A stretch of DNA of 51,651 bases. It comes from Anaerolineae bacterium (GTDB lineage: Bacteria > Chloroflexota > Anaerolineae > J102). This document shows, piece by piece, positions 1 through 51,651 of this stretch. Position numbers and translations under genes: made by a program. The notes below the pieces were generated by a model. That model worked only from the letters and a program-made list of their open reading frames with translations, made no database searches and was not told the DNA's origin. Each line of letters opens with the position of its first letter. Positions within the stretch are counted from its first letter, which is position 1. The stretch spans positions 1 through 51,651 of the forward strand of contig WFTO01000400.1 of NCBI GenBank assembly GCA_015485435.1. The letters run 5' to 3'.

Positions 1-3
1 ACA

Positions 4-42
4 CCCCACTCCCCTCGCATGGTGCGGGGAGGGTGGGGTTTT
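4..42 (+). terminator. Intrinsic terminator of an upstream gene lying outside the window
   Basis: GC-rich imperfect hairpin (CCCCACTCCCCTCGC / loop ATGGT / GCGGGGAGGGTGGGG) followed directly by TTTT. Confidence 0.6.
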
Positions 43-52
43 GGCGTTTGGG

Positions 53-277
53 GATTGAAGATTAAAGATTAATGTACCCCGGTTAACAAACCACAAGGGG
101 CACAAAGGCATTAAGAACACGAAGAAAAAATGTATAAACTTCTCTTTGTGTCTTTGTGCCTTAGTGTTCTTAGTGGTTTTCGGGTGACACTCCTAGTCGT
201 TACGATTAAAGATTGAAGGCGTCTTTGCATCGGAGATGAGTCTTTAATCTTCAGTCTTTAGTCTTTGATCTTCGATC
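53..277. repeat. Three blocks of tandem heptamers, consensus GAYYRAA: two direct and one inverted
   Basis: 53-70 reads GATTGAA GATTAAA GATT. 204-217 reads GATTAAA GATTGAA. 241-277 read on the minus strand gives GATCGAA GATCAAA GACTAAA GACTGAA GATTAAA GA. The region is non-coding. Confidence 0.55.
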
Positions 278-406
278 TCATCCTCCTCAATCGCTACACC
301 TCAGCCAAAATGCGCAATCCTCATCCACTTTTAATCCCCAACCTTCGATTTTAAGCAACACCATCGCCCTTTCGAGCGTACAATAGAGTTGAAAGCTATA
401 TTGGGC

Positions 407-439
407 ATTGGGATCGACTGTCGCACAAGCCATCCCAAT
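407..439. promoter_or_regulatory. Inverted repeat ATTGGGAT-N17-ATCCCAAT in the htrA-like leader
   Basis: Perfect 8-bp arms at 407-414 and 432-439, 33 nt upstream of the ATG at 472. Further ATTGGG/CCCAAT-like words lie nearby. Confidence 0.3.
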
Positions 440-471
440 CCTGATCCTAATCCCAAACAAGGAGTTTAACC

Positions 472-1992
472 ATGAACATGAAACGTATCATCCTTCTCCT
501 TAGTGCCTTACTCGTCGTCGCATTCGTCCTGACCGGGTGCAGCGTCACTCAGGCCGGGAAGGATGTCATTGGTGAAGTACAGGAAGAGACGGGCATCGCA
601 GTGGTGCAGGCGCAGGAGCCCCCCACGCCAACTCCCGCGCCCATACAACTTCCGGCTGAGCATCAAGATGCATTGAATATTGCCATGGCTCAGCAGGAAG
701 CACTTGCGGATCTTTACGATAGGGTGGCACCCTCTGTCGTAAACATCAAAGTCACGGTTGGGCATCCCGATATTGGTAATGGTGGAACGCCTCCGGATCT
801 TCCTTTTGGCTTGCCTGGTATGCCTGGCGAGCAAGGTGATCTTCCCCCTCTTCAGGGCGAAGGGTCTGGCTGGGTGTTTGATACCGATGGGCATATTGTC
901 ACCAACAATCATGTTGTGGAAGGTGCGACCGAGATTTTGGTAACCTTCCATGATGGTCGATGGGCCAAAGGTGAGCTTGTTGCCGCAGATCCCCAGGCTG
1001 ATCTGGCAGTCATCAAGGTCACACCGCCAGAAGGGATGGAACTAAAACCGCTGCCTTTGGCGGAGCCCGATAGCTTACGCGTCGGATACAGCGTTATCGC
1101 CATTGGCGCCCCCTTTGGCCTGGAAGAGACCATGACTACCGGGATTGTCAGTGCTATTGGTCGGAGTTTTCCTGTAGGAGAGGGCCAGGGGCCTCGTTAT
1201 TCTTTACCCGACGTCATTCAGACCGATGCAGCCATCAATCCTGGCAATTCAGGTGGTCCTCTATTGGACCTGAGTGGGCGCGTGGTGGGGGTCAATTTTG
1301 CTATTGAATCACCTGTACGTGCGAACTCGGGTATCGGCTTTGCCATTCCCGTGAGCATCGTCCAGCGAGTGGTGCCTGCACTCATCGAAAATGGCAAATA
1401 TGAATATGCTTATCTAGGCATTCGTGGCCAGAGCATTACCCCAGAACTGGCCAAGGCATTGGATCTGCCCGAGAATGTGCTCGGCGCCTATGTCGATCAA
1501 GTTGTTCCTGGAGGCCCTGCGGATAATGGCGGAGTCAGGGGCGGCACAAAGGTCATTGATGAAAATGGTATTCAATTGCACAAGGGCGGTGATATCATCA
1601 TCGCCATTGACGGTCAGCCCGTGCGTCAGTTCAACGATTTGGTTTCATATCTAGTTACCAAAGCGGCTCCTGGCCAGGAAGTTACCCTCACCGTGCTGCG
1701 TGAAGGCAAGAAACTGGACTTGAAGGTGACCCTTGGAAAACGACCTGAACGTCCGGAACAAATGCCTCAAGAGGTGACGGGCAAGATCTCGCCAAAGGCG
1801 GCCATTGCCATCGCTCGGAATACTGTCGAAGAGCAGAAGTTGCTCAAAGGACAGATCAAAGAAACCACGGTTTTGCCAGGCACGTATGATGGCAAGGATG
1901 TATGGGTGGTTGATCTGAGTGATGGTCGCAAGACGGCAGAAGTCGTCATTGATGCAGAGTCGGGGGATGTTCTTTCTGCTGAAGTGAAATAA
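472..1992 (+). CDS. HtrA/DegP-family serine protease with a PDZ domain and a C-terminal PepSY-like domain; N-terminal lipoprotein-type signal (LTGCS)
   Basis: AAGGAG lies 6 nt upstream of the ATG. Catalytic triad contexts TNNHV, DLAVIKV and GNSGGPL are present. PDZ-like region GAYVDQVVPGGPA...GDIIIAIDG. The C-terminus matches the PepSY pattern (AIAIARN...VWVVDLSDGRKTAEVVIDAESGDVL). Confidence 0.9.
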   Translation: MNMKRIILLLSALLVVAFVLTGCSVTQAGKDVIGEVQEETGIAVVQAQEPPTPTPAPIQLPAEHQDALNIAMAQQEALADLYDRVAPSVVNIKVTVGHPDIGNGGTPPDLPFGLPGMPGEQGDLPPLQGEGSGWVFDTDGHIVTNNHVVEGATEILVTFHDGRWAKGELVAADPQADLAVIKVTPPEGMELKPLPLAEPDSLRVGYSVIAIGAPFGLEETMTTGIVSAIGRSFPVGEGQGPRYSLPDVIQTDAAINPGNSGGPLLDLSGRVVGVNFAIESPVRANSGIGFAIPVSIVQRVVPALIENGKYEYAYLGIRGQSITPELAKALDLPENVLGAYVDQVVPGGPADNGGVRGGTKVIDENGIQLHKGGDIIIAIDGQPVRQFNDLVSYLVTKAAPGQEVTLTVLREGKKLDLKVTLGKRPERPEQMPQEVTGKISPKAAIAIARNTVEEQKLLKGQIKETTVLPGTYDGKDVWVVDLSDGRKTAEVVIDAESGDVLSAEVK

Positions 1993-2025
1993 TCCTTCTC
2001 TTCCTGCCTCAAACTTTCATCTTGT

Positions 2026-2060
2026 GCGCCCCGACAATGGTTGTCGGGGCGTTTTGTTTT
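2026..2060 (+). terminator. Intrinsic terminator after the protease gene
   Basis: GCGCCCCGACAA-TGG-TTGTCGGGGCG stem-loop followed by TTTTGTTTT. Confidence 0.8.
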
Positions 2061-2308
2061 CTTGTATGTAAGTTGCAATGTGTTGTGCCGGGGATGTTGA
2101 TTTTGAGGAGAATGAGCGATTCTCGATATAATGAACGTGTCTGTTCTGTTTCATCGCTTTACATACATGGATGACTCATAAACTGCCCATCTTTGCGTTG
2201 TTGCGTTGATCAATTCATGATTGTTTGCTAAGAAATGGAGGGCTCGGAATGAAGGCAGACGAGTCCCGCCCATAGATTTCTTTTCACTCTCTGGAAGGGG
2301 CGTTTCCC

Positions 2309-3112
2309 ATGGATGCATCCAAGTACAATGCTACGGTTGTACAAAAGATTCTTATTCGGCCTAATTTGATGATTTTACGGGTTGCTACCGATGATCCCAG
2401 GGAAAAGTTTTCTTCTGGGCAATATACGACTCTCGGTCTTTATGGTTTTGAACCACGTTCTGAGAATTCAGAGCCAGAAACGATTCTCAGTCAACCGGAT
2501 AAGCTCATTCAACGTGCTTATTCCATTGCATCGGCTCGCCATGAAACCCATCAGTTTGAATTTTATATCTCGCAGGTTAAGACTGGGCAATTGACACCCC
2601 GATTGTTTCATTTAGAGGTAGGGGACAGGCTTTTTGTGGGGCGTCGTATCGTGGGGGTATTCAAATTGTCCGAAGCCCCCAAAGATGCTGATATAGTGAT
2701 GATCGCAACTGGTACAGGCATTACGCCGTACATAAGTTTTTTGCGATCGCATGTGATGGAACGCCCTCAGAGCAAAATGGTGGTCATTCAGGCGGCAGCA
2801 CGGCAGGGTGATTTGGGATATTTTAGCGAGTTAACGTTTCTTGAAAATGCCTTTCCCAACTTTTACTACTTGCCTACCCTCACCGAAGCAGATAGCACAT
2901 GGACGGGCTATCGAATGTGGATAGAAGACATACTGGAAGAGGGGGTTTTGCATAAAGAGGCGGGAGTGGCTTGTGATCCTGAGAAAACCCATTTTTATCT
3001 GTGTGGTAACCCCAAAATGATTGAAAATGTGTCCACGTGGTTAGTTTCCAAAGGTGGCTATCGCAAGAAGTCGCGTCGATCTGAAGGGACATTATTTGTG
3101 GAAGAGTTCTGA
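2309..3112 (+). CDS. Ferredoxin/flavodoxin-NADP+ reductase (bacterial Fpr type)
   Basis: FAD-binding RAYSIAS motif and NAD(P)-binding MIATGTGITPY motif. Length and order match E. coli Fpr-like reductases. GGAAGGGG RBS. Confidence 0.85.
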   Translation: MDASKYNATVVQKILIRPNLMILRVATDDPREKFSSGQYTTLGLYGFEPRSENSEPETILSQPDKLIQRAYSIASARHETHQFEFYISQVKTGQLTPRLFHLEVGDRLFVGRRIVGVFKLSEAPKDADIVMIATGTGITPYISFLRSHVMERPQSKMVVIQAAARQGDLGYFSELTFLENAFPNFYYLPTLTEADSTWTGYRMWIEDILEEGVLHKEAGVACDPEKTHFYLCGNPKMIENVSTWLVSKGGYRKKSRRSEGTLFVEEF

Positions 3113-4707
3113 TGCGCTCTCTACGAACGGTAGTTCCTGTCTTTTTACTGCTTTTTCTTTTTGCTTGTTCTACTTCTTTTTGGCAGCAGCCCATTCCTAC
3201 GGTTGGATCTATGCCTGCCTATGAATGGGCATCACACGCGTACTATGTAGCTACTGATGGCGATGATGCCAATCCCGGCACACAAACGCAACCTTGGCGC
3301 ACCATACAGCATGCAGCTGATGTGTTGAGGCCAGGCGATACGGTTTACGTTCGGGCTGGCATCTATTATGAGGACGTTGAGATCCGAGTTTCAGGATCTG
3401 CTTCGGGGGGATATATCACCTTTCGCAATTACCCTGGTGAAACGCCGGTAGTGGATGGTTCCGGTCTGACGGTGCCTGCGCCCCATGCTGGTCTCTTCTT
3501 TATCGAAAATAAACAGTATCTGATTATTCAGGGTTTTGAACTTGCTCATTATCGCTCTTCCACGCGCGATATCGTACCGATTGGTATTCATGTGCGTGGT
3601 AATAGCCATCATATTCAAATTGTAGGAAATGTGTTGCATGATATTGCCAGCACTGCACCGGTGGATAACGAAGGATTGGGCCGGGATGCGCATGGTATTG
3701 CCGTGTATGGAGATCAGGCTCCTGATGGTGCGCACGATATTCGGATTGAGGAGAATGAGCTGTATAATCTTACGTTAGGTTCGAGTGAAGCTCTGGTGAT
3801 CAATGGAAATGTTTCCAAATTCCTTGTGCGCGGCAACCGAATTCGCCACGTTGACAATATCGGAATTGATGTGATTGGTTTCGAGGGGGTGGCTCCTGAT
3901 CCGGATGTGGATCAGCCGCGAGAAGGATATATCCTCGGGAATGAAGTCTCTTTTATTAACAGTATGGACAATCCCGTATATGGAGGCGAACCCAGTGCAG
4001 GTGGCATCTACATAGATGGTGGTACACAGGTCATCGTTGCTCGCAATCGTGTGTATGAGAACAATATCGGCATCGAGATTGCAAGCGAACATCCTTTTAG
4101 AGCAACGAGTTTCATTACAGTCACCAATAATGTGATTTATTGGAATGATATCGGTGGGATTTTTTTAGGAGGGTATGATCGTAAGCGGGGCCGGACGGAG
4201 GATTGTCTGATTGTGAATAACACACTTTTTGAGAATGATGCTCTACGGGAAGGTAATGGTGAGATTTTGTTCCAATATGATACACGCCGCAATCAGGTGC
4301 TCAACAATATTGTCTATGCTAATGATCAAGGTTATTTGGTAATGAATCCTTATTCAGCGAACATAGATAACCGTATCGATTACAATCTTTATTTTTCTCC
4401 CCTTGGCCAAGAAAGTTCATGGCAATGGAAGGGGGTGTTTTATCGGGGGTGGAATGCTTGGCAGCGAACGGGATTAGATAGTCATGGACGCTTTGCAGAT
4501 CCTCAGTTTGTCGATCTGTCCCAGCCGGAGTTGGCTTTGTTGGGCATTTCGCCAGCCATTGATGTGGGCGAACCCGATTTTGCTCCAGCAGATGATGTGT
4601 TGGGTACATCCAGGCCCCAGGGGAGAGGGATTGATTTGGGGGCATATGAATACGTGAATCCGAATGTGTTCTTACCATCGGTGTTGTATCATGATTGGAA
4701 TCAATAG
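3112..4707 (+). CDS. Secreted right-handed parallel beta-helix (pectin-lyase fold, DUF1565-like) protein
   Basis: Signal/lipobox LFLFACSTS. N-terminal YYVATDGDDANPGTQTQPWRTIQHA...GDTVYVRAGIY. Periodic N-x-[IVL] PbH1-like turns (NVLHDI, NELYNL, NRIRHV, NRVYEN, NNVIYWN, NNTLFEN, NNIVYAN). The start overlaps the preceding stop (TGATG). Confidence 0.8.
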   Translation: MRSLRTVVPVFLLLFLFACSTSFWQQPIPTVGSMPAYEWASHAYYVATDGDDANPGTQTQPWRTIQHAADVLRPGDTVYVRAGIYYEDVEIRVSGSASGGYITFRNYPGETPVVDGSGLTVPAPHAGLFFIENKQYLIIQGFELAHYRSSTRDIVPIGIHVRGNSHHIQIVGNVLHDIASTAPVDNEGLGRDAHGIAVYGDQAPDGAHDIRIEENELYNLTLGSSEALVINGNVSKFLVRGNRIRHVDNIGIDVIGFEGVAPDPDVDQPREGYILGNEVSFINSMDNPVYGGEPSAGGIYIDGGTQVIVARNRVYENNIGIEIASEHPFRATSFITVTNNVIYWNDIGGIFLGGYDRKRGRTEDCLIVNNTLFENDALREGNGEILFQYDTRRNQVLNNIVYANDQGYLVMNPYSANIDNRIDYNLYFSPLGQESSWQWKGVFYRGWNAWQRTGLDSHGRFADPQFVDLSQPELALLGISPAIDVGEPDFAPADDVLGTSRPQGRGIDLGAYEYVNPNVFLPSVLYHDWNQ

Positions 4708-4737
4708 CAGCCATGCATTTCTGACGTTCAGACAAAC

Positions 4738-4777
4738 AAAAAGGCACAGGTGATGTTGTCTACCCTGTGCCTTTTTG
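4738..4777. terminator. Bidirectional intrinsic terminator between convergent genes
   Basis: AAAAAGGCACAGG - 13-nt loop - CCTGTGCCTTTTT, with an A-run on one side and a T-run on the other. Confidence 0.8.
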
Positions 4778-4796
4778 TTCTCTCAGGAGGATGGAT

Positions 4797-5777
4797 TTAT
4801 TGCATGATCCCGGCTTCTACCAACCGATCGTGAATGTCCACAAAGGCGTCCGCCTGCTCTTGCGTAATCTCTCCTGCTTTGACCATGGCATCGAGCATAT
4901 ACTGTTGCATCTCTTCAGGGTTGCCCATAAAACTGCGGATTTCGTCCATGTGCGTTTCTTTGTATTGATTCAGCTTATCATGCACCTCGGTGAAGATGTC
5001 CGCCTCCTCCTGGGTGATGATCCCTTGCTCCACGCCCGTAGCGAGCATCTCGGCATGCTTCTGCGCTTCGGCTGCGGGGTCCATGGCTTGCCCGCCGACG
5101 TTCTGTCGTGGCTGCACGTCACCAGCGCCCAACGCTCGAATATAATTGATGACGTCCCATATCTCCTGTTCGCTCAACGTGTCTTTATAGGGCAACATGG
5201 CTGTGCCAAACTGAGCGCCGCCCTCATTAATCCGCCAGAATAGATAGCTGTCACTCAACATTTGGCTGCTGTGCGCAATGGGTGCAGGAGCCGGATCCAA
5301 CGCCTCGCCAGCGGGGCCATCGCCCATGCCGCCATCACCGTGGCATGTTGCACACTGCTCGGCATATATCTGTTCTCCGCGCGCGAGCGACGCTTCATCG
5401 GCGGGCACGGGATTCGTCAACCCCTGATACTCGGCCGGTATTGGGGCCTGATGTCGCTCTCGCATGCCCTCTCCTGGACCGCCCATACCTTGGCCCATGT
5501 TGCCCTGCTGACCCTGGCCATGTCCCTGACCATGTCCCTGACCATGTTCCTGGCCATGCTGTTGGCCCGTGTTGGCATCAGCCTGAGGTGGCGTCGTAGG
5601 CATGGCCGCTTCAGTCGGTTCAACAGCGGGTTGAGGTGGGGTTGTTGGCGTGGGCGCCACGGTGGGCTCTGGGGTGTTGGTCGGCGGAGGGGGCGTTTCT
5701 GAACCGCCGCAACCAACTGCAAGATAGGCGAAAGCCATCAAAAGAAAGATGAGAAGCATTGTCTTTCGGGATTTCAT
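4797..5777 (-). CDS. Lipoprotein class I c-type cytochrome with a Pro/Thr linker, a His/Gly/Gln and Met-rich repeat, and a duplicated helical C-terminal motif
   Basis: CATCH haem-binding motif with a distal Met context (GTAMLPYK). Start moved to the internal ATG (MKSRKTMLL...LAVGCGG lipobox), which follows GGAGG. The repeat reads HGQEHGQGHGQGHGQGQQGNMGQGMGG. Confidence 0.85.
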   Translation of the reverse strand: MKSRKTMLLIFLLMAFAYLAVGCGGSETPPPPTNTPEPTVAPTPTTPPQPAVEPTEAAMPTTPPQADANTGQQHGQEHGQGHGQGHGQGQQGNMGQGMGGPGEGMRERHQAPIPAEYQGLTNPVPADEASLARGEQIYAEQCATCHGDGGMGDGPAGEALDPAPAPIAHSSQMLSDSYLFWRINEGGAQFGTAMLPYKDTLSEQEIWDVINYIRALGAGDVQPRQNVGGQAMDPAAEAQKHAEMLATGVEQGIITQEEADIFTEVHDKLNQYKETHMDEIRSFMGNPEEMQQYMLDAMVKAGEITQEQADAFVDIHDRLVEAGIMQ

Positions 5778-5965
5778 GGAACCTCCAGATGAAAAATAGG
5801 GTGTTGGAAGGGATAGCGAGGGCATTCTATCAGAAGAATATGGAGAAGTTCGGGAGAAAACAGAAGAATCTAGATGTTGCTAGTTCATGGGTCTTATGGT
5901 AAAACCTGAGTGGGCGCATGCTGGAAATAACCCGCTTCTCCATTCAGCCACTACATGGAACTCCT

Positions 5966-6265
5966 ATGAACCGACTCACTCCTGAACAAGTGCAACATAT
6001 TGCCGAACTGGCCAAATTAGAACTGACCGCGGACGAAGTCGAACGCTATGCCACGGATCTTTCCGCGATCCTCGAATACGCCCAACAACTGCAAGAGGTC
6101 GACACCGACCACATTCCCCCCACGGCATCTGTGCTGCCGCTGAAAAACATCATGCGAGCCGACCAACCGGAACCGGGATTGTCTCCCGAAGAGGCGTTGG
6201 CCAATGCGCCGGAAAGGGAGAATGGCTATTTCAAAGTCCACGCCGTTTTGGAGGGCAGCCAGTGA
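5966..6265 (+). CDS. gatC: Asp/Glu-tRNA amidotransferase subunit C
   Basis: MNRLTPEQVQHIAELAKLELTADEVERYATDLSAILEYAQQL is typical GatC. The gene sits immediately upstream of gatA with a GTGA overlap. The alternative upstream start at 5918 would add 16 non-conserved residues. Confidence 0.85.
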   Translation: MNRLTPEQVQHIAELAKLELTADEVERYATDLSAILEYAQQLQEVDTDHIPPTASVLPLKNIMRADQPEPGLSPEEALANAPERENGYFKVHAVLEGSQ

Positions 6266-7725
6266 ACGAATTTCCTGAAACTATCTACGAAGCGCGTCGA
6301 TGGCTTCAATCAGGCCGGATCAGCTCAGTTGAACTCACTGAGCTTTACCTGGAACGTATTCGTCAACTCGAGCCCAATATTCACGCTTTTCTTCATGTGG
6401 ATGAAGCATACGCCCTGACACAAGCCCGCCTGGCCGATGAACGACGGGCGGCCGGTGAAGACACCCCCCTCTTGGGCGTTCCATTGGCCATCAAAGATAT
6501 CATTACCGTCCAGGGAATGCCAGCAACAGCAGCTTCTCGCATCTTGGAAGGTTTTTACCCACCATACGAAGCCACGGTGGTTCGGAAATTACGAGAACAG
6601 GGGGGCGTCTTCTTAGGAAAAGCCAACACCGATGAATTCGCAATGGGGTGGAGCACGGAAAATTCCGCGTTTGGCGTGACTTATAACCCCTGGGGACGAC
6701 AACGCGTGCCGGGGGGGAGCAGCGGGGGACCTGCCGCGGCTGTGGCTGCTGGTGAGGCCATTGCCGCCCTAGGCACCGACACCGGTGGCAGCGTCCGCCA
6801 ACCGGCTTCGTGGACGAACACTGTCGGGCTGCGTCCAACTTATGGTCGCGTTTCCCGTTATGGGGTCATTGCCTTTGCCTCCTCATTGGACCAGGTCGGT
6901 CCCATGACGCGAACCGTTCGTGACAACGCCATCCTATTAGAAGCCATCGCAGGACGCGATCCCAGAGACAGCACAACTTTTTCCCGTCCTGTGCCTCCTT
7001 ATTCCCAACAACTTGAAGGAGGCGTCACAGGCATGCGCTTCGGACTTCCCAGAGAATATCTCACCGAGGATGTCCATCCCGGCATACGAAAAGCCACCAT
7101 CAACGCCGTTGAGCAATTGCGCCAGCTGGGCGCTCAGGTGGAGGAAACCTCCCTCCCTCATACTGCCTACGGGATGCCAGTGTACTATCTCATCGCTACC
7201 GCTGAGGCCAGCGCGAATCTCGCGCGCTATGACGGTGTGCGTTATGGTTACAGCGCTAAAGCTCCAGATTTGCAAGAAAATTATAAACGAACACGAGGGC
7301 ATGGCTTTGGTCCCGAAGTCAAACGTCGTATTTTGTTAGGCACCTATGCGCTTTCCCAAGGATATTACGACGCTTATTATCTGAAGGCGCAAAAAGTGCG
7401 AACGCTGATTCGCTCAGATTTTGATGCTGCCTTCGAACAATTCGATGCATTGGTGGCCCCGGTGGCTCCTATTCCTGCATTTCGTATCGGGGAAGCGCCA
7501 ACAGACCCCGTTGCCCTCTACCTGCTGGATGCTTTGACCCTGCCTTCCGCACTCGCTGGTGTGCCCGCGATTTCAGTGCCAGCAGGCTTTGTCGAGGAAG
7601 AGGACGAACTCCTGCCGGTGGGCATTCAATTCATTGGCCGACCATTAGATGAAGCCACCCTCTTCCGCATCGCATACGCTTTTGAGCAGGCCACCCAATA
7701 CGGGGCTCACCGTCCAGCTGTTTGA
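6262..7725 (+). CDS. gatA: Asp/Glu-tRNA amidotransferase subunit A
   Basis: Amidase signature GGSSGGPAAAVA...GTDTGGSVRQPA. GTG start preceded by GGAGGG. 487 aa. Confidence 0.95.
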   Translation: MNEFPETIYEARRWLQSGRISSVELTELYLERIRQLEPNIHAFLHVDEAYALTQARLADERRAAGEDTPLLGVPLAIKDIITVQGMPATAASRILEGFYPPYEATVVRKLREQGGVFLGKANTDEFAMGWSTENSAFGVTYNPWGRQRVPGGSSGGPAAAVAAGEAIAALGTDTGGSVRQPASWTNTVGLRPTYGRVSRYGVIAFASSLDQVGPMTRTVRDNAILLEAIAGRDPRDSTTFSRPVPPYSQQLEGGVTGMRFGLPREYLTEDVHPGIRKATINAVEQLRQLGAQVEETSLPHTAYGMPVYYLIATAEASANLARYDGVRYGYSAKAPDLQENYKRTRGHGFGPEVKRRILLGTYALSQGYYDAYYLKAQKVRTLIRSDFDAAFEQFDALVAPVAPIPAFRIGEAPTDPVALYLLDALTLPSALAGVPAISVPAGFVEEEDELLPVGIQFIGRPLDEATLFRIAYAFEQATQYGAHRPAV

Positions 7726-7749
7726 TGGCTTCTATAACCCTCAGGAACC

Positions 7750-8268
7750 ATGCTGCAGAACACGCCCGAACAATTCGCCCAACAGCTTCGCGATGGGCAT
7801 TTCAATGAGCTGCGCGTGGCTCTCTATTTTATGTTGCAAGGCGCCTTTGTGCGGATTGGGTATACAGGACAAAATTACGATCTGCATGTGCTTCCGACCG
7901 GCGGGCGGAGCTTTAGCGTTGAAGTCAAGTGGGATAAACGCGCCAAAGACACAGGGAATCTCTACTTCGAAATCGAAAACACCCACCGACAGCAACCTTC
8001 AGGCATCACTGCTACCCAGGCCGACTATTGGTGTCATGTCCTTGGCGATGGTCAGGAGGCATTATTAGCGCCAGTTCGTCAGCTCAAAGCGCTTTTGCGA
8101 TCAAGACATTTTCGAACCATCACCACCCACGCGGCAGATAGCAATAGCCGCGGGCTTTTGGTGCCAATTGCCTGGTTGCAGACACAATCTGGGATCGCAT
8201 GGATTGAACTGCCCACCGTTGAGGCATTTTTCGGGAAATTATTTCGAGACACCCATCCTCGAAATTGA
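7750..8268 (+). CDS. Hypothetical protein, possibly a PD-(D/E)XK nuclease fold
   Basis: AGGAA RBS and a clean 172-aa ORF. Candidate D...ExK arrangement (NYDLHV ... FSVEVKWD). I recognise no family. Confidence 0.6.
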   Translation: MLQNTPEQFAQQLRDGHFNELRVALYFMLQGAFVRIGYTGQNYDLHVLPTGGRSFSVEVKWDKRAKDTGNLYFEIENTHRQQPSGITATQADYWCHVLGDGQEALLAPVRQLKALLRSRHFRTITTHAADSNSRGLLVPIAWLQTQSGIAWIELPTVEAFFGKLFRDTHPRN

Positions 8269-8430
8269 TACAGCCTCTTCGCGGATTCCAGGCGTTGCCT
8301 TCCGTCCATCCCTCCTTTATAATGAATTCGCCTTTTCGCAGGTCTCAAATCGCGAACCTCTGTTCACGACTTATTCCCCTTCAACCAGCAAAAACCACCA
8401 ACCCTTGGCTTTCCATAAAACGCTACCGGC

Positions 8431-9690
8431 ATGACTGATCCGATAAAACTCCTGCATTTCGCAGATGTGCATGTGGGGATGGAGCGCTATGGGCGCGCTG
8501 ATGCGACCACGGGCATCAACAGCCGCGTCATGGACTTTTTGCGGCGGCTTTCAGACCTGGTGGATTTTGCCATTGAAAAAGAGGTGGATATCGTGGTCTT
8601 TGCTGGGGACGCCTACAAAACCCGTAATCCGAATTCAACTTACCGGCGAGAATTTTCGTGGCGCATCAAGAAAATCGCCGACCATGGCATCCCGGTGGTG
8701 ATGATTGCAGGAAATCACGATCTGCCTCCCATCAGCCAACGCGCCTCCACAATTGAGATCTTTGACACCCTGCGCGTGCCTAACATTTACGTCTTGGATC
8801 AAGATCATGGCGTTACGACGATTGAAACGCGTCGCGGCGCGCCCATCCAGATAGCGCCAGTTCCCTACCCTTACACTTCGGAGCTCGCGAGCCGTGAAAC
8901 ATTGCGTGCAGCCAGTCTAGAAGAACTCGATAAGCGCTATACGCAGGCCATGACAGATATTATCAAGGTCATGGCGGCTGATGTGCGAACCAGGCCCGAC
9001 ATCCCCGCAGTGCTAGTTGGGCATTTTTCGGTGGATGGCGCCATGTTTGGCTCGGAGCGAAGCGTGATGGTGGGAAGAGATATCATGGTGCCACGCTCGG
9101 TGCTGGCTGATAAAGCCTGGGATTATGTTGCTCTTGGCCACATCCATAAACATCAGGACCTCAACCCCGGGGAGCATCCCCCTATCGTTTATAGCGGCAG
9201 CCTCGAACGTGTCGATTTTGGTGAGGAAAAGGAGCCGAAGGGATGGGTGCTGGCGCATGTCACCCGCGGCCACACCGACTATGAATTTATTCCCCATTAT
9301 CATCGTCACGCCCGTCGTTTTACCACCATCGAGTGCGACTGTCGGCGGGAAAACGCACCAATGGAGGCCATCCTCCGTCATATCCAACGCCACCATGAAG
9401 CGGGAAACATCCAGCAAGCCATTGTGAGGGTGCGCTTGAAATTGCGAGAGGAGCAAGAGGCTCTTATCAGCGATCGCCACATCAAAGCCGCGTTGACAGA
9501 CGCCTTCACGGTAGCTGGAATCATTCGCCAGGTCGACTGGCGCGTACGCAGTCGCCTGGGCGCGCTCGATTTTGAGGAGATGACGCCATTAGAGTTATTG
9601 GATCGATATTTCGAGAATCTGAAGATGCCAGAGGCGCAGAAAAAAGCCTTGCTTCAGGACGCGAAACGCATTATTCACGAAGTTTCGTAA
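8431..9690 (+). CDS. SbcD/Mre11-family metallophosphoesterase nuclease
   Basis: Calcineurin-like phosphoesterase motifs in order: HFADVHVG, GDAY, GNHD, VGHF, GHIH. 419 aa. Confidence 0.85.
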   Translation: MTDPIKLLHFADVHVGMERYGRADATTGINSRVMDFLRRLSDLVDFAIEKEVDIVVFAGDAYKTRNPNSTYRREFSWRIKKIADHGIPVVMIAGNHDLPPISQRASTIEIFDTLRVPNIYVLDQDHGVTTIETRRGAPIQIAPVPYPYTSELASRETLRAASLEELDKRYTQAMTDIIKVMAADVRTRPDIPAVLVGHFSVDGAMFGSERSVMVGRDIMVPRSVLADKAWDYVALGHIHKHQDLNPGEHPPIVYSGSLERVDFGEEKEPKGWVLAHVTRGHTDYEFIPHYHRHARRFTTIECDCRRENAPMEAILRHIQRHHEAGNIQQAIVRVRLKLREEQEALISDRHIKAALTDAFTVAGIIRQVDWRVRSRLGALDFEEMTPLELLDRYFENLKMPEAQKKALLQDAKRIIHEVS

Positions 9691-9758
9691 TGCTCAGCGC
9701 ACAAGTCGACCCTACGATATCTTCGCGAAGCAAACGACACGGCACCAGCAAGGAGTGA

Positions 9759-10529
9759 ATGATGGATATACCCCAAAAAACAGCCTTGATAGCGGGAGGA
9801 GCTTCCGGGTTAGGAGAAGCCACCGCTCGTCATTTTCATAAACTTGGCGCGAAAATTGTTATTTTCGACCTCAACGAAGAACGGGGAAAAGCGCTCGCGG
9901 ATGAACTCGGCGAAGGGGCGGCGTTCGTTGCTGGCAGTGTTACCGAGACGTCCGAGGTTCAACGCGCCATCGAACTTGCACAAACGCGCTTTGGAGACAT
10001 CGCCATTGCGGTCAACACGGCTGGCATTGCAACGCCAGGACGCATTTTAGGCAAACATGGACCCCTCTCATTACAAACTTTTTCTCAAGTCATTGCCGTC
10101 AACCTGATCGGCACCTTCAACGTCATGCGTCTGGCTGCCGCAGCCATGCAGAAAAACCAGCCAACGTCAGATGGCGAACGAGGCGTTATCATCAACACCG
10201 CCTCAATCGCCGCTTATGAGGGCCAGATCGGACAGATTGCCTACGCAGCCTCAAAGGGGGGCGTGGTAGGCCTCACACTGCCTGCCGCCAGAGATTTGGC
10301 CAAATGGGGCATCCGAGTGGTGACGATCGCTCCGGGCTTGTTCGACACCCCGCTGCTGGCGGGATTGCCCGAAAGCGTCCGTGACAACCTGGGAAAACAA
10401 ATTCCCTTCCCTTCGCGTTTGGGGCGTCCCCCTGAATACGCCTTTTTGGCTCAACATATCGTGGAAAACGTCTTGCTCAATGGCGAAGTTATCCGTCTGG
10501 ACGGCGCCCTGCGTATGGGGCCGCGGTAA
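9759..10529 (+). CDS. Short-chain dehydrogenase/reductase, 3-hydroxyacyl-CoA dehydrogenase type-2-like
   Basis: Cofactor motif GGASGLG and catalytic YAASKGG (YxxxK). AAGGAG RBS. Confidence 0.85.
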
Positions 10530-10600
10530 AAACAACATGCATAACATTCGAACCACATCATTGTTGCACTCACCAATCAAGAACGGGAGGAAAAACCAAT

Positions 10601-11011
10601 ATGCCCCACTCTGACTTTGAAAATGCGATAGCGATTGCCCGGGATGCACACCGTAGTGAGGATGAGCGCACCTCAGCCATTCACGAGCTCGCGCGATTTC
10701 CTGCAGAAAAAGCGATTCCCGCGCTTATCGAACTGATGCAAGATAATGAGTTATCCATCCGTTGGACTGCAGCCTCCGTGCTACGTAAATTTGGTCGTGA
10801 AATGCTCATCCCCCTGCTGAGGGCCATTGCCACCCAACCAGCCAGCGTCAACTTTTACGAAAGCGCACATCACGCGCTTGTTCGTTTCGGCGATCCTGAC
10901 GTAGAGAAACTACTCGAACCTGTTGTTGAGGCCCTTAAGCAACCGCCGACCTCCTCAACAGCAGCCGTCGAGGCGATGAATGCACTCGAAAAACTTCAGG
11001 CGAACGCCTAA
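10601..11011 (+). CDS. HEAT/PBS-lyase-like repeat protein
   Basis: Repeated helical ...AIPALIELMQD...IRWTAASVL... units. GGGAGGA RBS. Confidence 0.7.
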   Translation: MPHSDFENAIAIARDAHRSEDERTSAIHELARFPAEKAIPALIELMQDNELSIRWTAASVLRKFGREMLIPLLRAIATQPASVNFYESAHHALVRFGDPDVEKLLEPVVEALKQPPTSSTAAVEAMNALEKLQANA

Positions 11012-11052
11012 AGTTTTGGCACGTCACAACCCAATCCCCGCCAACTCCTTAC

Positions 11053-11095
11053 GCCGACCGGGACCGTTAACCGGTCGGCGTTTCTGTTTCCTTTT
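11053..11095 (+). terminator. Intrinsic terminator of the HEAT-repeat gene (overlaps the 3' end of the convergent DUF1905 gene)
   Basis: GCCGACCGG - 9-nt loop - CCGGTCGGC followed by GTTTCTGTTTCCTTTT. Confidence 0.65.
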
Positions 11096-11354
11096 CATCC
11101 ACTGCATCGAGGATGACAACCACCTCTTCACCAACCTCAATGCCCAATTTCTGACGAAGACGCGCGTTGATCATGATAAAATGTCGTCCATCTCCGGTAG
11201 GGAACGCGGAACCATCGTAATCGCCGCCGTTGATGGTGCCTTTGACTTTAATTCGTGACCGACTGTTGAGTTCGGCGCTGATAAACCGGGGGAATTCGAC
11301 GCAGTAATAATTGCCCCTGCGCACCAGTGGTCCGATAAAATGGATATCCGCCAT
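11067..11354 (-). CDS. DUF1905-family small protein
   Basis: Pattern GPLVRRGNYYCVEFP...KVKGTINGGDYDGSAFPTGDGRHFIMINARLRQKLGIEVGEEVVV resembles DUF1905 by recall. Confidence 0.7.
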   Translation of the reverse strand: MADIHFIGPLVRRGNYYCVEFPRFISAELNSRSRIKVKGTINGGDYDGSAFPTGDGRHFIMINARLRQKLGIEVGEEVVVILDAVDEKETETPTG

Positions 11355-11496
11355 ATGTCGCTCCGGCCTGCACGGCTATATTGATAGTGGGGGAAAATCG
11401 ATGGAAAGCGTGATGCAGATGTATGTTTATTGTAACGATGCGTTTGCCCGAACACCAAATTTGACAGTCAAACAAATTGCTTCTCGCAACTACAAC

Positions 11497-12582
11497 TTAT
11501 TTTTGCAGCAAATCTTTTGTGACGCGCACCAATGTCGGTGGATGAAAGAGCATGTTGGCGTAGGTCGCATTGGCCATAGGGCACGCGCATTCTTTGTTAA
11601 AGATGCTTTGCCGCAAAGCCTTCATTTCGGGGCTTCGCCATAAGCGGTCGAAATCGTACTCCACCTGGCGAAGATTCCCGACAGGTTCCGCCCGAATGCA
11701 ACAACTCCAAATGTCCCCATTCGGCGCAATATGGACACTCGCCCAACTGGCATAGCAGTCAATCACCTGTCTGCGTTCAAACAAAGTCCGTTTGGCGATC
11801 TGATAGTACTGAGCGCGAAAACTTTGGGTGATGCGTGCAAACCCCCTGGCTGGCGCCTGTCGGGCCTGGGTGGAAAGAAAGTCCGCCACTGGAGCGTATG
11901 CTTCAGGCAGGGGTGTGATCCCCCAGCCCACGGTGTCCAACTCCACCCGTTCCTCTGCCACCTCGGTAATGTAACTATCCGGCTGCAAAAATTGCAACCC
12001 TTCATAAATCTCTTGGAATCGATGGATGTTGAACCGACTGATCACGGTGTGCACCGTCAGCACAAGGTTGGCGTGTTTCTTCTGCAGAGCCTTCAGCCCT
12101 TGCCATGTGGCCATGGCCCGCTCCCAGTTGCCAGGCACGCCCCGAATGTCATCATGCTCTGCCCCTACGCCATCTAAAGAGAGATTGATTCCGATATCCG
12201 TCCCCCGGCAGACCCTGCACATCCGATCGGTGGCTTCCAGGATTCGTTGGGTCAATAAACCGTTGGTGGGGATGGTGATGTAGGTGGGACGCGTACGCCG
12301 CCATCCGGCAATCACCAGATCATCCAAATCCTTTCGTAAGAAAGGTTCACCCCCAGTGAATGTCAGATATTCCACCGATGTTCCAATGCTGGCGAATACC
12401 CGATCCCACTCCTCGAGGGTCATGTCATCATTTGGTTTTCGCCACACATCGCAGGTGCGACAACGACTATTGCAACGATAGCTGACCGAGACCACCACCG
12501 AAAATGGGTGAATGGGCGGCCAGCCGAATCGGCGAAATGCCCAATAGAGGGGGAGTTTTGGAACGAGAGAGATCAGAGACAC
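11497..12582 (-). CDS. Radical SAM protein with a C-terminal SPASM/twitch-like Cys-rich domain
   Basis: CX3CX2C motif [19 protein letters not shown]-binding motif (FTGGEPFL). C-terminal cysteines CYASW...[12 protein letters not shown]...ECACPMAN. Confidence 0.85.
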
Positions 12583-12615
12583 GGCCGGAAAACGCTTTGT
12601 TGATGAAACGGGGGG

Positions 12616-14103
12616 TTAAGACGCCGGCTGAGGCGAGCTTTTGGCATCGGGCGGATTCGACGACGGCGGCGTCTGAACCTTGTCGCCAATAAAGAACCGC
12701 TTGGCCGTTGCCAGGGTGGTGGGAAGTTCCAGCCAAAAACGTTTGTTTGAGATTTTTTCCCAGATGCGTTTGGGGCGATAGAGATAGAAGCGACGATACG
12801 CCTCCCGCCATTTCCTTATTACCAACTCTGGATCATAGTCGCCATCATATACCGTAAACCGTGGTTTCTCATCATGAATGGCCAGATCTCGCCAGGTATT
12901 GGCGAATACATGCCCTTCCGACTGAATTAAATCCCACATGGCTGTTCCGGGGAAGGGAGCCGCCAGCATGAAGTTTGCCAGGTCGGGGTCCAACTCCAAG
13001 GCCAATTGGATGGTTTTCTCCATGCTTTCTTCGGTTTCTCGCGGCATGCCAAAGATAAAGAAGCCCATGGTTTGCAGCCCGGCGGCTTTGGCCCATTTGA
13101 AAGCGTTGCGCACCTGGTCCAGGGTCTGTCCCTTGCGGATGACGTGGCGCAACATCCAGGGGTCTCCGTTTTCCACCCCGAATCCCACGCGTTTGGCGCC
13201 GGCGGCTTTCATCAAGTGGAAGAGCTCAGGATCGGTGTGGTTGACTTTCATGCCATGCACGGTCACCCAGGGCACGGTGTTCAGGCCTTCTTGCACCAGG
13301 GCCCGACAAAGTTGTTTCGCCCGAGGCAGTTTCAGATTCCAGATGTCGTCGGTCACGCCGATCTCTGTGGCATGCAGTTCTCTGACCAACCAGCGCCATT
13401 CCGCCACCACGTTCTCTACGCTGCGTCCACGCCAGGTATCGCCCGTGACCGGTTTTGAACAAAAAGTGCATTTGTAGGGGCAACCGCGGCTGGTCAGGAT
13501 GGTAAAGGAACGGGCGTGGGGGTCTAATCCATCGGTTAAGGGCTGAAGATTGGTGTATTTGTCGATTTTGAAGAGATCGTGCGCCGGGAAGGGAAGGGCG
13601 TCCAGATCTTGAATCATGGGTGAGTCAGGAGAGACATAAATATCTTCTCCGAATCTGAAATTCAATCCCGGAATGCCCAGGTCCTCTGGCCGCTTACCCC
13701 GTTCCAGAGCGTTCACGAATTCGACAAGGCCTTCTTCGGCCTCGCCTTTAAAGGTATAATCGACATAAGGGTGCTCGGGCCCGAGGCTCTCTGCAGGCAT
13801 GATGGTGAGATGGGGACCACCCAATATGGTGGTCATGCCATATTGTTTGCCGATCTTTGCCATCTCCCAGGCGTCTTCGATCAAGGGTGTTGCCGCGGTA
13901 ATGCCCAAAACCCGGTAGGGCTTGCCAGCTTCCTCCGCTTGGTCAAGATAAAATTCGAGGGGATAATCTTCAATGGAGGCGTCATAGATAAAGACATCAT
14001 GTCCAGCTTCGCGCAGGACCGCGGCCAAATACCCCAGGCCGAGAGGGATATGTTTTCGAGATGACCAGACTTTGGATTCAGGGCTTGCGAGAATGACTCT
14101 CAT
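12616..14103 (-). CDS. Cobalamin-binding-domain radical SAM protein (class B architecture, subtype I)
   Basis: N-terminal Rossmann-like domain (MRVILASPE...GLGYLAAVL...ILGGPHLT) followed by [12 protein letters not shown]. Paralogous to 20138-21610 and 21759-23261. Confidence 0.9.
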
Positions 14104-14180
14104 GGGACGTTTTATCTCTTTAATGCGCTAGTAGCGCCAATATGAAAGCATGAGGGCTGATGGGGATAGCCATGGATTTG

Positions 14181-14201
14181 GATTGGGAAACCATCCCAAT
14201 C
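14181..14201 (-). promoter_or_regulatory. Intercistronic hairpin GATTGGGA-AACCA-TCCCAATC
   Basis: Perfect 8-bp stem located 7 nt downstream of the stop of 14208-15629, with no U-run. Confidence 0.35.
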
Positions 14202-14207
14202 TGCATG

Positions 14208-15629
14208 CTAAGGAAGTAATGGTTGTACAACGGGAAAAAAGCCTTTCCGAGAAGCCCCCTTGATGATCCGGCCTTTGCCGTCCTCGAAGGGAGCCCAATC
14301 GCGATGGGCACATTCGATGCGATACCCAACATCGGTGCTAAAGCTACCCACGGCTTTTCGCGGCCAATCACGCACAGGCACTCGCAGAAGGTTCCTAGCA
14401 CCGCGCCAGGCGATGCCTTGCCATCCGTAAAGCTTTCTGGCCAGCCAGTCGTATCCCTGGGCCAGTTGTTCCGGAGTCATTTGCTTTGGGTAATAGGTGA
14501 CATGGCTGGTGTCATAGAGGGACCACGGGATCCCGGGGATCAGGCGGTTTTCTTTTTCCCACTGGGCTCGTTGGGGAGTGCCGACGTAGGGCGTAAGGAT
14601 GGTGATGCTTACGGCATCCAGGCCGCTGTCACGGATAAACTCGTAGGTGGTCTGGAATATCTCAGGCGGATCGGCATCAAAACCGAAGACGAACAACCCG
14701 ACAACGCCGATTCCAGCGGCGTGAATGCGATCAATGACCTGACGGTAGCGTTCGAGGTTCCCCTTGGCTTTGCCGCCCAATTCGCGTCGGTTATTGGGGT
14801 TGGCGCTTTCAAAGCCGATAAATAGTTTATCCAGGTGCGCCTCACGAGCAAGTTTCAACAGATCGGAATGGTCTGCGGTTAACTGTTCTGCTTGGGCCGT
14901 CCAACCTTGCAGCGGCAGCTTTCGCAATGCTTTGAACAGTGCTTCCATATAGTCAGGATTCAGCCTGAAGTTCAGGCCGAAATTATCGTCGGTTAGGAAG
15001 AATCGTTTGATCTTGCGTCGTTGGATCTCTTCGATTACTGCATCAATGGGTCTTAAACGCATGACTCGACCAGACACGCGGATGGCTGTGCAAAAGGTGC
15101 AGTTGCGAGGGCATCCACGGGTGATCTCCAGATAGGGCGTCCAATAGTTTCGGTTCTCATCGACTTGTTTTAACACTCGATCGGTGATGGGTTGCAAGTC
15201 ATCCAGATTCGCCCATTCTTCATCCACATACATGCGTTTGAGTTCGCCCCGATCGAAGTCTGCAATCATCTGGGGCCAGGTGCGGTACGCTTCGCCAACC
15301 GCGATGGCATCCGCCCAACTCAAGACGTCATCCGGAGCAAGCGTGGCGTGGGCGCCGCCGATGACAACCGTGGCGCCTCGAGATTTGAGCTGTCTGGTGA
15401 GCCAGCGAGCGCGGTCGATCTGTAAGGTTTTGGCTGTAATGCCCACCAAATCGCCAGGCCCCATGGCCTCGAAGGGCACCGGCCTCAAGTCTTCGTCGAT
15501 GATTTCGACAGGGATTTCTTCTGGCACCAGCGATGCCAATCGCATGAGGGTGTAAGGGGCCATGGTGGCTTTGCCCCAAATACGGCCATCACGGCCTGGC
15601 TGGATAAGGTAAACCTTGCGCACGCTCAT
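14208..15629 (-). CDS. Cobalamin-binding-domain radical SAM protein (subtype II, copy 2 of a tandem pair)
   Basis: B12-type domain ending VIGGAHATL. TRGCPRNCTFCTA motif. About three quarters of residues are identical by eye to the neighbour at 15659-17074. Confidence 0.9.
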   Translation of the reverse strand: MSVRKVYLIQPGRDGRIWGKATMAPYTLMRLASLVPEEIPVEIIDEDLRPVPFEAMGPGDLVGITAKTLQIDRARWLTRQLKSRGATVVIGGAHATLAPDDVLSWADAIAVGEAYRTWPQMIADFDRGELKRMYVDEEWANLDDLQPITDRVLKQVDENRNYWTPYLEITRGCPRNCTFCTAIRVSGRVMRLRPIDAVIEEIQRRKIKRFFLTDDNFGLNFRLNPDYMEALFKALRKLPLQGWTAQAEQLTADHSDLLKLAREAHLDKLFIGFESANPNNRRELGGKAKGNLERYRQVIDRIHAAGIGVVGLFVFGFDADPPEIFQTTYEFIRDSGLDAVSITILTPYVGTPQRAQWEKENRLIPGIPWSLYDTSHVTYYPKQMTPEQLAQGYDWLARKLYGWQGIAWRGARNLLRVPVRDWPRKAVGSFSTDVGYRIECAHRDWAPFEDGKGRIIKGASRKGFFPVVQPLLP

Positions 15630-15658
15630 GTATCGTGACTCTAGAATGAAAGATGGGA

Positions 15659-17074
15659 TCAGGCAGGTTGCAACACATGCATGAAGCCTTCTCGGGAGGC
15701 TCCTTTGATGATCTTTCCTAAACCATTCTTTGTAGGGGCCCAGTCGCGGTGCTTGTAGGCGATGCGGTAACCGAGATCGGTGCTAAAACTGGCGACGGTT
15801 TTGCGAGGCCACGCCTGCATTGGGTGACGGCTGAGGTTGCTCCATCCCCGCCGCAGAATGCTGGGCCAGCCATAGAGCTTACGCGTGATCCAATCGTACC
15901 CCATAGACAGCTCTTCGGGCGTCATGTGTTTGGGAATGTAGGTCACGTGGCTGGTGTCATACAAAGACCAGGGCACATGTTCAAGAATCCGGCCTTCCTC
16001 GAGTAATGCGGTGCGCTGGGGCGTGCCGACAAAGGGTGTGAGAATGGTCACGCTGACGCCGTCGAGATCGCTATCTTTAATGAAGTCATAGGTGTGCTCA
16101 AAGACATCCATGTTGTCGGCATCAAACCCAAAGACGAAAAGTCCAACGACGCCAATCCCGGCATCGTGAACTTGTTTGATGGAGCGTCGGTATTGCTCCA
16201 GATTGCCTTTCGCTTTGCCGCCGATCTCGCGACGGTTGGCTGGATTGACCGTTTCAAAGCCGATAAATATTTTGTCCATATGCGCTTCCCGAGCCAGCTT
16301 CAAGAGCTCGGGATACTCCGCGGTAAGCTGTTCTGCCTGGACCGTCCAGCCATGAAGAGGCAGTTTGCGTAACGCCTTGAACAATTCCTCCATGTATTCT
16401 GGGTTCAGCCGGAAGTTGAGACCGAAGTTGTCATCGGTTAAAAAGAATCGTTTGAGTTTACGTTGCTGAATTTCTTCAACCACTGCCTCCACTGGTCGCA
16501 AACGCATCACTCGTCCAGAGACGCGGATCGCGGTGCAAAAGGTGCAATTGCGCGGGCATCCCCGAGTGATCTCCAGATAGGGTGTCCAGTAGCGCCGATT
16601 TTCATCCACTTGCTTCAGGACGCGATCGCTGATGGGCTTGAGGTCGTCCAAATTGACCCATTCCTCATCCACATAACGAGGTTTGAGTTGCCCCTGGTCG
16701 AAGTCTTTTATCATTTGGGGCCAAGTGCGATAGGCTTCGCCCACGGCGACGGTGTCCGCCCAACTCTGCACGTCGTCGGGATCCAAGGTGGCGTGTACGC
16801 CGCCGATGACAATGGTTGCATCCTGGGCTTTTAATCGTTTTGCAAGCCAGCGCGCGCGGTCTATTTGCAATGTTTTGGCCGTAATACCCACCAGGTCGCC
16901 CGAACCGATTTTGTCAAATGGCACGGGGCGTAAATCTTCGTCGATGATCTCAACGGGGATATCATCCGGAACCAGGGACGCCAACCGCATCAACGTATAG
17001 GGGGCCATGGTGGCTCTTCCGAAGATACGCCCATCACGGCCAGGTTGGATAAGATAAATTTTACGTAGGGTCAT
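15659..17074 (-). CDS. Cobalamin-binding-domain radical SAM protein (subtype II, copy 1 of a tandem pair)
   Basis: VIGGVHATL. TRGCPRNCTFCTA. Collinear paralogue of 14208-15629, separated from it by 29 nt. Confidence 0.9.
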   Translation of the reverse strand: MTLRKIYLIQPGRDGRIFGRATMAPYTLMRLASLVPDDIPVEIIDEDLRPVPFDKIGSGDLVGITAKTLQIDRARWLAKRLKAQDATIVIGGVHATLDPDDVQSWADTVAVGEAYRTWPQMIKDFDQGQLKPRYVDEEWVNLDDLKPISDRVLKQVDENRRYWTPYLEITRGCPRNCTFCTAIRVSGRVMRLRPVEAVVEEIQQRKLKRFFLTDDNFGLNFRLNPEYMEELFKALRKLPLHGWTVQAEQLTAEYPELLKLAREAHMDKIFIGFETVNPANRREIGGKAKGNLEQYRRSIKQVHDAGIGVVGLFVFGFDADNMDVFEHTYDFIKDSDLDGVSVTILTPFVGTPQRTALLEEGRILEHVPWSLYDTSHVTYIPKHMTPEELSMGYDWITRKLYGWPSILRRGWSNLSRHPMQAWPRKTVASFSTDLGYRIAYKHRDWAPTKNGLGKIIKGASREGFMHVLQPA

Positions 17075-17182
17075 AAAAGGGCGAGGAAAAGCGAAAGCAA
17101 GTGGAGAGGGGGTTGGTATTGAGGATTACATGATTATACCGGGAAACCCGTCAAAGCGTGAATTTTGACCTGAAGCGCTCTG

Positions 17183-17389
17183 TTAACCCAGGTTGTCAAT
17201 GTATTTCTGAAGTTGCCGTGGATGGAACTTGATGTAATCGTGGGGGATGATCTGCGCCATTTCCTCTTCCGAGAGGCGCATGCGCAAGATGGATAGCGCA
17301 TCTTCGGGCGATTCACCGTAAGCCAGTTTGTACTTGCCATTTTTCATTTTAAAGAGAAACATATGGGTGGGATGATCAAAGCTACTCAT
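17183..17389 (-). CDS. 68-aa hypothetical protein embedded in the radical-SAM array
   Basis: Same strand as the array. AGGA lies 5 nt upstream of the ATG. No Cys, TM segment or signal peptide. Sequence: MSSFDHPTHMFLFKMKNGKYKLAYGESPEDALSILRMRLSEEEMAQIIPHDYIKFHPRQLQKYIDNLG. Confidence 0.55.
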   Translation of the reverse strand: MSSFDHPTHMFLFKMKNGKYKLAYGESPEDALSILRMRLSEEEMAQIIPHDYIKFHPRQLQKYIDNLG

Positions 17390-17503
17390 AAATGTCCTCG
17401 TAATCTGCGTCTGGCCAACGGATCAACCGTCTCCACTGCGAATTTGTAAGCCTGCCATGACCGAATGACGTCATGTATCGACGTTTCAACCAATGATGGC
17501 AGT

Positions 17504-18910
17504 CTAGGCCTTGATGAGCGAGCCGCGATATAGCTCGGCGCCGTGCATTACTGAATCCAGACCTTTGTTGATTTCGTCGTCATACTTGCCGGCGATGAGG
17601 TCACGATAAAATTGATAATCGATGCCCTTGACTTTTTCATCGCCTGGGAAGCGATGATAGTTGTCTTTGGACATGAGGCTCTTTCCTTCGGCGATGAGCT
17701 GGTAGCCAAGTGCTGAGCCGGGATAGGGGGCGTAGAAGGAAATGGAGGGCATGACGCGCTTCATGGTTTTGAGCATGCGCATGGTCTTGAACGCATCTTC
17801 TCTGGTTTCGCCAGGAATGCCTAACATGATGTTCGACCAGAAAACCGGCGGCTGTTCACCTTTGGCTTCCAACTCGTCGCCCAGGCGATTCACCAAATCA
17901 ATGACGAAGAAGTTTTCCTCTTCGGTCACTTCTTTGTTCAAAATCTTCAAAACGCGATCGCTTCCCGACTCAAAGCCGATGGAGATGGTTCGCCAATTGG
18001 TTTCTTTCACCAAAGCAATGAATAGCTCTGGCCACTGGACGACGGTGTCGGCTCTGGCCGCGGCCCAATAGGTCCAACGTTTGGTCTTGCGCGGATATTT
18101 TTCCAACCACTCTTCCAGCCAGCTGGGGTTCTGAAAGAACATAGAATCGTGAATCACGACGGAGCCAACGCCATATTTCCTGTCCAGATAGTTGAGCTCG
18201 TCAATGACCATGTCTACGGGCCTGCGTCCCATCAGTGGAATGTAGGAACTCTCATTGCAGAAAACGCACTTCCAGGGGCAAACCCGACTGGTCAGGATAG
18301 TGGCAACCGGACCTGGTCCCCAACCGCATTCGGGTTCCATGGGCCAGCGCCACTTCCAACGACGTTTCATCCGCCATCCTCCCGCGGGCTTGGGCCATAA
18401 TTCGCGGTCGATCATGGGCCACTCGGCCATGCTTTTTGCGCTTTCTCCGGAAAAAATCCTGGGAAAACTCTCGGGGTCTTTCACCAAGTCTACAATGACT
18501 TTCTCGCCCGCGCCCATGCAGATTTTATCGAAAGCTTCCACCGACAGCATCTCTTCGGGGGCGACGGTGGCATGCATGCCGCCAACCAGCACCAAGCCGT
18601 TCGGATTGATCGTTTTGAACAGCTCAGCGGCTTTTTTGGCAGGGGGGAAGGTGTAGCTACGAACATTCATCAACAACATGTCGTAGCCCTGGAGTTTGGG
18701 GGCTAGCTGGCTCCAGGAGGTGACGGTACGTGTGGATGCAAGGTCAGTTAGAATGCCGTTCTGGTGCAGAATCGTCCGCAACAAGCCTAAGCCGTGGTCT
18801 TGCCATTGTTCATGTGGCCCGCCTGGATTGACCAAGTCACCTAGATCGCCCAGATCGAGCCACAGTATATTCGATGTTTGACGCTTTCCCCAGGGGAAGA
18901 AGGTGGCCAT
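17504..18910 (-). CDS. Cobalamin-binding-domain radical SAM protein (subtype III)
   Basis: LVGGMHATV ends the N-terminal domain. SRVCPWKCVFCN motif. I prefer the ATG at 18910, which has GGAGGAA 8 nt upstream, over the TTG at 18928. Confidence 0.85.
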   Translation of the reverse strand: MATFFPWGKRQTSNILWLDLGDLGDLVNPGGPHEQWQDHGLGLLRTILHQNGILTDLASTRTVTSWSQLAPKLQGYDMLLMNVRSYTFPPAKKAAELFKTINPNGLVLVGGMHATVAPEEMLSVEAFDKICMGAGEKVIVDLVKDPESFPRIFSGESAKSMAEWPMIDRELWPKPAGGWRMKRRWKWRWPMEPECGWGPGPVATILTSRVCPWKCVFCNESSYIPLMGRRPVDMVIDELNYLDRKYGVGSVVIHDSMFFQNPSWLEEWLEKYPRKTKRWTYWAAARADTVVQWPELFIALVKETNWRTISIGFESGSDRVLKILNKEVTEEENFFVIDLVNRLGDELEAKGEQPPVFWSNIMLGIPGETREDAFKTMRMLKTMKRVMPSISFYAPYPGSALGYQLIAEGKSLMSKDNYHRFPGDEKVKGIDYQFYRDLIAGKYDDEINKGLDSVMHGAELYRGSLIKA

Positions 18911-18929
18911 TGTTTCAAATTCCTCCAAC

Positions 18930-20087
18930 TTATTGACTGCTGCCTCTCTGGCTATCGTTGGGAATCACCAGTGGGATGGTGGTAGAGCTTGTTTGACCAT
19001 TGGATGAATGGCCGTCACGATCATCTTTCACGTGGATCATCTGTCCCCCGAAGTCATCATCATCGGGCCGATTGCCAAAGGATTCGAACGGTGTCGGCTT
19101 CCACCATGCCCATTCGACGCAGGTGTTGCACGGTGTGATTTCGTCATATCGGCCTTCCAGATGCATTTTTCGTAACGTTTGCATCTTGGGGCCGTTCCAA
19201 TTTTTCATGACCCGAACAACGCCGTCCTCGTCGATGACATTGCCCAAATCGAAATCAAGGTTGAAGTCGCGATCGCACATGGCGATGGAGCCGTCCCAAT
19301 AAATGTGGACATGATACCAAAGGTTGGGACAGGCGTATCGTTTGGGCAATTGCAACTGTTTCTCTGGACGCAGCGCGCTGATTTCTTCGATCTGATCGCC
19401 CCAAGAGTCAAAAGGCTTGATGTGCACCAAATCCACGCCCGGGACCGTCTTCCAATAATTCACAAATGCTTCGGTCTCTTCTCGGGTGTTCTCCATCTCG
19501 ATGATTTGGAGATTCACAAAGGTTTGGTATCCACCCTCATGTTTCATTTCTACGAATCGGCGGATATTGTCATTAGTGCGCTCATAATCCGCGTTCACAC
19601 GAATATTCTCGTACGTCTCCGGACGCATGCCATCCTGGCACAGATAAATCACATTCAAGCCTGCCTCTAGCAACTTCCGGCCCCGCTCCTCGGTGAGCAG
19701 GGTGGCGTTGGTGCTGATCTCTGATCGCAAACCTTTTTCGGTGCAATAGGCGACCATATCGTAAATGCGAGGATGCAGCAAGGGCTCTCCCCAGATATGA
19801 AGCGTGGTCGCCTTCACCAAGGGGGCCATTTCATCGACAATCTGTTTGAAAACCTCCCATTTCATGTATCCATTGACGCGCGTAATTTCACCCCGACCCG
19901 TAGGACACATGATGCAACGCAGGTTGCAAATGTTGGTGGATTCGATATACATGCGGTCGGGCGGAGGCACATATTTGGTTTGACCTGTTTCATAGGCCAG
20001 ATACTTGACAGGCCCCAGGGCTTTGTTCCGATAGATTTTGGTTTTGTTGCGAAGTTTTTCGCGGAAGGTCAACGAGCGTTTGGTCAT
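18930..20087 (-). CDS. Radical SAM/SPASM-domain protein with an acidic/Ser-rich C-terminal tail
   Basis: NICNLRCIMCP and WGEPLL motifs. SPASM-like YACPNLW...GSIAMCDRD...ITPCNTCVEW. Its stop is followed immediately by the RBS of the next gene. Confidence 0.85.
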   Translation of the reverse strand: MTKRSLTFREKLRNKTKIYRNKALGPVKYLAYETGQTKYVPPPDRMYIESTNICNLRCIMCPTGRGEITRVNGYMKWEVFKQIVDEMAPLVKATTLHIWGEPLLHPRIYDMVAYCTEKGLRSEISTNATLLTEERGRKLLEAGLNVIYLCQDGMRPETYENIRVNADYERTNDNIRRFVEMKHEGGYQTFVNLQIIEMENTREETEAFVNYWKTVPGVDLVHIKPFDSWGDQIEEISALRPEKQLQLPKRYACPNLWYHVHIYWDGSIAMCDRDFNLDFDLGNVIDEDGVVRVMKNWNGPKMQTLRKMHLEGRYDEITPCNTCVEWAWWKPTPFESFGNRPDDDDFGGQMIHVKDDRDGHSSNGQTSSTTIPLVIPNDSQRGSSQ

Positions 20088-20137
20088 AAAATGGAAAGGC
20101 GGAAGGGGATGAGCGTGGTTTTGAAGGGGTGTTGTGG

Positions 20138-21610
20138 TTATGACCAGGAGACCGAGCCGAATAGTTCGCCCTTAGTGCGCTGGAATTTCTTAAATAGCCC
20201 AGCATGGGTTAAGGCGCTGCCGATTTTTCGCACGGGCGTGATCTGAGCCACATTCCACAGCAGGTCACCGGCGGTGGGCCCGAAGCTCTCGCGATAGATC
20301 CGACGTTTTTTAGCCTCGATAAAGCGCTGACGAGCTTCTATCGCTTTTTGGCTGAGAACGTGATCAGGCACGTCGGAGACATTCATAAAGGGAGCAATGG
20401 ATGATTGATAGCTGTTATAGTAATAACTCTTCGTAAAGTCGGCATTGTACACCAGATCTGGATGCCGCCGTAAAAGTTCACTCCAAAGTTGCGTGCCGGG
20501 GAAAGGCGTGGCAATGGAGAACATCGCCTCGGTTAAAGGCAGACTGGCCGCGAATTCAATGGTCTCTTCGATCGTTTCTTCGGTGTCGCCGGGCAGACCT
20601 AAAATGAAGTACCCCTTGGCGCGAATGCCCGCGGCCTCTGTCCAGGTAACGGCGTCTCGAACGCGTTTCAAATCGATGTGTTTGGCGGTTCGCTTCAGCA
20701 CGTCTTCATTGCCGCTTTCGATGCCATAATGGATTTCTCGACATCCAGCCTGATACATTTTGCCCAATAATTCAGGCGTAACTCGATCGACGCGCGCCAG
20801 ACATTGCCAGCGAATATCCATCTTGCGCTCGATGAAGTGATCCAAAATTTTATCCAACCGACGAACATCGATGGTGAACAGGTCATCGATAAAGTAAAAA
20901 TTACGCACGCCATAGGTTTTCATTAGGTGTTCCAGTTCATCGGCGATGTTTTCAGGGCTGCGTTGACGATAGGTGCGGCCTACAATACCTTTGAAGCAAA
21001 AAGAACAGTTATAAGGACACCCACGACTGCTTAGCACCGTCAGCATTTGCTCCCCGGTTGGCGCGTACAATGGGTAGTCATCCAGTTGGAAAAGGTGGCG
21101 CGCGGGATAAGGCAATGCATCCAGATCTTTGATGAGCGCGCGTTGGGGATTGTTCAAAATACGCCCATCTTGCTTATACCATAGCCCCTGAAAGCCATCC
21201 CAACGATCATTATGGTTCTCCAGGGCGCGGAGGAATTCGATGAAAGTCTCTTCACCTTCACCGTAGATAAGATAATCGATGTGTGGGTTGTTCAACGTTT
21301 CATTGGGCAGGGAGGTCGCGTGCGGCCCACCGATGAGCACGGGAACGCCTAGGGCGTCTTTCAGCATGGCGCTGGCTATCTCAACGCTGGCGTAGCTGGT
21401 GGTCATGGATGTGAAGGCCACCAGATCTGGTTTGAAATCGATGACGTCCTGGACTTCATCTTCAAGGGGGCGACAGGGCTTTAACCCGAAATCGAAGATG
21501 GCCACCTCATGACCATCCTGTTCGGCTACAGCAGCAAGATAGCCCAACCCGAGGGAAGGATAGGCATTGACGAGTTCATTCCATTTCGGGCCGATGAGTG
21601 CGACTTTCAT
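20138..21610 (-). CDS. Cobalamin-binding-domain radical SAM protein (subtype I)
   Basis: GLGYLAAVA...LIGGPHATS followed by SRGCPYNCSFCF. GGAGGA lies 6 nt upstream of the ATG at 21610; the ATG at 21616 abuts the RBS. Confidence 0.9.
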   Translation of the reverse strand: MKVALIGPKWNELVNAYPSLGLGYLAAVAEQDGHEVAIFDFGLKPCRPLEDEVQDVIDFKPDLVAFTSMTTSYASVEIASAMLKDALGVPVLIGGPHATSLPNETLNNPHIDYLIYGEGEETFIEFLRALENHNDRWDGFQGLWYKQDGRILNNPQRALIKDLDALPYPARHLFQLDDYPLYAPTGEQMLTVLSSRGCPYNCSFCFKGIVGRTYRQRSPENIADELEHLMKTYGVRNFYFIDDLFTIDVRRLDKILDHFIERKMDIRWQCLARVDRVTPELLGKMYQAGCREIHYGIESGNEDVLKRTAKHIDLKRVRDAVTWTEAAGIRAKGYFILGLPGDTEETIEETIEFAASLPLTEAMFSIATPFPGTQLWSELLRRHPDLVYNADFTKSYYYNSYQSSIAPFMNVSDVPDHVLSQKAIEARQRFIEAKKRRIYRESFGPTAGDLLWNVAQITPVRKIGSALTHAGLFKKFQRTKGELFGSVSWS

Positions 21611-21673
21611 CCGCATTCCTCCAATAGTTGAATTAGTGTGTGGGTGGAGTCAGTGCATCTTTGTCCCCAGTCT

Positions 21674-21744
21674 ATCATGAGAAGATGAAAGAAAACTGAA
21701 TTTGTTGAAGGTTGGTGATGTGAAATCTTTCATCTTCCCATGAT
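21674..21744 (-). promoter_or_regulatory. Long intercistronic stem-loop (18-bp stem, 35-nt loop) between two radical-SAM genes
   Basis: Arms at 21674-21691 (ATCATGAGAAGATGAAAG) and 21727-21744 (CTTTCATCTTCCCATGAT). The single non-Watson-Crick position is G-U in the minus-strand (sense) RNA and A-C in the antisense. Confidence 0.5.
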
Positions 21745-21758
21745 CGCCGGGCATCAGA

Positions 21759-23261
21759 TCAAGAAAGCGCTTGGGCTTCCATCTGTTTGCGCAAGCCGGT
21801 CTTTTCTTTTTTCGGCAAGAATGTGCGCATAGCGATTCGCAGGTTCCGGGGGAGGTTCACCCAGAAATCCTTTTGCTTCACCCGACGCCAGATAGGACCT
21901 GGGCGCAAATAGAATTGCCTGTAAGCCCGTCGATACATTTCTTCCATGAGTTCGGCCGTCAGATCGCCCATCTCGAAACGGGCCTTTTGTTCAAAGAATA
22001 CATAATCTTCCCAATCTTCGATCAAAAGGCGACCATGGCGTTTGACCTGCTCCCATACGGCCGTGCCTGGGTAGGGGGTCATCATGCTGAAGTTGGCGAT
22101 GAGGGGGTCTAATTCGATGGCGAAATTGATGGTGTCCTGCATGGTTTCACGGGTGTCGCCAGGCAAGCCGATGATCATGAAGGCTATGGTCTCGATGCCC
22201 GCCTCTTTGGTGATCTTGAAGGCTTCGCGAATAGTGTCAAGGTCGATGCGCTTATCGATGGTTTTCAACAGTTCTGGATTGCCCGTTTCTACGCCAAACG
22301 CTGTACGCTTGAGCCCGGCTTTCTTCAACTTGAACATCAGCTCTCGATCGACCAGATTGGCGCGAATGCCATTGACGAAGATCCAGGGGACGTGATTCAG
22401 CTCCCGCTCGATAAGGAGGTCTGCAATCTGATGCAATCGTTTCTTGCGGATGTTGGCGCTGTCATCCAGCACGCCAATCTCCTGAGCCCCCATGTTTTTC
22501 ACCAGGTGCTCCCACTCGGCAATCACATTCTCGGGCGTGCGGCTACGCCATTTGACCGGCATAATGGATTGGGAACAGAAGGTGCAACGGTATGGACAGC
22601 CGCGGCTCGTGAGAATGCTGAAACTTTTGGATCCATCCACCGCATCGGTGGCGGGCTGCAAGTTTGTGTACTTTTCCATCTTGAAAAGATGGTAAGCTGG
22701 CCACGGCAAGCTGTCGAGATCGGCAATGGCGGGGCGATCCGGGTTGCGATGCAGCTCCCCATCCGATGTTTTGTACGTAATGCCCAGGACATCTTTCCAA
22801 AGGCCTTTGGCTGGGTCCATCAACGCCTGGGTGGAAAAGGTCGGATAGTGACGTAGAAAATCCTCGACTTTCTCAGAAATTTCGATCCAGGTTTCTTCGC
22901 CTTCGCCCCGAACCACAATATCGATGGGACCCTGGGTCAAAGATTCATAATCCAAATCTTCGGAGACCACGCTGGGGTGCGGTCCGCCAATGACGATGGG
23001 CACATCCCACACTTTTTTGATTTCGATGGCATGTCGCCATGCCTGCTTTACCTGTGGCGTGTTGGCGGTGATGCCGATGAGATGAGGCTTGTATTCAAGG
23101 ACAAACTCACTCAGAGGTTGTTCCTCGACGTCGGCATCGAAGACAATGACTTCGTCGCCACGTTCTTCGGAGATCGCGCCGAGATAAGCTAAGCCCAAGT
23201 GCGGGCTGGTGCGAGTGTCGATAGGAAGCCGGAAGCGGGGATTGATCAATAGAACACGCAT
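21759..23261 (-). CDS. Cobalamin-binding-domain radical SAM protein (subtype I), first gene of the array
   Basis: MRVLLINPRF...GLAYLGAIS...VIGGPHPSV followed by SRGCPYRCTFCS. Start moved to the internal ATG at 23261; the 28 upstream residues of the ORF call have no counterpart in the paralogues. Confidence 0.88.
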   Translation of the reverse strand: MRVLLINPRFRLPIDTRTSPHLGLAYLGAISEERGDEVIVFDADVEEQPLSEFVLEYKPHLIGITANTPQVKQAWRHAIEIKKVWDVPIVIGGPHPSVVSEDLDYESLTQGPIDIVVRGEGEETWIEISEKVEDFLRHYPTFSTQALMDPAKGLWKDVLGITYKTSDGELHRNPDRPAIADLDSLPWPAYHLFKMEKYTNLQPATDAVDGSKSFSILTSRGCPYRCTFCSQSIMPVKWRSRTPENVIAEWEHLVKNMGAQEIGVLDDSANIRKKRLHQIADLLIERELNHVPWIFVNGIRANLVDRELMFKLKKAGLKRTAFGVETGNPELLKTIDKRIDLDTIREAFKITKEAGIETIAFMIIGLPGDTRETMQDTINFAIELDPLIANFSMMTPYPGTAVWEQVKRHGRLLIEDWEDYVFFEQKARFEMGDLTAELMEEMYRRAYRQFYLRPGPIWRRVKQKDFWVNLPRNLRIAMRTFLPKKEKTGLRKQMEAQALS

Positions 23262-23498
23262 AGACGTGAAACCTCTCAATGTGTTGGTTGGGGGCAGTAA
23301 TTCGAAAGATAAACGATGATAAGTTTTCTGAAAGGACAAGGACAAACCGACCGGTCACGAAGTTTTTCTATGCACAAACGCAAGATTCCATCACCGATCA
23401 TTCGTTTCATTTTCTGGCAAACAGCCATTTTACTGTAAATCAGCCAAATGGCCCAGTAAAATGCGTTGAAATTATAGGCGCAGTCCCGATAGATGTCA

Positions 23499-23526
23499 AA
23501 TTTTTATGAAAGAGTTCATAAAAATT
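23499..23526. promoter_or_regulatory. Perfect 12-bp inverted repeat AATTTTTATGAA-AGAG-TTCATAAAAATT in the divergent intergenic region
   Basis: Read directly from the sequence. It lies between the radical-SAM array start (23261, minus) and the methyltransferase start (23594, plus). Confidence 0.4.
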
Positions 23527-23593
23527 ATCTGGTTGTGGCGTCTTGTCAGCGGGGAGGACCATTTTTTCATCGGTGGGTGGAGGTTATGGCATA

Positions 23594-24355
23594 ATGCTAG
23601 CTATGGAGCTTCAACAGGCAGATCTAGATTATTTCGCTCGAGGTGAATGGCAGAACCCGCAATTCTGGCGTCGATTTGGCGGGCGCCCCGATTTTACCGA
23701 TACGCATGTGTTGGATGTTGGTTGTGGGCATGGCAGCATGGTCATTGATGTGGCGCGCGCAGGGGCCCGGCAAGTCGTGGGATTGGATCTGAATTGTCGA
23801 TTAATAGCATTCGCCCAAGCCAACCTACTTCAACATCATGCCGATGTCGCCAACAAGGTGACGTTCCTGTGCCAGGATCTAAAAGATTACCCCAAGGATG
23901 CGGTTTTTGATTATATGATTTCTAAGGATAGCTTTGAGCACATTCTAGACCTGCCCGGCATGCTGGCGGAGATGAAAAAACGGCTGAAGCCGGGTGGGCG
24001 CATTTATGCAGGATTCGGCCCCCTCTACAACAGTCCCCTGGGGGATCATGGGTATTCTCAATCGCGATTGCCGTGGCGTCACCTCATGTTGGGTGAGAAG
24101 GCGTTGGTCGCCCGGGTTCAAGCGCGTTGGCCTCATGCGCAGATCGACAGCCTTCACGATCTCGGTCTGAATGGCCTGGCCCTGGCGGATTATGAACGGA
24201 TTTTTGCTGAATCGGGACTACGGATCATCTCATTCCAAACCAACCGTAGCGAAAAACTCCTTTCCCGGATACTTTCTCTGCCGGCACACATCCCCTTTCT
24301 CCGAGAATTATTCACCTTTAACGTGTACGTCATTTTGGAAAAGCCGTCATCCTAA
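23594..24355 (+). CDS. Class I SAM-dependent methyltransferase
   Basis: Motif I VLDVGCGHG and post-I VVGLDL. KPGGRIY. GGTGGAGG RBS upstream of the ATG at 23594. The ORF call starts at a TTG at 23543. Confidence 0.85.
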   Translation: MLAMELQQADLDYFARGEWQNPQFWRRFGGRPDFTDTHVLDVGCGHGSMVIDVARAGARQVVGLDLNCRLIAFAQANLLQHHADVANKVTFLCQDLKDYPKDAVFDYMISKDSFEHILDLPGMLAEMKKRLKPGGRIYAGFGPLYNSPLGDHGYSQSRLPWRHLMLGEKALVARVQARWPHAQIDSLHDLGLNGLALADYERIFAESGLRIISFQTNRSEKLLSRILSLPAHIPFLRELFTFNVYVILEKPSS

Positions 24356-24443
24356 AATCCCATAAAAGCAGAAGCGCCTGGAGGATACATCCATCTCGTT
24401 GCGGTGACTTTTTCGCCTCACAACATGACTGCAGATGGGGCTT

Positions 24444-24899
24444 TTATGGTGCCCTTTTTGCTAAAAATGCACGGATTTCAAGATGCAGGGTGGTTTCGGG
24501 CGGGGTATAGGGACGCAACGGCGTCGATCGCGCCTTTGTAATGGCCGCTGACAAATCTTCCAGGTGAAAACAGGGGATCAAATAGCCTTCTGCTCCGAAG
24601 CGTTTGATGATTTGCTCCTGGTGTTTGTCGAAACGGTCGGGGTTAGGAACGCTAATCAAAGGAACGCCCGCGTAAAGCACCTCTACGGTCGTGCCAAAGC
24701 CGCCATGTGCAATGACGATGCTGGCATTTCGAATGTATTCGGTAATGTCTGGCAGGAATCGGAACCATTCGCCATGTGTGGGCTCATACAGCCCCTGTCC
24801 AATCTGAAATACGACCGACTCATCCAACGTGGGCGCCAACGTATCCACCGCCCTTACCAGGTCATCGAATTCGGTAGTGCCCACCGTGCAGAAGATCAT
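24444..24899 (-). CDS. Alg13-like / GT28 C-terminal-domain glycosyltransferase subunit (PssE/Cps14G-like)
   Basis: MIFCTVGTTEFDDLV...IAHGGFGTTVEVL. ATGA overlap with the upstream Alg14-like gene. Confidence 0.8.
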   Translation of the reverse strand: MIFCTVGTTEFDDLVRAVDTLAPTLDESVVFQIGQGLYEPTHGEWFRFLPDITEYIRNASIVIAHGGFGTTVEVLYAGVPLISVPNPDRFDKHQEQIIKRFGAEGYLIPCFHLEDLSAAITKARSTPLRPYTPPETTLHLEIRAFLAKRAP

Positions 24900-25438
24900 A
24901 GCAGCCTCCCAGCAAAGCGGGCGCGCGGGTACTTCTCTGCCAGAGATTGCCATTGCACATAGAATCGATCATACAAATGAAGATAATAAATAATGCGCGC
25001 CGTAAAGCTAAGGAATTCAATCTTCGACGCAGTCTCGATGAAGATGTGAGGGACCCCGCGCAGTTTGGCCACAAGTGCGATGGGAATTTGCAAACTAGGG
25101 CCGGCGCCAACCACAAGATCTGGTTGGGTCTGATCGAGAATCCGCCACGCGGTGATGATGGCCCCTGGCATTTTACGCATTACAGCCCAAGGGCCCTCGG
25201 TGCGCCCATGTTTTTTTTCTCGAGGCTGTTTGATACGAAACACCGGCCCAGGCACGCGTATTTTCGTTTCAGAAACGACATCATAATCGGGCACCACGTA
25301 ACAATAATCAAACTCTGGGCCTAACAGATCCACCAGCCGCAGCATTTGCTTGGTATGTCCGCCCGCGCCCAATACAATCAGCAATCGCTGACGGCCACGT
25401 GCATCCATACCTGGTTCAGAGGGCCCTTTTGCCGCCAT
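24896..25438 (-). CDS. Alg14-like glycosyltransferase partner subunit (PssD/Cps14F-like)
   Basis: LLIVLGAGGHTKQMLRLV motif. Start trimmed to the ATG at 25438 (25408 is also possible), because the long ORF call overlaps the upstream gene by more than 200 nt. Confidence 0.75.
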   Translation of the reverse strand: MAAKGPSEPGMDARGRQRLLIVLGAGGHTKQMLRLVDLLGPEFDYCYVVPDYDVVSETKIRVPGPVFRIKQPREKKHGRTEGPWAVMRKMPGAIITAWRILDQTQPDLVVGAGPSLQIPIALVAKLRGVPHIFIETASKIEFLSFTARIIYYLHLYDRFYVQWQSLAEKYPRARFAGRLL

Positions 25439-26471
25439 GATTGTCGTACCGGGCTGGAACAGGAGTGTAAGGCGGCAACGACACAATCTGGCGCTCTCGG
25501 CTGGCCCGAAGCACCTGTTCGGCCAGAAACACCGCGCGCAACCCCTCTTCGCCATTGACCAAGCCATTATATCCCTGTCGAATCGCTTCGACGAAGGTTT
25601 CGAGTTCAGCCCGTAATGGTTCCACTCGCGGGATCTCATACTTTGTTACGGCGCCTTCGGTGACCCCCACCGTGACCAGGCCAAGCCAATGATCTTGGGC
25701 CGAACGATTTTCATAAAACCAAAGCTCCTGGGTGAGATAGTTCACCAGAAACATGCCTCGCTCTCCTAACACCGACAGCTCGCGAATCTTGGTAGGGGTC
25801 AGCCAATTGATGTCCATCATGCCAACGACGCCATCATCAAAGCGTAAAATGCTAGACACCATATCTTCGTGGCTGTCATGCAAGGTCTGTTTGACCTGTG
25901 CGGCAATGGTGCGAATGCCGGCGCCAGTCAGATATTCCATAATATTCAATTCATGAGTGGCCAGATCAAACACGACTCCTACATCCTTAACGCGTGGGGG
26001 GAATGGGCCAATGCGACGGGCGTGGATTTGATAAATCTGCCCCAGCTGGCCAGCATCCAACCGCTCTTTGAGTGCAATCACGGCGGGATTAAAGCGTTCG
26101 ATATGCCCCACGCCTAATAAGACGCCATGCTCATGGCTGGCTGCGATCATATCTTGGGCCGCGGCCACCGAGTCAGCCATGGGTTTTTCGACAAACGTAT
26201 GGATTCCAGCAGCCATTGCGTCTTTGGCAGCGCGTTGATGCAAATGTGTCGGCAAGGCAATGGTGACCACGTCCAGCGCCTCTTTTTCGATCATTTCATG
26301 ATAGTCGCTATAAGGACGCGCTTTGTAGGTGCGAGAAACGCGCTCACGTAAGGCCGGGTCTAAGTCGGCAATCGCGACGAGGGTTGTTTGGGGCATACGG
26401 GCATATACACGGGCGTGGTTTGCGCCCATTGAGCCCACGCCTATAACTGCTGCACGGAGAGGCTTTGTCAA
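25416..26471 (-). CDS. Gfo/Idh/MocA-family NAD-dependent sugar oxidoreductase (WbpB-like)
   Basis: Rossmann motif AAVIGVGSMGANHARVY and the VEKPMA motif. TTG start with GAGGTG 6 nt upstream. Confidence 0.85.
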   Translation of the reverse strand: MTKPLRAAVIGVGSMGANHARVYARMPQTTLVAIADLDPALRERVSRTYKARPYSDYHEMIEKEALDVVTIALPTHLHQRAAKDAMAAGIHTFVEKPMADSVAAAQDMIAASHEHGVLLGVGHIERFNPAVIALKERLDAGQLGQIYQIHARRIGPFPPRVKDVGVVFDLATHELNIMEYLTGAGIRTIAAQVKQTLHDSHEDMVSSILRFDDGVVGMMDINWLTPTKIRELSVLGERGMFLVNYLTQELWFYENRSAQDHWLGLVTVGVTEGAVTKYEIPRVEPLRAELETFVEAIRQGYNGLVNGEEGLRAVFLAEQVLRASRERQIVSLPPYTPVPARYDNHGGKRAL

Positions 26472-26548
26472 GAGTGCACCTCATCAGGAAAAGTTGCGTA
26501 ATCAATCTTGTACATCAGGGATAATGTCATACATTGCTGGTGCATGTT

Positions 26549-26575
26549 CACATTTTGTGGTCTCTACAAAATGTG
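26549..26575. promoter_or_regulatory. Perfect 10-bp inverted repeat CACATTTTGT-N7-ACAAAATGTG upstream of the oxidoreductase gene
   Basis: Read directly from the sequence. It lies in the 357-bp gap at 26472-26828, 78-104 nt upstream of the TTG start on the minus strand, and is flanked by direct TGTTCAC words. Confidence 0.4.
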
Positions 26576-26828
26576 TTCACCAGACGGAGGCATGTCCGCC
26601 TCGGTGCAAAGGGCCCGATGGTGCGTTTTCAGTCGGTCGGGGGGACCAAAATCGCGAATCAGGTCAGTCTACGGAGTCCTCTGTGGACAGAAGGAGGACC
26701 TTCGTCGCCTCCCGAGCCGTCAAGACATGGTAGGAAGACTACGGACCGGTGTTTATAGTTTAGCAAACGGGCATGAAAACCGGATGAAAAATATCCATGC
26801 TTTTGATGACAGGACGTTCAAAGAGTGG

Positions 26829-27467
26829 TTATGAATCTTTGGGGCCAAAAATTGGCGTGTTGGGTTCACAAAGATGTGCGGGCAATGGTTGGATTCGTGC
26901 CGGAACGCCCATCGCCAATGTCCACGGAGGCACATCCTGAGTCACCACCGCGCCAGCAGCCACCATGGCGCCCTCTCCAATGCGCACGCCTGGCAGCAAC
27001 GTAGCATTTGCGCCGATGGTCACATGGTCTTCGATGATGGGGCCCTTCAACGTCAATGAATGTCGTTGGCGCAGGGGATATTTATCGTTGGTCAAGGTTG
27101 CATTGGGGCCGATAAAAACGTTACTGCCAATGGTTGTGTAAGTGGGAATATACACCTGGCTCTGGATACTTACAAAATCTCCGATGGTTATATGACCATC
27201 GAGAATGGATGCCGTTCCCACCAGTACATAATCGCCGATTTGCGTGTGCTCGCGAATCAAGACATGATGACCGGTTTTGAATCCTACGCCGATAACGACA
27301 TCGCCATAGATGATCGCCTGTGCCCGCACGATGCTGTCATCGCCCAGCCGCGCGGGACCACAGTCCTCTTGATAAACAAGCCCTACCAGAGCTTGGGGTT
27401 GAATGAGGACATTACGCCCCAGGATTGCGCGAGTAAATTCAGGTGATTGATTCATGCGAAGGGTCAT
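26829..27467 (-). CDS. Left-handed beta-helix (hexapeptide-repeat) sugar N-acetyltransferase (WbpD-like)
   Basis: Repeated [LIV]-G-x4 hexapeptides ([25 protein letters not shown]...[13 protein letters not shown]...[25 protein letters not shown]). Confidence 0.85.
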
Positions 27468-27468
27468 T

Positions 27469-28809
27469 TTACACCATTTTTTCTGATTCCGACATCCAAC
27501 GTTGAGATAACCAGCGCCATGGCGCGCCAGCAGACAAAATAATTAGAAAGGGTATCGCGGGGATAATGTATCTGCCCGCGGCAATCACCACCGCATGGCT
27601 GAGGGTGTAATACAGCAGCACAAACCCGATCACTACATGAATGATCAGCGGCAAGCTATCTTCGATAAATAAGCGAGCTCGCCAACGCCAGGCTTGAATT
27701 TCGGCCCAAAGCGCCAAAAGCAACAGACCAAAATTCGTAAGGGCGAAAAACCATGTAGCCATGGATGGATGCCAGGTGAATCCCAGATTGAACCATAATT
27801 GCAAGGTTCGCAGCGCTGAAAGCGCCATAAAACGTCCTGGATAGGCTTTCACCTTTTCTAAACCATAGCTCATGCCGAGTTGAAATAATTCCGCTTCGTT
27901 CAGGTTCAAGCCTTTGTCATCCGCCAGTTGATGGATGGCATTTAATGAAGGGCTGACTCCTGGCAATCGCCAATAATCGGGTTGATCCAATCGATAATGG
28001 GTTTGGAAAAAGTTAAACCCTACAAGGGTGCTCCCCATCACGACCTCGCCAAAGGCGCGATAGTTTCGAACAAACCAGGGAGCCACCACCCCTCCCATGA
28101 CCATGATGAACAACATGAATGATACCAGCAAACGTTTCGGGACGGTCCGATGCCTTGCTTCTTTACGTTTGCGCACATACCACCACAGCAGGAGGGCAGG
28201 CAGCAATAACAGGGGCATATACAGGGATGTGGGGCGGGCCAAAGTGGCCAATCCCAGGGAGAGTCCGGCAAGACTTGCATATGTCAGCGCGTACAGGCGA
28301 TTCTGCAGATGGCGCAACATCAATACAAAAAAGAAGAATCCGGCCATTTGCAGGAAGGCGAAAAGGGAATCTGCCAAAAGGCGTGCGGCCAGCTGCGCAC
28401 CGGGCAGATAAAATGCCCATAAGGCCGCGGCCAGCAACCCCAACCATCGAGTTCGCCAGGCCCACCATCCTAACCAGGCCAACATGGCAGCCAGTAACAC
28501 ATCCGCCAAGGCCTGCAACACCAGGAGGGGTGTATAGTTGCCCAAACCAAACAGCCGGTAGGTCTGGGCAAGTAGCCACGGATATAAAGGCGTCCGTCGC
28601 GCTGAAGGCAACCAGGGTTCTTTATAACTGAGTCCATGACCGGCGAGCAAATTACGAGCCAAAAGGTCAAACTCGACCGAATCGCCGATATGATTATCCG
28701 CCTGGGGAAAGATGAAAATCAACATCAGGCGAATGGCCAATGCCAGCAGCAAAATGACGCCCAGCATCAACCACCAGCGACGAGTGCTGTTGTATGTTTC
28801 GGAATGCAT
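27469..28809 (-). CDS. GT-C fold polytopic membrane glycosyltransferase (ArnT/PMT, GT39/GT83-like)
   Basis: About 11-13 hydrophobic segments. First-loop acidic motif IGDSVEFD. Its stop lies 1 nt from the next start. Confidence 0.65.
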
Positions 28810-28902
28810 AAGCTTAGAATCTTTCCATGGGGTTTTGGAAGCGCGCAGTAGCTATTGTGCAGGAGGTGATTGCCAGAGGCAGGGGACAGCGATCGCCAGA
28901 GA

Positions 28903-30000
28903 TCACGCCAGAGAAGCGTCGTCAAGCCCATAAGCCTGAGCCAACAATGGCGCTACCTGGCGCCACTCAAAACGCATGGCATTGCTTCTCGCGGCCAGGG
29001 ATAAACGTCTGGCGAGATCGGCCGAATTCAGCAATGTAAGTATGTGCGAGGTCAACGCCTCGACATCGCCAACCGGGGCCAGCAAGCCATTCTCACCATC
29101 CCGAATGAGATCAGGGATGGCGCCAGCGTCGGTGGAGACGATGGGCAGGCCGCTGGCGCTGGCTTCAATCAAAGTCAAAGGAAGGTTGTCGATCGCCGAG
29201 GTGTTTAAAAACACGTCGGCCGCGTCGTAAATGGCGGGCAGCGTTGCGAATGGTTGGGGTCCAGCAAATCGAACGCCCGGTACATTCATCTGTCGGACCT
29301 GCTCTTTCAAGCGCTCCTGCAAGGAGCCGCCTCCAACAAACGTCAGAGTTGCGCTGGCATGCCGTTCATGAATGCGAGAAAAAACAGCCAATGCATCTTC
29401 CGGTCGATAGCGCGGCTCGAAATGTCGTAACCACAAAATCCGCGGTTCTATGGGGCCGCGTGGTCGAAAGTGAAACCGTTCAATCGGCACGACATTGGGC
29501 ACAACGGTTGGAGAAAGGCCATATTGCTTGAAGATGGCAGCCTGGGTTGCGGTTAAGGTCAAGAGGGCATGATACCTCATGAGGGTTGCCCGCGCCAAAC
29601 CGCCATAACGCGCCATAAATGCAGCCGCCTGGCCGCCATGATAGGTGATTACCAATCGTTTGCCCCAGCGACGGGCAGTTAGTCCAACCACGGCTGGCAT
29701 GAATCCCCACCAGGAAGCACCATGAACGTGAAGGATATCCCATTCATCCCGCGTAGTGCGCAAGTTGCGTATAAGGTGGGCAACCTGAGCTGTAGGGAAC
29801 ATCCAACGTCGCATATCCCGCCTGATTCGCAACCACGGAATGTCGGTATTGATTCGTGTCACCTGCGCCCCCGAGCTCTCCAGGGCGTCGGATAGGATGG
29901 CGCATTGCACGGAAACACCCCCGGGGCGAGGCGGGAATGGTCCCAAAATCGCCACTCTGACGTGCCGCCAGTCACGCGACGAGGCTTCATGCACGTCCAT
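28903..30000 (-). CDS. GT4-family (group 1) glycosyltransferase
   Basis: N-terminal VAILGPFPPRPGGVSVQ. C-terminal EX7E region EASASGLPIVSTDAGAIPDLIRDGENGLL. Start trimmed to the ATG at 30000. Confidence 0.85.
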   Translation of the reverse strand: MDVHEASSRDWRHVRVAILGPFPPRPGGVSVQCAILSDALESSGAQVTRINTDIPWLRIRRDMRRWMFPTAQVAHLIRNLRTTRDEWDILHVHGASWWGFMPAVVGLTARRWGKRLVITYHGGQAAAFMARYGGLARATLMRYHALLTLTATQAAIFKQYGLSPTVVPNVVPIERFHFRPRGPIEPRILWLRHFEPRYRPEDALAVFSRIHERHASATLTFVGGGSLQERLKEQVRQMNVPGVRFAGPQPFATLPAIYDAADVFLNTSAIDNLPLTLIEASASGLPIVSTDAGAIPDLIRDGENGLLAPVGDVEALTSHILTLLNSADLARRLSLAARSNAMRFEWRQVAPLLAQAYGLDDASLA

Positions 30001-31378
30001 CGCTCCACGTCCTATTTGAGCTTTGAATGACTTCTGAAATAAAGTACAGTCGTTTGCCAGCCGGCGTGGGAGGTATTTCATCCACTACATCGATGGTCAC
30101 CTGACAATCCTTGCCCATACATGCATGCAGCGAATCGACAACAGATTGACGATCTGCCTCTCCGAAATCATTGTTTACGACAAGCTTCACGACCACGTGC
30201 TGAATATCCTTTTGAATAACCTGAAACGCTTCGATCGAATCCATAGCTCTGAAAAAACAGGCGTGATGCACCGTTAACCAACCCCCATCGGCCGTGACAA
30301 AGAGATCCGTGAGGCGACCAGCAAGCTGACTGAGGCGAGGAAGCGAGCGGCCGCAACGACAGGGCTCGTGGGAGAGCGTGGCTACATCATGGATATTATA
30401 ACGGATAAATGGGGTTGCGGTTGCTTCTAAATTGGTGAGAACCACCTCGCCCAGTTCTCCATCAGGTGAGCGCTTCCCAGCTTTTACGATCTCTAAAATG
30501 ACGCTCTCTGCGTTGATATGCAGGCCGTCATGTTGATCACATTCTGCAGCGATCTGCATGCCATCCCCGCCATATTCATTGAACACCCTGCCAGGAGAAA
30601 ACGCTTGTTCAATGGTTTCACGCATCGATTCGGTTAACGTGTCGCCGGTGGTCGTCAATACGGGTATCGAAACGTGAAGTCCCAACTCGAGCATACGCTC
30701 CGCTAAAAGAAACATGTTCGACGCGTAGCTACGAAAAAGCTTCGGGCGCCATGTTTTTAAATGCTCGACATATCGCTTAATGACGTCATCATCAATCAGC
30801 TCCCAGGCAGACAGCCAATGATGCCGCAGAAGCAACCATTCTATATGACCCACAAGAGGCCAGTGCCTCAACCCGCGGTTTCCAGCTAATTGCAAGGTGA
30901 CGTATGGTTCCCCAAAATCGTAGCCTGCCATCCGCCACCACCGAAATAATCCTGCCCATTTCTTCGCTTTCTGCGCCTTTGTCGTCCAGTAATATAAGCG
31001 TTCACCCGTCGATCCACTTGAGCGGGCTTGAATCAGCGCCTTGTCTGGCAATGATTGGTCGCGCATAAGCGTGTCGTAATAACGTGCAATAATTTTCTTA
31101 TCCACAATGGGCAATTTTTCCAGATCGTCTACGGTTTGGATGTCGTCTGGCGTTAGACCTCGCTCCTGCATTACCTGACGATAAAATGGCACATGTTGAT
31201 ATACATGGTTGATGAGCCGTCGCAGTTTGGCATTCTGCAGTTCGCGTATTTGTGCCCAAGACCACCATTGACTTTCCTCCAGTTGTCGAAGATAAGGCAA
31301 GAAGTCACCATACCCCGCCAGATGCGAACCGATTGGAATAGCTGCTTGACGCAAAAACCAGCGATATATGCTCATCAT
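29987..31378 (-). CDS. CapK/PaaK-like (phenylacetate-CoA ligase / F390-synthetase family) adenylate-forming enzyme, copy 2
   Basis: ANL P-loop-like SSGSTGERLYYW. TTTGDTL, EYGGDG and IRYNIHD motifs. About 70-75% identical by eye to 31646-33022. Confidence 0.8.
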   Translation of the reverse strand: MMSIYRWFLRQAAIPIGSHLAGYGDFLPYLRQLEESQWWSWAQIRELQNAKLRRLINHVYQHVPFYRQVMQERGLTPDDIQTVDDLEKLPIVDKKIIARYYDTLMRDQSLPDKALIQARSSGSTGERLYYWTTKAQKAKKWAGLFRWWRMAGYDFGEPYVTLQLAGNRGLRHWPLVGHIEWLLLRHHWLSAWELIDDDVIKRYVEHLKTWRPKLFRSYASNMFLLAERMLELGLHVSIPVLTTTGDTLTESMRETIEQAFSPGRVFNEYGGDGMQIAAECDQHDGLHINAESVILEIVKAGKRSPDGELGEVVLTNLEATATPFIRYNIHDVATLSHEPCRCGRSLPRLSQLAGRLTDLFVTADGGWLTVHHACFFRAMDSIEAFQVIQKDIQHVVVKLVVNNDFGEADRQSVVDSLHACMGKDCQVTIDVVDEIPPTPAGKRLYFISEVIQSSNRTWSDGRA

Positions 31379-31645
31379 TCACCTGCTGCCATCGAGTCTG
31401 TGTGTTAAGGGATTGTTTTATGGGGTTACAATCTTTTTCGGTTGGATGATTAGGTTTCACTCGGCTATCATACGATGACAGTGGCGGTGTTAGGGCGGCG
31501 AACAAAAAAACACTAGCGTGATGACAGTGCCTTCCCACACATTTTTCTGCGAGATGCGCATTTGGTTTGATGGTTCGTTGGCGCCACAGACGGCCATCTT
31601 GTTACCTGTCCAGATGAATGTTGTGGACGCAGCATGGGTTTGGTT

Positions 31646-33022
31646 TCAAACGACATCATTGGGCGCGCCTTGGATCACCTCAGAGATGAAAAAACGACGT
31701 TTTCCCACAGGCGAAACCGGAATCTCATCGACAAACTGCAATTCAAAGCGTGTGTTCGGGCCCATATAGCGTCGAAAGGTTTCCACTATGCGTTTTTCAT
31801 CGGATGGCTGAAAACGATCGTCCACCACCAGTTTTATGACGATCAAATCAACGGCTTTTTGAATGACCTGGAACGCTTTGACCGCGTGTAATTTGGCGAA
31901 AAAGGCCGTAAACTGATGCACGGTTAACCAATGACCATCTGAAGTGACGAACATATCGGTCAGGCGCCCTTCCAGATGACTGAGTCGTGGCAGGCCCCGA
32001 CCGCACTGACAGGGCTCCCAGGTCAGCGCGGCGACATCATGGATGTTGTAGCGAATAAATGGCGTGGCCGTTGCCTCCAGGTTTGTGAGCACCACCTCTC
32101 CTAGTTCTCCCTCGGACGCGCGCTTGCCATCTTTGATGATCTCCACAATGTACGTTTCGGCATTGATGTGCAGCCCGCGATGCATCTCACATTCCGCAGC
32201 AATCTGCATCCCATCCCCGCCATATTCGTTGAAGACGCGTCCGGGCGCAAATGCCTGTTCGATGGTCTCCCGCATGTGGTCGGTTAAGGTTTCACCTGTG
32301 GTGAGAATGGCGGGAATGGTCACCTGCAATCCCCGTTCATTCATTCGTCTGGCCAGGTAATAGACCGTAGAGGCGTAACTACGAAATAGTTTTGGCTGCC
32401 ACGATCTGAGATCTTCTATGTATCGAGCCAATACATCATCAGTCATCTCCTGGGCTGAAAGCCAATGATGACGCAACAGCAACCATTCCAGCTGGCCCAC
32501 CAAGGGCCAATTTTTAAAGCCCTGGTTAGGAGCCAACTGAAATGTCACGTAAGAATCGCCAAACTCATACCCGACCATCTCCCACCAGCGAAACAAGCCA
32601 GCCCATTTCTTCGCTTTCTGGGCTTTGGTCGTCCAATAATGCAATCTTTCGGCAGTAGAACCGCTCGACGTGGCATGGATCAAGTGTTTGCGAGGGATAG
32701 AGTGGTCGCGCAGGGTCGTATCGTAATACTTTGTTAGCACTTTTTTGTCCACGATGGGCAGTTTGACCAAATCATCCACGGTTTGAATATCCGCGGGCGT
32801 TAACCCTCGTTCATCCATCACTTGACGATAGAAGGGCACATGATCATACACATGGGCTATCAAGCGACGTAATTTTGCGTCTTGCAGCGCCCGGATTTGT
32901 TCAGGCGACCACCATTGGCTTTGTTCGAGCTGTTGAAGATAGGGAAGAAAGTCGCCGTAGCCAGCCAGGCGTGAACCAATTGGAAGGATAAAAGTTCGCA
33001 AGAATTGGCTATATATGCTCAT
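31646..33022 (-). CDS. CapK/PaaK-like adenylate-forming enzyme, copy 1
   Basis: SSGSTAERLHYW (Gly to Ala relative to the paralogue). Collinear with 29987-31378. ATGA overlap with the upstream Wzy-like gene. Confidence 0.8.
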   Translation of the reverse strand: MSIYSQFLRTFILPIGSRLAGYGDFLPYLQQLEQSQWWSPEQIRALQDAKLRRLIAHVYDHVPFYRQVMDERGLTPADIQTVDDLVKLPIVDKKVLTKYYDTTLRDHSIPRKHLIHATSSGSTAERLHYWTTKAQKAKKWAGLFRWWEMVGYEFGDSYVTFQLAPNQGFKNWPLVGQLEWLLLRHHWLSAQEMTDDVLARYIEDLRSWQPKLFRSYASTVYYLARRMNERGLQVTIPAILTTGETLTDHMRETIEQAFAPGRVFNEYGGDGMQIAAECEMHRGLHINAETYIVEIIKDGKRASEGELGEVVLTNLEATATPFIRYNIHDVAALTWEPCQCGRGLPRLSHLEGRLTDMFVTSDGHWLTVHQFTAFFAKLHAVKAFQVIQKAVDLIVIKLVVDDRFQPSDEKRIVETFRRYMGPNTRFELQFVDEIPVSPVGKRRFFISEVIQGAPNDVV

Positions 33023-34479
33023 GTTGCCTGAATTTGTTCATCAATGACGCGATCGGTGAAGGAACCGCCACCGAGGGTTGCAGAGATGGCGCCTCCCATG
33101 ATGGCGAAGAAGATCAAATTTGCATAGAGAGAAAAAGCGTTATCGAAAAAGGCAATGGGAATGACATAGGCGAAAAAGCTGGCCAATGCAGCCAGGATAA
33201 ATAATGGGAAAAATCGCCGCTGCCGCCGTCGAGGCCAGCCAATGACGATCAAGGTGATGGCGAGTCCTAGCAACATCAACACATAACCGCCCAACAAGGC
33301 ATAACCTCCAGAAACCAGGAAATTCAGATAGGAATTGTGCGTGCTGGGCAATACGTGGATGCCGTTATCGCGGAAACCCTGATCTGCAGCCAGTCGCCCG
33401 AACCATCCCCAGCCAACGCCCAGGTAGGGAGCGCTTTTGTGAATGTCAAGACCGATCCTCAGGGCGGTTAAACGGTAATCAATGGGGCTCTCAGAAGTGA
33501 GTCTGGCGCCAACTTCGGTTTGGCTCAAGGCTCCCCAACTTAAACCAAGGACTAATCCTAAAATCAGCAAAATAGGCAATACATAACGCAATAATCGCCT
33601 GTTAAGCAACGAAAAAACCATAGGACCGATCAGTCCACCCACCATGGCCGATCGATTAAAGGTCGCGATGATCCCTGCTTCGAGCAAGATGAGCGCCGCC
33701 AGGTAGCCTATCCGGTCACGAATGTTTTTCATCTCGATGCTAAGCATTATAGCGAGGGGCGCGATCACGGCCAACGCCAATCCAACATAGGCGGGATTGC
33801 CAAAAAAGCTTCCCACTTTGCGGATATCGCCACTGTAAATTTTGGCTCCAGTCCCAAAACGGAATGGCGCGAACCCTGTGGCTTGTTCCACTATCGCGGC
33901 GACAGCGATGACGATTCCTATGCCTAAAAGGGTCTTTGCCAACCGCTGAAAATCCTCTGGCCGCAGGATCAGTTGTCGGGCGATGAAATAGACCAACATG
34001 GGCATCAGAAATGCGTCGAATACGGCCTGGACGCCCCACAGCCATCCAAAATATCCCCGTACTGCCGCCCATAACAGCGGAATGATAAAGAAAGGCAAGG
34101 CAAGCTCGAAGAAGGTGGGGACCAACAACTTCCGACGACCTAACGCCACCTGGGCGAGAAGGTATACGGCAAAAATGCTGCCAACAACCCGCGCGTAGCT
34201 AAGGTCGGGTATGCCTGCAGGCATGTGAAGATCAAACCGTAAAAAGGGAGCAAATGGTATGAAAAATAGCCAAACCAGAAACGCCAGGAGTGGATCAAAA
34301 AAAAGCAGCGAGAGCGTAAGTAGAATGGCGCTCAATGCAATGATTTGATCGGCGAGATCGGGCTGGTAAAAAATAGCCCATCCCAAAACGATGGCCGCGA
34401 CTACGCCTATCAGGAATACGAGGGTGTTCGCAATAAAGACTTTGCGAGAGGAGAAAACAGCGTCCATAGTCGCTATCAT
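33019..34479 (-). CDS. O-antigen ligase / Wzy_C-family polytopic membrane protein
   Basis: At least 10 hydrophobic segments, with a central loop following ...TFNRSAMVGGLIG... typical of Wzy_C proteins. The start is uncertain: ATG at 34479 or 34467, or TTG at 34527. Confidence 0.65.
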   Translation of the reverse strand: MIATMDAVFSSRKVFIANTLVFLIGVVAAIVLGWAIFYQPDLADQIIALSAILLTLSLLFFDPLLAFLVWLFFIPFAPFLRFDLHMPAGIPDLSYARVVGSIFAVYLLAQVALGRRKLLVPTFFELALPFFIIPLLWAAVRGYFGWLWGVQAVFDAFLMPMLVYFIARQLILRPEDFQRLAKTLLGIGIVIAVAAIVEQATGFAPFRFGTGAKIYSGDIRKVGSFFGNPAYVGLALAVIAPLAIMLSIEMKNIRDRIGYLAALILLEAGIIATFNRSAMVGGLIGPMVFSLLNRRLLRYVLPILLILGLVLGLSWGALSQTEVGARLTSESPIDYRLTALRIGLDIHKSAPYLGVGWGWFGRLAADQGFRDNGIHVLPSTHNSYLNFLVSGGYALLGGYVLMLLGLAITLIVIGWPRRRQRRFFPLFILAALASFFAYVIPIAFFDNAFSLYANLIFFAIMGGAISATLGGGSFTDRVIDEQIQAT

Positions 34480-34575
34480 AGACCAGGATATCGATTTTGC
34501 CAAGAGTTTTGGTAAAAAGTTCGCCAACGTCCTGTCTATACGTCGCCGGGAACCTGCACCCTCTCTTTACCTCAT

Positions 34576-35418
34576 TCAGGCCCGTTCAATAAATGTGACG
34601 CCAAACGCCCGAAACCCACCGTGGGCGCCTAAAACTGGTCCCGCCTCGGCCACCAACACGTTGCGGCGAGGGAAAGACAACGCAGGCGCGGCTAAATCGG
34701 CCAATTGAAGCGCGAATTCTGGAGCGCGAGTATGCGCCGTCGCCAGCCGCTCCGCTTTTTTGCCGCGAATCCGTTGAAGGATGTGCTTCATTCCCTTTCT
34801 GGGAGTGCGCACTGCTCCGCCAAACGTCAACTCCCCCTTTCTCATTTCCAAAATGACGCGAATGGAAAGCACACTCGACATGCGTTTGACAACATTCATG
34901 GCCAAGGCGATCCGTCCACCGCGCTGAACAGCATCCAGCGAGTCGAGATACAAAATCAGTCGCAGTCGGGCGCGTGCATCCGCCAACTGCGCCAGCGTCT
35001 CCTGAACATCAGCCCCCTGTTCGATGAGGGAAGCCGCATGTAAAACCAGCAATCCCTCCCCCAAAGAAATGGCCCATGAGTCGAAGACATGCACCCTCCC
35101 TGCAAACGCTTCCGCCGCCAAAACCGCATTCTGATAGGTGCTGCTGTGCTTGCTGGTCAAGGTGATCATAATGGCTTCATCTGCGCGGGCCAGCGCCCGT
35201 TGATAGGCTTCAGCAAAGGTGGCAGGTGAGGGAGAGGCTGTGCGGGGCGTTTCGCCGCGAGCAAACCGCTGCCAGAATGCTTCCCGTTGCTCATATACAT
35301 CAAAAAATTCCTCCTCGCCAAAGTGGATAAGCAGAGGCACGACAATGATATGTTTGCGGGCCAGGATCTCTGGTGGCAGATCGTTGCTGCTGTCTGTAAT
35401 TAGTGCGATTCGACTCAT
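34576..35418 (-). CDS. DegV-family fatty-acid-binding protein
   Basis: MSRIALITDSSNDLPPE N-terminus and an overall DegV-like pattern. Start trimmed to the ATG at 35418. Confidence 0.8.
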   Translation of the reverse strand: MSRIALITDSSNDLPPEILARKHIIVVPLLIHFGEEEFFDVYEQREAFWQRFARGETPRTASPSPATFAEAYQRALARADEAIMITLTSKHSSTYQNAVLAAEAFAGRVHVFDSWAISLGEGLLVLHAASLIEQGADVQETLAQLADARARLRLILYLDSLDAVQRGGRIALAMNVVKRMSSVLSIRVILEMRKGELTFGGAVRTPRKGMKHILQRIRGKKAERLATAHTRAPEFALQLADLAAPALSFPRRNVLVAEAGPVLGAHGGFRAFGVTFIERA

Positions 35419-35742
35419 GTTGTTAGTGTAACCGCAAGCGTCCTTTTCGAACAATCTGTCCTGACGGAGGGATGCCAAAAGGACCGACCTAAGTCGGCAA
35501 AGAGGGCGCCTGCGCCCACCCGCCTACCCGTTTCATGCGCCAATCTGCATCACCCGGCCAGCATCGGGAACGCTGCCGGCCCTACGGATATTGCCTGCCC
35601 TCACCAAACCGGTTATCAGTTTACTTCGGAATGATGTAAAATGTAATGTAATTTGCCAACCCTTTATGGGAAAAAGCCAATTCTCCTTCCCCTCAACATT
35701 TCCTTGCTTTCTTTAGGACAAAGCATCGGGATATTCTGCCTT

Positions 35743-37290
35743 ATGAAAACGCGCCTCATTGTCGGACTCCTTCTCAGCTTGCTTATCCTATCGTTCGGAC
35801 GCTCCGCCGTCGAGGCCAACGGAGATCCCCCATACAACCCACTGCAACAACCATCCTCCTCATCCCCTTATGGCATGGATCTCATGGGGCCGGGTTGGCA
35901 GTGGACCTTCCCCCGCGAAGAGGCCTGGCCCCGATCGGATGGCGCGATCCGTGTCGATCTGATGGATGAAATGTTCCAGAAAAGCTGGGCCGCCGGAGTC
36001 CGTAGCGCTCGTATTGCTGTGTTATGGTGCCTGACTGAGCCAGAACGAGATCGCTACCAATGGGAAGAGCTAGATATTGCCTTTCAGCTTGCTCGAAATT
36101 ACGGCATGGAAATCGCGCCCCAGGTCTTTTATACGCCTGATTGGGCGGCATTAGGGCGCGACATCGACGCCAGCTGTTTTGATTATCAGATTTATCCTCG
36201 GAATCTGCCCCCGAAGAACTGGCAGGATTGGTCTGATTTCATGGGCGCGTTGTTAAGGCGTTACGGTCCCCCCGGTAAAAATCAAGTGCATCAATGGGAG
36301 ATATGGAACGAGCCCGATCTCTTTGAGTTTTGGTATATCCCTGATGATCCCTGGAACGCCAACGCGCCCATGTATGCAAAGCTTGTGCAACTTGCCGCTC
36401 GCGAAATCGATCGTTATGATCCTCAAGGAAAAGTTCTGGTGGGAAGCCTGTCGGATATTTATGGGGCAAAATTCTTGCAACGGTTGTTGGCGCTTCGGGG
36501 TGATGAGGACATTCGAGGCGAGATCGATGTTTTGACGTTTCATGTCTTTGATGAACCAGAGCGGAAAATGAACGCCATTCACGAAGCGTTAGGCGATAAT
36601 CAGTTTCCCCTTTGGGTTACGGAGACCAATGCTCGATTGTGGGAAGAAACGATTCCGCGCGACCATGTCGTACGGTTCTTCGAGGCATTGTTCAATAACG
36701 GTGTAAGCCGAACGTTCTGGTTCAAATCCTGGACGTCGGAATGGGGGCCTGGAATATTCACCGATGAGGGGCCCTTATGGGAGCGCACGGACTTTCAGCC
36801 GAGTCCCTTTTATTCCACCTATCAAAACATAGCCCTACGCTCCCCTGCCCCCTCCAGCCCACAGGTGCAATCCCCCAGGCCCAAGGATCTCGTCAACCCG
36901 CAACCCATTTTCACCTGGCGCCCCCCATCCTCCAGCGCTTCCCCGATAGCTGGCTATAAATTGCAGGTCGACAATAGCCTGTTTCGCGGCAAGCCTTACT
37001 TTCACTCTCCAGAACTTGATGTGTGGGTTCCCGCCGGGCTAACCCATTTCCTTCCCCTTCAAATGGTGGGAAACGGCTCATCTCCCTCCTCGCCACCTTC
37101 CCAGCTGGCTCCCCCTGCGGTGTCTGTTGTTCACTATCAGCCGACCTTTGCACTGTCGCCAGGGCGATATTACTGGCGCGTCGCCGCGGTGGATGTCGAG
37201 GGGAATGTGGGCGAGTATTCGGACCCACAACTCATTTTCGTTTCGGCCGGTCAGGATCGAGTGTACCTTCCCTTCCTGGAGCGACCATAG
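35743..37290 (+). CDS. Secreted clan GH-A (TIM-barrel, GH5/GH39-like) glycoside hydrolase with a C-terminal Ig/Fn3-like region
   Basis: Signal peptide MKTRLIVGLLLSLLILSFG. Acid/base motif WEIWNEPD and nucleophile context LWVTETN. Start moved from the TTG at 35653 to the ATG at 35743. Confidence 0.8.
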   Translation: MKTRLIVGLLLSLLILSFGRSAVEANGDPPYNPLQQPSSSSPYGMDLMGPGWQWTFPREEAWPRSDGAIRVDLMDEMFQKSWAAGVRSARIAVLWCLTEPERDRYQWEELDIAFQLARNYGMEIAPQVFYTPDWAALGRDIDASCFDYQIYPRNLPPKNWQDWSDFMGALLRRYGPPGKNQVHQWEIWNEPDLFEFWYIPDDPWNANAPMYAKLVQLAAREIDRYDPQGKVLVGSLSDIYGAKFLQRLLALRGDEDIRGEIDVLTFHVFDEPERKMNAIHEALGDNQFPLWVTETNARLWEETIPRDHVVRFFEALFNNGVSRTFWFKSWTSEWGPGIFTDEGPLWERTDFQPSPFYSTYQNIALRSPAPSSPQVQSPRPKDLVNPQPIFTWRPPSSSASPIAGYKLQVDNSLFRGKPYFHSPELDVWVPAGLTHFLPLQMVGNGSSPSSPPSQLAPPAVSVVHYQPTFALSPGRYYWRVAAVDVEGNVGEYSDPQLIFVSAGQDRVYLPFLERP

Positions 37291-37410
37291 CCAATCTTTT
37301 TCTCTCGAATCCTCCATACAACCATCCTCGCGTCTCGCTGTTCGATGCGGTAAGGTTTGGTTGTATGCATTCCAGATATTTTCAATACCCTTTCAAGATA
37401 GGAGCTCATT

Positions 37411-39396
37411 ATGTCATCATCGACCTATGATAAAACCGATCAACTTGTTGCCAATACCCTGCGTTTGCTTGCGGTCGATGCCATCCAGGCCGCGAATTCG
37501 GGCCATCCTGGATTGCCTTTAGGGGCTGCAGACGCGATTACCGTTTTGTGGACGCGTTTTCTGAAACATCATCCCGCAGATCCATCATGGCCCGATCGCG
37601 ATCGATTTGTACTCTCTGCAGGTCACGGTTCCGCGTTGCTTTATTCCCTTCTCCATCTCTTCGGTTATCCAATTTCGCTTGATGAGTTGCAACATTTTCG
37701 TCAGTGGGGCTATGTCACCGCCGGACACCCAGAATATGATCCCGAACGTGGCATTGAGGTGACCACCGGACCTCTGGGCCAGGGAATCAGCAATGCGGTG
37801 GGCATGGCCATCGCGGAACGGTGGCTGGCCGCACGGTTCAACAAACCTGCTTTTCCGGTAGTAGACCATTACACCTATGTGTTGGCGGGCGACGGCGACC
37901 TTATGGAGGGCGTGTCGCACGAAGCAGCCTCGCTGGCCGGGCACCTTGGTTTGGGGAAGCTGATTGTGCTTTACGACGACAATCACATCTCCATCGACGG
38001 CCCCACGGATCTCGCGTTCACCGAAGATGTGCTCTTACGTTTTGAGGCTTATGGTTGGCATGTACAACGGGTGGATGGACATCAGATGCCGGAGATCGAT
38101 GCAGCCATTCGCAAGGCACAGGCCGAAACCGATCGCCCGTCCATTATCGCTTGCCGCACCCACATCGGGTATGGCAGCCCCCGCCAGGATACGGCCAAGG
38201 TTCATGGGGAGCCTCTGGGGCCAGAGGGCGTCAAAGCAACAAAACGCTTCTTCGGCTTCCCCGAAGATGAAACCTTCTACATCCCCGAAGAAGCGCGAGC
38301 GCGTGTGGAAGCCATGAAAGCCGCAGGCGCCGCAGCTTATGAACAATGGCATGCCATGATGCAAGCCTACCAGGAAGCCTATCCAGACCTGGCGCAAACA
38401 TGGAAACTCTTCATCAACGGCGCGTTGCCCACCGGGTGGGAACAATATCTGCCCGATTTCACCGGTGAAAAACCCCTTGCAACCCGAGCCACTTCCGGCA
38501 AAGTCCTGGACGCCATTGTTCCCCAATTGCCCATGCTTTTGGGCGGTTCCGCCGATTTGACAGGCAGCAATAAAACCAAACCCAAAGATGCCAAAGACAT
38601 CCAACCTGGTGACTTTTCGGGCAATTACATCCATTATGGGGTGCGAGAACATGGCATGGCGGCCATCATGAATGGCCTCGCCACCCATTACGTTCGTCCC
38701 TATGGCGGCACCTTTTTGGTGTTTTCCGATTATTTGCGCGGCGCTTTACGCGCGTCGGCGCTGATGAATCTACCAGTCATTTATGTCTTTACTCATGACA
38801 GCATCGGCCTGGGAGAGGATGGTCCCACGCATCAGCCTATCGAACATCTCATGTCGTTGCGCGCCATGCCCAATTTGGTCACCATTCGTCCCGCCGACGG
38901 CAATGAAACCGCCCAGGCATGGAAGGTCGCCCTGGAGCGCCAAGGCCCGACCGCGCTGATCCTGACCCGCCAGAGCGTACCGCAGATCACCCCCAAAGAC
39001 AACGCGCTCGCCAAAGGCGCTTATATCCTCTCCGAACCAGAAGTCGATCCTGAGATCATTCTCATCGCCACAGGTTCCGAGGTTGCCCTGGCGCTCGAGG
39101 CGCAGAGCGTTCTGGCAGAAAAGGGCATTGCGGCACGGGTCGTTTCCATGCCCAGCTGGGAATTGTTCGACGCCCAGGAAGCAGACTATCGCATGACTGT
39201 ATTGCCCGCTAACAAGCCTAAACTGGCCATCGAAGCTGGCTCGACACTGGCTTGGGCCCGCTATGTGGGGCTGAACGGCGATGTCATCGGCATCGATCAG
39301 TTTGGCGCTTCTGGTCCGGGCAAGCTTCTATTCGAAAAATATGGCTTCACCGTCGAAAACGTGGTCGCCAAAGCCCTCGGCCTTTTAACCTCCTAA
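37411..39396 (+). CDS. tkt: Transketolase
   Basis: [19 protein letters not shown] and [19 protein letters not shown] motifs. 661 aa. AGGAG RBS. Confidence 0.97.
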
Positions 39397-39450
39397 GTCT
39401 GTACGATCCATATTCCGTCCACCTTCCCTTTATCATTACAGCAAACATAT

Positions 39451-40131
39451 ATGACCATCAAACTTGCTCCCTCGATCCTCTCCGCCGACTTTGCCCGCTT
39501 GGGCGAACAAGTGCAGGAAGCAGCCGAAGCAGGCGCGGAATATGTTCACATTGATGTCATGGACGGCCACTTTGTCCCCAATCTCACCATGGGGCCAGTG
39601 GTCGTCCAGGCCTTGCGTCCATTGGCGGATGCCTTCCAGCTTGTTTTAGATGTTCATCTCATGATCGAACATCCAGAACGATTGCTGCCCGCTTTCGCCA
39701 GGGCTGGCGCTGACATCCTCACCGTTCATGTGGAGACCTGCCCCCATCTACATCGCACCGTGCAGCAGATTCGCGAGCTAGGCGTCAAACCGGGGGTCTC
39801 GCTCAATCCCGCCACACCATTGGTTATGCTGGAAGAAATCCTTCCTTTCGTCGACCAGATACTCATCATGTCAGTAAATCCGGGATTTGGCGGCCAGAGC
39901 TATATCGAAACCAGCACTGAGAAGATCGCTCGATTGCGTCGCTTATTGCATGCACGCGGCCTGAAACAAGTGGACATTGAGGTGGATGGCGGCATTAAAC
40001 CAAGCAATGCGCGCAAGGTTGTCAATGCCGGCGCGAACATCCTGGTAGCCGGCTCCGCCATCTTTAACGACAAGCGCCCCGTGGCGGACAACATTGCCGC
40101 CTTCCGACAGGCGTTATCAGATTTCGCTTAG
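39451..40131 (+). CDS. rpe: Ribulose-phosphate 3-epimerase
   Basis: [22 protein letters not shown] and VDGGI motifs. 226 aa. Confidence 0.95.
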
Positions 40132-40149
40132 CGCCATGCACAGATTTCG

Positions 40150-41964
40150 CTACCGCAAAGGCCACACCAGGGGCGTCAAAAAGACGACGCAGAATCCCAT
40201 GACCAGAATGATGGGGAAATTGATCAAAAAATAATGCTTGAATGCATATCGTCCGGGCGCGCGCACCAGGATGGCAATGACATCGGTTGTTGGCGTCAGG
40301 AAGGAGGCGCTTACACCTGCCATGACGGCGATCACCAGCGGTTCTGGGCGCAAGCCTGTACTTTGAGCGATATAAACCGCGATCGGTGTCAGCACCAAAG
40401 CAAGGAGTGAATTAGAAAGCGCCTGGGTCAATAAAACCGTGATCCCGAATAGCGATGCCAACAAGACATACGAGGGCATTCCTTGCAACAAATGCAAGAG
40501 CCATTCTCCCATGACGGCAGCCAGCCCAGAACGTTCCATCGCTGTACCCAACGGCAACAGGGCGGCAATGAAAATCACGATCCCCCAATCCACATCCTCA
40601 TACGCCTCCTGAGGCCCACTGGCCCCCAATACCACGGTGCCTAGCGCCCCCAACAACGCCGCCATAGGCAATGACACCATAGGTAACAGGCTCAAAAGAA
40701 TCACGCCAACCAGAATCGTCAACATCAGATAAGAACGTTTGTCGACAATATCCTCCAACTTGGGGCCCAGTTGCGAGAGCACGATGATCTCTGTATCGCG
40801 ACGCAATACCTGGATTTGCTGGGGTGACCCTTCTACCAAAAGACGGTCGCCAGGCTGCAACGGGGTGCTTGCCAAACGTTTCGCCGAGGCCACACCTTCA
40901 CGTAAAATCGCCAACACATTCAATCCATACGTTTTGCCAAACTGCAATTGTTCCAACGTCTTGCCGACCAGTGAGGAATAGGGAGGGATGAGCAATTCCG
41001 CCAATTCAAGTTGCGCGGGTGCAAGACGTGCAAGATCGACCAGGGTCACCGACCCTTTGGGTTCGAGATGATGGATCGAGGCCAGTTGCAAGATACTGGC
41101 CCGATCTCCTTGTACGACGATCTCATCATTTTCTTCCAGGATCAAGTCGGGCCAGGGGCGAAACGGATCGCCGCCGGGGCGCGCCACGCCCACCACATTG
41201 ACGCCCCAATGTTCTCGTAATCCCAACTCGCTCAACCGCTTCCCCACCAAATCGGAACCTGATCGCACTCGCAGACGATAGAAGAGATCATCGATTTTGT
41301 ACGTTTTACTCAATTCCTGCAAATTCGGTCCCATGCGCACCGGCCGCTCTCCCGTGCTAGGCAATAATTTATGACCAAAACTCACCATCAACAACCATGC
41401 AAATACAAAAGTCGGCAGTCCTACGACCCCGATGGAGAACAAGCTCAATGACACGCCTGCTTGTTGTTGCAACAAATCAGCGGCGATCAGGCTTGGTGGG
41501 GTGCCCAGCAAAGTCAGATAGCCCCCCAGCGAGGTGAATACGGCCACGGGCAGCAGCAGTTTGCCCAAAGGCGTGTCCGACGCTCTGCTTAAACGATAGG
41601 TGAGAGGCAACATGATCACCAATGCAGCCAAGTTGGCCATGAATGCTGAGAACGCGCCAGCAACGCCAAACAGCAACCCCGAAAGCTTTCGGGGCGATCG
41701 TCCCCCTGCTTCCAACATCCATCGACCAATCAGAGCGATCGCACCAGATCGACGCAAGCCGCCAGAGACAATATAAATGCCCGCCAGCGTGATGGTGGCC
41801 GAGGCGGAGAATCCTGCCAACGCTTGCTCCGACGTCAGGATGCCGCCAAGATAGAGCGCGGCCACGGTGCCCAAGGCCACCCAATCCATGGGAAATCGTC
41901 CACTCGCGATCAAACCGACACTGATGGCCAGAGCAATGGCCGTGAAAATCGCTTGCCAGGTCAT
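40150..41964 (-). CDS. SLC13/DASS-family anion permease with two central TrkA-C (RCK_C) domains
   Basis: Polytopic halves flank two RCK_C-like repeats (SDLVGKRLSELGLREHWGVNVVGV and SSLVGKTLEQLQFGKTYGLNVLAI). I prefer the ATG at 41964, which follows GAGGTG, over the TTG at 41982. Confidence 0.85.
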   Translation of the reverse strand: MTWQAIFTAIALAISVGLIASGRFPMDWVALGTVAALYLGGILTSEQALAGFSASATITLAGIYIVSGGLRRSGAIALIGRWMLEAGGRSPRKLSGLLFGVAGAFSAFMANLAALVIMLPLTYRLSRASDTPLGKLLLPVAVFTSLGGYLTLLGTPPSLIAADLLQQQAGVSLSLFSIGVVGLPTFVFAWLLMVSFGHKLLPSTGERPVRMGPNLQELSKTYKIDDLFYRLRVRSGSDLVGKRLSELGLREHWGVNVVGVARPGGDPFRPWPDLILEENDEIVVQGDRASILQLASIHHLEPKGSVTLVDLARLAPAQLELAELLIPPYSSLVGKTLEQLQFGKTYGLNVLAILREGVASAKRLASTPLQPGDRLLVEGSPQQIQVLRRDTEIIVLSQLGPKLEDIVDKRSYLMLTILVGVILLSLLPMVSLPMAALLGALGTVVLGASGPQEAYEDVDWGIVIFIAALLPLGTAMERSGLAAVMGEWLLHLLQGMPSYVLLASLFGITVLLTQALSNSLLALVLTPIAVYIAQSTGLRPEPLVIAVMAGVSASFLTPTTDVIAILVRAPGRYAFKHYFLINFPIILVMGFCVVFLTPLVWPLR

Positions 41965-41974
41965 GTTGACCACC

Positions 41975-42691
41975 TCATGCAAAGCCCAACTTTCGGGCTT
42001 TCAAACTTACCCAACGATCATGGCCCAAAATCAAATGGTCCAACACCTCGATATTCAGTAGTTTTCCGGCTTCCACAATCCGTCGCGTTAGAATGACATC
42101 GTCGGGTGAGGGCGTCGGATCCCCGCTGGGATGATTGTGGGCTACGATGATGGCTGCGGCATTACGACGTATCGCCTCTTTGAAGATCTCACCAACGCGA
42201 ATCGATGTTGTATTCAACGTACCTTTATAGATGGTGGGCGTCGCGATTACCTGATTTCGAGTATTGACCAGCACAACTTTGACGTGTTCCTGATCGGCGT
42301 AGGCCAGCTCCGCGAGGAGCAACCGTGCCACGGTTTCAGGGGAATCGACCCTCGGACGCGCTTCGGGCGACGCCCGCATCACCCGACGTCCGAGTTCAAT
42401 TGCCGCCATAATCTGCGCTGCTTTGGCTGCCCCGACGCCATGGTGGCTTTGCAAATCCAAAAAACTGGCCTGCGCCAACGCCCCCAACGAACGGTAATGG
42501 CGGATCAAATGCGTTGCCATATCCAGGACATTGATGCCCTGTGCGCCGCTACGCAAGATGATGGCGATGAGCTCTGCGTCGCTTAATGCCTGTGGCCCCA
42601 ATCTGGCCAATCGTTCCCGTGGCCGCGTGCCTGCAGGAAGATCATGAATGGTGTAATGAATCCGAATTTCTTCCCTGGACGTGGTGGTCAT
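41975..42691 (-). CDS. radC: RadC-family JAB/MPN-domain protein
   Basis: JAMM motif HNHPSGDPTPSPDD and an N-terminal HhH-like region. Confidence 0.9.
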   Translation of the reverse strand: MTTTSREEIRIHYTIHDLPAGTRPRERLARLGPQALSDAELIAIILRSGAQGINVLDMATHLIRHYRSLGALAQASFLDLQSHHGVGAAKAAQIMAAIELGRRVMRASPEARPRVDSPETVARLLLAELAYADQEHVKVVLVNTRNQVIATPTIYKGTLNTTSIRVGEIFKEAIRRNAAAIIVAHNHPSGDPTPSPDDVILTRRIVEAGKLLNIEVLDHLILGHDRWVSLKARKLGFA

Positions 42692-42794
42692 TGCTCGGTT
42701 TTTCCGAAGGATTTGCTCCCAACCTTCGTTGTTAGAAGCCCAAATTTCGGGACTATTTCAAACTTCATGCTGAATGAAGCCATTCAGAAAGACA

Positions 42795-43307
42795 TCACGA
42801 CGATTTTTGTTTTTCAGCCAATAACATCCGCAGCTCGCGTCGTCGCTCTGCAGAGTCATGCAATCGCCGTAAGGAAGCTTCAAGCTCCTCACTGGTTAAC
42901 TCGCTTTCATTAGGCGAAACCCCTTCTATCTCCTCCGCAGCTTCTTGCAACCGCCCTTCCAAAATGTCTCGATAGGTCACACGCGCCCAGCTAACGACAT
43001 CTACCCAACCAGCAGCCAAAGCTTCGTCATCTTCTAACAACGATACGGGCATTTCCAGGATCATGGTGACTGCGTCATCCGCAAAATCAAAGGCGTGTTT
43101 GATGGGGGGATTTTCAACATCCGCTGAACGCTGCCGGGGAGGCTCCTCCATCGCCTCCTCCTGAGCCGGGGGCTCCAAGACCGGCTCAATTGTGATCTGC
43201 TTCTGGTGTTTCAATGCCAAACGAATGGCGGCATACACAACGCCAAAGAGCACAACCAAACCAATGATGACAGACAAAAGCGCCAAGAATAATTCTGTGG
43301 AGGACAT
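42795..43307 (-). CDS. Hypothetical single-pass membrane protein with an acidic C-terminal domain
   Basis: Start moved to the ATG at 43307, which follows GGAGAGAG. TM segment LFLALLSVIIGLVVLFGVVYAAI. I recognise no family. Confidence 0.55.
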   Translation of the reverse strand: MSSTELFLALLSVIIGLVVLFGVVYAAIRLALKHQKQITIEPVLEPPAQEEAMEEPPRQRSADVENPPIKHAFDFADDAVTMILEMPVSLLEDDEALAAGWVDVVSWARVTYRDILEGRLQEAAEEIEGVSPNESELTSEELEASLRRLHDSAERRRELRMLLAEKQKSS

Positions 43308-43706
43308 AGTTCTCTCTCCGATGTGGCTTACGCCAAGTAAGAAGACGGGTTGATGAAACAATCGATCTGCTATGCGCCGGGTTGAAAAGTCAATTGTCTT
43401 GATGACGCCAGGACGATAGATAGAGGTGCGTTGAAGAAGCGTCCATCGTCGGCTATCCGTCATGTTTTGATGAGGAACGATACCATCGCACGCAACCTAG
43501 ACCTGAGTAAGTGCATTATAGCGCAATCTTGTGATTTCAGGAAAGAGTGTTGTTTATGGCAATTTATGATGAAAATCTAATGCTTTTTGACTATACTGAA
43601 AAACAAAAAGTATCACCTTCCAGCTCTCTGATGGATGATTGTTGCTTGGCTTAGGTAACAATTGCCATTCTCTATTCAGTCTTGGCTTCCAGTCCATGGA
43701 GGTGAC

Positions 43707-44126
43707 ATGTTCAACAAGATTCTGTGCGCTATCGATGGCGCTGCCATTACAGAACGCATCCTGCTTTATGCCATGCATTTTGGGAAAAAGGAAGGCGCCA
43801 TTGTTCATATCGTTCATGCTTACCAACTTCCTGACTATTACGTGGCACAAGATGGTTTCGAGGAGTTGGCAAATGCTTATCGAGCCGTTGCCAAAGGCGT
43901 GATCGATGACGCCAAAGAGTTTTTGGAGGAGGTGGGTCTCCAGGTTACAGGCGAGGCTATTGAAGGCCCTCCTGCCCAGGTGGTTTTGGAAGAAGCCGAT
44001 CGGATCGGCGCTGATTTGATCCTGGTCGGGCATCGAAACCCCAAAGATGTGACAGAAATGCTGTTAGGCAGTGTCAGCCAGCAGATCCTGAATCAATCTC
44101 GCATTCCAGTTTTGGTCATCCCGTAA
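43707..44126 (+). CDS. Universal stress protein (UspA family)
   Basis: MFNKILCAIDG...ADLILVGHRN...GSVSQQILNQSRIPVLVI. GGAGGTGAC RBS before the ATG at 43707. Confidence 0.88.
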   Translation: MFNKILCAIDGAAITERILLYAMHFGKKEGAIVHIVHAYQLPDYYVAQDGFEELANAYRAVAKGVIDDAKEFLEEVGLQVTGEAIEGPPAQVVLEEADRIGADLILVGHRNPKDVTEMLLGSVSQQILNQSRIPVLVIP

Positions 44127-44394
44127 ACTAAATTGACGCAGATAGAAAGTATGAAGCCTGGTTTGCAGGTGTCAAGTCGCAGGTGGCAGGTCAACGAATG
44201 TAAGCCTCTACCTGCTTCCTACTACTTGCTACTTGCTCTCTACTCGCTGCTCCCTGCTGCCAATTTTCATCGGTATCGATCGGCGGGTGTCCGCCCACCA
44301 TGTCGTCCGTACTCAATTTGAACCAATAAAATCTGAACTTTTGTGAACCGAGACCCCCTCGGTCATTGACTTCATGCTGGACAAGGAGGTCATC

Positions 44395-45237
44395 ATGTCC
44401 TGGTTTAATCCTTATCATGTGCCATCGGCATCGTTGCAAAGTGTACGACGCGCGGCCGTTGCTGGCGCATTTTATCCTGCACAGCCAGCGCGTCTCCAGG
44501 CCATGATAACCCAATTTCTTGAAAATGCGACTTTGCCCCGCCTGCGCGGGCGGGTGCGCGCGGTTATCGCCCCGCACGCCGGATACATCTATTCAGGTTC
44601 CATTGCGGGATATAGTTTTCGGGCGCTGGCGCCATTGCCCCAGGATGCCACGGTCTTTCTCATGGGACCAGCACACTATGTGCCGGTTTCTGAAGTGTCC
44701 CTTGGTTATTTCCGCAGCATGGAGACGCCGTTAGGCTTGGTGCAAGTCAACGAAGCCATGGTTCAACAATTGGCGGAAGAGAGCCCCTGCCTCACCATTC
44801 AAAATGACGCCCATATTCCTGAACATAGCCTGGAGGTGGAACTGCCTTTTCTGCAGATGATTGCCTCCGATCGTTTTCAAGTCGTCCCCATGTTGTTCGG
44901 TCGTCCCAACGCTGAATGTGTTGCTGAGTCCATCATTCCCAAAATCATCAACGATCCTAAAGCGCAGATCGTCGTCAGTTCGGATCTCAGCCATTATCAT
45001 CCCTATGCAACAGCTCGCCGCCTGGACATGGCTTTCATTGACGCCGTGCTTCAAGGGGATGTGGCAGCTGTGGCCCGAGGAGAGGCGTGTGGTCGACTTC
45101 CCATCCTTACGCTGATGTACATCGCAGACGCTTTGGGTTGGTCCCCCCATCTGCTTGATTATCGGAATTCTGGCGATACAGCGGGCGACAAGCGGCAGGT
45201 GGTAGGATATACAGCCATTGCTTATACGGAGGAGTAA
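44395..45237 (+). CDS. amrB: AmmeMemoRadiSam system protein B (MEMO1-like)
   Basis: HAGYIYSG, PEHSLEVELPFLQ and SSDLSHYH motifs. AAGGAGG RBS before the ATG at 44395. Confidence 0.85.
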   Translation: MSWFNPYHVPSASLQSVRRAAVAGAFYPAQPARLQAMITQFLENATLPRLRGRVRAVIAPHAGYIYSGSIAGYSFRALAPLPQDATVFLMGPAHYVPVSEVSLGYFRSMETPLGLVQVNEAMVQQLAEESPCLTIQNDAHIPEHSLEVELPFLQMIASDRFQVVPMLFGRPNAECVAESIIPKIINDPKAQIVVSSDLSHYHPYATARRLDMAFIDAVLQGDVAAVARGEACGRLPILTLMYIADALGWSPHLLDYRNSGDTAGDKRQVVGYTAIAYTEE

Positions 45238-45240
45238 GCC

Positions 45241-45855
45241 ATGAAAAGCGTGCAAACACAACCTCTTCCCTACGACCTGACCCAGGCCGATATCAAGCAA
45301 TTGTTCGACATCGCACGCACTGCTTTGCAAAAAACCACACTCGAAGGCAACCATCAATGGCTTCCTGATCTTGAACAATTTCCAGAGCAACTACGACAAC
45401 CTGCAGCCACCTTTGTTACTCTCCACACCGATGGCCAACTGCATGGTTGCATTGGCTCAGTGACGCCGCGTCTGCCCCTGGCCTGGGATGTCGCGAAAAA
45501 CGCCATTGCAGCCGCTCGCCATGATCCGCGCTTCCCTCCCCTCCGGCCAGAGGAGCTCGACCGCACCGAAGTGGAAATTTCCATTCTTACCCCATTGCAA
45601 GAAGTTCCTTACACGACCCTCGCCGATCTTCTGTCAAAAATCCGTCCCGGAGTGGATGGCGTCATGGTCGAACGGGGGTGGCAACGCGGCCTCCTTTTGC
45701 CTCAGGTCTGGGAAGATATTCCTGATCCCAAACGCTTCCTCGAACATGTTGCGCTGAAAGCTGGGGCGGGGCCAGACATTTATTTGGATCCAAGCGCGAA
45801 GGTTTATGTGTTTCAGGTGCATAGCTTTACACAACCTGCCCCGTCCAAGCATTGA
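45241..45855 (+). CDS. amrA: AmmeMemoRadiSam system protein A (AMMECR1 domain)
   Basis: LHGCIGS motif and LEVEISILTP...GLLLPQV, typical of AMMECR1. Starts 3 nt after amrB. Confidence 0.85.
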   Translation: MKSVQTQPLPYDLTQADIKQLFDIARTALQKTTLEGNHQWLPDLEQFPEQLRQPAATFVTLHTDGQLHGCIGSVTPRLPLAWDVAKNAIAAARHDPRFPPLRPEELDRTEVEISILTPLQEVPYTTLADLLSKIRPGVDGVMVERGWQRGLLLPQVWEDIPDPKRFLEHVALKAGAGPDIYLDPSAKVYVFQVHSFTQPAPSKH

Positions 45856-45975
45856 GCGCTCCCGGGGCCGTTTGGGCGCCAGCTTGTTCGCATGAGGTCA
45901 ACGCGAATCAGGGCTGAAAGCCAAATAACCCATTGGTGCTCAGTGTCATGTTATTGCATAATCAGAAGCAACCTT

Positions 45976-47550
45976 TTATCTTTCGTTTTCTTCGGCGACA
46001 GGCAGGGTAAAGAAGAACGCAGATCCCTTTCCCAACTCGCTTTCAACCCAGATCTCCCCTCCCATCGCTTGAATAATCGCCTTAACCAGAAATAATCCCA
46101 GGCCAGCGCCCTGGGCCCGGCGACGCAAGCTTGAATCTACTCGGTAAAATGGTTCGAAAATATCGTCAAACTCTTCTTCCGGTATCCCTATGCCTGAGTC
46201 TCGCACATAAACCAACACACGGCGCCCATCCGCTTTGGCGCCCACCTCGATGTTTCCGCCCTGGGGAGAATATTTCACAGCATTACTGATGAGATTATCA
46301 AACACCTGTCGCAGACGACGATCATCCGCCATGACCAGGGGGAGATTATTGGGGATTTGCAAGATGAATTGATGGTGTGGGCTTTGGGCGCTGAATCGTT
46401 CCACTGCCTTACGGGCGATCATGGCCAGATCGACCGGCTCTAAACGCAAAGATAATGCGCCCGCCTGGATGCGAGACGCATCCAACAGATTATCGATAAG
46501 TTCTGTAAGCCGATCGGCCTCTTCGACAATGATGCGACCGCTTTCCCGCACAAACTGGGGATCGAGCTGGACGTCTTCGCGGGCGAGAGTCCCCGCATAT
46601 CCTTTAATGATGCTGACAGGCGTTTTGAGTTCATGCGAAATCACAGAAATAAAGGTAGACTTTAACTCCTCGGCTTCACGATAGCGCGTAATGTCTACAA
46701 ACGTTACAATGACGTTAACCAGATTGCCGTCATTGCCAAACAGCGGCGCGTAGCTAACACCTACCGTCACGCGCTTACGGCCTGGACGAAGAATATCGCC
46801 CTCGCCATAGATCACGCGAGTTGTGGGTGGAGGAGGCGCGCCTTGTTGCATACAAAGATGTTCGCCTGTCGTGTTTTCGAGTTTGAGTACTTCGGAGCAA
46901 TGTTTGCCTCGCACCGCATCTTCTGAAATGCCTAACAATTTCGATAAGGCGCGATTGATGATCTCCACTCGCATGCCAGGATCGAGAATCATGATCCCGT
47001 TGGGGTTATTTTCGATAATCGCTTCCACGCGCGCCTTTTCGGTTCGAAGTTGTTCGACCTGTCGGGCATTGCGCACAGCCACCGCAGCCTGATCAGCAAA
47101 ATCCCGCAACAGCATTCGATCTCCTGGCGTAAAGGCTATGGTTCCTGCCCGAAACAAGAAAATCCCTCCCACCACATCTTCATCTTCCAACACCAGTGGC
47201 AGTGCGATCACTTGTTCCAACGACGAACTGACCACGTCATTTACCATATCCAATTGATAACGAAGCTCCTCTTCGCTCCAAAACTCAGCTACTGGTCGCT
47301 TCTGCGCCAAATAGGGGGACAGACGCTCAAACACCGCAGTAGGCAATCGGTACCCCGTCGTAATCCGTAATGCGCCCGAACGCGTGGTTAACGCAATATA
47401 CCCAAAGTCTGCGCGCACCAATTCAGCTGCATAACCGAGAATGGTTCGCAACAGGGTCGACAGATCGGGGCTGGAAGCAAATATCCGGGTGATTTCCAGT
47501 AGCGCTTCCAACTGTTGTTGCCGATATTCCGAATAAAGGGATAAGCTCAT
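45976..47550 (-). CDS. Sensor histidine kinase (cytoplasmic; GAF + PAS + HisKA + HATPase_c)
   Basis: H-box SHELKTP, N-box NLISNAVKYSP, G1 VRDSGIGIP and G2 GAGLGLFLV. No TM segments. The start is ambiguous (47550 or 47598). Confidence 0.88.
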   Translation of the reverse strand: MSLSLYSEYRQQQLEALLEITRIFASSPDLSTLLRTILGYAAELVRADFGYIALTTRSGALRITTGYRLPTAVFERLSPYLAQKRPVAEFWSEEELRYQLDMVNDVVSSSLEQVIALPLVLEDEDVVGGIFLFRAGTIAFTPGDRMLLRDFADQAAVAVRNARQVEQLRTEKARVEAIIENNPNGIMILDPGMRVEIINRALSKLLGISEDAVRGKHCSEVLKLENTTGEHLCMQQGAPPPPTTRVIYGEGDILRPGRKRVTVGVSYAPLFGNDGNLVNVIVTFVDITRYREAEELKSTFISVISHELKTPVSIIKGYAGTLAREDVQLDPQFVRESGRIIVEEADRLTELIDNLLDASRIQAGALSLRLEPVDLAMIARKAVERFSAQSPHHQFILQIPNNLPLVMADDRRLRQVFDNLISNAVKYSPQGGNIEVGAKADGRRVLVYVRDSGIGIPEEEFDDIFEPFYRVDSSLRRRAQGAGLGLFLVKAIIQAMGGEIWVESELGKGSAFFFTLPVAEENER

Positions 47551-47721
47551 AACGGGTTGGACCTGTGAGAGGTTGATGATGGCCGAGACGATGATCAATC
47601 CTCTTTATTCTATCACGTTGTTCTGGAATTGACGGCCCATTGCCCTGGGGTTACAATGACAGCCTCACCTAACAGCGCTTATCATTGTTTTGCGCTCATC
47701 TTTTGATTCTTCGAAGGGTGT

Positions 47722-48495
47722 ATGTTCGCTCATCATTTCCACATCAGATTCTGGGTCCTTGCAGCGCTTGTGTTCTTAATGTGGAGTGCCATGGGCTGTG
47801 GTAGTTTTGTGCCACCACCCGAATCCACGCCTACACTCACCACGCCTTCTCCAACGCCCACAATCATCGTTCATCAGACGGCGACGAAAACGCCGCCTCC
47901 AGCGGTTCGCGCGCTTTATCTCACCCTTACGCCCACCGCTACAGCGACCATTCCCAAGCCCACCCCAACGCCTACGCCTTATCCCGGACTCGTGCACCTA
48001 GGCCAACCAGCACGCGTTCTCGCCCGGACGGGCCTCAACGTCCGCGAATTCCCTTCGCCAAAGGCTACGCGGCTAGGCAACCTGCCTCCAAATGCCGTGG
48101 TTGTGGTCACCGACGGCCCCGTTGAAGCAGAGGGTTTTCTATGGTGGCAGATCGACAACCAATATGGGCTGGCTGGTTGGGTTGCGGGCAGCGATGGCGA
48201 AGATGTCTGGCTCTCGGGTGAATTGGGCGAAAAGCGTCCTGTGAATCGTCCTGTTCGCTTGGGCGATGTGGTTATGGTGACCACTGCCAACGGTCGCAAT
48301 CTCAGCATTCGTTACGAACCTGGCATTCATGGGCTGTTGAAACGACGCGTGGTTGCAGGAACTCATTTGCAAGTCATTGATGGTCCCATTCTCTTAGATA
48401 ACATCCGCTGGTGGAAGGTTCAACGGGCCGACGGCCTGACCGGTTGGGCTGCGGAAGGCGGCAAACGCGAGCGATGGCTCTCCCCTTTGGAATAA
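47722..48495 (+). CDS. Lipoprotein with a Pro/Thr linker and two bacterial SH3 (SH3b) domains
   Basis: Lipobox SAMGCGS. Two repeats of the ...V...G..L.VR..P......L..G..V.V.DGP......WW.....G..GW... pattern. Confidence 0.75.
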   Translation: MFAHHFHIRFWVLAALVFLMWSAMGCGSFVPPPESTPTLTTPSPTPTIIVHQTATKTPPPAVRALYLTLTPTATATIPKPTPTPTPYPGLVHLGQPARVLARTGLNVREFPSPKATRLGNLPPNAVVVVTDGPVEAEGFLWWQIDNQYGLAGWVAGSDGEDVWLSGELGEKRPVNRPVRLGDVVMVTTANGRNLSIRYEPGIHGLLKRRVVAGTHLQVIDGPILLDNIRWWKVQRADGLTGWAAEGGKRERWLSPLE

Positions 48496-48547
48496 TAAGC
48501 AGCGTACACCATCTTTTTCTAAATGACATCATGGAAGTAATGACATA

Positions 48548-49180
48548 ATGAAGAATAAACAGTCATCAAACGTGCTTATCGTTGGCCTTGTTGGCAGCCT
48601 GCGCGAAGAAAGTTACACCCGCATGGCTGTGAACCTGGCGTTAAGTGGCGCGGCGAAAAAGGGCGCCCAAATCAAACTCATTGATTTAAGGGACTTTGAT
48701 CTGCCCTTTTGCGATGGTTCGGGGAAAGAAGCGGACCGCTATCCTGATGTCCTGCGATTACGCAAAGAGGTTGCCCAGGCCCAGGGCATTATCCTGGGAA
48801 CGCCAGACTATCACGGTAGTTTCAGCGGCGTACTCAAAAATGCATTGGACCTCATGGGGTTTCAAGAGTTCGCCGGAAAGGTGGTTGGTTTGGTGGGCGT
48901 CGCCGGAGGCGCATTGGGGGCCGTCAACGCCCTGAACGATTTACGCAAAGTAGGCCGGTCCCTCCATGCCTGGGTCGTGCCTCATCAGGTGGCGATCCCA
49001 CAAGCCTGGAAACACTTCCATAGCGACGGCACATTGGATGATCTTGAATACCAGAAACGCTTGCAGGAAGTGGGGGAAGAGGTCGCACGCTTCGCCTACC
49101 TGCTTTCGTCCGCTGAAACTCGCAAGTTTCTGGAACTCTGGGAGCAAGCTATGCCCAATCCTGGCGGCGAGGGACGATAA
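48548..49180 (+). CDS. NAD(P)H-dependent FMN reductase family flavoprotein
   Basis: VLIVGLVGSLREESYTR...TPDYHGSFSGVLKNALD, typical of the flavodoxin-like FMN_red family. Confidence 0.85.
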   Translation: MKNKQSSNVLIVGLVGSLREESYTRMAVNLALSGAAKKGAQIKLIDLRDFDLPFCDGSGKEADRYPDVLRLRKEVAQAQGIILGTPDYHGSFSGVLKNALDLMGFQEFAGKVVGLVGVAGGALGAVNALNDLRKVGRSLHAWVVPHQVAIPQAWKHFHSDGTLDDLEYQKRLQEVGEEVARFAYLLSSAETRKFLELWEQAMPNPGGEGR

Positions 49181-49219
49181 TGACATGATTACTCCATCCA
49201 ACGCGTGGGTGACAGCGGC

Positions 49220-49810
49220 ATGATCTCCCCTCCTCGCGTGGTCGCCATCATCCTGGCCGCGGGTGAAGCCCGCAGGTTTGGCTCCCCCAAACAACGTGTG
49301 CTCTGGCGCGGAGAGCCCCTGTTGCGGCATGTCGTTCTTCAGACTCTGGCCGCGCCAGTGCAAGAGATTGTTGTGGTTTTGGGGGCGCATGTCCGCCTTG
49401 TCAGCCCCCTCCTTCACGGCCTGCCGGTCACCCTGGCGATCACGCACAAGTGGCCTCAGGGAATGAGCGAAAGCGTCAGGATCGGCCTACGCGCCATTCG
49501 AGGCGAAGCAGATGCTGCGCTCTTTTTGCTGGCTGATCAACCGGGCGTCACCGCCTCGTTGATCGAGCGTTTCGTTCACACCTTTGCAACCACCGGCGCC
49601 GCCATCGTAGCGCCACGCGCCGGAAAGCGCCGGGGAAATCCCGTGCTTTTCCGCAAAAACCTCTTCTCGGAACTTATGAACGTCCGCGGGGATGAAGGTG
49701 GGCGCCGCGTGATCCAACACCATCAGTCGCAGATTCAATGGATCGAAGTGGAGGAACATATCTTCGATGATATCGACAAACCAAACGATTTAATGCCACG
49801 CGAGATGTAG
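49220..49810 (+). CDS. MobA/MocA-like nucleotidyltransferase (molybdenum cofactor nucleotidylyltransferase family)
   Basis: AIILAAGEARRFGSPKQ and LLADQP motifs. I prefer the ATG at 49220 over the GTG at 49205. Confidence 0.75.
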   Translation: MISPPRVVAIILAAGEARRFGSPKQRVLWRGEPLLRHVVLQTLAAPVQEIVVVLGAHVRLVSPLLHGLPVTLAITHKWPQGMSESVRIGLRAIRGEADAALFLLADQPGVTASLIERFVHTFATTGAAIVAPRAGKRRGNPVLFRKNLFSELMNVRGDEGGRRVIQHHQSQIQWIEVEEHIFDDIDKPNDLMPREM

Positions 49811-50049
49811 CTCGGATTACCTTTTGGTCGCGTCGCACTTACTGTGATAAAATGCACAACAATCTTTATATTTGGCCACCCAGTCCAGTGAATGCACCCT
49901 TCGTAAGACAAGGCTGATACCCCTGTCAGGAGAAACACGTCTTGAGGTTTCGCTTCAAGGACGTCCTGACATTCGACAATGACCTGTCGGTATCACATTT
50001 GTCAATTCGGATGATCGTGCATGCTTGTTTTTTATCGGAGCATTAATAC

Positions 50050-50406
50050 ATGGTCATTGATTATTTGCCTATCCTCATCCTGATCGTGGTCGCCTTTTTA
50101 TTCGCGGCCTTTATTCTCGTTCTGACCTGGGTGCTTGGCCCCAAGCGCCCCAACCGGGCCAAGAATGAGCCCATCGAATCGGGCATGATCCCGTTCACCA
50201 GCCCTCGGCAGCGGTTTTCGGTGCAGTATTATATGGTGGCAATGATGTTCATTCTTTTCGATGTGGAGGTCATTTTCCTTTATCCGTGGGCGGTGAAGAT
50301 GGGGCAGCTAAAATGGTTTGGATTGGCTGAAATGGCCGTTTTTTTGCTGATTTTGCTGGTTGGCTTTTTCTTTGTTTGGAAGAAGGGAGCGTTCGAATGG
50401 GATTAA
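50050..50406 (+). CDS. nuoA: NADH-quinone oxidoreductase subunit A
   Basis: Three TM segments. Conserved PFTSPRQRFSVQYYMVAMMFILFDVEVIFLYPW. Confidence 0.95.
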   Translation: MVIDYLPILILIVVAFLFAAFILVLTWVLGPKRPNRAKNEPIESGMIPFTSPRQRFSVQYYMVAMMFILFDVEVIFLYPWAVKMGQLKWFGLAEMAVFLLILLVGFFFVWKKGAFEWD

Positions 50407-50551
50407 CTCGACCGGGCGTTGTCGCTTCAGTTGAAGATTTCGGCGTTATAGCTGAGATCCTGTTTCTCGCGTCTCTCAATACTTCCGCAGTTTGTTTATT
50501 CCATGCTGCACAGGCAGCTGCTTTGTATATCCCTACCGGAGATACCGCCTT

Positions 50552-51106
50552 ATGGGCTTAGAAACCCGATTGCCTGAAACAGGCGTGATTACAACATCCC
50601 TGGAATCTGTCGTTAACTGGAGCCGAAAAAATTCGGTCTGGCCGCTTTTGTTCGGTCTGGCCTGTTGCGCCATTGAAATGATAACGACCGGCACCTCTCG
50701 TCACGATATTGCCCGCTTTGGCAGCGAGCTCTTCCGAGCATCACCCCGCCAAGCCGACTTGATGATTGTGGCGGGGCGCGTCAGCAATAAGATGGCGCCG
50801 GTTATCAAACGTCTGTATGACGAAATGGCTGAGCCCAAATGGGTCATTGCCATGGGCATTTGTGCCACAGCTGGCGGCCCATTCAACAACTACGCCATCG
50901 TCCAGGGCGTTGACAAAATCATCCCGGTGGACGTCTACGTTCCCGGATGTCCTCCTCGCCCCGAAGCCCTGCTGTATGCTCTAACCATGCTGCAAAAGAA
51001 GATCGAGCATGAGCATCTGCGAGATCACAACGCCCCGAAAGCGACGGAAACGGGCATTCTGCTGCCCAACACATCCACTGACCTGCCACCACTTCCCGGA
51101 GCATAA
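50552..51106 (+). CDS. nuoB: NADH-quinone oxidoreductase subunit B
   Basis: [19 protein letters not shown] and [11 protein letters not shown] cluster-N2 ligand motifs. ATG at 50552 (MGLETRLPE...); the upstream TTG extension is non-conserved. Confidence 0.95.
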
Positions 51107-51178
51107 GCTTCGCCCTCGGTCATCGGATACGCGCCGATGGCCTCCGCCCAAAAAACGTCTGCTTGTTTGATCGATATC

Positions 51179-51651
51179 ATGACAGATCCTATCCATGCCC
51201 TTCGTCAACACCTTCCCGACGCAGTGCTAGAAACCGGCGACGCCTCAGGCGTGCCCTCCATCACCGTTAAATCTGAGCACTTGCTGGAAGTCGGTCGATT
51301 TATGCGCGACCATCTGGCGTTTGATCTGCTCAGCAACCTCACCGTGGTGGATCGCCTGAAGTTGCCCGACTTCAATCCCGAATCCGAAGCGCGTTTCGTT
51401 GGCGTGTATCATCTGCGCTCGGTAGCACGGAATGGCGAACTGTTGCAAATCAAAACCCCCTTGTCCGGAGGAGACACGCCTGTCGCCCCCAGCGTGACCA
51501 GTATTTGGCCCACTGCCAACTGGCACGAGAGAGAAGCTTTCGACCTGTTTGGCGTTCGTTACGAAGGCCACCCCGATCTACGACGCATCCTGCTTCCCGA
51601 CGACTGGCCCGGACACCCCCTACGTAAGGAACTGCCTTTGGGGGGCGAACG
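51179..51651 (+). CDS. nuoC: NADH-quinone oxidoreductase subunit C, 5' part (runs off the window end)
   Basis: Manual translation from the ATG at 51179 gives MTDPIHALRQHLPDAV...ANWHEREAFDLFGVRYEGHPDLRRILLPDDWPGHPLRK, the hallmark NuoC motifs. It is absent from the ORF track because no stop falls in the window. Confidence 0.9.
   Translation, partial: MTDPIHALRQHLPDAVLETGDASGVPSITVKSEHLLEVGRFMRDHLAFDLLSNLTVVDRLKLPDFNPESEARFVGVYHLRSVARNGELLQIKTPLSGGDTPVAPSVTSIWPTANWHEREAFDLFGVRYEGHPDLRRILLPDDWPGHPLRKELPLGGE

Follow-up and report, generated by a model that had tools for sequence, protein, structure and literature searches.

The diol dehydratase AprD4, the carbohydrate-tailoring C-methylases GenK and GenD1, and HpnJ, which performs glucosamine ring contraction, share one architecture in which an N-terminal B12-type Rossmann domain is joined to a radical SAM (rSAM) barrel. 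HpnJ is encoded together with the GT2 protein HpnI and the flippase-like HpnL, which we take to belong to the same flippase-like family as the neighbours of array homologues described below. The archaeal lipid toolkit (Tes, GrsA/B, Gms, Gmm, Cgm, Ted) combines B12-rSAM and auxiliary-cluster rSAM enzymes that act sequentially on one inert substrate class and are mostly encoded by dispersed genes. Class-B rSAM enzymes reach a density comparable to that seen here in proteusin and other RiPP clusters (PoyB/C, ApyD), and MgmA (QCMT, PDB 9ccb) is the glutamine C-methylase of methyl-coenzyme M reductase.

The window analysed here, the whole 51,651-nucleotide stretch of DNA from an Anaerolineae bacterium, contains an array of eight rSAM genes at 11497-23345, all on the minus strand, plus a small gene, S. 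Six of the enzymes carry an N-terminal B12-type Rossmann domain and two a SPASM/twitch C-terminus (Table 1). Three rSAM modules, all in the same orientation, make up the region, and this combination has been kept in Anaerolineae, Caldilineales and related Chloroflexota.

Table 1. Features of the rSAM array and its surroundings (window positions)
Feature	Coordinates	Strand	Description
R1	11497..12582	-	rSAM enzyme, twitch/SPASM C-terminal domain
R2	12616..14103	-	B12-domain rSAM enzyme, R8 paralogue
R3	14208..15629	-	tandem paralogue of R4
R4	15659..17074	-	rSAM enzyme, B12-like N-terminal Rossmann domain
Second promoter-like site	17133..17162	-	between S and R4; TTCACG-18-TATAAT, 10/12 positions; consensus match only
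S	17183..17389	-	68-aa orphan protein, putative dedicated R5 partner or subunit
R5	17504..18928	-	B12-domain rSAM enzyme, highest conservation in array
R6	18930..20087	-	rSAM enzyme, twitch/SPASM C-terminal domain
R7	20138..21616	-	B12-domain rSAM enzyme
R8	21759..23345	-	B12-domain rSAM enzyme
Promoter-like site	23471..23499	-	upstream of R8; TTGACA-17-TATAAT, 12/12 positions, perfect sigma-70 consensus; consensus match only
Class I SAM methyltransferase	23543..24355	+	divergent from array; Pfam Methyltransf_25 and related families
Adjacent glycan-assembly cluster	24444..34527	-	Pfam; context only

Enzymes of the array

The eight rSAM reading frames recorded in an earlier note on this DNA are all found, its CX3CX2C and GG(P/A/V/M)H(A/L/P)(T/S) strings are each present in the translations, and the intergenic gaps of 1-142 nt are confirmed. 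All eight proteins are intact rSAM enzymes by Pfam and homologue alignment, with Radical_SAM scores of 52-93 bits (cutoff 29.5) and Fe-S cysteines that are 100% conserved. The reading of six of them as class B holds for R2, R5, R7 and R8, which score 34.5-80 bits for the B12-binding domain (cutoff 32.1), whereas the paralogues R3 and R4 fall just below that cutoff (31.3 and 29.8 bits); the AlphaFold model of R4 nevertheless adopts the class-B fold and has AprD4, TsrM, CysS and MgmA as its best Foldseek matches. Similarly, the two SPASM C-termini exceed the Pfam cutoff of 21.5 bits (R1, 30.7; R6, 38.9), but their invariant auxiliary cysteines are twitch-like and do not form the full seven-Cys SPASM set. 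R6 has invariant cysteines 54/58/61 and 253/271/320/323, an auxiliary set of four (+2), and R1 has five invariant auxiliary cysteines (276, 294, 295, 332 and 334). In R1 the CX3CX2C motif occupies residues 37-44 and precedes the start that was deposited; the start must be GTG 12582, because the shorter deposited call removes the Fe-S motif. Homologues and gene calls also point to probable start corrections for R8 (ATG 23261, giving 500 aa), R5 (ATG 18910), R7 (21610) and the methyltransferase (23594).

Within the array, R8 and R2 are 41% identical and R4 and R3 are 76% identical, the latter tandem pair also being found in four other loci (L014, L022, L035, L038). The B12-binding and Radical_SAM scores are 57 and 93 bits for R8, 80 and 89 bits for R7, and 58 and 73 bits for R2, and Radical_SAM scores are 79 bits for R4, 66 bits for R6 and 60 bits for R1. 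Homologues of R8 occur in 48 loci at 51-94% identity and those of R7 in 30 loci, and R5 shows a median identity of 81% over 33 loci with 55% of columns at least 95% identical. R4 has more than 1351 homologues, of which the best 120 listed are all at least 58% identical, and the named sources among the matches listed are almost all Chloroflexota.

Modules, neighbours and the small protein S

At least four of the seven array families are found together in 40 of 80 related Chloroflexota loci, and all seven in 16 of the 80, with homologues co-oriented in 332 of 333 cases at identities of 51-95%. Three modules recur, namely R8-R7-R6, whose order is retained in 27 loci, R4/R3-R2, retained in 43, and R5-S-R1, in which R1 comes after S in 17 loci. 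The order of the modules is shuffled between lineages, and the array is better viewed as an assembly of three units, each of which is also found on its own. The single operon proposed earlier is plausible, but it is qualified by the two promoter-like sites, the second of which may mark an internal transcription start. The earlier proposal of an undescribed system had been left open to dispersal of the orthologues or to assignment of each protein to a characterised family; co-localisation is conserved and no curated family cutoff is passed, and the proposal therefore stands on both counts.

The neighbourhood of the array is more variable. The divergent methyltransferase of the earlier note is confirmed by Pfam and has a homologue in one of 80 other loci (L031). 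The adjacent glycan cluster encodes Alg13/Alg14-like proteins, a GFO/MocA oxidoreductase, a hexapeptide acyltransferase, a PMT-like GT-C, a GT4 enzyme and a Wzy_C protein, and is missing from the flanks of most related arrays. Since both are conserved only in the closest relatives, they are lineage-specific neighbours and not core parts of the system. The commonest non-rSAM neighbour is RtcB, whose gene immediately precedes the array, in the same orientation, in 20 of 80 loci with several array architectures.

S is a previously unnamed protein of 68 residues without cysteine. An overlapping reading frame at 17134-17340 was rejected as the small gene, as it is not conserved. No family in Pfam or NCBIfam matches S, and its predicted fold (b-b-a-a-b-a; AlphaFold pLDDT 80) has no match in the PDB. 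Its homologues form 95 clusters, nearly all of 68 aa and some called from Met10 (59 aa), and every taxonomic label given is Chloroflexota. The length is fixed, the mean column identity is 78% with invariant motifs, and the N-terminus is conserved (MSSFxxP), with low pLDDT at the first residues. S adjoins R5 in all 30 loci that contain it, and exhaustive profile and homology searches recovered proteins from many lineages in which S is fused to the R5 C-terminus (P0300, P0228, P0256, P0277 and many others of 505-560 aa), a linker replacing the N-terminal S motif. These fusions argue that S is a dedicated partner or subunit domain of R5 and not a RiPP precursor.

Proposed role and alternative explanations

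The contexts of homologues elsewhere and the nearest solved structures suggest that the array acts on carbohydrate, and in the window it also abuts a glycan cluster. The earlier note had likewise preferred a glycan to a peptide; its preference is retained, but the neighbours on which it was based are the lineage-specific ones. Fused R5-S lies inside CDP-3,6-dideoxyhexose or polysaccharide operons in a number of separate lineages, and in at least four independent ones the operon belongs to the CDP-3,6-dideoxyhexose (ascarylose/abequose-type) pathway, with rfbF, rfbG, rfbH, an epimerase and a reductase. Beside it, rfbF scores 440-476 bits (curated cutoff 300), rfbG 522 (278) and rfbH 543-711 (423), and an rmlC-like gene scores 162 bits in L096 and 149 bits in L092 (cutoff 156). 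These rfb-type operons are found in L085/L086/L097, L096 (a Saccharimonadales MAG) and L092/L093, the last within a Wzx/GT-rich polysaccharide cluster; the same gene set accompanies the fusion in L099 and L134 and part of it in L088, these genes being assigned solely from Pfam or tblastn similarity. The searchable literature yielded no description of a B12-rSAM step for this pathway. A further fused clade lies in GT1/GT2/ABC clusters (L131, L141, L147, L153). Among solo R4 homologue loci, 8 of 16 have TMEM260-like, PMT_2 or DUF2142 GT-C genes, often ending within ~100 nt upstream on the same strand, with a flippase-like LPG_synthase_TM gene alongside in L048 and L073. Homologues of R8/R2 bracket a GT2 and a flippase-like gene in a Dehalococcoidia MAG locus (L004/L062) and in L056, and the L049 clade has them close to a Dol-P-hexose-transferase-like GT2, with a LIC_10190 membrane protein as well in L049 itself.

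Several observations count against a sugar substrate. Neither the window nor any Chloroflexota array locus contains rfb genes, no glycosylation family dominates a tally of the families in 116 co-directional neighbour clusters, and the gene most often found beside the array, other rSAM genes aside, is RtcB. One fused R5-S clade directly follows hpnC-hpnD-hpnE-like squalene genes, another lies among housekeeping genes, and many unfused R5-S pairs adjoin SufR/IscA-type and PRPP synthetase genes. The matches to PDB entries are weak and owe their scores to the rSAM core, with a protein methylase, MgmA, at the top for R7, R4 and R5. The fused clade is only 46-60% identical to the R5 of the window, and extending its substrate to the window is therefore inferential.

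On this evidence we give an even chance to our preferred reading, a radical tailoring pathway of several steps that acts on sugars linked to nucleotides or lipids and destined for cell-envelope glycans. Domain content, conservation, module structure, the R5-S fusion and the genomic contexts are what the sequences show, and the substrate class, the reaction types and a single product shared by all eight enzymes are what we infer. The enzymes would act in the cytoplasm on activated sugars, whether CDP-6-deoxyhexose-type nucleotide-sugars, polyprenyl-phosphate-linked sugars or both, each cleaving SAM reductively at its CX3CX2C [4Fe-4S] cluster and removing hydrogen from a sugar carbon that is not activated. 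C-methylation or rearrangement, dehydration or ring contraction, as catalysed by GenK, AprD4 and HpnJ, would then fall to the six B12-domain enzymes, and oxidation, decarboxylation or epimerisation, in the manner of BtrN, DesII and BlsE, to the two with a twitch domain. S would serve R5 as a non-catalytic subunit, encoded by its own gene in this array and joined to R5 in other phyla. GT2, flippase-like and GT-C enzymes, whose genes lie elsewhere or, in some lineages, beside the array, would then flip the tailored sugar and build it into envelope glycans or glycolipids.

The squalene-linked clade and the LPG_synthase_TM neighbours would also suit enzymes that methylate, cyclise, cross-link or desaturate the alkyl or isoprenoid chains of bulk membrane lipids, as would a self-contained array with variable flanks, as expected for a bulk cellular substrate. 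Archaea offer a precedent for such a role in B12-rSAM and non-B12 rSAM enzymes that modify one and the same lipid (preprint 10.1101/2025.10.20.683597). The array might then have a part in making the branched or membrane-spanning lipids ascribed to Chloroflexota, a phylum proposed as a source of branched GDGTs (PMC11868695). It is a minority possibility in our view, as R6 scores 35 bits against the Tes model (cutoff 450), the ladderane-type lipid B12-rSAM model reaches at most 134 of 360 bits, GDGT-MAS is a marginal PDB match for R6 (4e-4) below BtrN and DesII, array loci contain no fatty-acid, ether-lipid or isoprenoid genes, and nucleotide-sugar or glycosyltransferase operons make up most of the contexts that are informative. 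The array could instead be an island of three independent modules with different substrates, co-located or co-regulated for their Fe-S, cobalamin or anaerobiosis needs; the shuffled module order, the two promoter-like sites, the solo R4 homologues in ~16 loci, the solo R5-S pairs on dozens of metagenome contigs and the IscA-like Fe-S carrier adjoining such pairs are consistent with this. Each module separately has glycosylation-related contexts, however, and one-strand, short-gap clustering that recurs across deep divergence (the 40 loci above) while the flanks change is hard to explain other than by a functional link, making an island unlikely.

Maturation of a peptide or protein, RiPP-like or leading to a peptide-derived cofactor, would make S or an unseen peptide the substrate of R5/R1, with the other enzymes modifying it further. 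SPASM/twitch domains are common among peptide maturases, the top NCBIfam match of R7 is the RiPP enzyme ApyD (204 bits against 750), and both the MgmA similarity and the conserved, low-pLDDT N-terminus of S fit this idea. We consider it improbable, since S is folded, cysteine-free and constant, unlike variable RiPP cores, loses its N-terminal motif in the R5 fusions and is found with them in sugar operons; no peptidase, exporter, RRE or family of leader type is revealed by Pfam and NCBIfam, and scores against the RiPP C-methyltransferase model reach at most 129 of 282 bits. The recurrent RtcB gene raises the prospect of RNA repair or modification tied to this ligase, which seems very improbable: RtcB is missing from the window, its adjacency may reflect inherited synteny within Anaerolineae, contexts outside Chloroflexota contain no RNA genes, and we know of no B12-domain rSAM enzyme that acts on RNA.

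Comparison with characterised systems

None of the eight array proteins reaches a curated NCBIfam cutoff, and judged by these profiles the array appears to match no characterised family; the NCBIfam/Pfam searches support the earlier statement that no known-pathway partner is present. The proteusin comparison does not hold, as the array is without an NHLP/Nif11 precursor, peptidase or exporter and its only small protein is predicted to be an enzyme subunit. MgmA is the closest solved sequence to R7 (3e-25), R4 (2e-12) and R5 (1e-4), but its model TIGR04014 reaches at most 110 of 360 bits and the array hosts are not methanogens. Unlike the archaeal lipid toolkit, the genes are clustered here and their contexts suggest sugars.

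For the favoured role in sugar tailoring, the nearest counterparts are carbohydrate enzymes. Sugar-modifying rSAM enzymes head the solved sequences matched by R6 (BtrN, 8e-9; DesII, 3e-7) and R1 (BlsE, 7e-8), and both proteins resemble twitch enzymes in that their 4-5 conserved auxiliary cysteines form just one set. The sequence similarity is limited to the rSAM core, passes no curated model and is only slightly ahead of that to the peptide-acting SkfB and PqqE. Among solved proteins, R8 (5e-22) and the R4 model (4e-15) both match AprD4 best, and for R7 AprD4 follows MgmA (7e-24). The NCBIfam model that scores highest for R8 is HpnJ, which for R2 comes second, just behind BchE (167 and 169 bits, both far under cutoffs), and the GT2, flippase-like and B12-rSAM pattern of HpnJ recurs in the Dehalococcoidia homologues. 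The scores are far under the cutoffs (HpnJ, 185 against 577; AprD4, 113 against 500), and no aminoglycoside or hopanoid genes are present with the array. Unlike the AprD4, GenK and HpnJ systems, six B12-domain enzymes are brought together in one array, and conservation of this array in many Chloroflexota MAGs from several orders sets it apart from a patchy secondary-metabolite cluster.

Composition of the radical SAM array

The eight minus-strand open reading frames of the array, R1 to R8, each encode a radical SAM (rSAM) protein according to Pfam, and gaps between array genes are only 1-142 nt. The rSAM domain (PF04055) scores 52-93 bits against a cut-off of 29.5 in R2, R3, R4, R5, R7 and R8, and the three cysteines of the CX3CX2C motif are 100% conserved in the alignments of every family. 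The CX3CX2C and GG-x-H-x-(T/S) strings that the earlier note had read from the DNA are all found in the translations, and the class-B architecture that it proposed is borne out: the B12-binding domain (PF02310, cut-off 32.1 bits) exceeds the Pfam threshold in R2, R5, R7 and R8 and falls just under it in R3 and R4, which are paralogues with 76% identity. The AlphaFold model of R4 (pLDDT 73) contains the N-terminal Rossmann domain, and its best Foldseek matches are class-B folds, namely MgmA and, over the whole length, AprD4, TsrM, CysS and TokK. On the combined sequence and model evidence, R2, R3, R4, R5, R7 and R8 are predicted class B (B12-domain) rSAM enzymes. AprD4 itself has a B12-binding domain yet is not known to use cobalamin.

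R1 and R6 score above the cut-off of 21.5 bits for the SPASM domain (PF13186). SPASM proper, with a seven-cysteine motif and two auxiliary clusters, was rejected for both, as the alignments contain too few invariant cysteines. Because the invariant cysteines outside the core motif number only five in R1 and four plus two distal ones in R6, their C-termini fit a predicted single-cluster, twitch-like domain. The deposited start of R1 (308 aa, from position 12423) is almost certainly wrong and the GTG at 12582 the real one, since the shorter call would delete the Fe-S motif at residues 37-44 of the 361-aa open reading frame. A perfect sigma-70 consensus lies upstream of R8 in the divergent region toward the methyltransferase, and a second, weaker promoter-like site lies upstream of R4, with promoter-like counts across the region showing no excess over shuffled sequence. 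An Rfam search of the window gave no riboswitch and no other RNA family.

Positions of array genes, neighbouring features and cited features of related loci (window coordinates, or coordinates after the handle L of a locus from another genome or metagenome)
Feature	Position	Strand	Detail
rSAM array, R1-R8	11497-23345	-	
R1	11497-12582	-	PF13186 30.7 bits
R2	12616-14103	-	PF02310 57.9 bits
R3	14208-15629	-	PF02310 31.3 bits
R4	15659-17074	-	PF02310 29.8 bits
S	17183-17389	-	small gene, 68 aa
R5	17504-18928	-	PF02310 34.5 bits
R6	18930-20087	-	PF13186 38.9 bits
R7	20138-21616	-	PF02310 80.1 bits
R8	21759-23345	-	PF02310 57.4 bits
Sigma-70 consensus	23471-23499	-	TTGACA-17-TATAAT, 12/12
Class I SAM methyltransferase	23543-24355	+	
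Glycan cluster	24444-34527	-	
DUF1905 gene	11067-11354	-	95 aa
Memo-like and AMMECR1 genes	44374-45855	+	Pfam 200 and 158 bits
RtcB gene	L013:387-1841		
RtcB gene	L014:2258-5272		~996 aa, with an intein-sized insertion as in several loci
Small ORF	L026:13322-13615		
Small ORF	L014:14737-15120		
Fused R5-S after hpnCDE-like genes	L094:4718-9846		
Example position, contigs with unfused R5-S	L101:965-1378		
Example position, contigs with unfused R5-S	L107:5086-5718		
Example position, contigs with unfused R5-S	L101:3467-4417		

Conservation across Chloroflexota

More than 1351 homologues make up the R4 family, and among the best 120, at least 58% identical, nearly all those with a named source are labelled Chloroflexota. 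In GTDB species genomes, a scan turned up 367 relatives, from which 79 loci were taken, and the close relatives of the window are Anaerolineae and Caldilineales MAGs. When the window proteins are mapped onto 80 loci, at least four of the seven families occur in 40 loci and all seven in 16, many of the others being truncated by contig ends, and 332 of 333 homologues share one strand. Median identity ranges from 62% (S) to 81% (R5), and columns that are at least 95% identical make up 36-55% of each family, except for 29% in R8. The arrays are built of persistent blocks in variable order, comprising R8-R7-R6 (27 loci), R4/R3-R2 (43 loci) and R5-S (30 loci, followed by R1 in 17), and many have a ninth B12-rSAM gene upstream of R8. 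Membership of known families and dispersal of the orthologues, either of which the earlier note had named as fatal to its proposal, were both checked and neither was found. The rSAM array is real, conserved and uncharacterised, and consists of three modules together with a new partner protein.

The divergent methyltransferase and the adjacent glycan cluster, which were both considered as parts of the system, are rejected as core components because they are not conserved, the former recurring in only one other locus and the latter being kept solely in the closest relatives. A census of neighbour families over 116 clusters gives no dominant partner family. The DUF1905 gene that immediately follows R1 on the same strand is kept in only about four related loci and so probably lies outside the system. 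Some arrays carry small open reading frames between S and R1 or between R2 and R5, which were set aside as system components because their sequences resemble toxin-antitoxin insertions or a clade-specific lipoprotein; in the clade of L065, L074 and L075, a lipoprotein of about 300 aa lies between S and R1. Elsewhere in the window, a Memo-like and an AMMECR1 gene are adjacent; the uncharacterised 'AmmeMemoRadiSam' trio comprises these two and a third component, and no radical SAM partner adjoins this pair in the window.

The small protein S and its link to R5

S matches no Pfam or NCBIfam family. Its homologues form 95 clusters, nearly all of 68 aa (some are called from Met10, giving 59 aa), and all labels given are Chloroflexota. 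The protein has no cysteines and 19 invariant positions, including F4, KLAYG, EDAL and a C-terminal LG. AlphaFold predicts a b-b-a-a-b-a fold (pLDDT 80), and since a PDB fold search gave nothing with an E-value below 0.38, a PqqD/RRE-like, ubiquitin-like or MbtH-like identity was rejected.

An exhaustive profile search with S through 1.84 billion representative proteins recovers only 99 relatives, among them R5 orthologues whose C-terminus is the S domain. The homologous protein P0300 aligns with R5 over 432 residues at 57% identity, and its final 68 residues share 32% identity with S; as a query it retrieves dozens of clusters of 505-560 aa that span its full length, S domain included. S begins 114 nt past R5 in the window, the two genes are adjacent in every genome locus with S (30 of 30), and in the metagenome set R5 is followed by an S match at 73 of 80 loci, 68 times as a distinct open reading frame and 5 times in one frame. 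The window pair thereby falls within the definition of a two-part B12-rSAM, in which the S domain is immediately downstream or C-terminally fused. Because split and fused forms both occur, we argue on sequence grounds that S is probably a subunit of R5, an assignment that removes the array's only candidate precursor peptide. Outside the window, the 909-aa protein P0304 is a repeat protein with roughly ten units of about 85 aa in tandem, and the middle of S matches it weakly by profile, in five stretches (E 1e-5).

Candidate function and comparison with known systems

The best-supported mechanism, to which we give an even chance, is that the enzymes modify activated sugars step by step through radical chemistry, for use in envelope glycans or glycolipids. 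Fused R5-S genes sit in CDP-3,6-dideoxyhexose operons whose partner genes score above curated cut-offs (rfbF 440-476 versus 300, rfbG 522 versus 278, rfbH 543-711 versus 423), and an rmlC-like gene scores 162 in L096 and 149 in L092 versus 156. In L085, L086 and L097, rfbF and rfbG lie directly downstream of the fusion, while L096, a Saccharimonadales MAG, has the order rmlC-like, SDR, R5-S, rfbF, rfbG, rfbH. The fusion lies within a Wzx/GT2/GT1/GT4/GT9/heptose polysaccharide cluster in L092 and L093, accompanies the full gene set in L099 and L134 and a partial set in L088, and a separate R5-S clade occupies GT1/GT2/ABC clusters. From these orthologues, which are 46-60% identical to the R5 of the window, we infer a sugar as the candidate substrate. 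Half of the 16 loci with a solo R4 homologue contain GT-C genes (TMEM260-like, PMT_2, DUF2142), often abutting R4 on the same strand, with a flippase-like LPG_synthase_TM gene in L048 and L073 and a methyltransferase in L048. Dehalococcoidia show the order R8-like, GT2, flippase-like, R2-like, R4-like, and a further clade has a Dol-P-hexose-transferase-like GT2 flanked by the R4 and R8 homologues, to which L049 adds an LIC_10190 membrane protein.

Not all fused genes have such surroundings, as one clade lies among housekeeping genes and another (L094, L130) follows hpnC-, hpnD- and hpnE-like squalene-synthesis genes and a 553-aa protein without a Pfam family. The latter is the one context that points to isoprenoid lipids, not sugars, and would suit an array that tailors lipid chains, a reading that we consider unlikely. 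Homologues of rfb, hpnCDE and Wzx are all absent from the window and from the Chloroflexota array loci. Points for caution on the sugar reading are this absence of rfb, the lack of a dominant neighbour family, RtcB as the commonest neighbour, the flanks of unfused R5-S pairs and MgmA as a top match among solved structures. It is decidedly unlikely that the array is an island of independent modules, as might be suggested by the unfused R5-S pairs found apart from other rSAM genes on dozens of metagenome contigs (L100-L176), and this reading has to accommodate the shared strand and recurrent blocks of the Chloroflexota loci. The flanks of these pairs, identified by eye from the sequences, contain an IscA/ErpA-like Fe-S carrier (29 loci), a SufR-like regulator (19) and PRPP synthetase (8). 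Maturation of a peptide or protein, for which S would have been the candidate precursor, has a slim chance; the absence of hallmark partners claimed from the sequence is upheld by family searches, which find no leader-peptide family, peptidase, exporter, bch, hopanoid or aminoglycoside gene in the window. An RNA function linked to RtcB is barely credible. RtcB is the commonest neighbour, and 20 of the 80 loci from Chloroflexota have it co-oriented directly upstream of the array; the window lacks it.

Sugar tailoring also allows a wider proposal, which we put forward as possible though doubtful. The product of the array would be a sugar or cyclitol not described before, extensively modified by radical chemistry, and would be a standard envelope component of Anaerolineae and Caldilineae. 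Its modification could involve several C-methylations, rearrangements or ring contractions of a hexose carried on CDP or polyprenyl phosphate. S would be the first of a new class of small obligate partners of B12-dependent rSAM enzymes. In other phyla, with Saccharimonadia among the lineages concerned, fused R5-S would contribute a so far overlooked radical reaction to the CDP-3,6-dideoxyhexose pathway. The class-B rSAM enzymes make up one of the largest reservoirs of enzyme chemistry still uncharacterised, and here six predicted class-B and two twitch-type proteins, none in a curated family, form a conserved unit in a major, poorly cultivated phylum. If the sugar hypothesis is true, Chloroflexota envelopes hold an unknown class of radical-modified sugar, the B12-rSAM with S is a new two-part enzyme form, and the classical CDP-dideoxyhexose (O-antigen sugar) pathway gains a new reaction. 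The R5-S fusion and its rfb context point to a concrete candidate substrate family, the kind of lead that orphan rSAM enzymes usually lack.

Every array protein scores far below every NCBIfam threshold, and several known identities were rejected, including ApyD (NF050148, 204 versus 750), the RiPP C-methyltransferase TIGR03975 (129.5 versus 281.85), HpnJ (TIGR03471, R8 185 and R2 167 bits versus 577.6, with no hpnI, hpnK or hopanoid genes in the window), BchE (TIGR02026, R7 184 versus 481, with no bch genes), the AprD4 family diol dehydratase (NF033070, R2 113 versus 500) and the tetraether synthase Tes (NF045702, R6 35 versus 450, with a match to PDB 7tol at 4e-4 over the core only). A proteusin/RiPP rSAM cluster was likewise set aside, as the window has no NHLP/Nif11 or other leader precursor. 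The twitch-rSAM subfamily scores 78 versus 170, and the best model for R3 and R4, MJ_1487 (80 versus 251), has a speculative annotation only. The searchable literature yielded no account of the array or of S, and none of a B12-rSAM encoded in CDP-sugar operons. Among solved structures, MgmA is the top match for R7, R4 and R5, and AprD4 is the nearest fold by the R8 sequence and the R4 model despite the sub-cut-off score of its family model. The closest solved sequences are BtrN/DesII for R6, BlsE for R1 and AprD4 for R8, all of which are sugar-acting enzymes.

Follow-up and report, generated by a model that had tools for sequence, protein, structure and literature searches.

The closest described counterparts of the locus analyzed here are Wzx/Wzy-type gene clusters that encode a split glycosyltransferase (GT), such as PssD/PssE of Rhizobium and Cps14F/Cps14G of S. 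pneumoniae. Its individual components resemble members of the pathways for 2,3-diacetamido-2,3-dideoxy sugars (WbpA/B/E/D/I of P. aeruginosa, WlbA-D of Bordetella, GnnA/GnnB), GT-C enzymes using polyprenyl-phosphate sugars (ArnT, PMT and the membrane domains of AglB/STT3), PslG, a GH39 enzyme of the Pseudomonas psl exopolysaccharide operon, and VpsH, a PaaK/CapK-like ligase of the Vibrio cholerae VPS cluster which adds glycine to lipid-linked GulNAcA (PMC13463779). The locus lies in a 51.6-kb stretch of DNA (the whole of it referred to below as the window) from an uncultured Anaerolineae/Caldilineae-type bacterium of the Chloroflexota. Like the Wzx/Wzy split-GT clusters, it contains adjacent, overlapping Alg14/Alg13 genes scoring past equivalog cut-offs, together with genes for a GT4 and a Wzy_C membrane protein. 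It differs from them in that the cassette, and indeed the window, lacks an initiating phosphoglycosyltransferase (PGT), a Wzx flippase and a PCP/Wzz protein, in the addition of a GT-C enzyme and CapK ligases, and in its host, which is neither a proteobacterium nor a firmicute. We put at roughly 65% the probability that positions 24444-34527 of the minus strand are a self-contained surface-glycan repeat-unit cassette working by the steps proposed below; a gene for a class I SAM methyltransferase, convergent with Alg13 (23543-24355, plus strand; Pfam Methyltransf_25/31/11), probably belongs with it.

All genes named in the initial annotation were found in the window at the positions it had given, and the family and fold assignments of the cassette genes bear out its reading of a glycan-assembly locus. 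The conserved unit comprises, all on the minus strand, genes for Wzy_C, CapK, GT4, GT-C, a left-handed beta-helix acetyltransferase (LbH), a Gfo/Idh/MocA oxidoreductase (Gfo), Alg14 and Alg13, at times accompanied by the convergent methyltransferase gene. In composition it is a fairly ordinary gene set for a cell-surface sugar polymer. The cassette recurs in about 11 Chloroflexota lineages (given L numbers here); its order is kept in L002, L003, L013, L018/L096, L154 and L006 and, with substitutions, in L150 and L151. A chance grouping can be dismissed, since seven or more diverged lineages share this gene order. Many junctions had been described as overlapping or 1 nt apart, and this holds for five of the nine (-4, -23, +1, -14, -4), the remaining gaps being 93, 96, 270 and 357 nt. 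The cassette junctions are translationally coupled: the CapK1 start overlaps the Wzy_C stop by 4 nt, the GT4 and CapK2 genes overlap by 14 nt, the LbH start lies 1 nt past the GT-C stop, and the Alg13 ATG overlaps the Alg14 stop (ATGA).

The first gene of the conserved cassette, whose orthologs lead it also in L002, L003, L013, L149-L152 and L154, encodes the Wzy_C membrane protein (33019-34527; Pfam Wzy_C, 41.3 bits versus a cut-off of 31.7). Its start is likely the ATG at 34479, giving a protein of 486 aa; 12 transmembrane helices and a loop of ~75 aa between residues 318 and 395 are predicted, and the domain points to a polymerase, ligase or O-oligosaccharyltransferase. The adjoining gene product CapK1 (31646-33022) is assigned to the PaaK/CapK family of adenylate-forming ligases by NCBIfam PaaK-type matches (~136 bits, under the cut-offs), by a PDB match to PaaK (4r1l, E = 5.5e-27, with the SSGST P-loop aligned) and by PF27533 (CapK_C), which is on record for an identical protein, P0149. 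CapK1 is the conserved copy, sharing 83-86% identity with the single CapK of L003, L013, L152 and L154. CapK2 (29987-31378), 69% identical to CapK1, is confined to the window, L001 and L002, and a single CapK is encoded in other lineages; the comparison indicates that it is a lineage-specific tandem duplicate of CapK1. As with VpsH, a CapK-family enzyme is thus encoded inside a Wzy-type glycan locus, beside GT4 and acetyltransferase genes, the likeness being one of family; it differs from VpsH in its duplication and its translational coupling to the Wzy_C gene.

The GT4 (28903 to 30000, or 30081; GT-B fold) matches Pfam Glyco_trans_1_4, Glycos_transf_1 and Glyco_transf_4, and its gene call of 365 aa was taken from the identical contig L001. 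The GT-C protein (27469-28809) has no PDB sequence match, and its Pfam PMT score of 22.0 bits is just below the cut-off of 22.7. Nevertheless, its predicted GT-C fold was confirmed by an AF2 model (pLDDT 85.3, pTM 0.88), for which the top Foldseek matches were AglB/STT3, ArnT, Pmt4 and PglB, all with a probability of 1.00 and a query-normalized TM-score of ~0.5-0.56. It shares with these polyprenyl-phosphate-sugar-dependent enzymes, besides the predicted fold, a conserved acidic residue in the first extracytoplasmic loop, where D43 and D48 are nearly invariant. It differs from them in having only 446 aa, in the absence of a large soluble domain, and in belonging to a narrow subfamily (18 clusters at ≥47% identity; nine representatives at E ≤ 1e-30 among 1.84 billion). 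The extracytoplasmic steps previously read from the GT-C and Wzy_C membrane proteins are supported.

LbH (26829-27467; Pfam Hexapep) finds its best PDB matches in QdtC (3fs8, E = 6e-34), a WxcM-like enzyme (4mzu) and a WlbB-type enzyme (3mqg), and is predicted to be a left-handed beta-helix N-acetyltransferase of the class acting on 3-amino sugars. The intergenic region that follows it (26472-26828) shows, when aligned among the window, L002, L003 and L018, a conserved first ~85 nt, to which the window adds ~150 nt with a hairpin; no Rfam family matched this region. Gfo (25416-26471) has a conserved TTG start and GAGGTG ribosome-binding site. Its top NCBIfam match is NF040723 (UDP-GlcNAc 3-dehydrogenase; 314 bits, E = 1e-93, under the cut-off of 450) and its best PDB match is 7bvj (E = 9e-28), named there only as an NAD-binding oxidoreductase, which we take to be GnnA, the 3-dehydrogenase that serves the synthesis of lipid A GlcN3N. 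Gfo is thus most similar to UDP-GlcNAc 3-dehydrogenases of the WbpB/GnnA type. The cassette shares with the 2,3-diacetamido-2,3-dideoxy sugar pathways such a 3-dehydrogenase-like enzyme and an acetyltransferase closest to QdtC/WlbB-type enzymes, but departs from them in the sub-cut-off score of Gfo and in that the linking aminotransferase, 6-dehydrogenase and 2-epimerase are absent from all cassette variants seen. Given this score and the absence of an adjacent aminotransferase, a role of Gfo other than in amination is possible. Finally, the Alg14-like subunit of the split GT (24896-25438; PssD/Cps14F-like, Pfam Alg14) passes the NCBIfam PssD equivalog cut-off (112.7 versus 110), and the Alg13-like catalytic subunit (24444-24899; PssE/Cps14G-like, Pfam Glyco_tran_28_C) that of PssE (132.9 versus 120).

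Pfam scans of the remaining ORFs of the whole window revealed no PGT, Wzx or ABC exporter, Wzz, DegT aminotransferase or NDP-sugar genes, and a tblastn search of the window with the Bac_transf PGT of a relative gave no match (best E = 0.52). The initial annotation was thus right that initiator, flippase, chain-length, aminotransferase and nucleotide-sugar genes are missing. Neither a chain-length regulator nor an adjoining aminotransferase accompanies any cassette variant seen, the nearest aminotransferase gene being a DegT gene ~7 kb away in L006. In L154, however, a Bac_transf PGT is encoded ~3.6 kb from the orthologous cassette, so that the missing initiator reflects no peculiarity of chemistry; the same gene supports a polyprenol-linked route. 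It should be kept in mind that the pathway is incomplete as seen because only the window was covered, where the initiator, flippase, aminotransferase, 6-dehydrogenase and polyprenyl-phosphate sugar synthase were not located.

The most likely product of the cassette is a polyprenol-linked repeat unit with a 3-acetamido sugar, probably amidated by CapK, by analogy with VpsH; the genes for priming, flipping and transamination would lie in other parts of the genome. We infer its substrates, order of steps and final acceptor as follows. UDP-HexNAc, or its uronic acid, would be oxidized at C3 by Gfo, converted to a 3-amino sugar by an unlinked aminotransferase and N-acetylated by the QdtC/WlbB-like LbH enzyme. 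An unlinked PGT of the Bac_transf or WecA type would prime polyprenyl phosphate, the split PssD/PssE (Alg14/Alg13) enzyme would add the second sugar and GT4 a further one. The CapK ligases might then activate a carboxylate with ATP for amidation with an amino acid or amine; most plausibly, this would be a uronic acid on the lipid-linked intermediate, for which VpsH of the Vibrio VPS cluster offers a precedent. The methyltransferase could O-methylate the product. After an unlinked flippase had moved the unit, GT-C would add a residue from a polyprenyl-phosphate sugar, and the Wzy_C protein would either polymerize the unit or pass it to an acceptor.

The last step leaves room for a different reading, which we regard as unlikely though worth serious consideration, namely protein O-glycosylation without polymerization: a short lipid-linked oligosaccharide would be flipped, and the Wzy_C protein, working as an O-oligosaccharyltransferase of the PglL/PilO type, would attach it to surface proteins such as those of the S-layer or sheath, with GT-C serving as a protein glycosyltransferase of the PMT kind. 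The Wzy_C domain is common to WaaL, Wzy and PglL-type enzymes, and a WaaL role is unlikely since Chloroflexota are not known to have LPS. The fold matches of GT-C include both oligosaccharyltransferases (AglB/STT3/PglB) and the protein O-mannosyltransferase Pmt4, the lack of a chain-length regulator in every variant would fit a process without polymerization, and large genes for SdrD_B-type surface proteins flank the cassette in L151 and L154. However, GT-C lacks a soluble acceptor-binding domain, and with 446 aa it covers only part of matches of 490-870 aa; Wzy, WaaL and PglL are inseparable by sequence alone, and the Wzy_C protein has no PDB sequence match; moreover, no acceptor protein is conserved beside the cassette.

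The repeat-unit cassette neighbors a radical SAM (rSAM) array. By Pfam, the array (11497-23345, minus strand) encodes six B12-binding rSAM proteins, two SPASM rSAM proteins and a 68-aa ORF. The initial annotation placed the glycan genes directly upstream of it on the same strand; the strand is indeed the same, but the methyltransferase gene on the opposite strand and a sigma-70 consensus promoter (TTGACA-N17-TATAAT, 23499-23471, minus strand) lie between the two. No other site of this kind exists in the window and none arose in 100 shuffles; among 54 related loci, 25 have the same perfect consensus upstream of their B12_1 ortholog. This conserved perfect promoter of its own indicates that the array is a separate transcription unit. 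The methyltransferase travels with the cassette and not with the array: a 73% identical ortholog lies convergent with Alg13 at the array-free L154 locus, and at array loci it is absent except in L018, the sole one also bearing the cassette.

These observations bear on the proposal that cassette and array form one ~24-kb one-strand supercluster, jointly making a glycan, glycolipid or glycopeptide that the B12-rSAM/SPASM enzymes modify, a reading which we now consider quite improbable. Orthologous rSAM arrays are present in no fewer than 134 species-level genomes, where their flanks vary (RtcB, MoaA, ArsR-type regulator, IscA, GatA, KsgA, PlsC), and only 1 of 42 informative loci (distinct species with enough upstream sequence) has any cassette gene upstream. 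Cassette and array lie side by side in no more than one small clade of four closely related lineages (window, L002, L003, L018/L096). The cassette stands without an adjacent array in five lineages (L013, L154, L006, L150 and L151), the visible array-free flank being 4.6 kb beyond Alg13 in L154 versus 10 kb at the others; it is followed by rpsO-pnp in L013 and elsewhere by surface-protein genes or, in L154, the Bac_transf PGT. In at least two MAGs (JAKOVD01 and JAGFJG01) cassette and array are on different contigs, and in JALWZT01 the Wzy_C-CapK-GT4 trio is off the array contig, which is short and begins inside the array. In addition, in the same comparisons the identity is 89-99% for rSAM proteins but 66-93% for glycan proteins, indicating that the two modules evolved at very different rates. 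Most likely, to judge from these comparisons, the cassette is transcribed and inherited independently of the array. On the other side, the junction is kept in all four near-clade lineages despite differing far flanks (tkt/GH39 in the window and L002, nuo genes in L003), which is compatible with some selected linkage, and in an independent array lineage (L081-L084) genes for a GT2 and a WbaP-type PGT lie just downstream of the array on the same strand. Nevertheless, counting GT-type genes of every sort, only 9 of 80 loci have one within 10 kb of the array, which is about the background rate of glycosyltransferase genes by a rough estimate rather than a computation. Some B12-rSAM enzymes, such as GenK and AprD4, do act on sugars; AprD4-type NCBIfam matches in the window score 92-113 bits, far under the cut-off of 500.

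DegV and the GH39-like hydrolase are flank genes outside the conserved cassette. DegV (34576-35478, minus strand; Pfam, 212 bits, and NCBIfam DegV) is found ahead of Wzy_C in the window, L002 and L003 alone; in L149, L151, L152 and L154 other genes take its place. Least probable of all is a glycolipid built directly on an acyl or diacylglycerol-type anchor, which, not being polyprenyl diphosphate, would need no PGT. In this reading DegV would supply a fatty acid, which CapK would adenylate so that the 3-amino sugar could be N-acylated. The fatty-acid-binding nature of DegV, the acyl-adenylate-forming superfamily of CapK, the resemblance of Gfo to 7bvj and the lack of a PGT or flippase in the window would fit, but DegV falls outside the cassette in those four lineages, PssD/PssE-type transferases and Wzy_C proteins work on polyprenol-linked intermediates, a Bac_transf PGT neighbors the L154 cassette, and the enzymes that LbH resembles most are sugar N-acetyltransferases dependent on acetyl-CoA rather than acyl-ACP enzymes. 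The secreted or anchored hydrolase (35653-37290, plus strand, divergent from DegV; Pfam GH39, 27.3 bits versus a cut-off of 26) has an N-terminal hydrophobic segment, and the earlier comparison with PslG proved apt, PslG (5bx9) being its best PDB match, albeit a weak one (E = 2.8e-6, ~150 residues aligned). It differs from PslG in being divergently oriented outside the operon, and stands beside the cassette only in the window and L002, the one other lineage with an ortholog.

The glycan genes at window positions 24,444-34,527 (minus strand) form a real surface-glycan cassette whose synteny is conserved and whose general type is known; that it lies beside the array of B12-binding and SPASM radical SAM (rSAM) genes at 11497-23345 (minus strand) is peculiar to one clade and does not make the two a supercluster. 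An ORF map combined with family scans recovered every gene named in the initial annotation. In transcription order on the minus strand, a flanking DegV gene (34576-35478) is followed by genes for a Wzy_C protein (33019-34527, with a likely start at 34479), two PaaK/CapK-like ligases (31646-33022 and 29987-31378), a GT4 glycosyltransferase (28903-30000), a GT-C membrane protein (27469-28809), an LbH acetyltransferase (26829-27467), a Gfo/Idh/MocA oxidoreductase (25416-26471, separated from LbH by a spacer at 26472-26828) and the overlapping Alg14/Alg13 pair (24896-25438 and 24444-24899). A methyltransferase gene on the plus strand (23543-24355) is convergent with Alg13, and a divergent gene at the opposite border (35653-37290) encodes a GH39-like protein whose N terminus carries a hydrophobic segment. 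The overlapping or 1-nt junctions noticed earlier were seen at five of the nine junctions, the remaining gaps being 93, 96, 270 and 357 nt.

Variants of the cassette were traced through the genomic contexts of GT-C and CapK homologues in related loci from other genomes and MAGs, denoted here by L numbers. The order Wzy_C, CapK, GT4, GT-C, LbH, Gfo, Alg14, Alg13 is found in L002, L003, L013 and L154, and across the visible part of L018/L096. The cassette is kept with rearrangements or substitutions in L006 and L151 and without LbH or GT-C in L150; two SDR epimerase/dehydratase genes are inserted in L150 and L151, and in L151 a different GT-C-like membrane protein follows Alg13. L149 and L152 retain only Wzy_C-CapK-GT4, with the addition of LbH in L149. 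In a variant of 54% identity (L006:2354-5429, also L007 and L008), the plain LbH is replaced by genes for E1-alpha, E1-beta and an LbH fused to a biotin/lipoyl domain; the E1 genes, which are TPP-dependent, precede the fusion, an arrangement that hints at supply of the acyl group from a 2-oxo acid via a lipoyl arm. The Wzy_C-CapK-GT4 trio is translationally coupled in the window, and all the lineages examined keep its genes adjacent and in this order. The two CapK ligases of the window (29987-33022, minus strand) are tandem duplicates with 69% identity and a 270-nt spacer; the duplication is limited to the window, L001 and L002, the window's closest lineage, and each of the other cassette variants carries one CapK gene.

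A sigma-70 scan inside the cassette gave no excess of sites over shuffled sequence. The spacer between LbH and Gfo opens with a block of ~85 nt kept in the window, L002, L003 and L018 (TGAACGTCCTGTCATC...TTTTCATCCGGTTTTCAT...GTTTGCTAAACT), which may be an internal promoter or regulatory site; an extra ~150 nt, with a perfect 10-bp hairpin (CACATTTTGT-N7-ACAAAATGTG), is found in the window alone.

The flanking genes differ in their attachment to the cassette. A DegV gene ahead of Wzy_C is confined to the window, L002 and L003, and DegV was rejected as a cassette member since it is not conserved with the cassette. The divergent hydrolase, which the initial annotation had placed at the border as in exopolysaccharide loci, is indeed present and PslG-like: it matches Pfam GH39 with 27.3 bits (cut-off 26), and its best PDB match is PslG (E = 2.8e-6). 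As a member of the cluster it could not be retained, because its association is not conserved, the only ortholog at a related cassette being in L002. Thus, neither DegV nor GH39 belongs to the core. By contrast, a 73% ortholog of the methyltransferase is convergent with Alg13 in L154, where the array is absent, and therefore the methyltransferase belongs with the cassette.

The Wzy_C protein has 12 predicted transmembrane helices and a large loop, and scores 41.3 bits against a Pfam cut-off of 31.7, although the Wzy_C domain does not separate polymerase, ligase and O-oligosaccharyltransferase. Alg13 and Alg14 exceed the cut-offs of the NCBIfam equivalogs PssE (132.9 versus 120) and PssD (112.7 versus 110), respectively, and their genes lie side by side with a 4-nt overlap, as in a split glycosyltransferase. 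For Gfo, the top NCBIfam match is UDP-GlcNAc 3-dehydrogenase (314 bits, E = 1e-93, below the cut-off of 450) and the best PDB match is 7bvj. The best PDB matches of LbH are QdtC (3fs8, E = 6e-34), the WxcM-like 4mzu, 7s43 and the WlbB-type 3mqg; we take the QdtC, WxcM-like and WlbB-type matches to be N-acetyltransferases of 3-amino sugars, and for this reason the earlier remark that an aminotransferase is missing between the Gfo and LbH steps was apt. Of the WbpB/WbpE/WbpD pathway, then, the acetyltransferase is present, the aminotransferase is absent from the window and the 3-dehydrogenase stays below its equivalog cut-off.

Sequence searches of the PDB with the GT-C and Wzy_C proteins returned no matches. 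The AF2 model of the GT-C protein, built on 24 homologues (pLDDT 85.3, pTM 0.88), predicts a GT-C membrane fold of the GT39/GT83-like kind: all 11 Foldseek matches with E <= 0.001 are GT-C enzymes (AglB, STT3, ArnT, Pmt4) with a probability of 1.00 each, and the top matches also include PglB with the same probability. D43 and D48 (GDSVEFD) of the first extracytoplasmic loop are kept in at least 90% of the 24 aligned homologues. The protein itself falls slightly short of the Pfam PMT cut-off (22.0 versus 22.7 bits), and close homologues carry precomputed PF02366 or PF13231 assignments. The subfamily is narrow, with 18 clusters at no less than 47% identity among 5.8 billion proteins and only nine of 1.84 billion representatives reaching E <= 1e-30 when these were searched exhaustively with HMMER; all named relatives come from Anaerolineae or Chloroflexota MAGs. 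A metagenome scan with the GT-C alignment yielded three usable close loci, two of which duplicated lineages already covered.

The CapK ligases combine a PaaK-type N-terminal adenylation domain, aligned with PaaK 4r1l over residues 34-361 (E = 5.5e-27) including the SSGST motif, with a CapK_C domain (PF27533, recorded for an identical protein). The best available functional analogy is VpsH, a PaaK/CapK-like enzyme of the Vibrio VPS cluster shown to attach glycine to a lipid-linked disaccharide at its uronic acid (PMC13463779, 2026). With this first functional assignment in the CapK ligase family dating from 2026, the conserved Wzy_C-CapK-GT4 trio offers a testable context for these enzymes. Literature searches on Alg14 in Chloroflexi, on B12-rSAM arrays in Anaerolineae/Chloroflexi and on the archaeal threonine-adding enzyme AglU gave nothing usable. 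AglU is F390-synthetase-like, a likeness that carries no evidential weight here.

Taken together, the gene content points to assembly of a lipid-linked repeat unit by Wzy_C, the split PssD/PssE, GT4 and GT-C, with a putative 3-acetamido-sugar module and CapK-type tailoring; the unit may end up in a polysaccharide or in a protein O-glycan. Nearly all window ORFs of at least 150 aa were scanned against Pfam/NCBIfam, a few outside the locus being judged by eye, and the absences claimed at the outset hold window-wide. No initiating phosphoglycosyltransferase (PGT) of the Bac_transf/WbaP or WecA/MraY type was detected in the window by Pfam/NCBIfam, nor did the Bac_transf PGT of L154 find a match there as a tblastn query (best E = 0.52). 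Neither a Wzx (MOP) flippase or ABC exporter nor a Wzz/PCP chain-length regulator is present in the window or, for either class, in the fetched cassette variants, so that, of the four components of a complete Wzx/Wzy cluster that were looked for, only the polytopic Wzy-type protein is represented. DegT/WbpE PLP-dependent 3-aminotransferases and nucleotide-sugar enzymes are likewise missing from the window according to Pfam; among the cassette variants, L006 is the sole case with a DegT gene, ~7 kb from the cassette. Outside the locus and the array, the genes recognised by Pfam scans all have housekeeping or regulatory roles (HtrA-like protease, gatCA, SDR, tkt, rpe, RadC, Memo/AMMECR1, histidine kinase and others). 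The initiator, flippase and aminotransferase would be encoded elsewhere in the genome of this organism. In L154, a 249-aa Bac_transf PGT (PF02397; NCBIfam EPS_sugtrans 253 bits, below the cut-off of 296) lies ~3.6 kb beyond Alg13 of the orthologous cassette, which supports a polyprenol-linked route with an unlinked initiator in the window's genome.

The initial annotation had joined the cassette and the rSAM array into one supercluster; conserved co-localisation, however, was not found when their co-occurrence was followed across genomes. Viewed from the cassette, the array is immediately downstream in four of ~11 lineages (the window, L002, L003 and L018/L096), all of which belong to one clade with GT-C identity of at least 72%. 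Elsewhere the cassette is followed by rpsO-pnp (L013), by the methyltransferase, an SdrD_B surface protein and the PGT (L154, with 4.6 kb visible beyond Alg13), by an NYN-domain gene and further glycosyltransferase genes (L006) or by unrelated genes (L149-L152). Two MAGs carry both modules on different contigs, namely, JAKOVD01 (L151 versus L024) and JAGFJG01 (L149 versus L031). In JALWZT01 the Wzy_C-CapK-GT4 trio (L152) is also separated from the array (L019), which sits on another contig; that contig is only 6.7 kb long and begins inside the array, such that the upstream side of the array is not visible.

The same picture emerged from the array side. Homologues of the central SPASM rSAM protein (18930-20087) fall into 511 clusters at E <= 1e-20, and a profile scan of one genome per species gave 134 loci, all from Anaerolineae, Caldilineae or other Chloroflexota; 80 were fetched. 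A tblastn matrix with all window proteins identified an ortholog of the first B12-rSAM gene at 57 of the 80, 42 of which were informative in having at least 3.2 kb of upstream sequence. Only one of these 42, L018, has any cassette gene at the array. The other upstream genes include RtcB, MoaA, an ArsR-type regulator, IscA and further B12-rSAM genes, or, in the close relatives L016 and L020, KsgA, PlsC, a LysM protein and a large surface protein; GatA is often downstream, as is gatCA in the window. We rejected a general link between array flanks and glycan genes, glycosyltransferase-type genes of any kind being within 10 kb at just nine of the 80 loci, a frequency which, by judgement rather than a computed background, we consider close to background for such genes.

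The arrangement of the intervening region also points to cassette and array not being co-transcribed. The sole perfect TTGACA-N17-TATAAT of the 51.6-kb window is located at 23499-23471 (minus strand), 126-210 nt ahead of the first rSAM gene, and no such site appeared in any of 100 shuffles. At 25 of 54 related loci (e.g. L016:6397, L024:6671, L041:6637) the same perfect sigma-70 consensus precedes the ortholog of the first B12-rSAM gene, irrespective of what lies upstream; these loci span Anaerolineae and Caldilineae, and the promoter is followed by a leader of roughly 130-210 nt without an Rfam match. Such conservation suggests that the array is strongly and autonomously expressed. Between Alg13 and this promoter lies the opposite-strand methyltransferase gene, with no significant terminator predicted by RNA folding in the convergent spacer (z = -1.1). 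Moreover, rSAM proteins are 89-99% identical between lineages whose glycan proteins are only 66-93% identical. Promoter, opposite-strand gene and contrasting identities together suggest two independently transcribed modules with different evolutionary rates. Rfam at gathering thresholds matched nothing in the whole window, hence no known riboswitch is present in the 200-nt array leader or the internal gaps of the cassette.

The main point in favor of a single supercluster comes from one Anaerolineales lineage counted among these cases, L081-L084 (e.g. L084:13401-15736), in which GT2 and a full-length WbaP-type PGT (Bac_transf + CoA_binding_3) follow the array on the same strand, with hrcA-dnaK next, and which represents a second, independent case of an array beside glycan genes. 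One could imagine that in the clade of the window the cassette, methyltransferase and array are functionally coupled, that the B12-rSAM/SPASM enzymes C-methylate or cross-link the cassette glycan or its lipid/peptide acceptor to give an rSAM-tailored envelope glycoconjugate of undescribed kind, and that L081-L084 is a second instance of this association; we regard this reading as very improbable. Taking the adjacency as clade-specific does away with a false supercluster and treats its two halves as separate modules. The cassette adds modestly to knowledge of envelope glycans in the poorly studied, mostly uncultured Chloroflexota, and nothing in it challenges current models of glycan assembly. 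The array merits study in its own right, being widespread in Anaerolineae and Caldilineae (at least 134 species-level Chloroflexota genomes), very strongly conserved (up to 99% at the protein level) and equipped with its own perfect promoter. Across the window and L015-L094 it consists of three to six B12-rSAM and one or two SPASM rSAM genes, and no member reaches the cut-off of any NCBIfam equivalog.

Three further observations concern other genes. Memo-like and AMMECR1 genes are adjacent at 44374-45855 (plus strand) without a radical SAM gene beside them; Memo and AMMECR1 are two parts of the AmmeMemoRadiSam triad, in which a radical SAM partner is usual. The RtcB encoded upstream of arrays is ~1000 aa long with an intein-sized insertion in L024, L025, L047, L053, L064, L070, L075 and L076 (e.g. 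L075:3867-6869), and uninterrupted (~490 aa) at 20 other loci. Finally, a 68-aa ORF without a Pfam match (MSSFDHPTHMFLFKMKNGKYKLAYG...) lies inside the array (window 17183-17389, minus strand; L003:20713-20919; L018:12868-13071). Its conservation is 84-90% among close relatives and falls to 54-71% at greater distance; it is restricted to loci with an ortholog of the third B12-rSAM paralogue (17504-18928), and may encode a partner protein or a substrate peptide.
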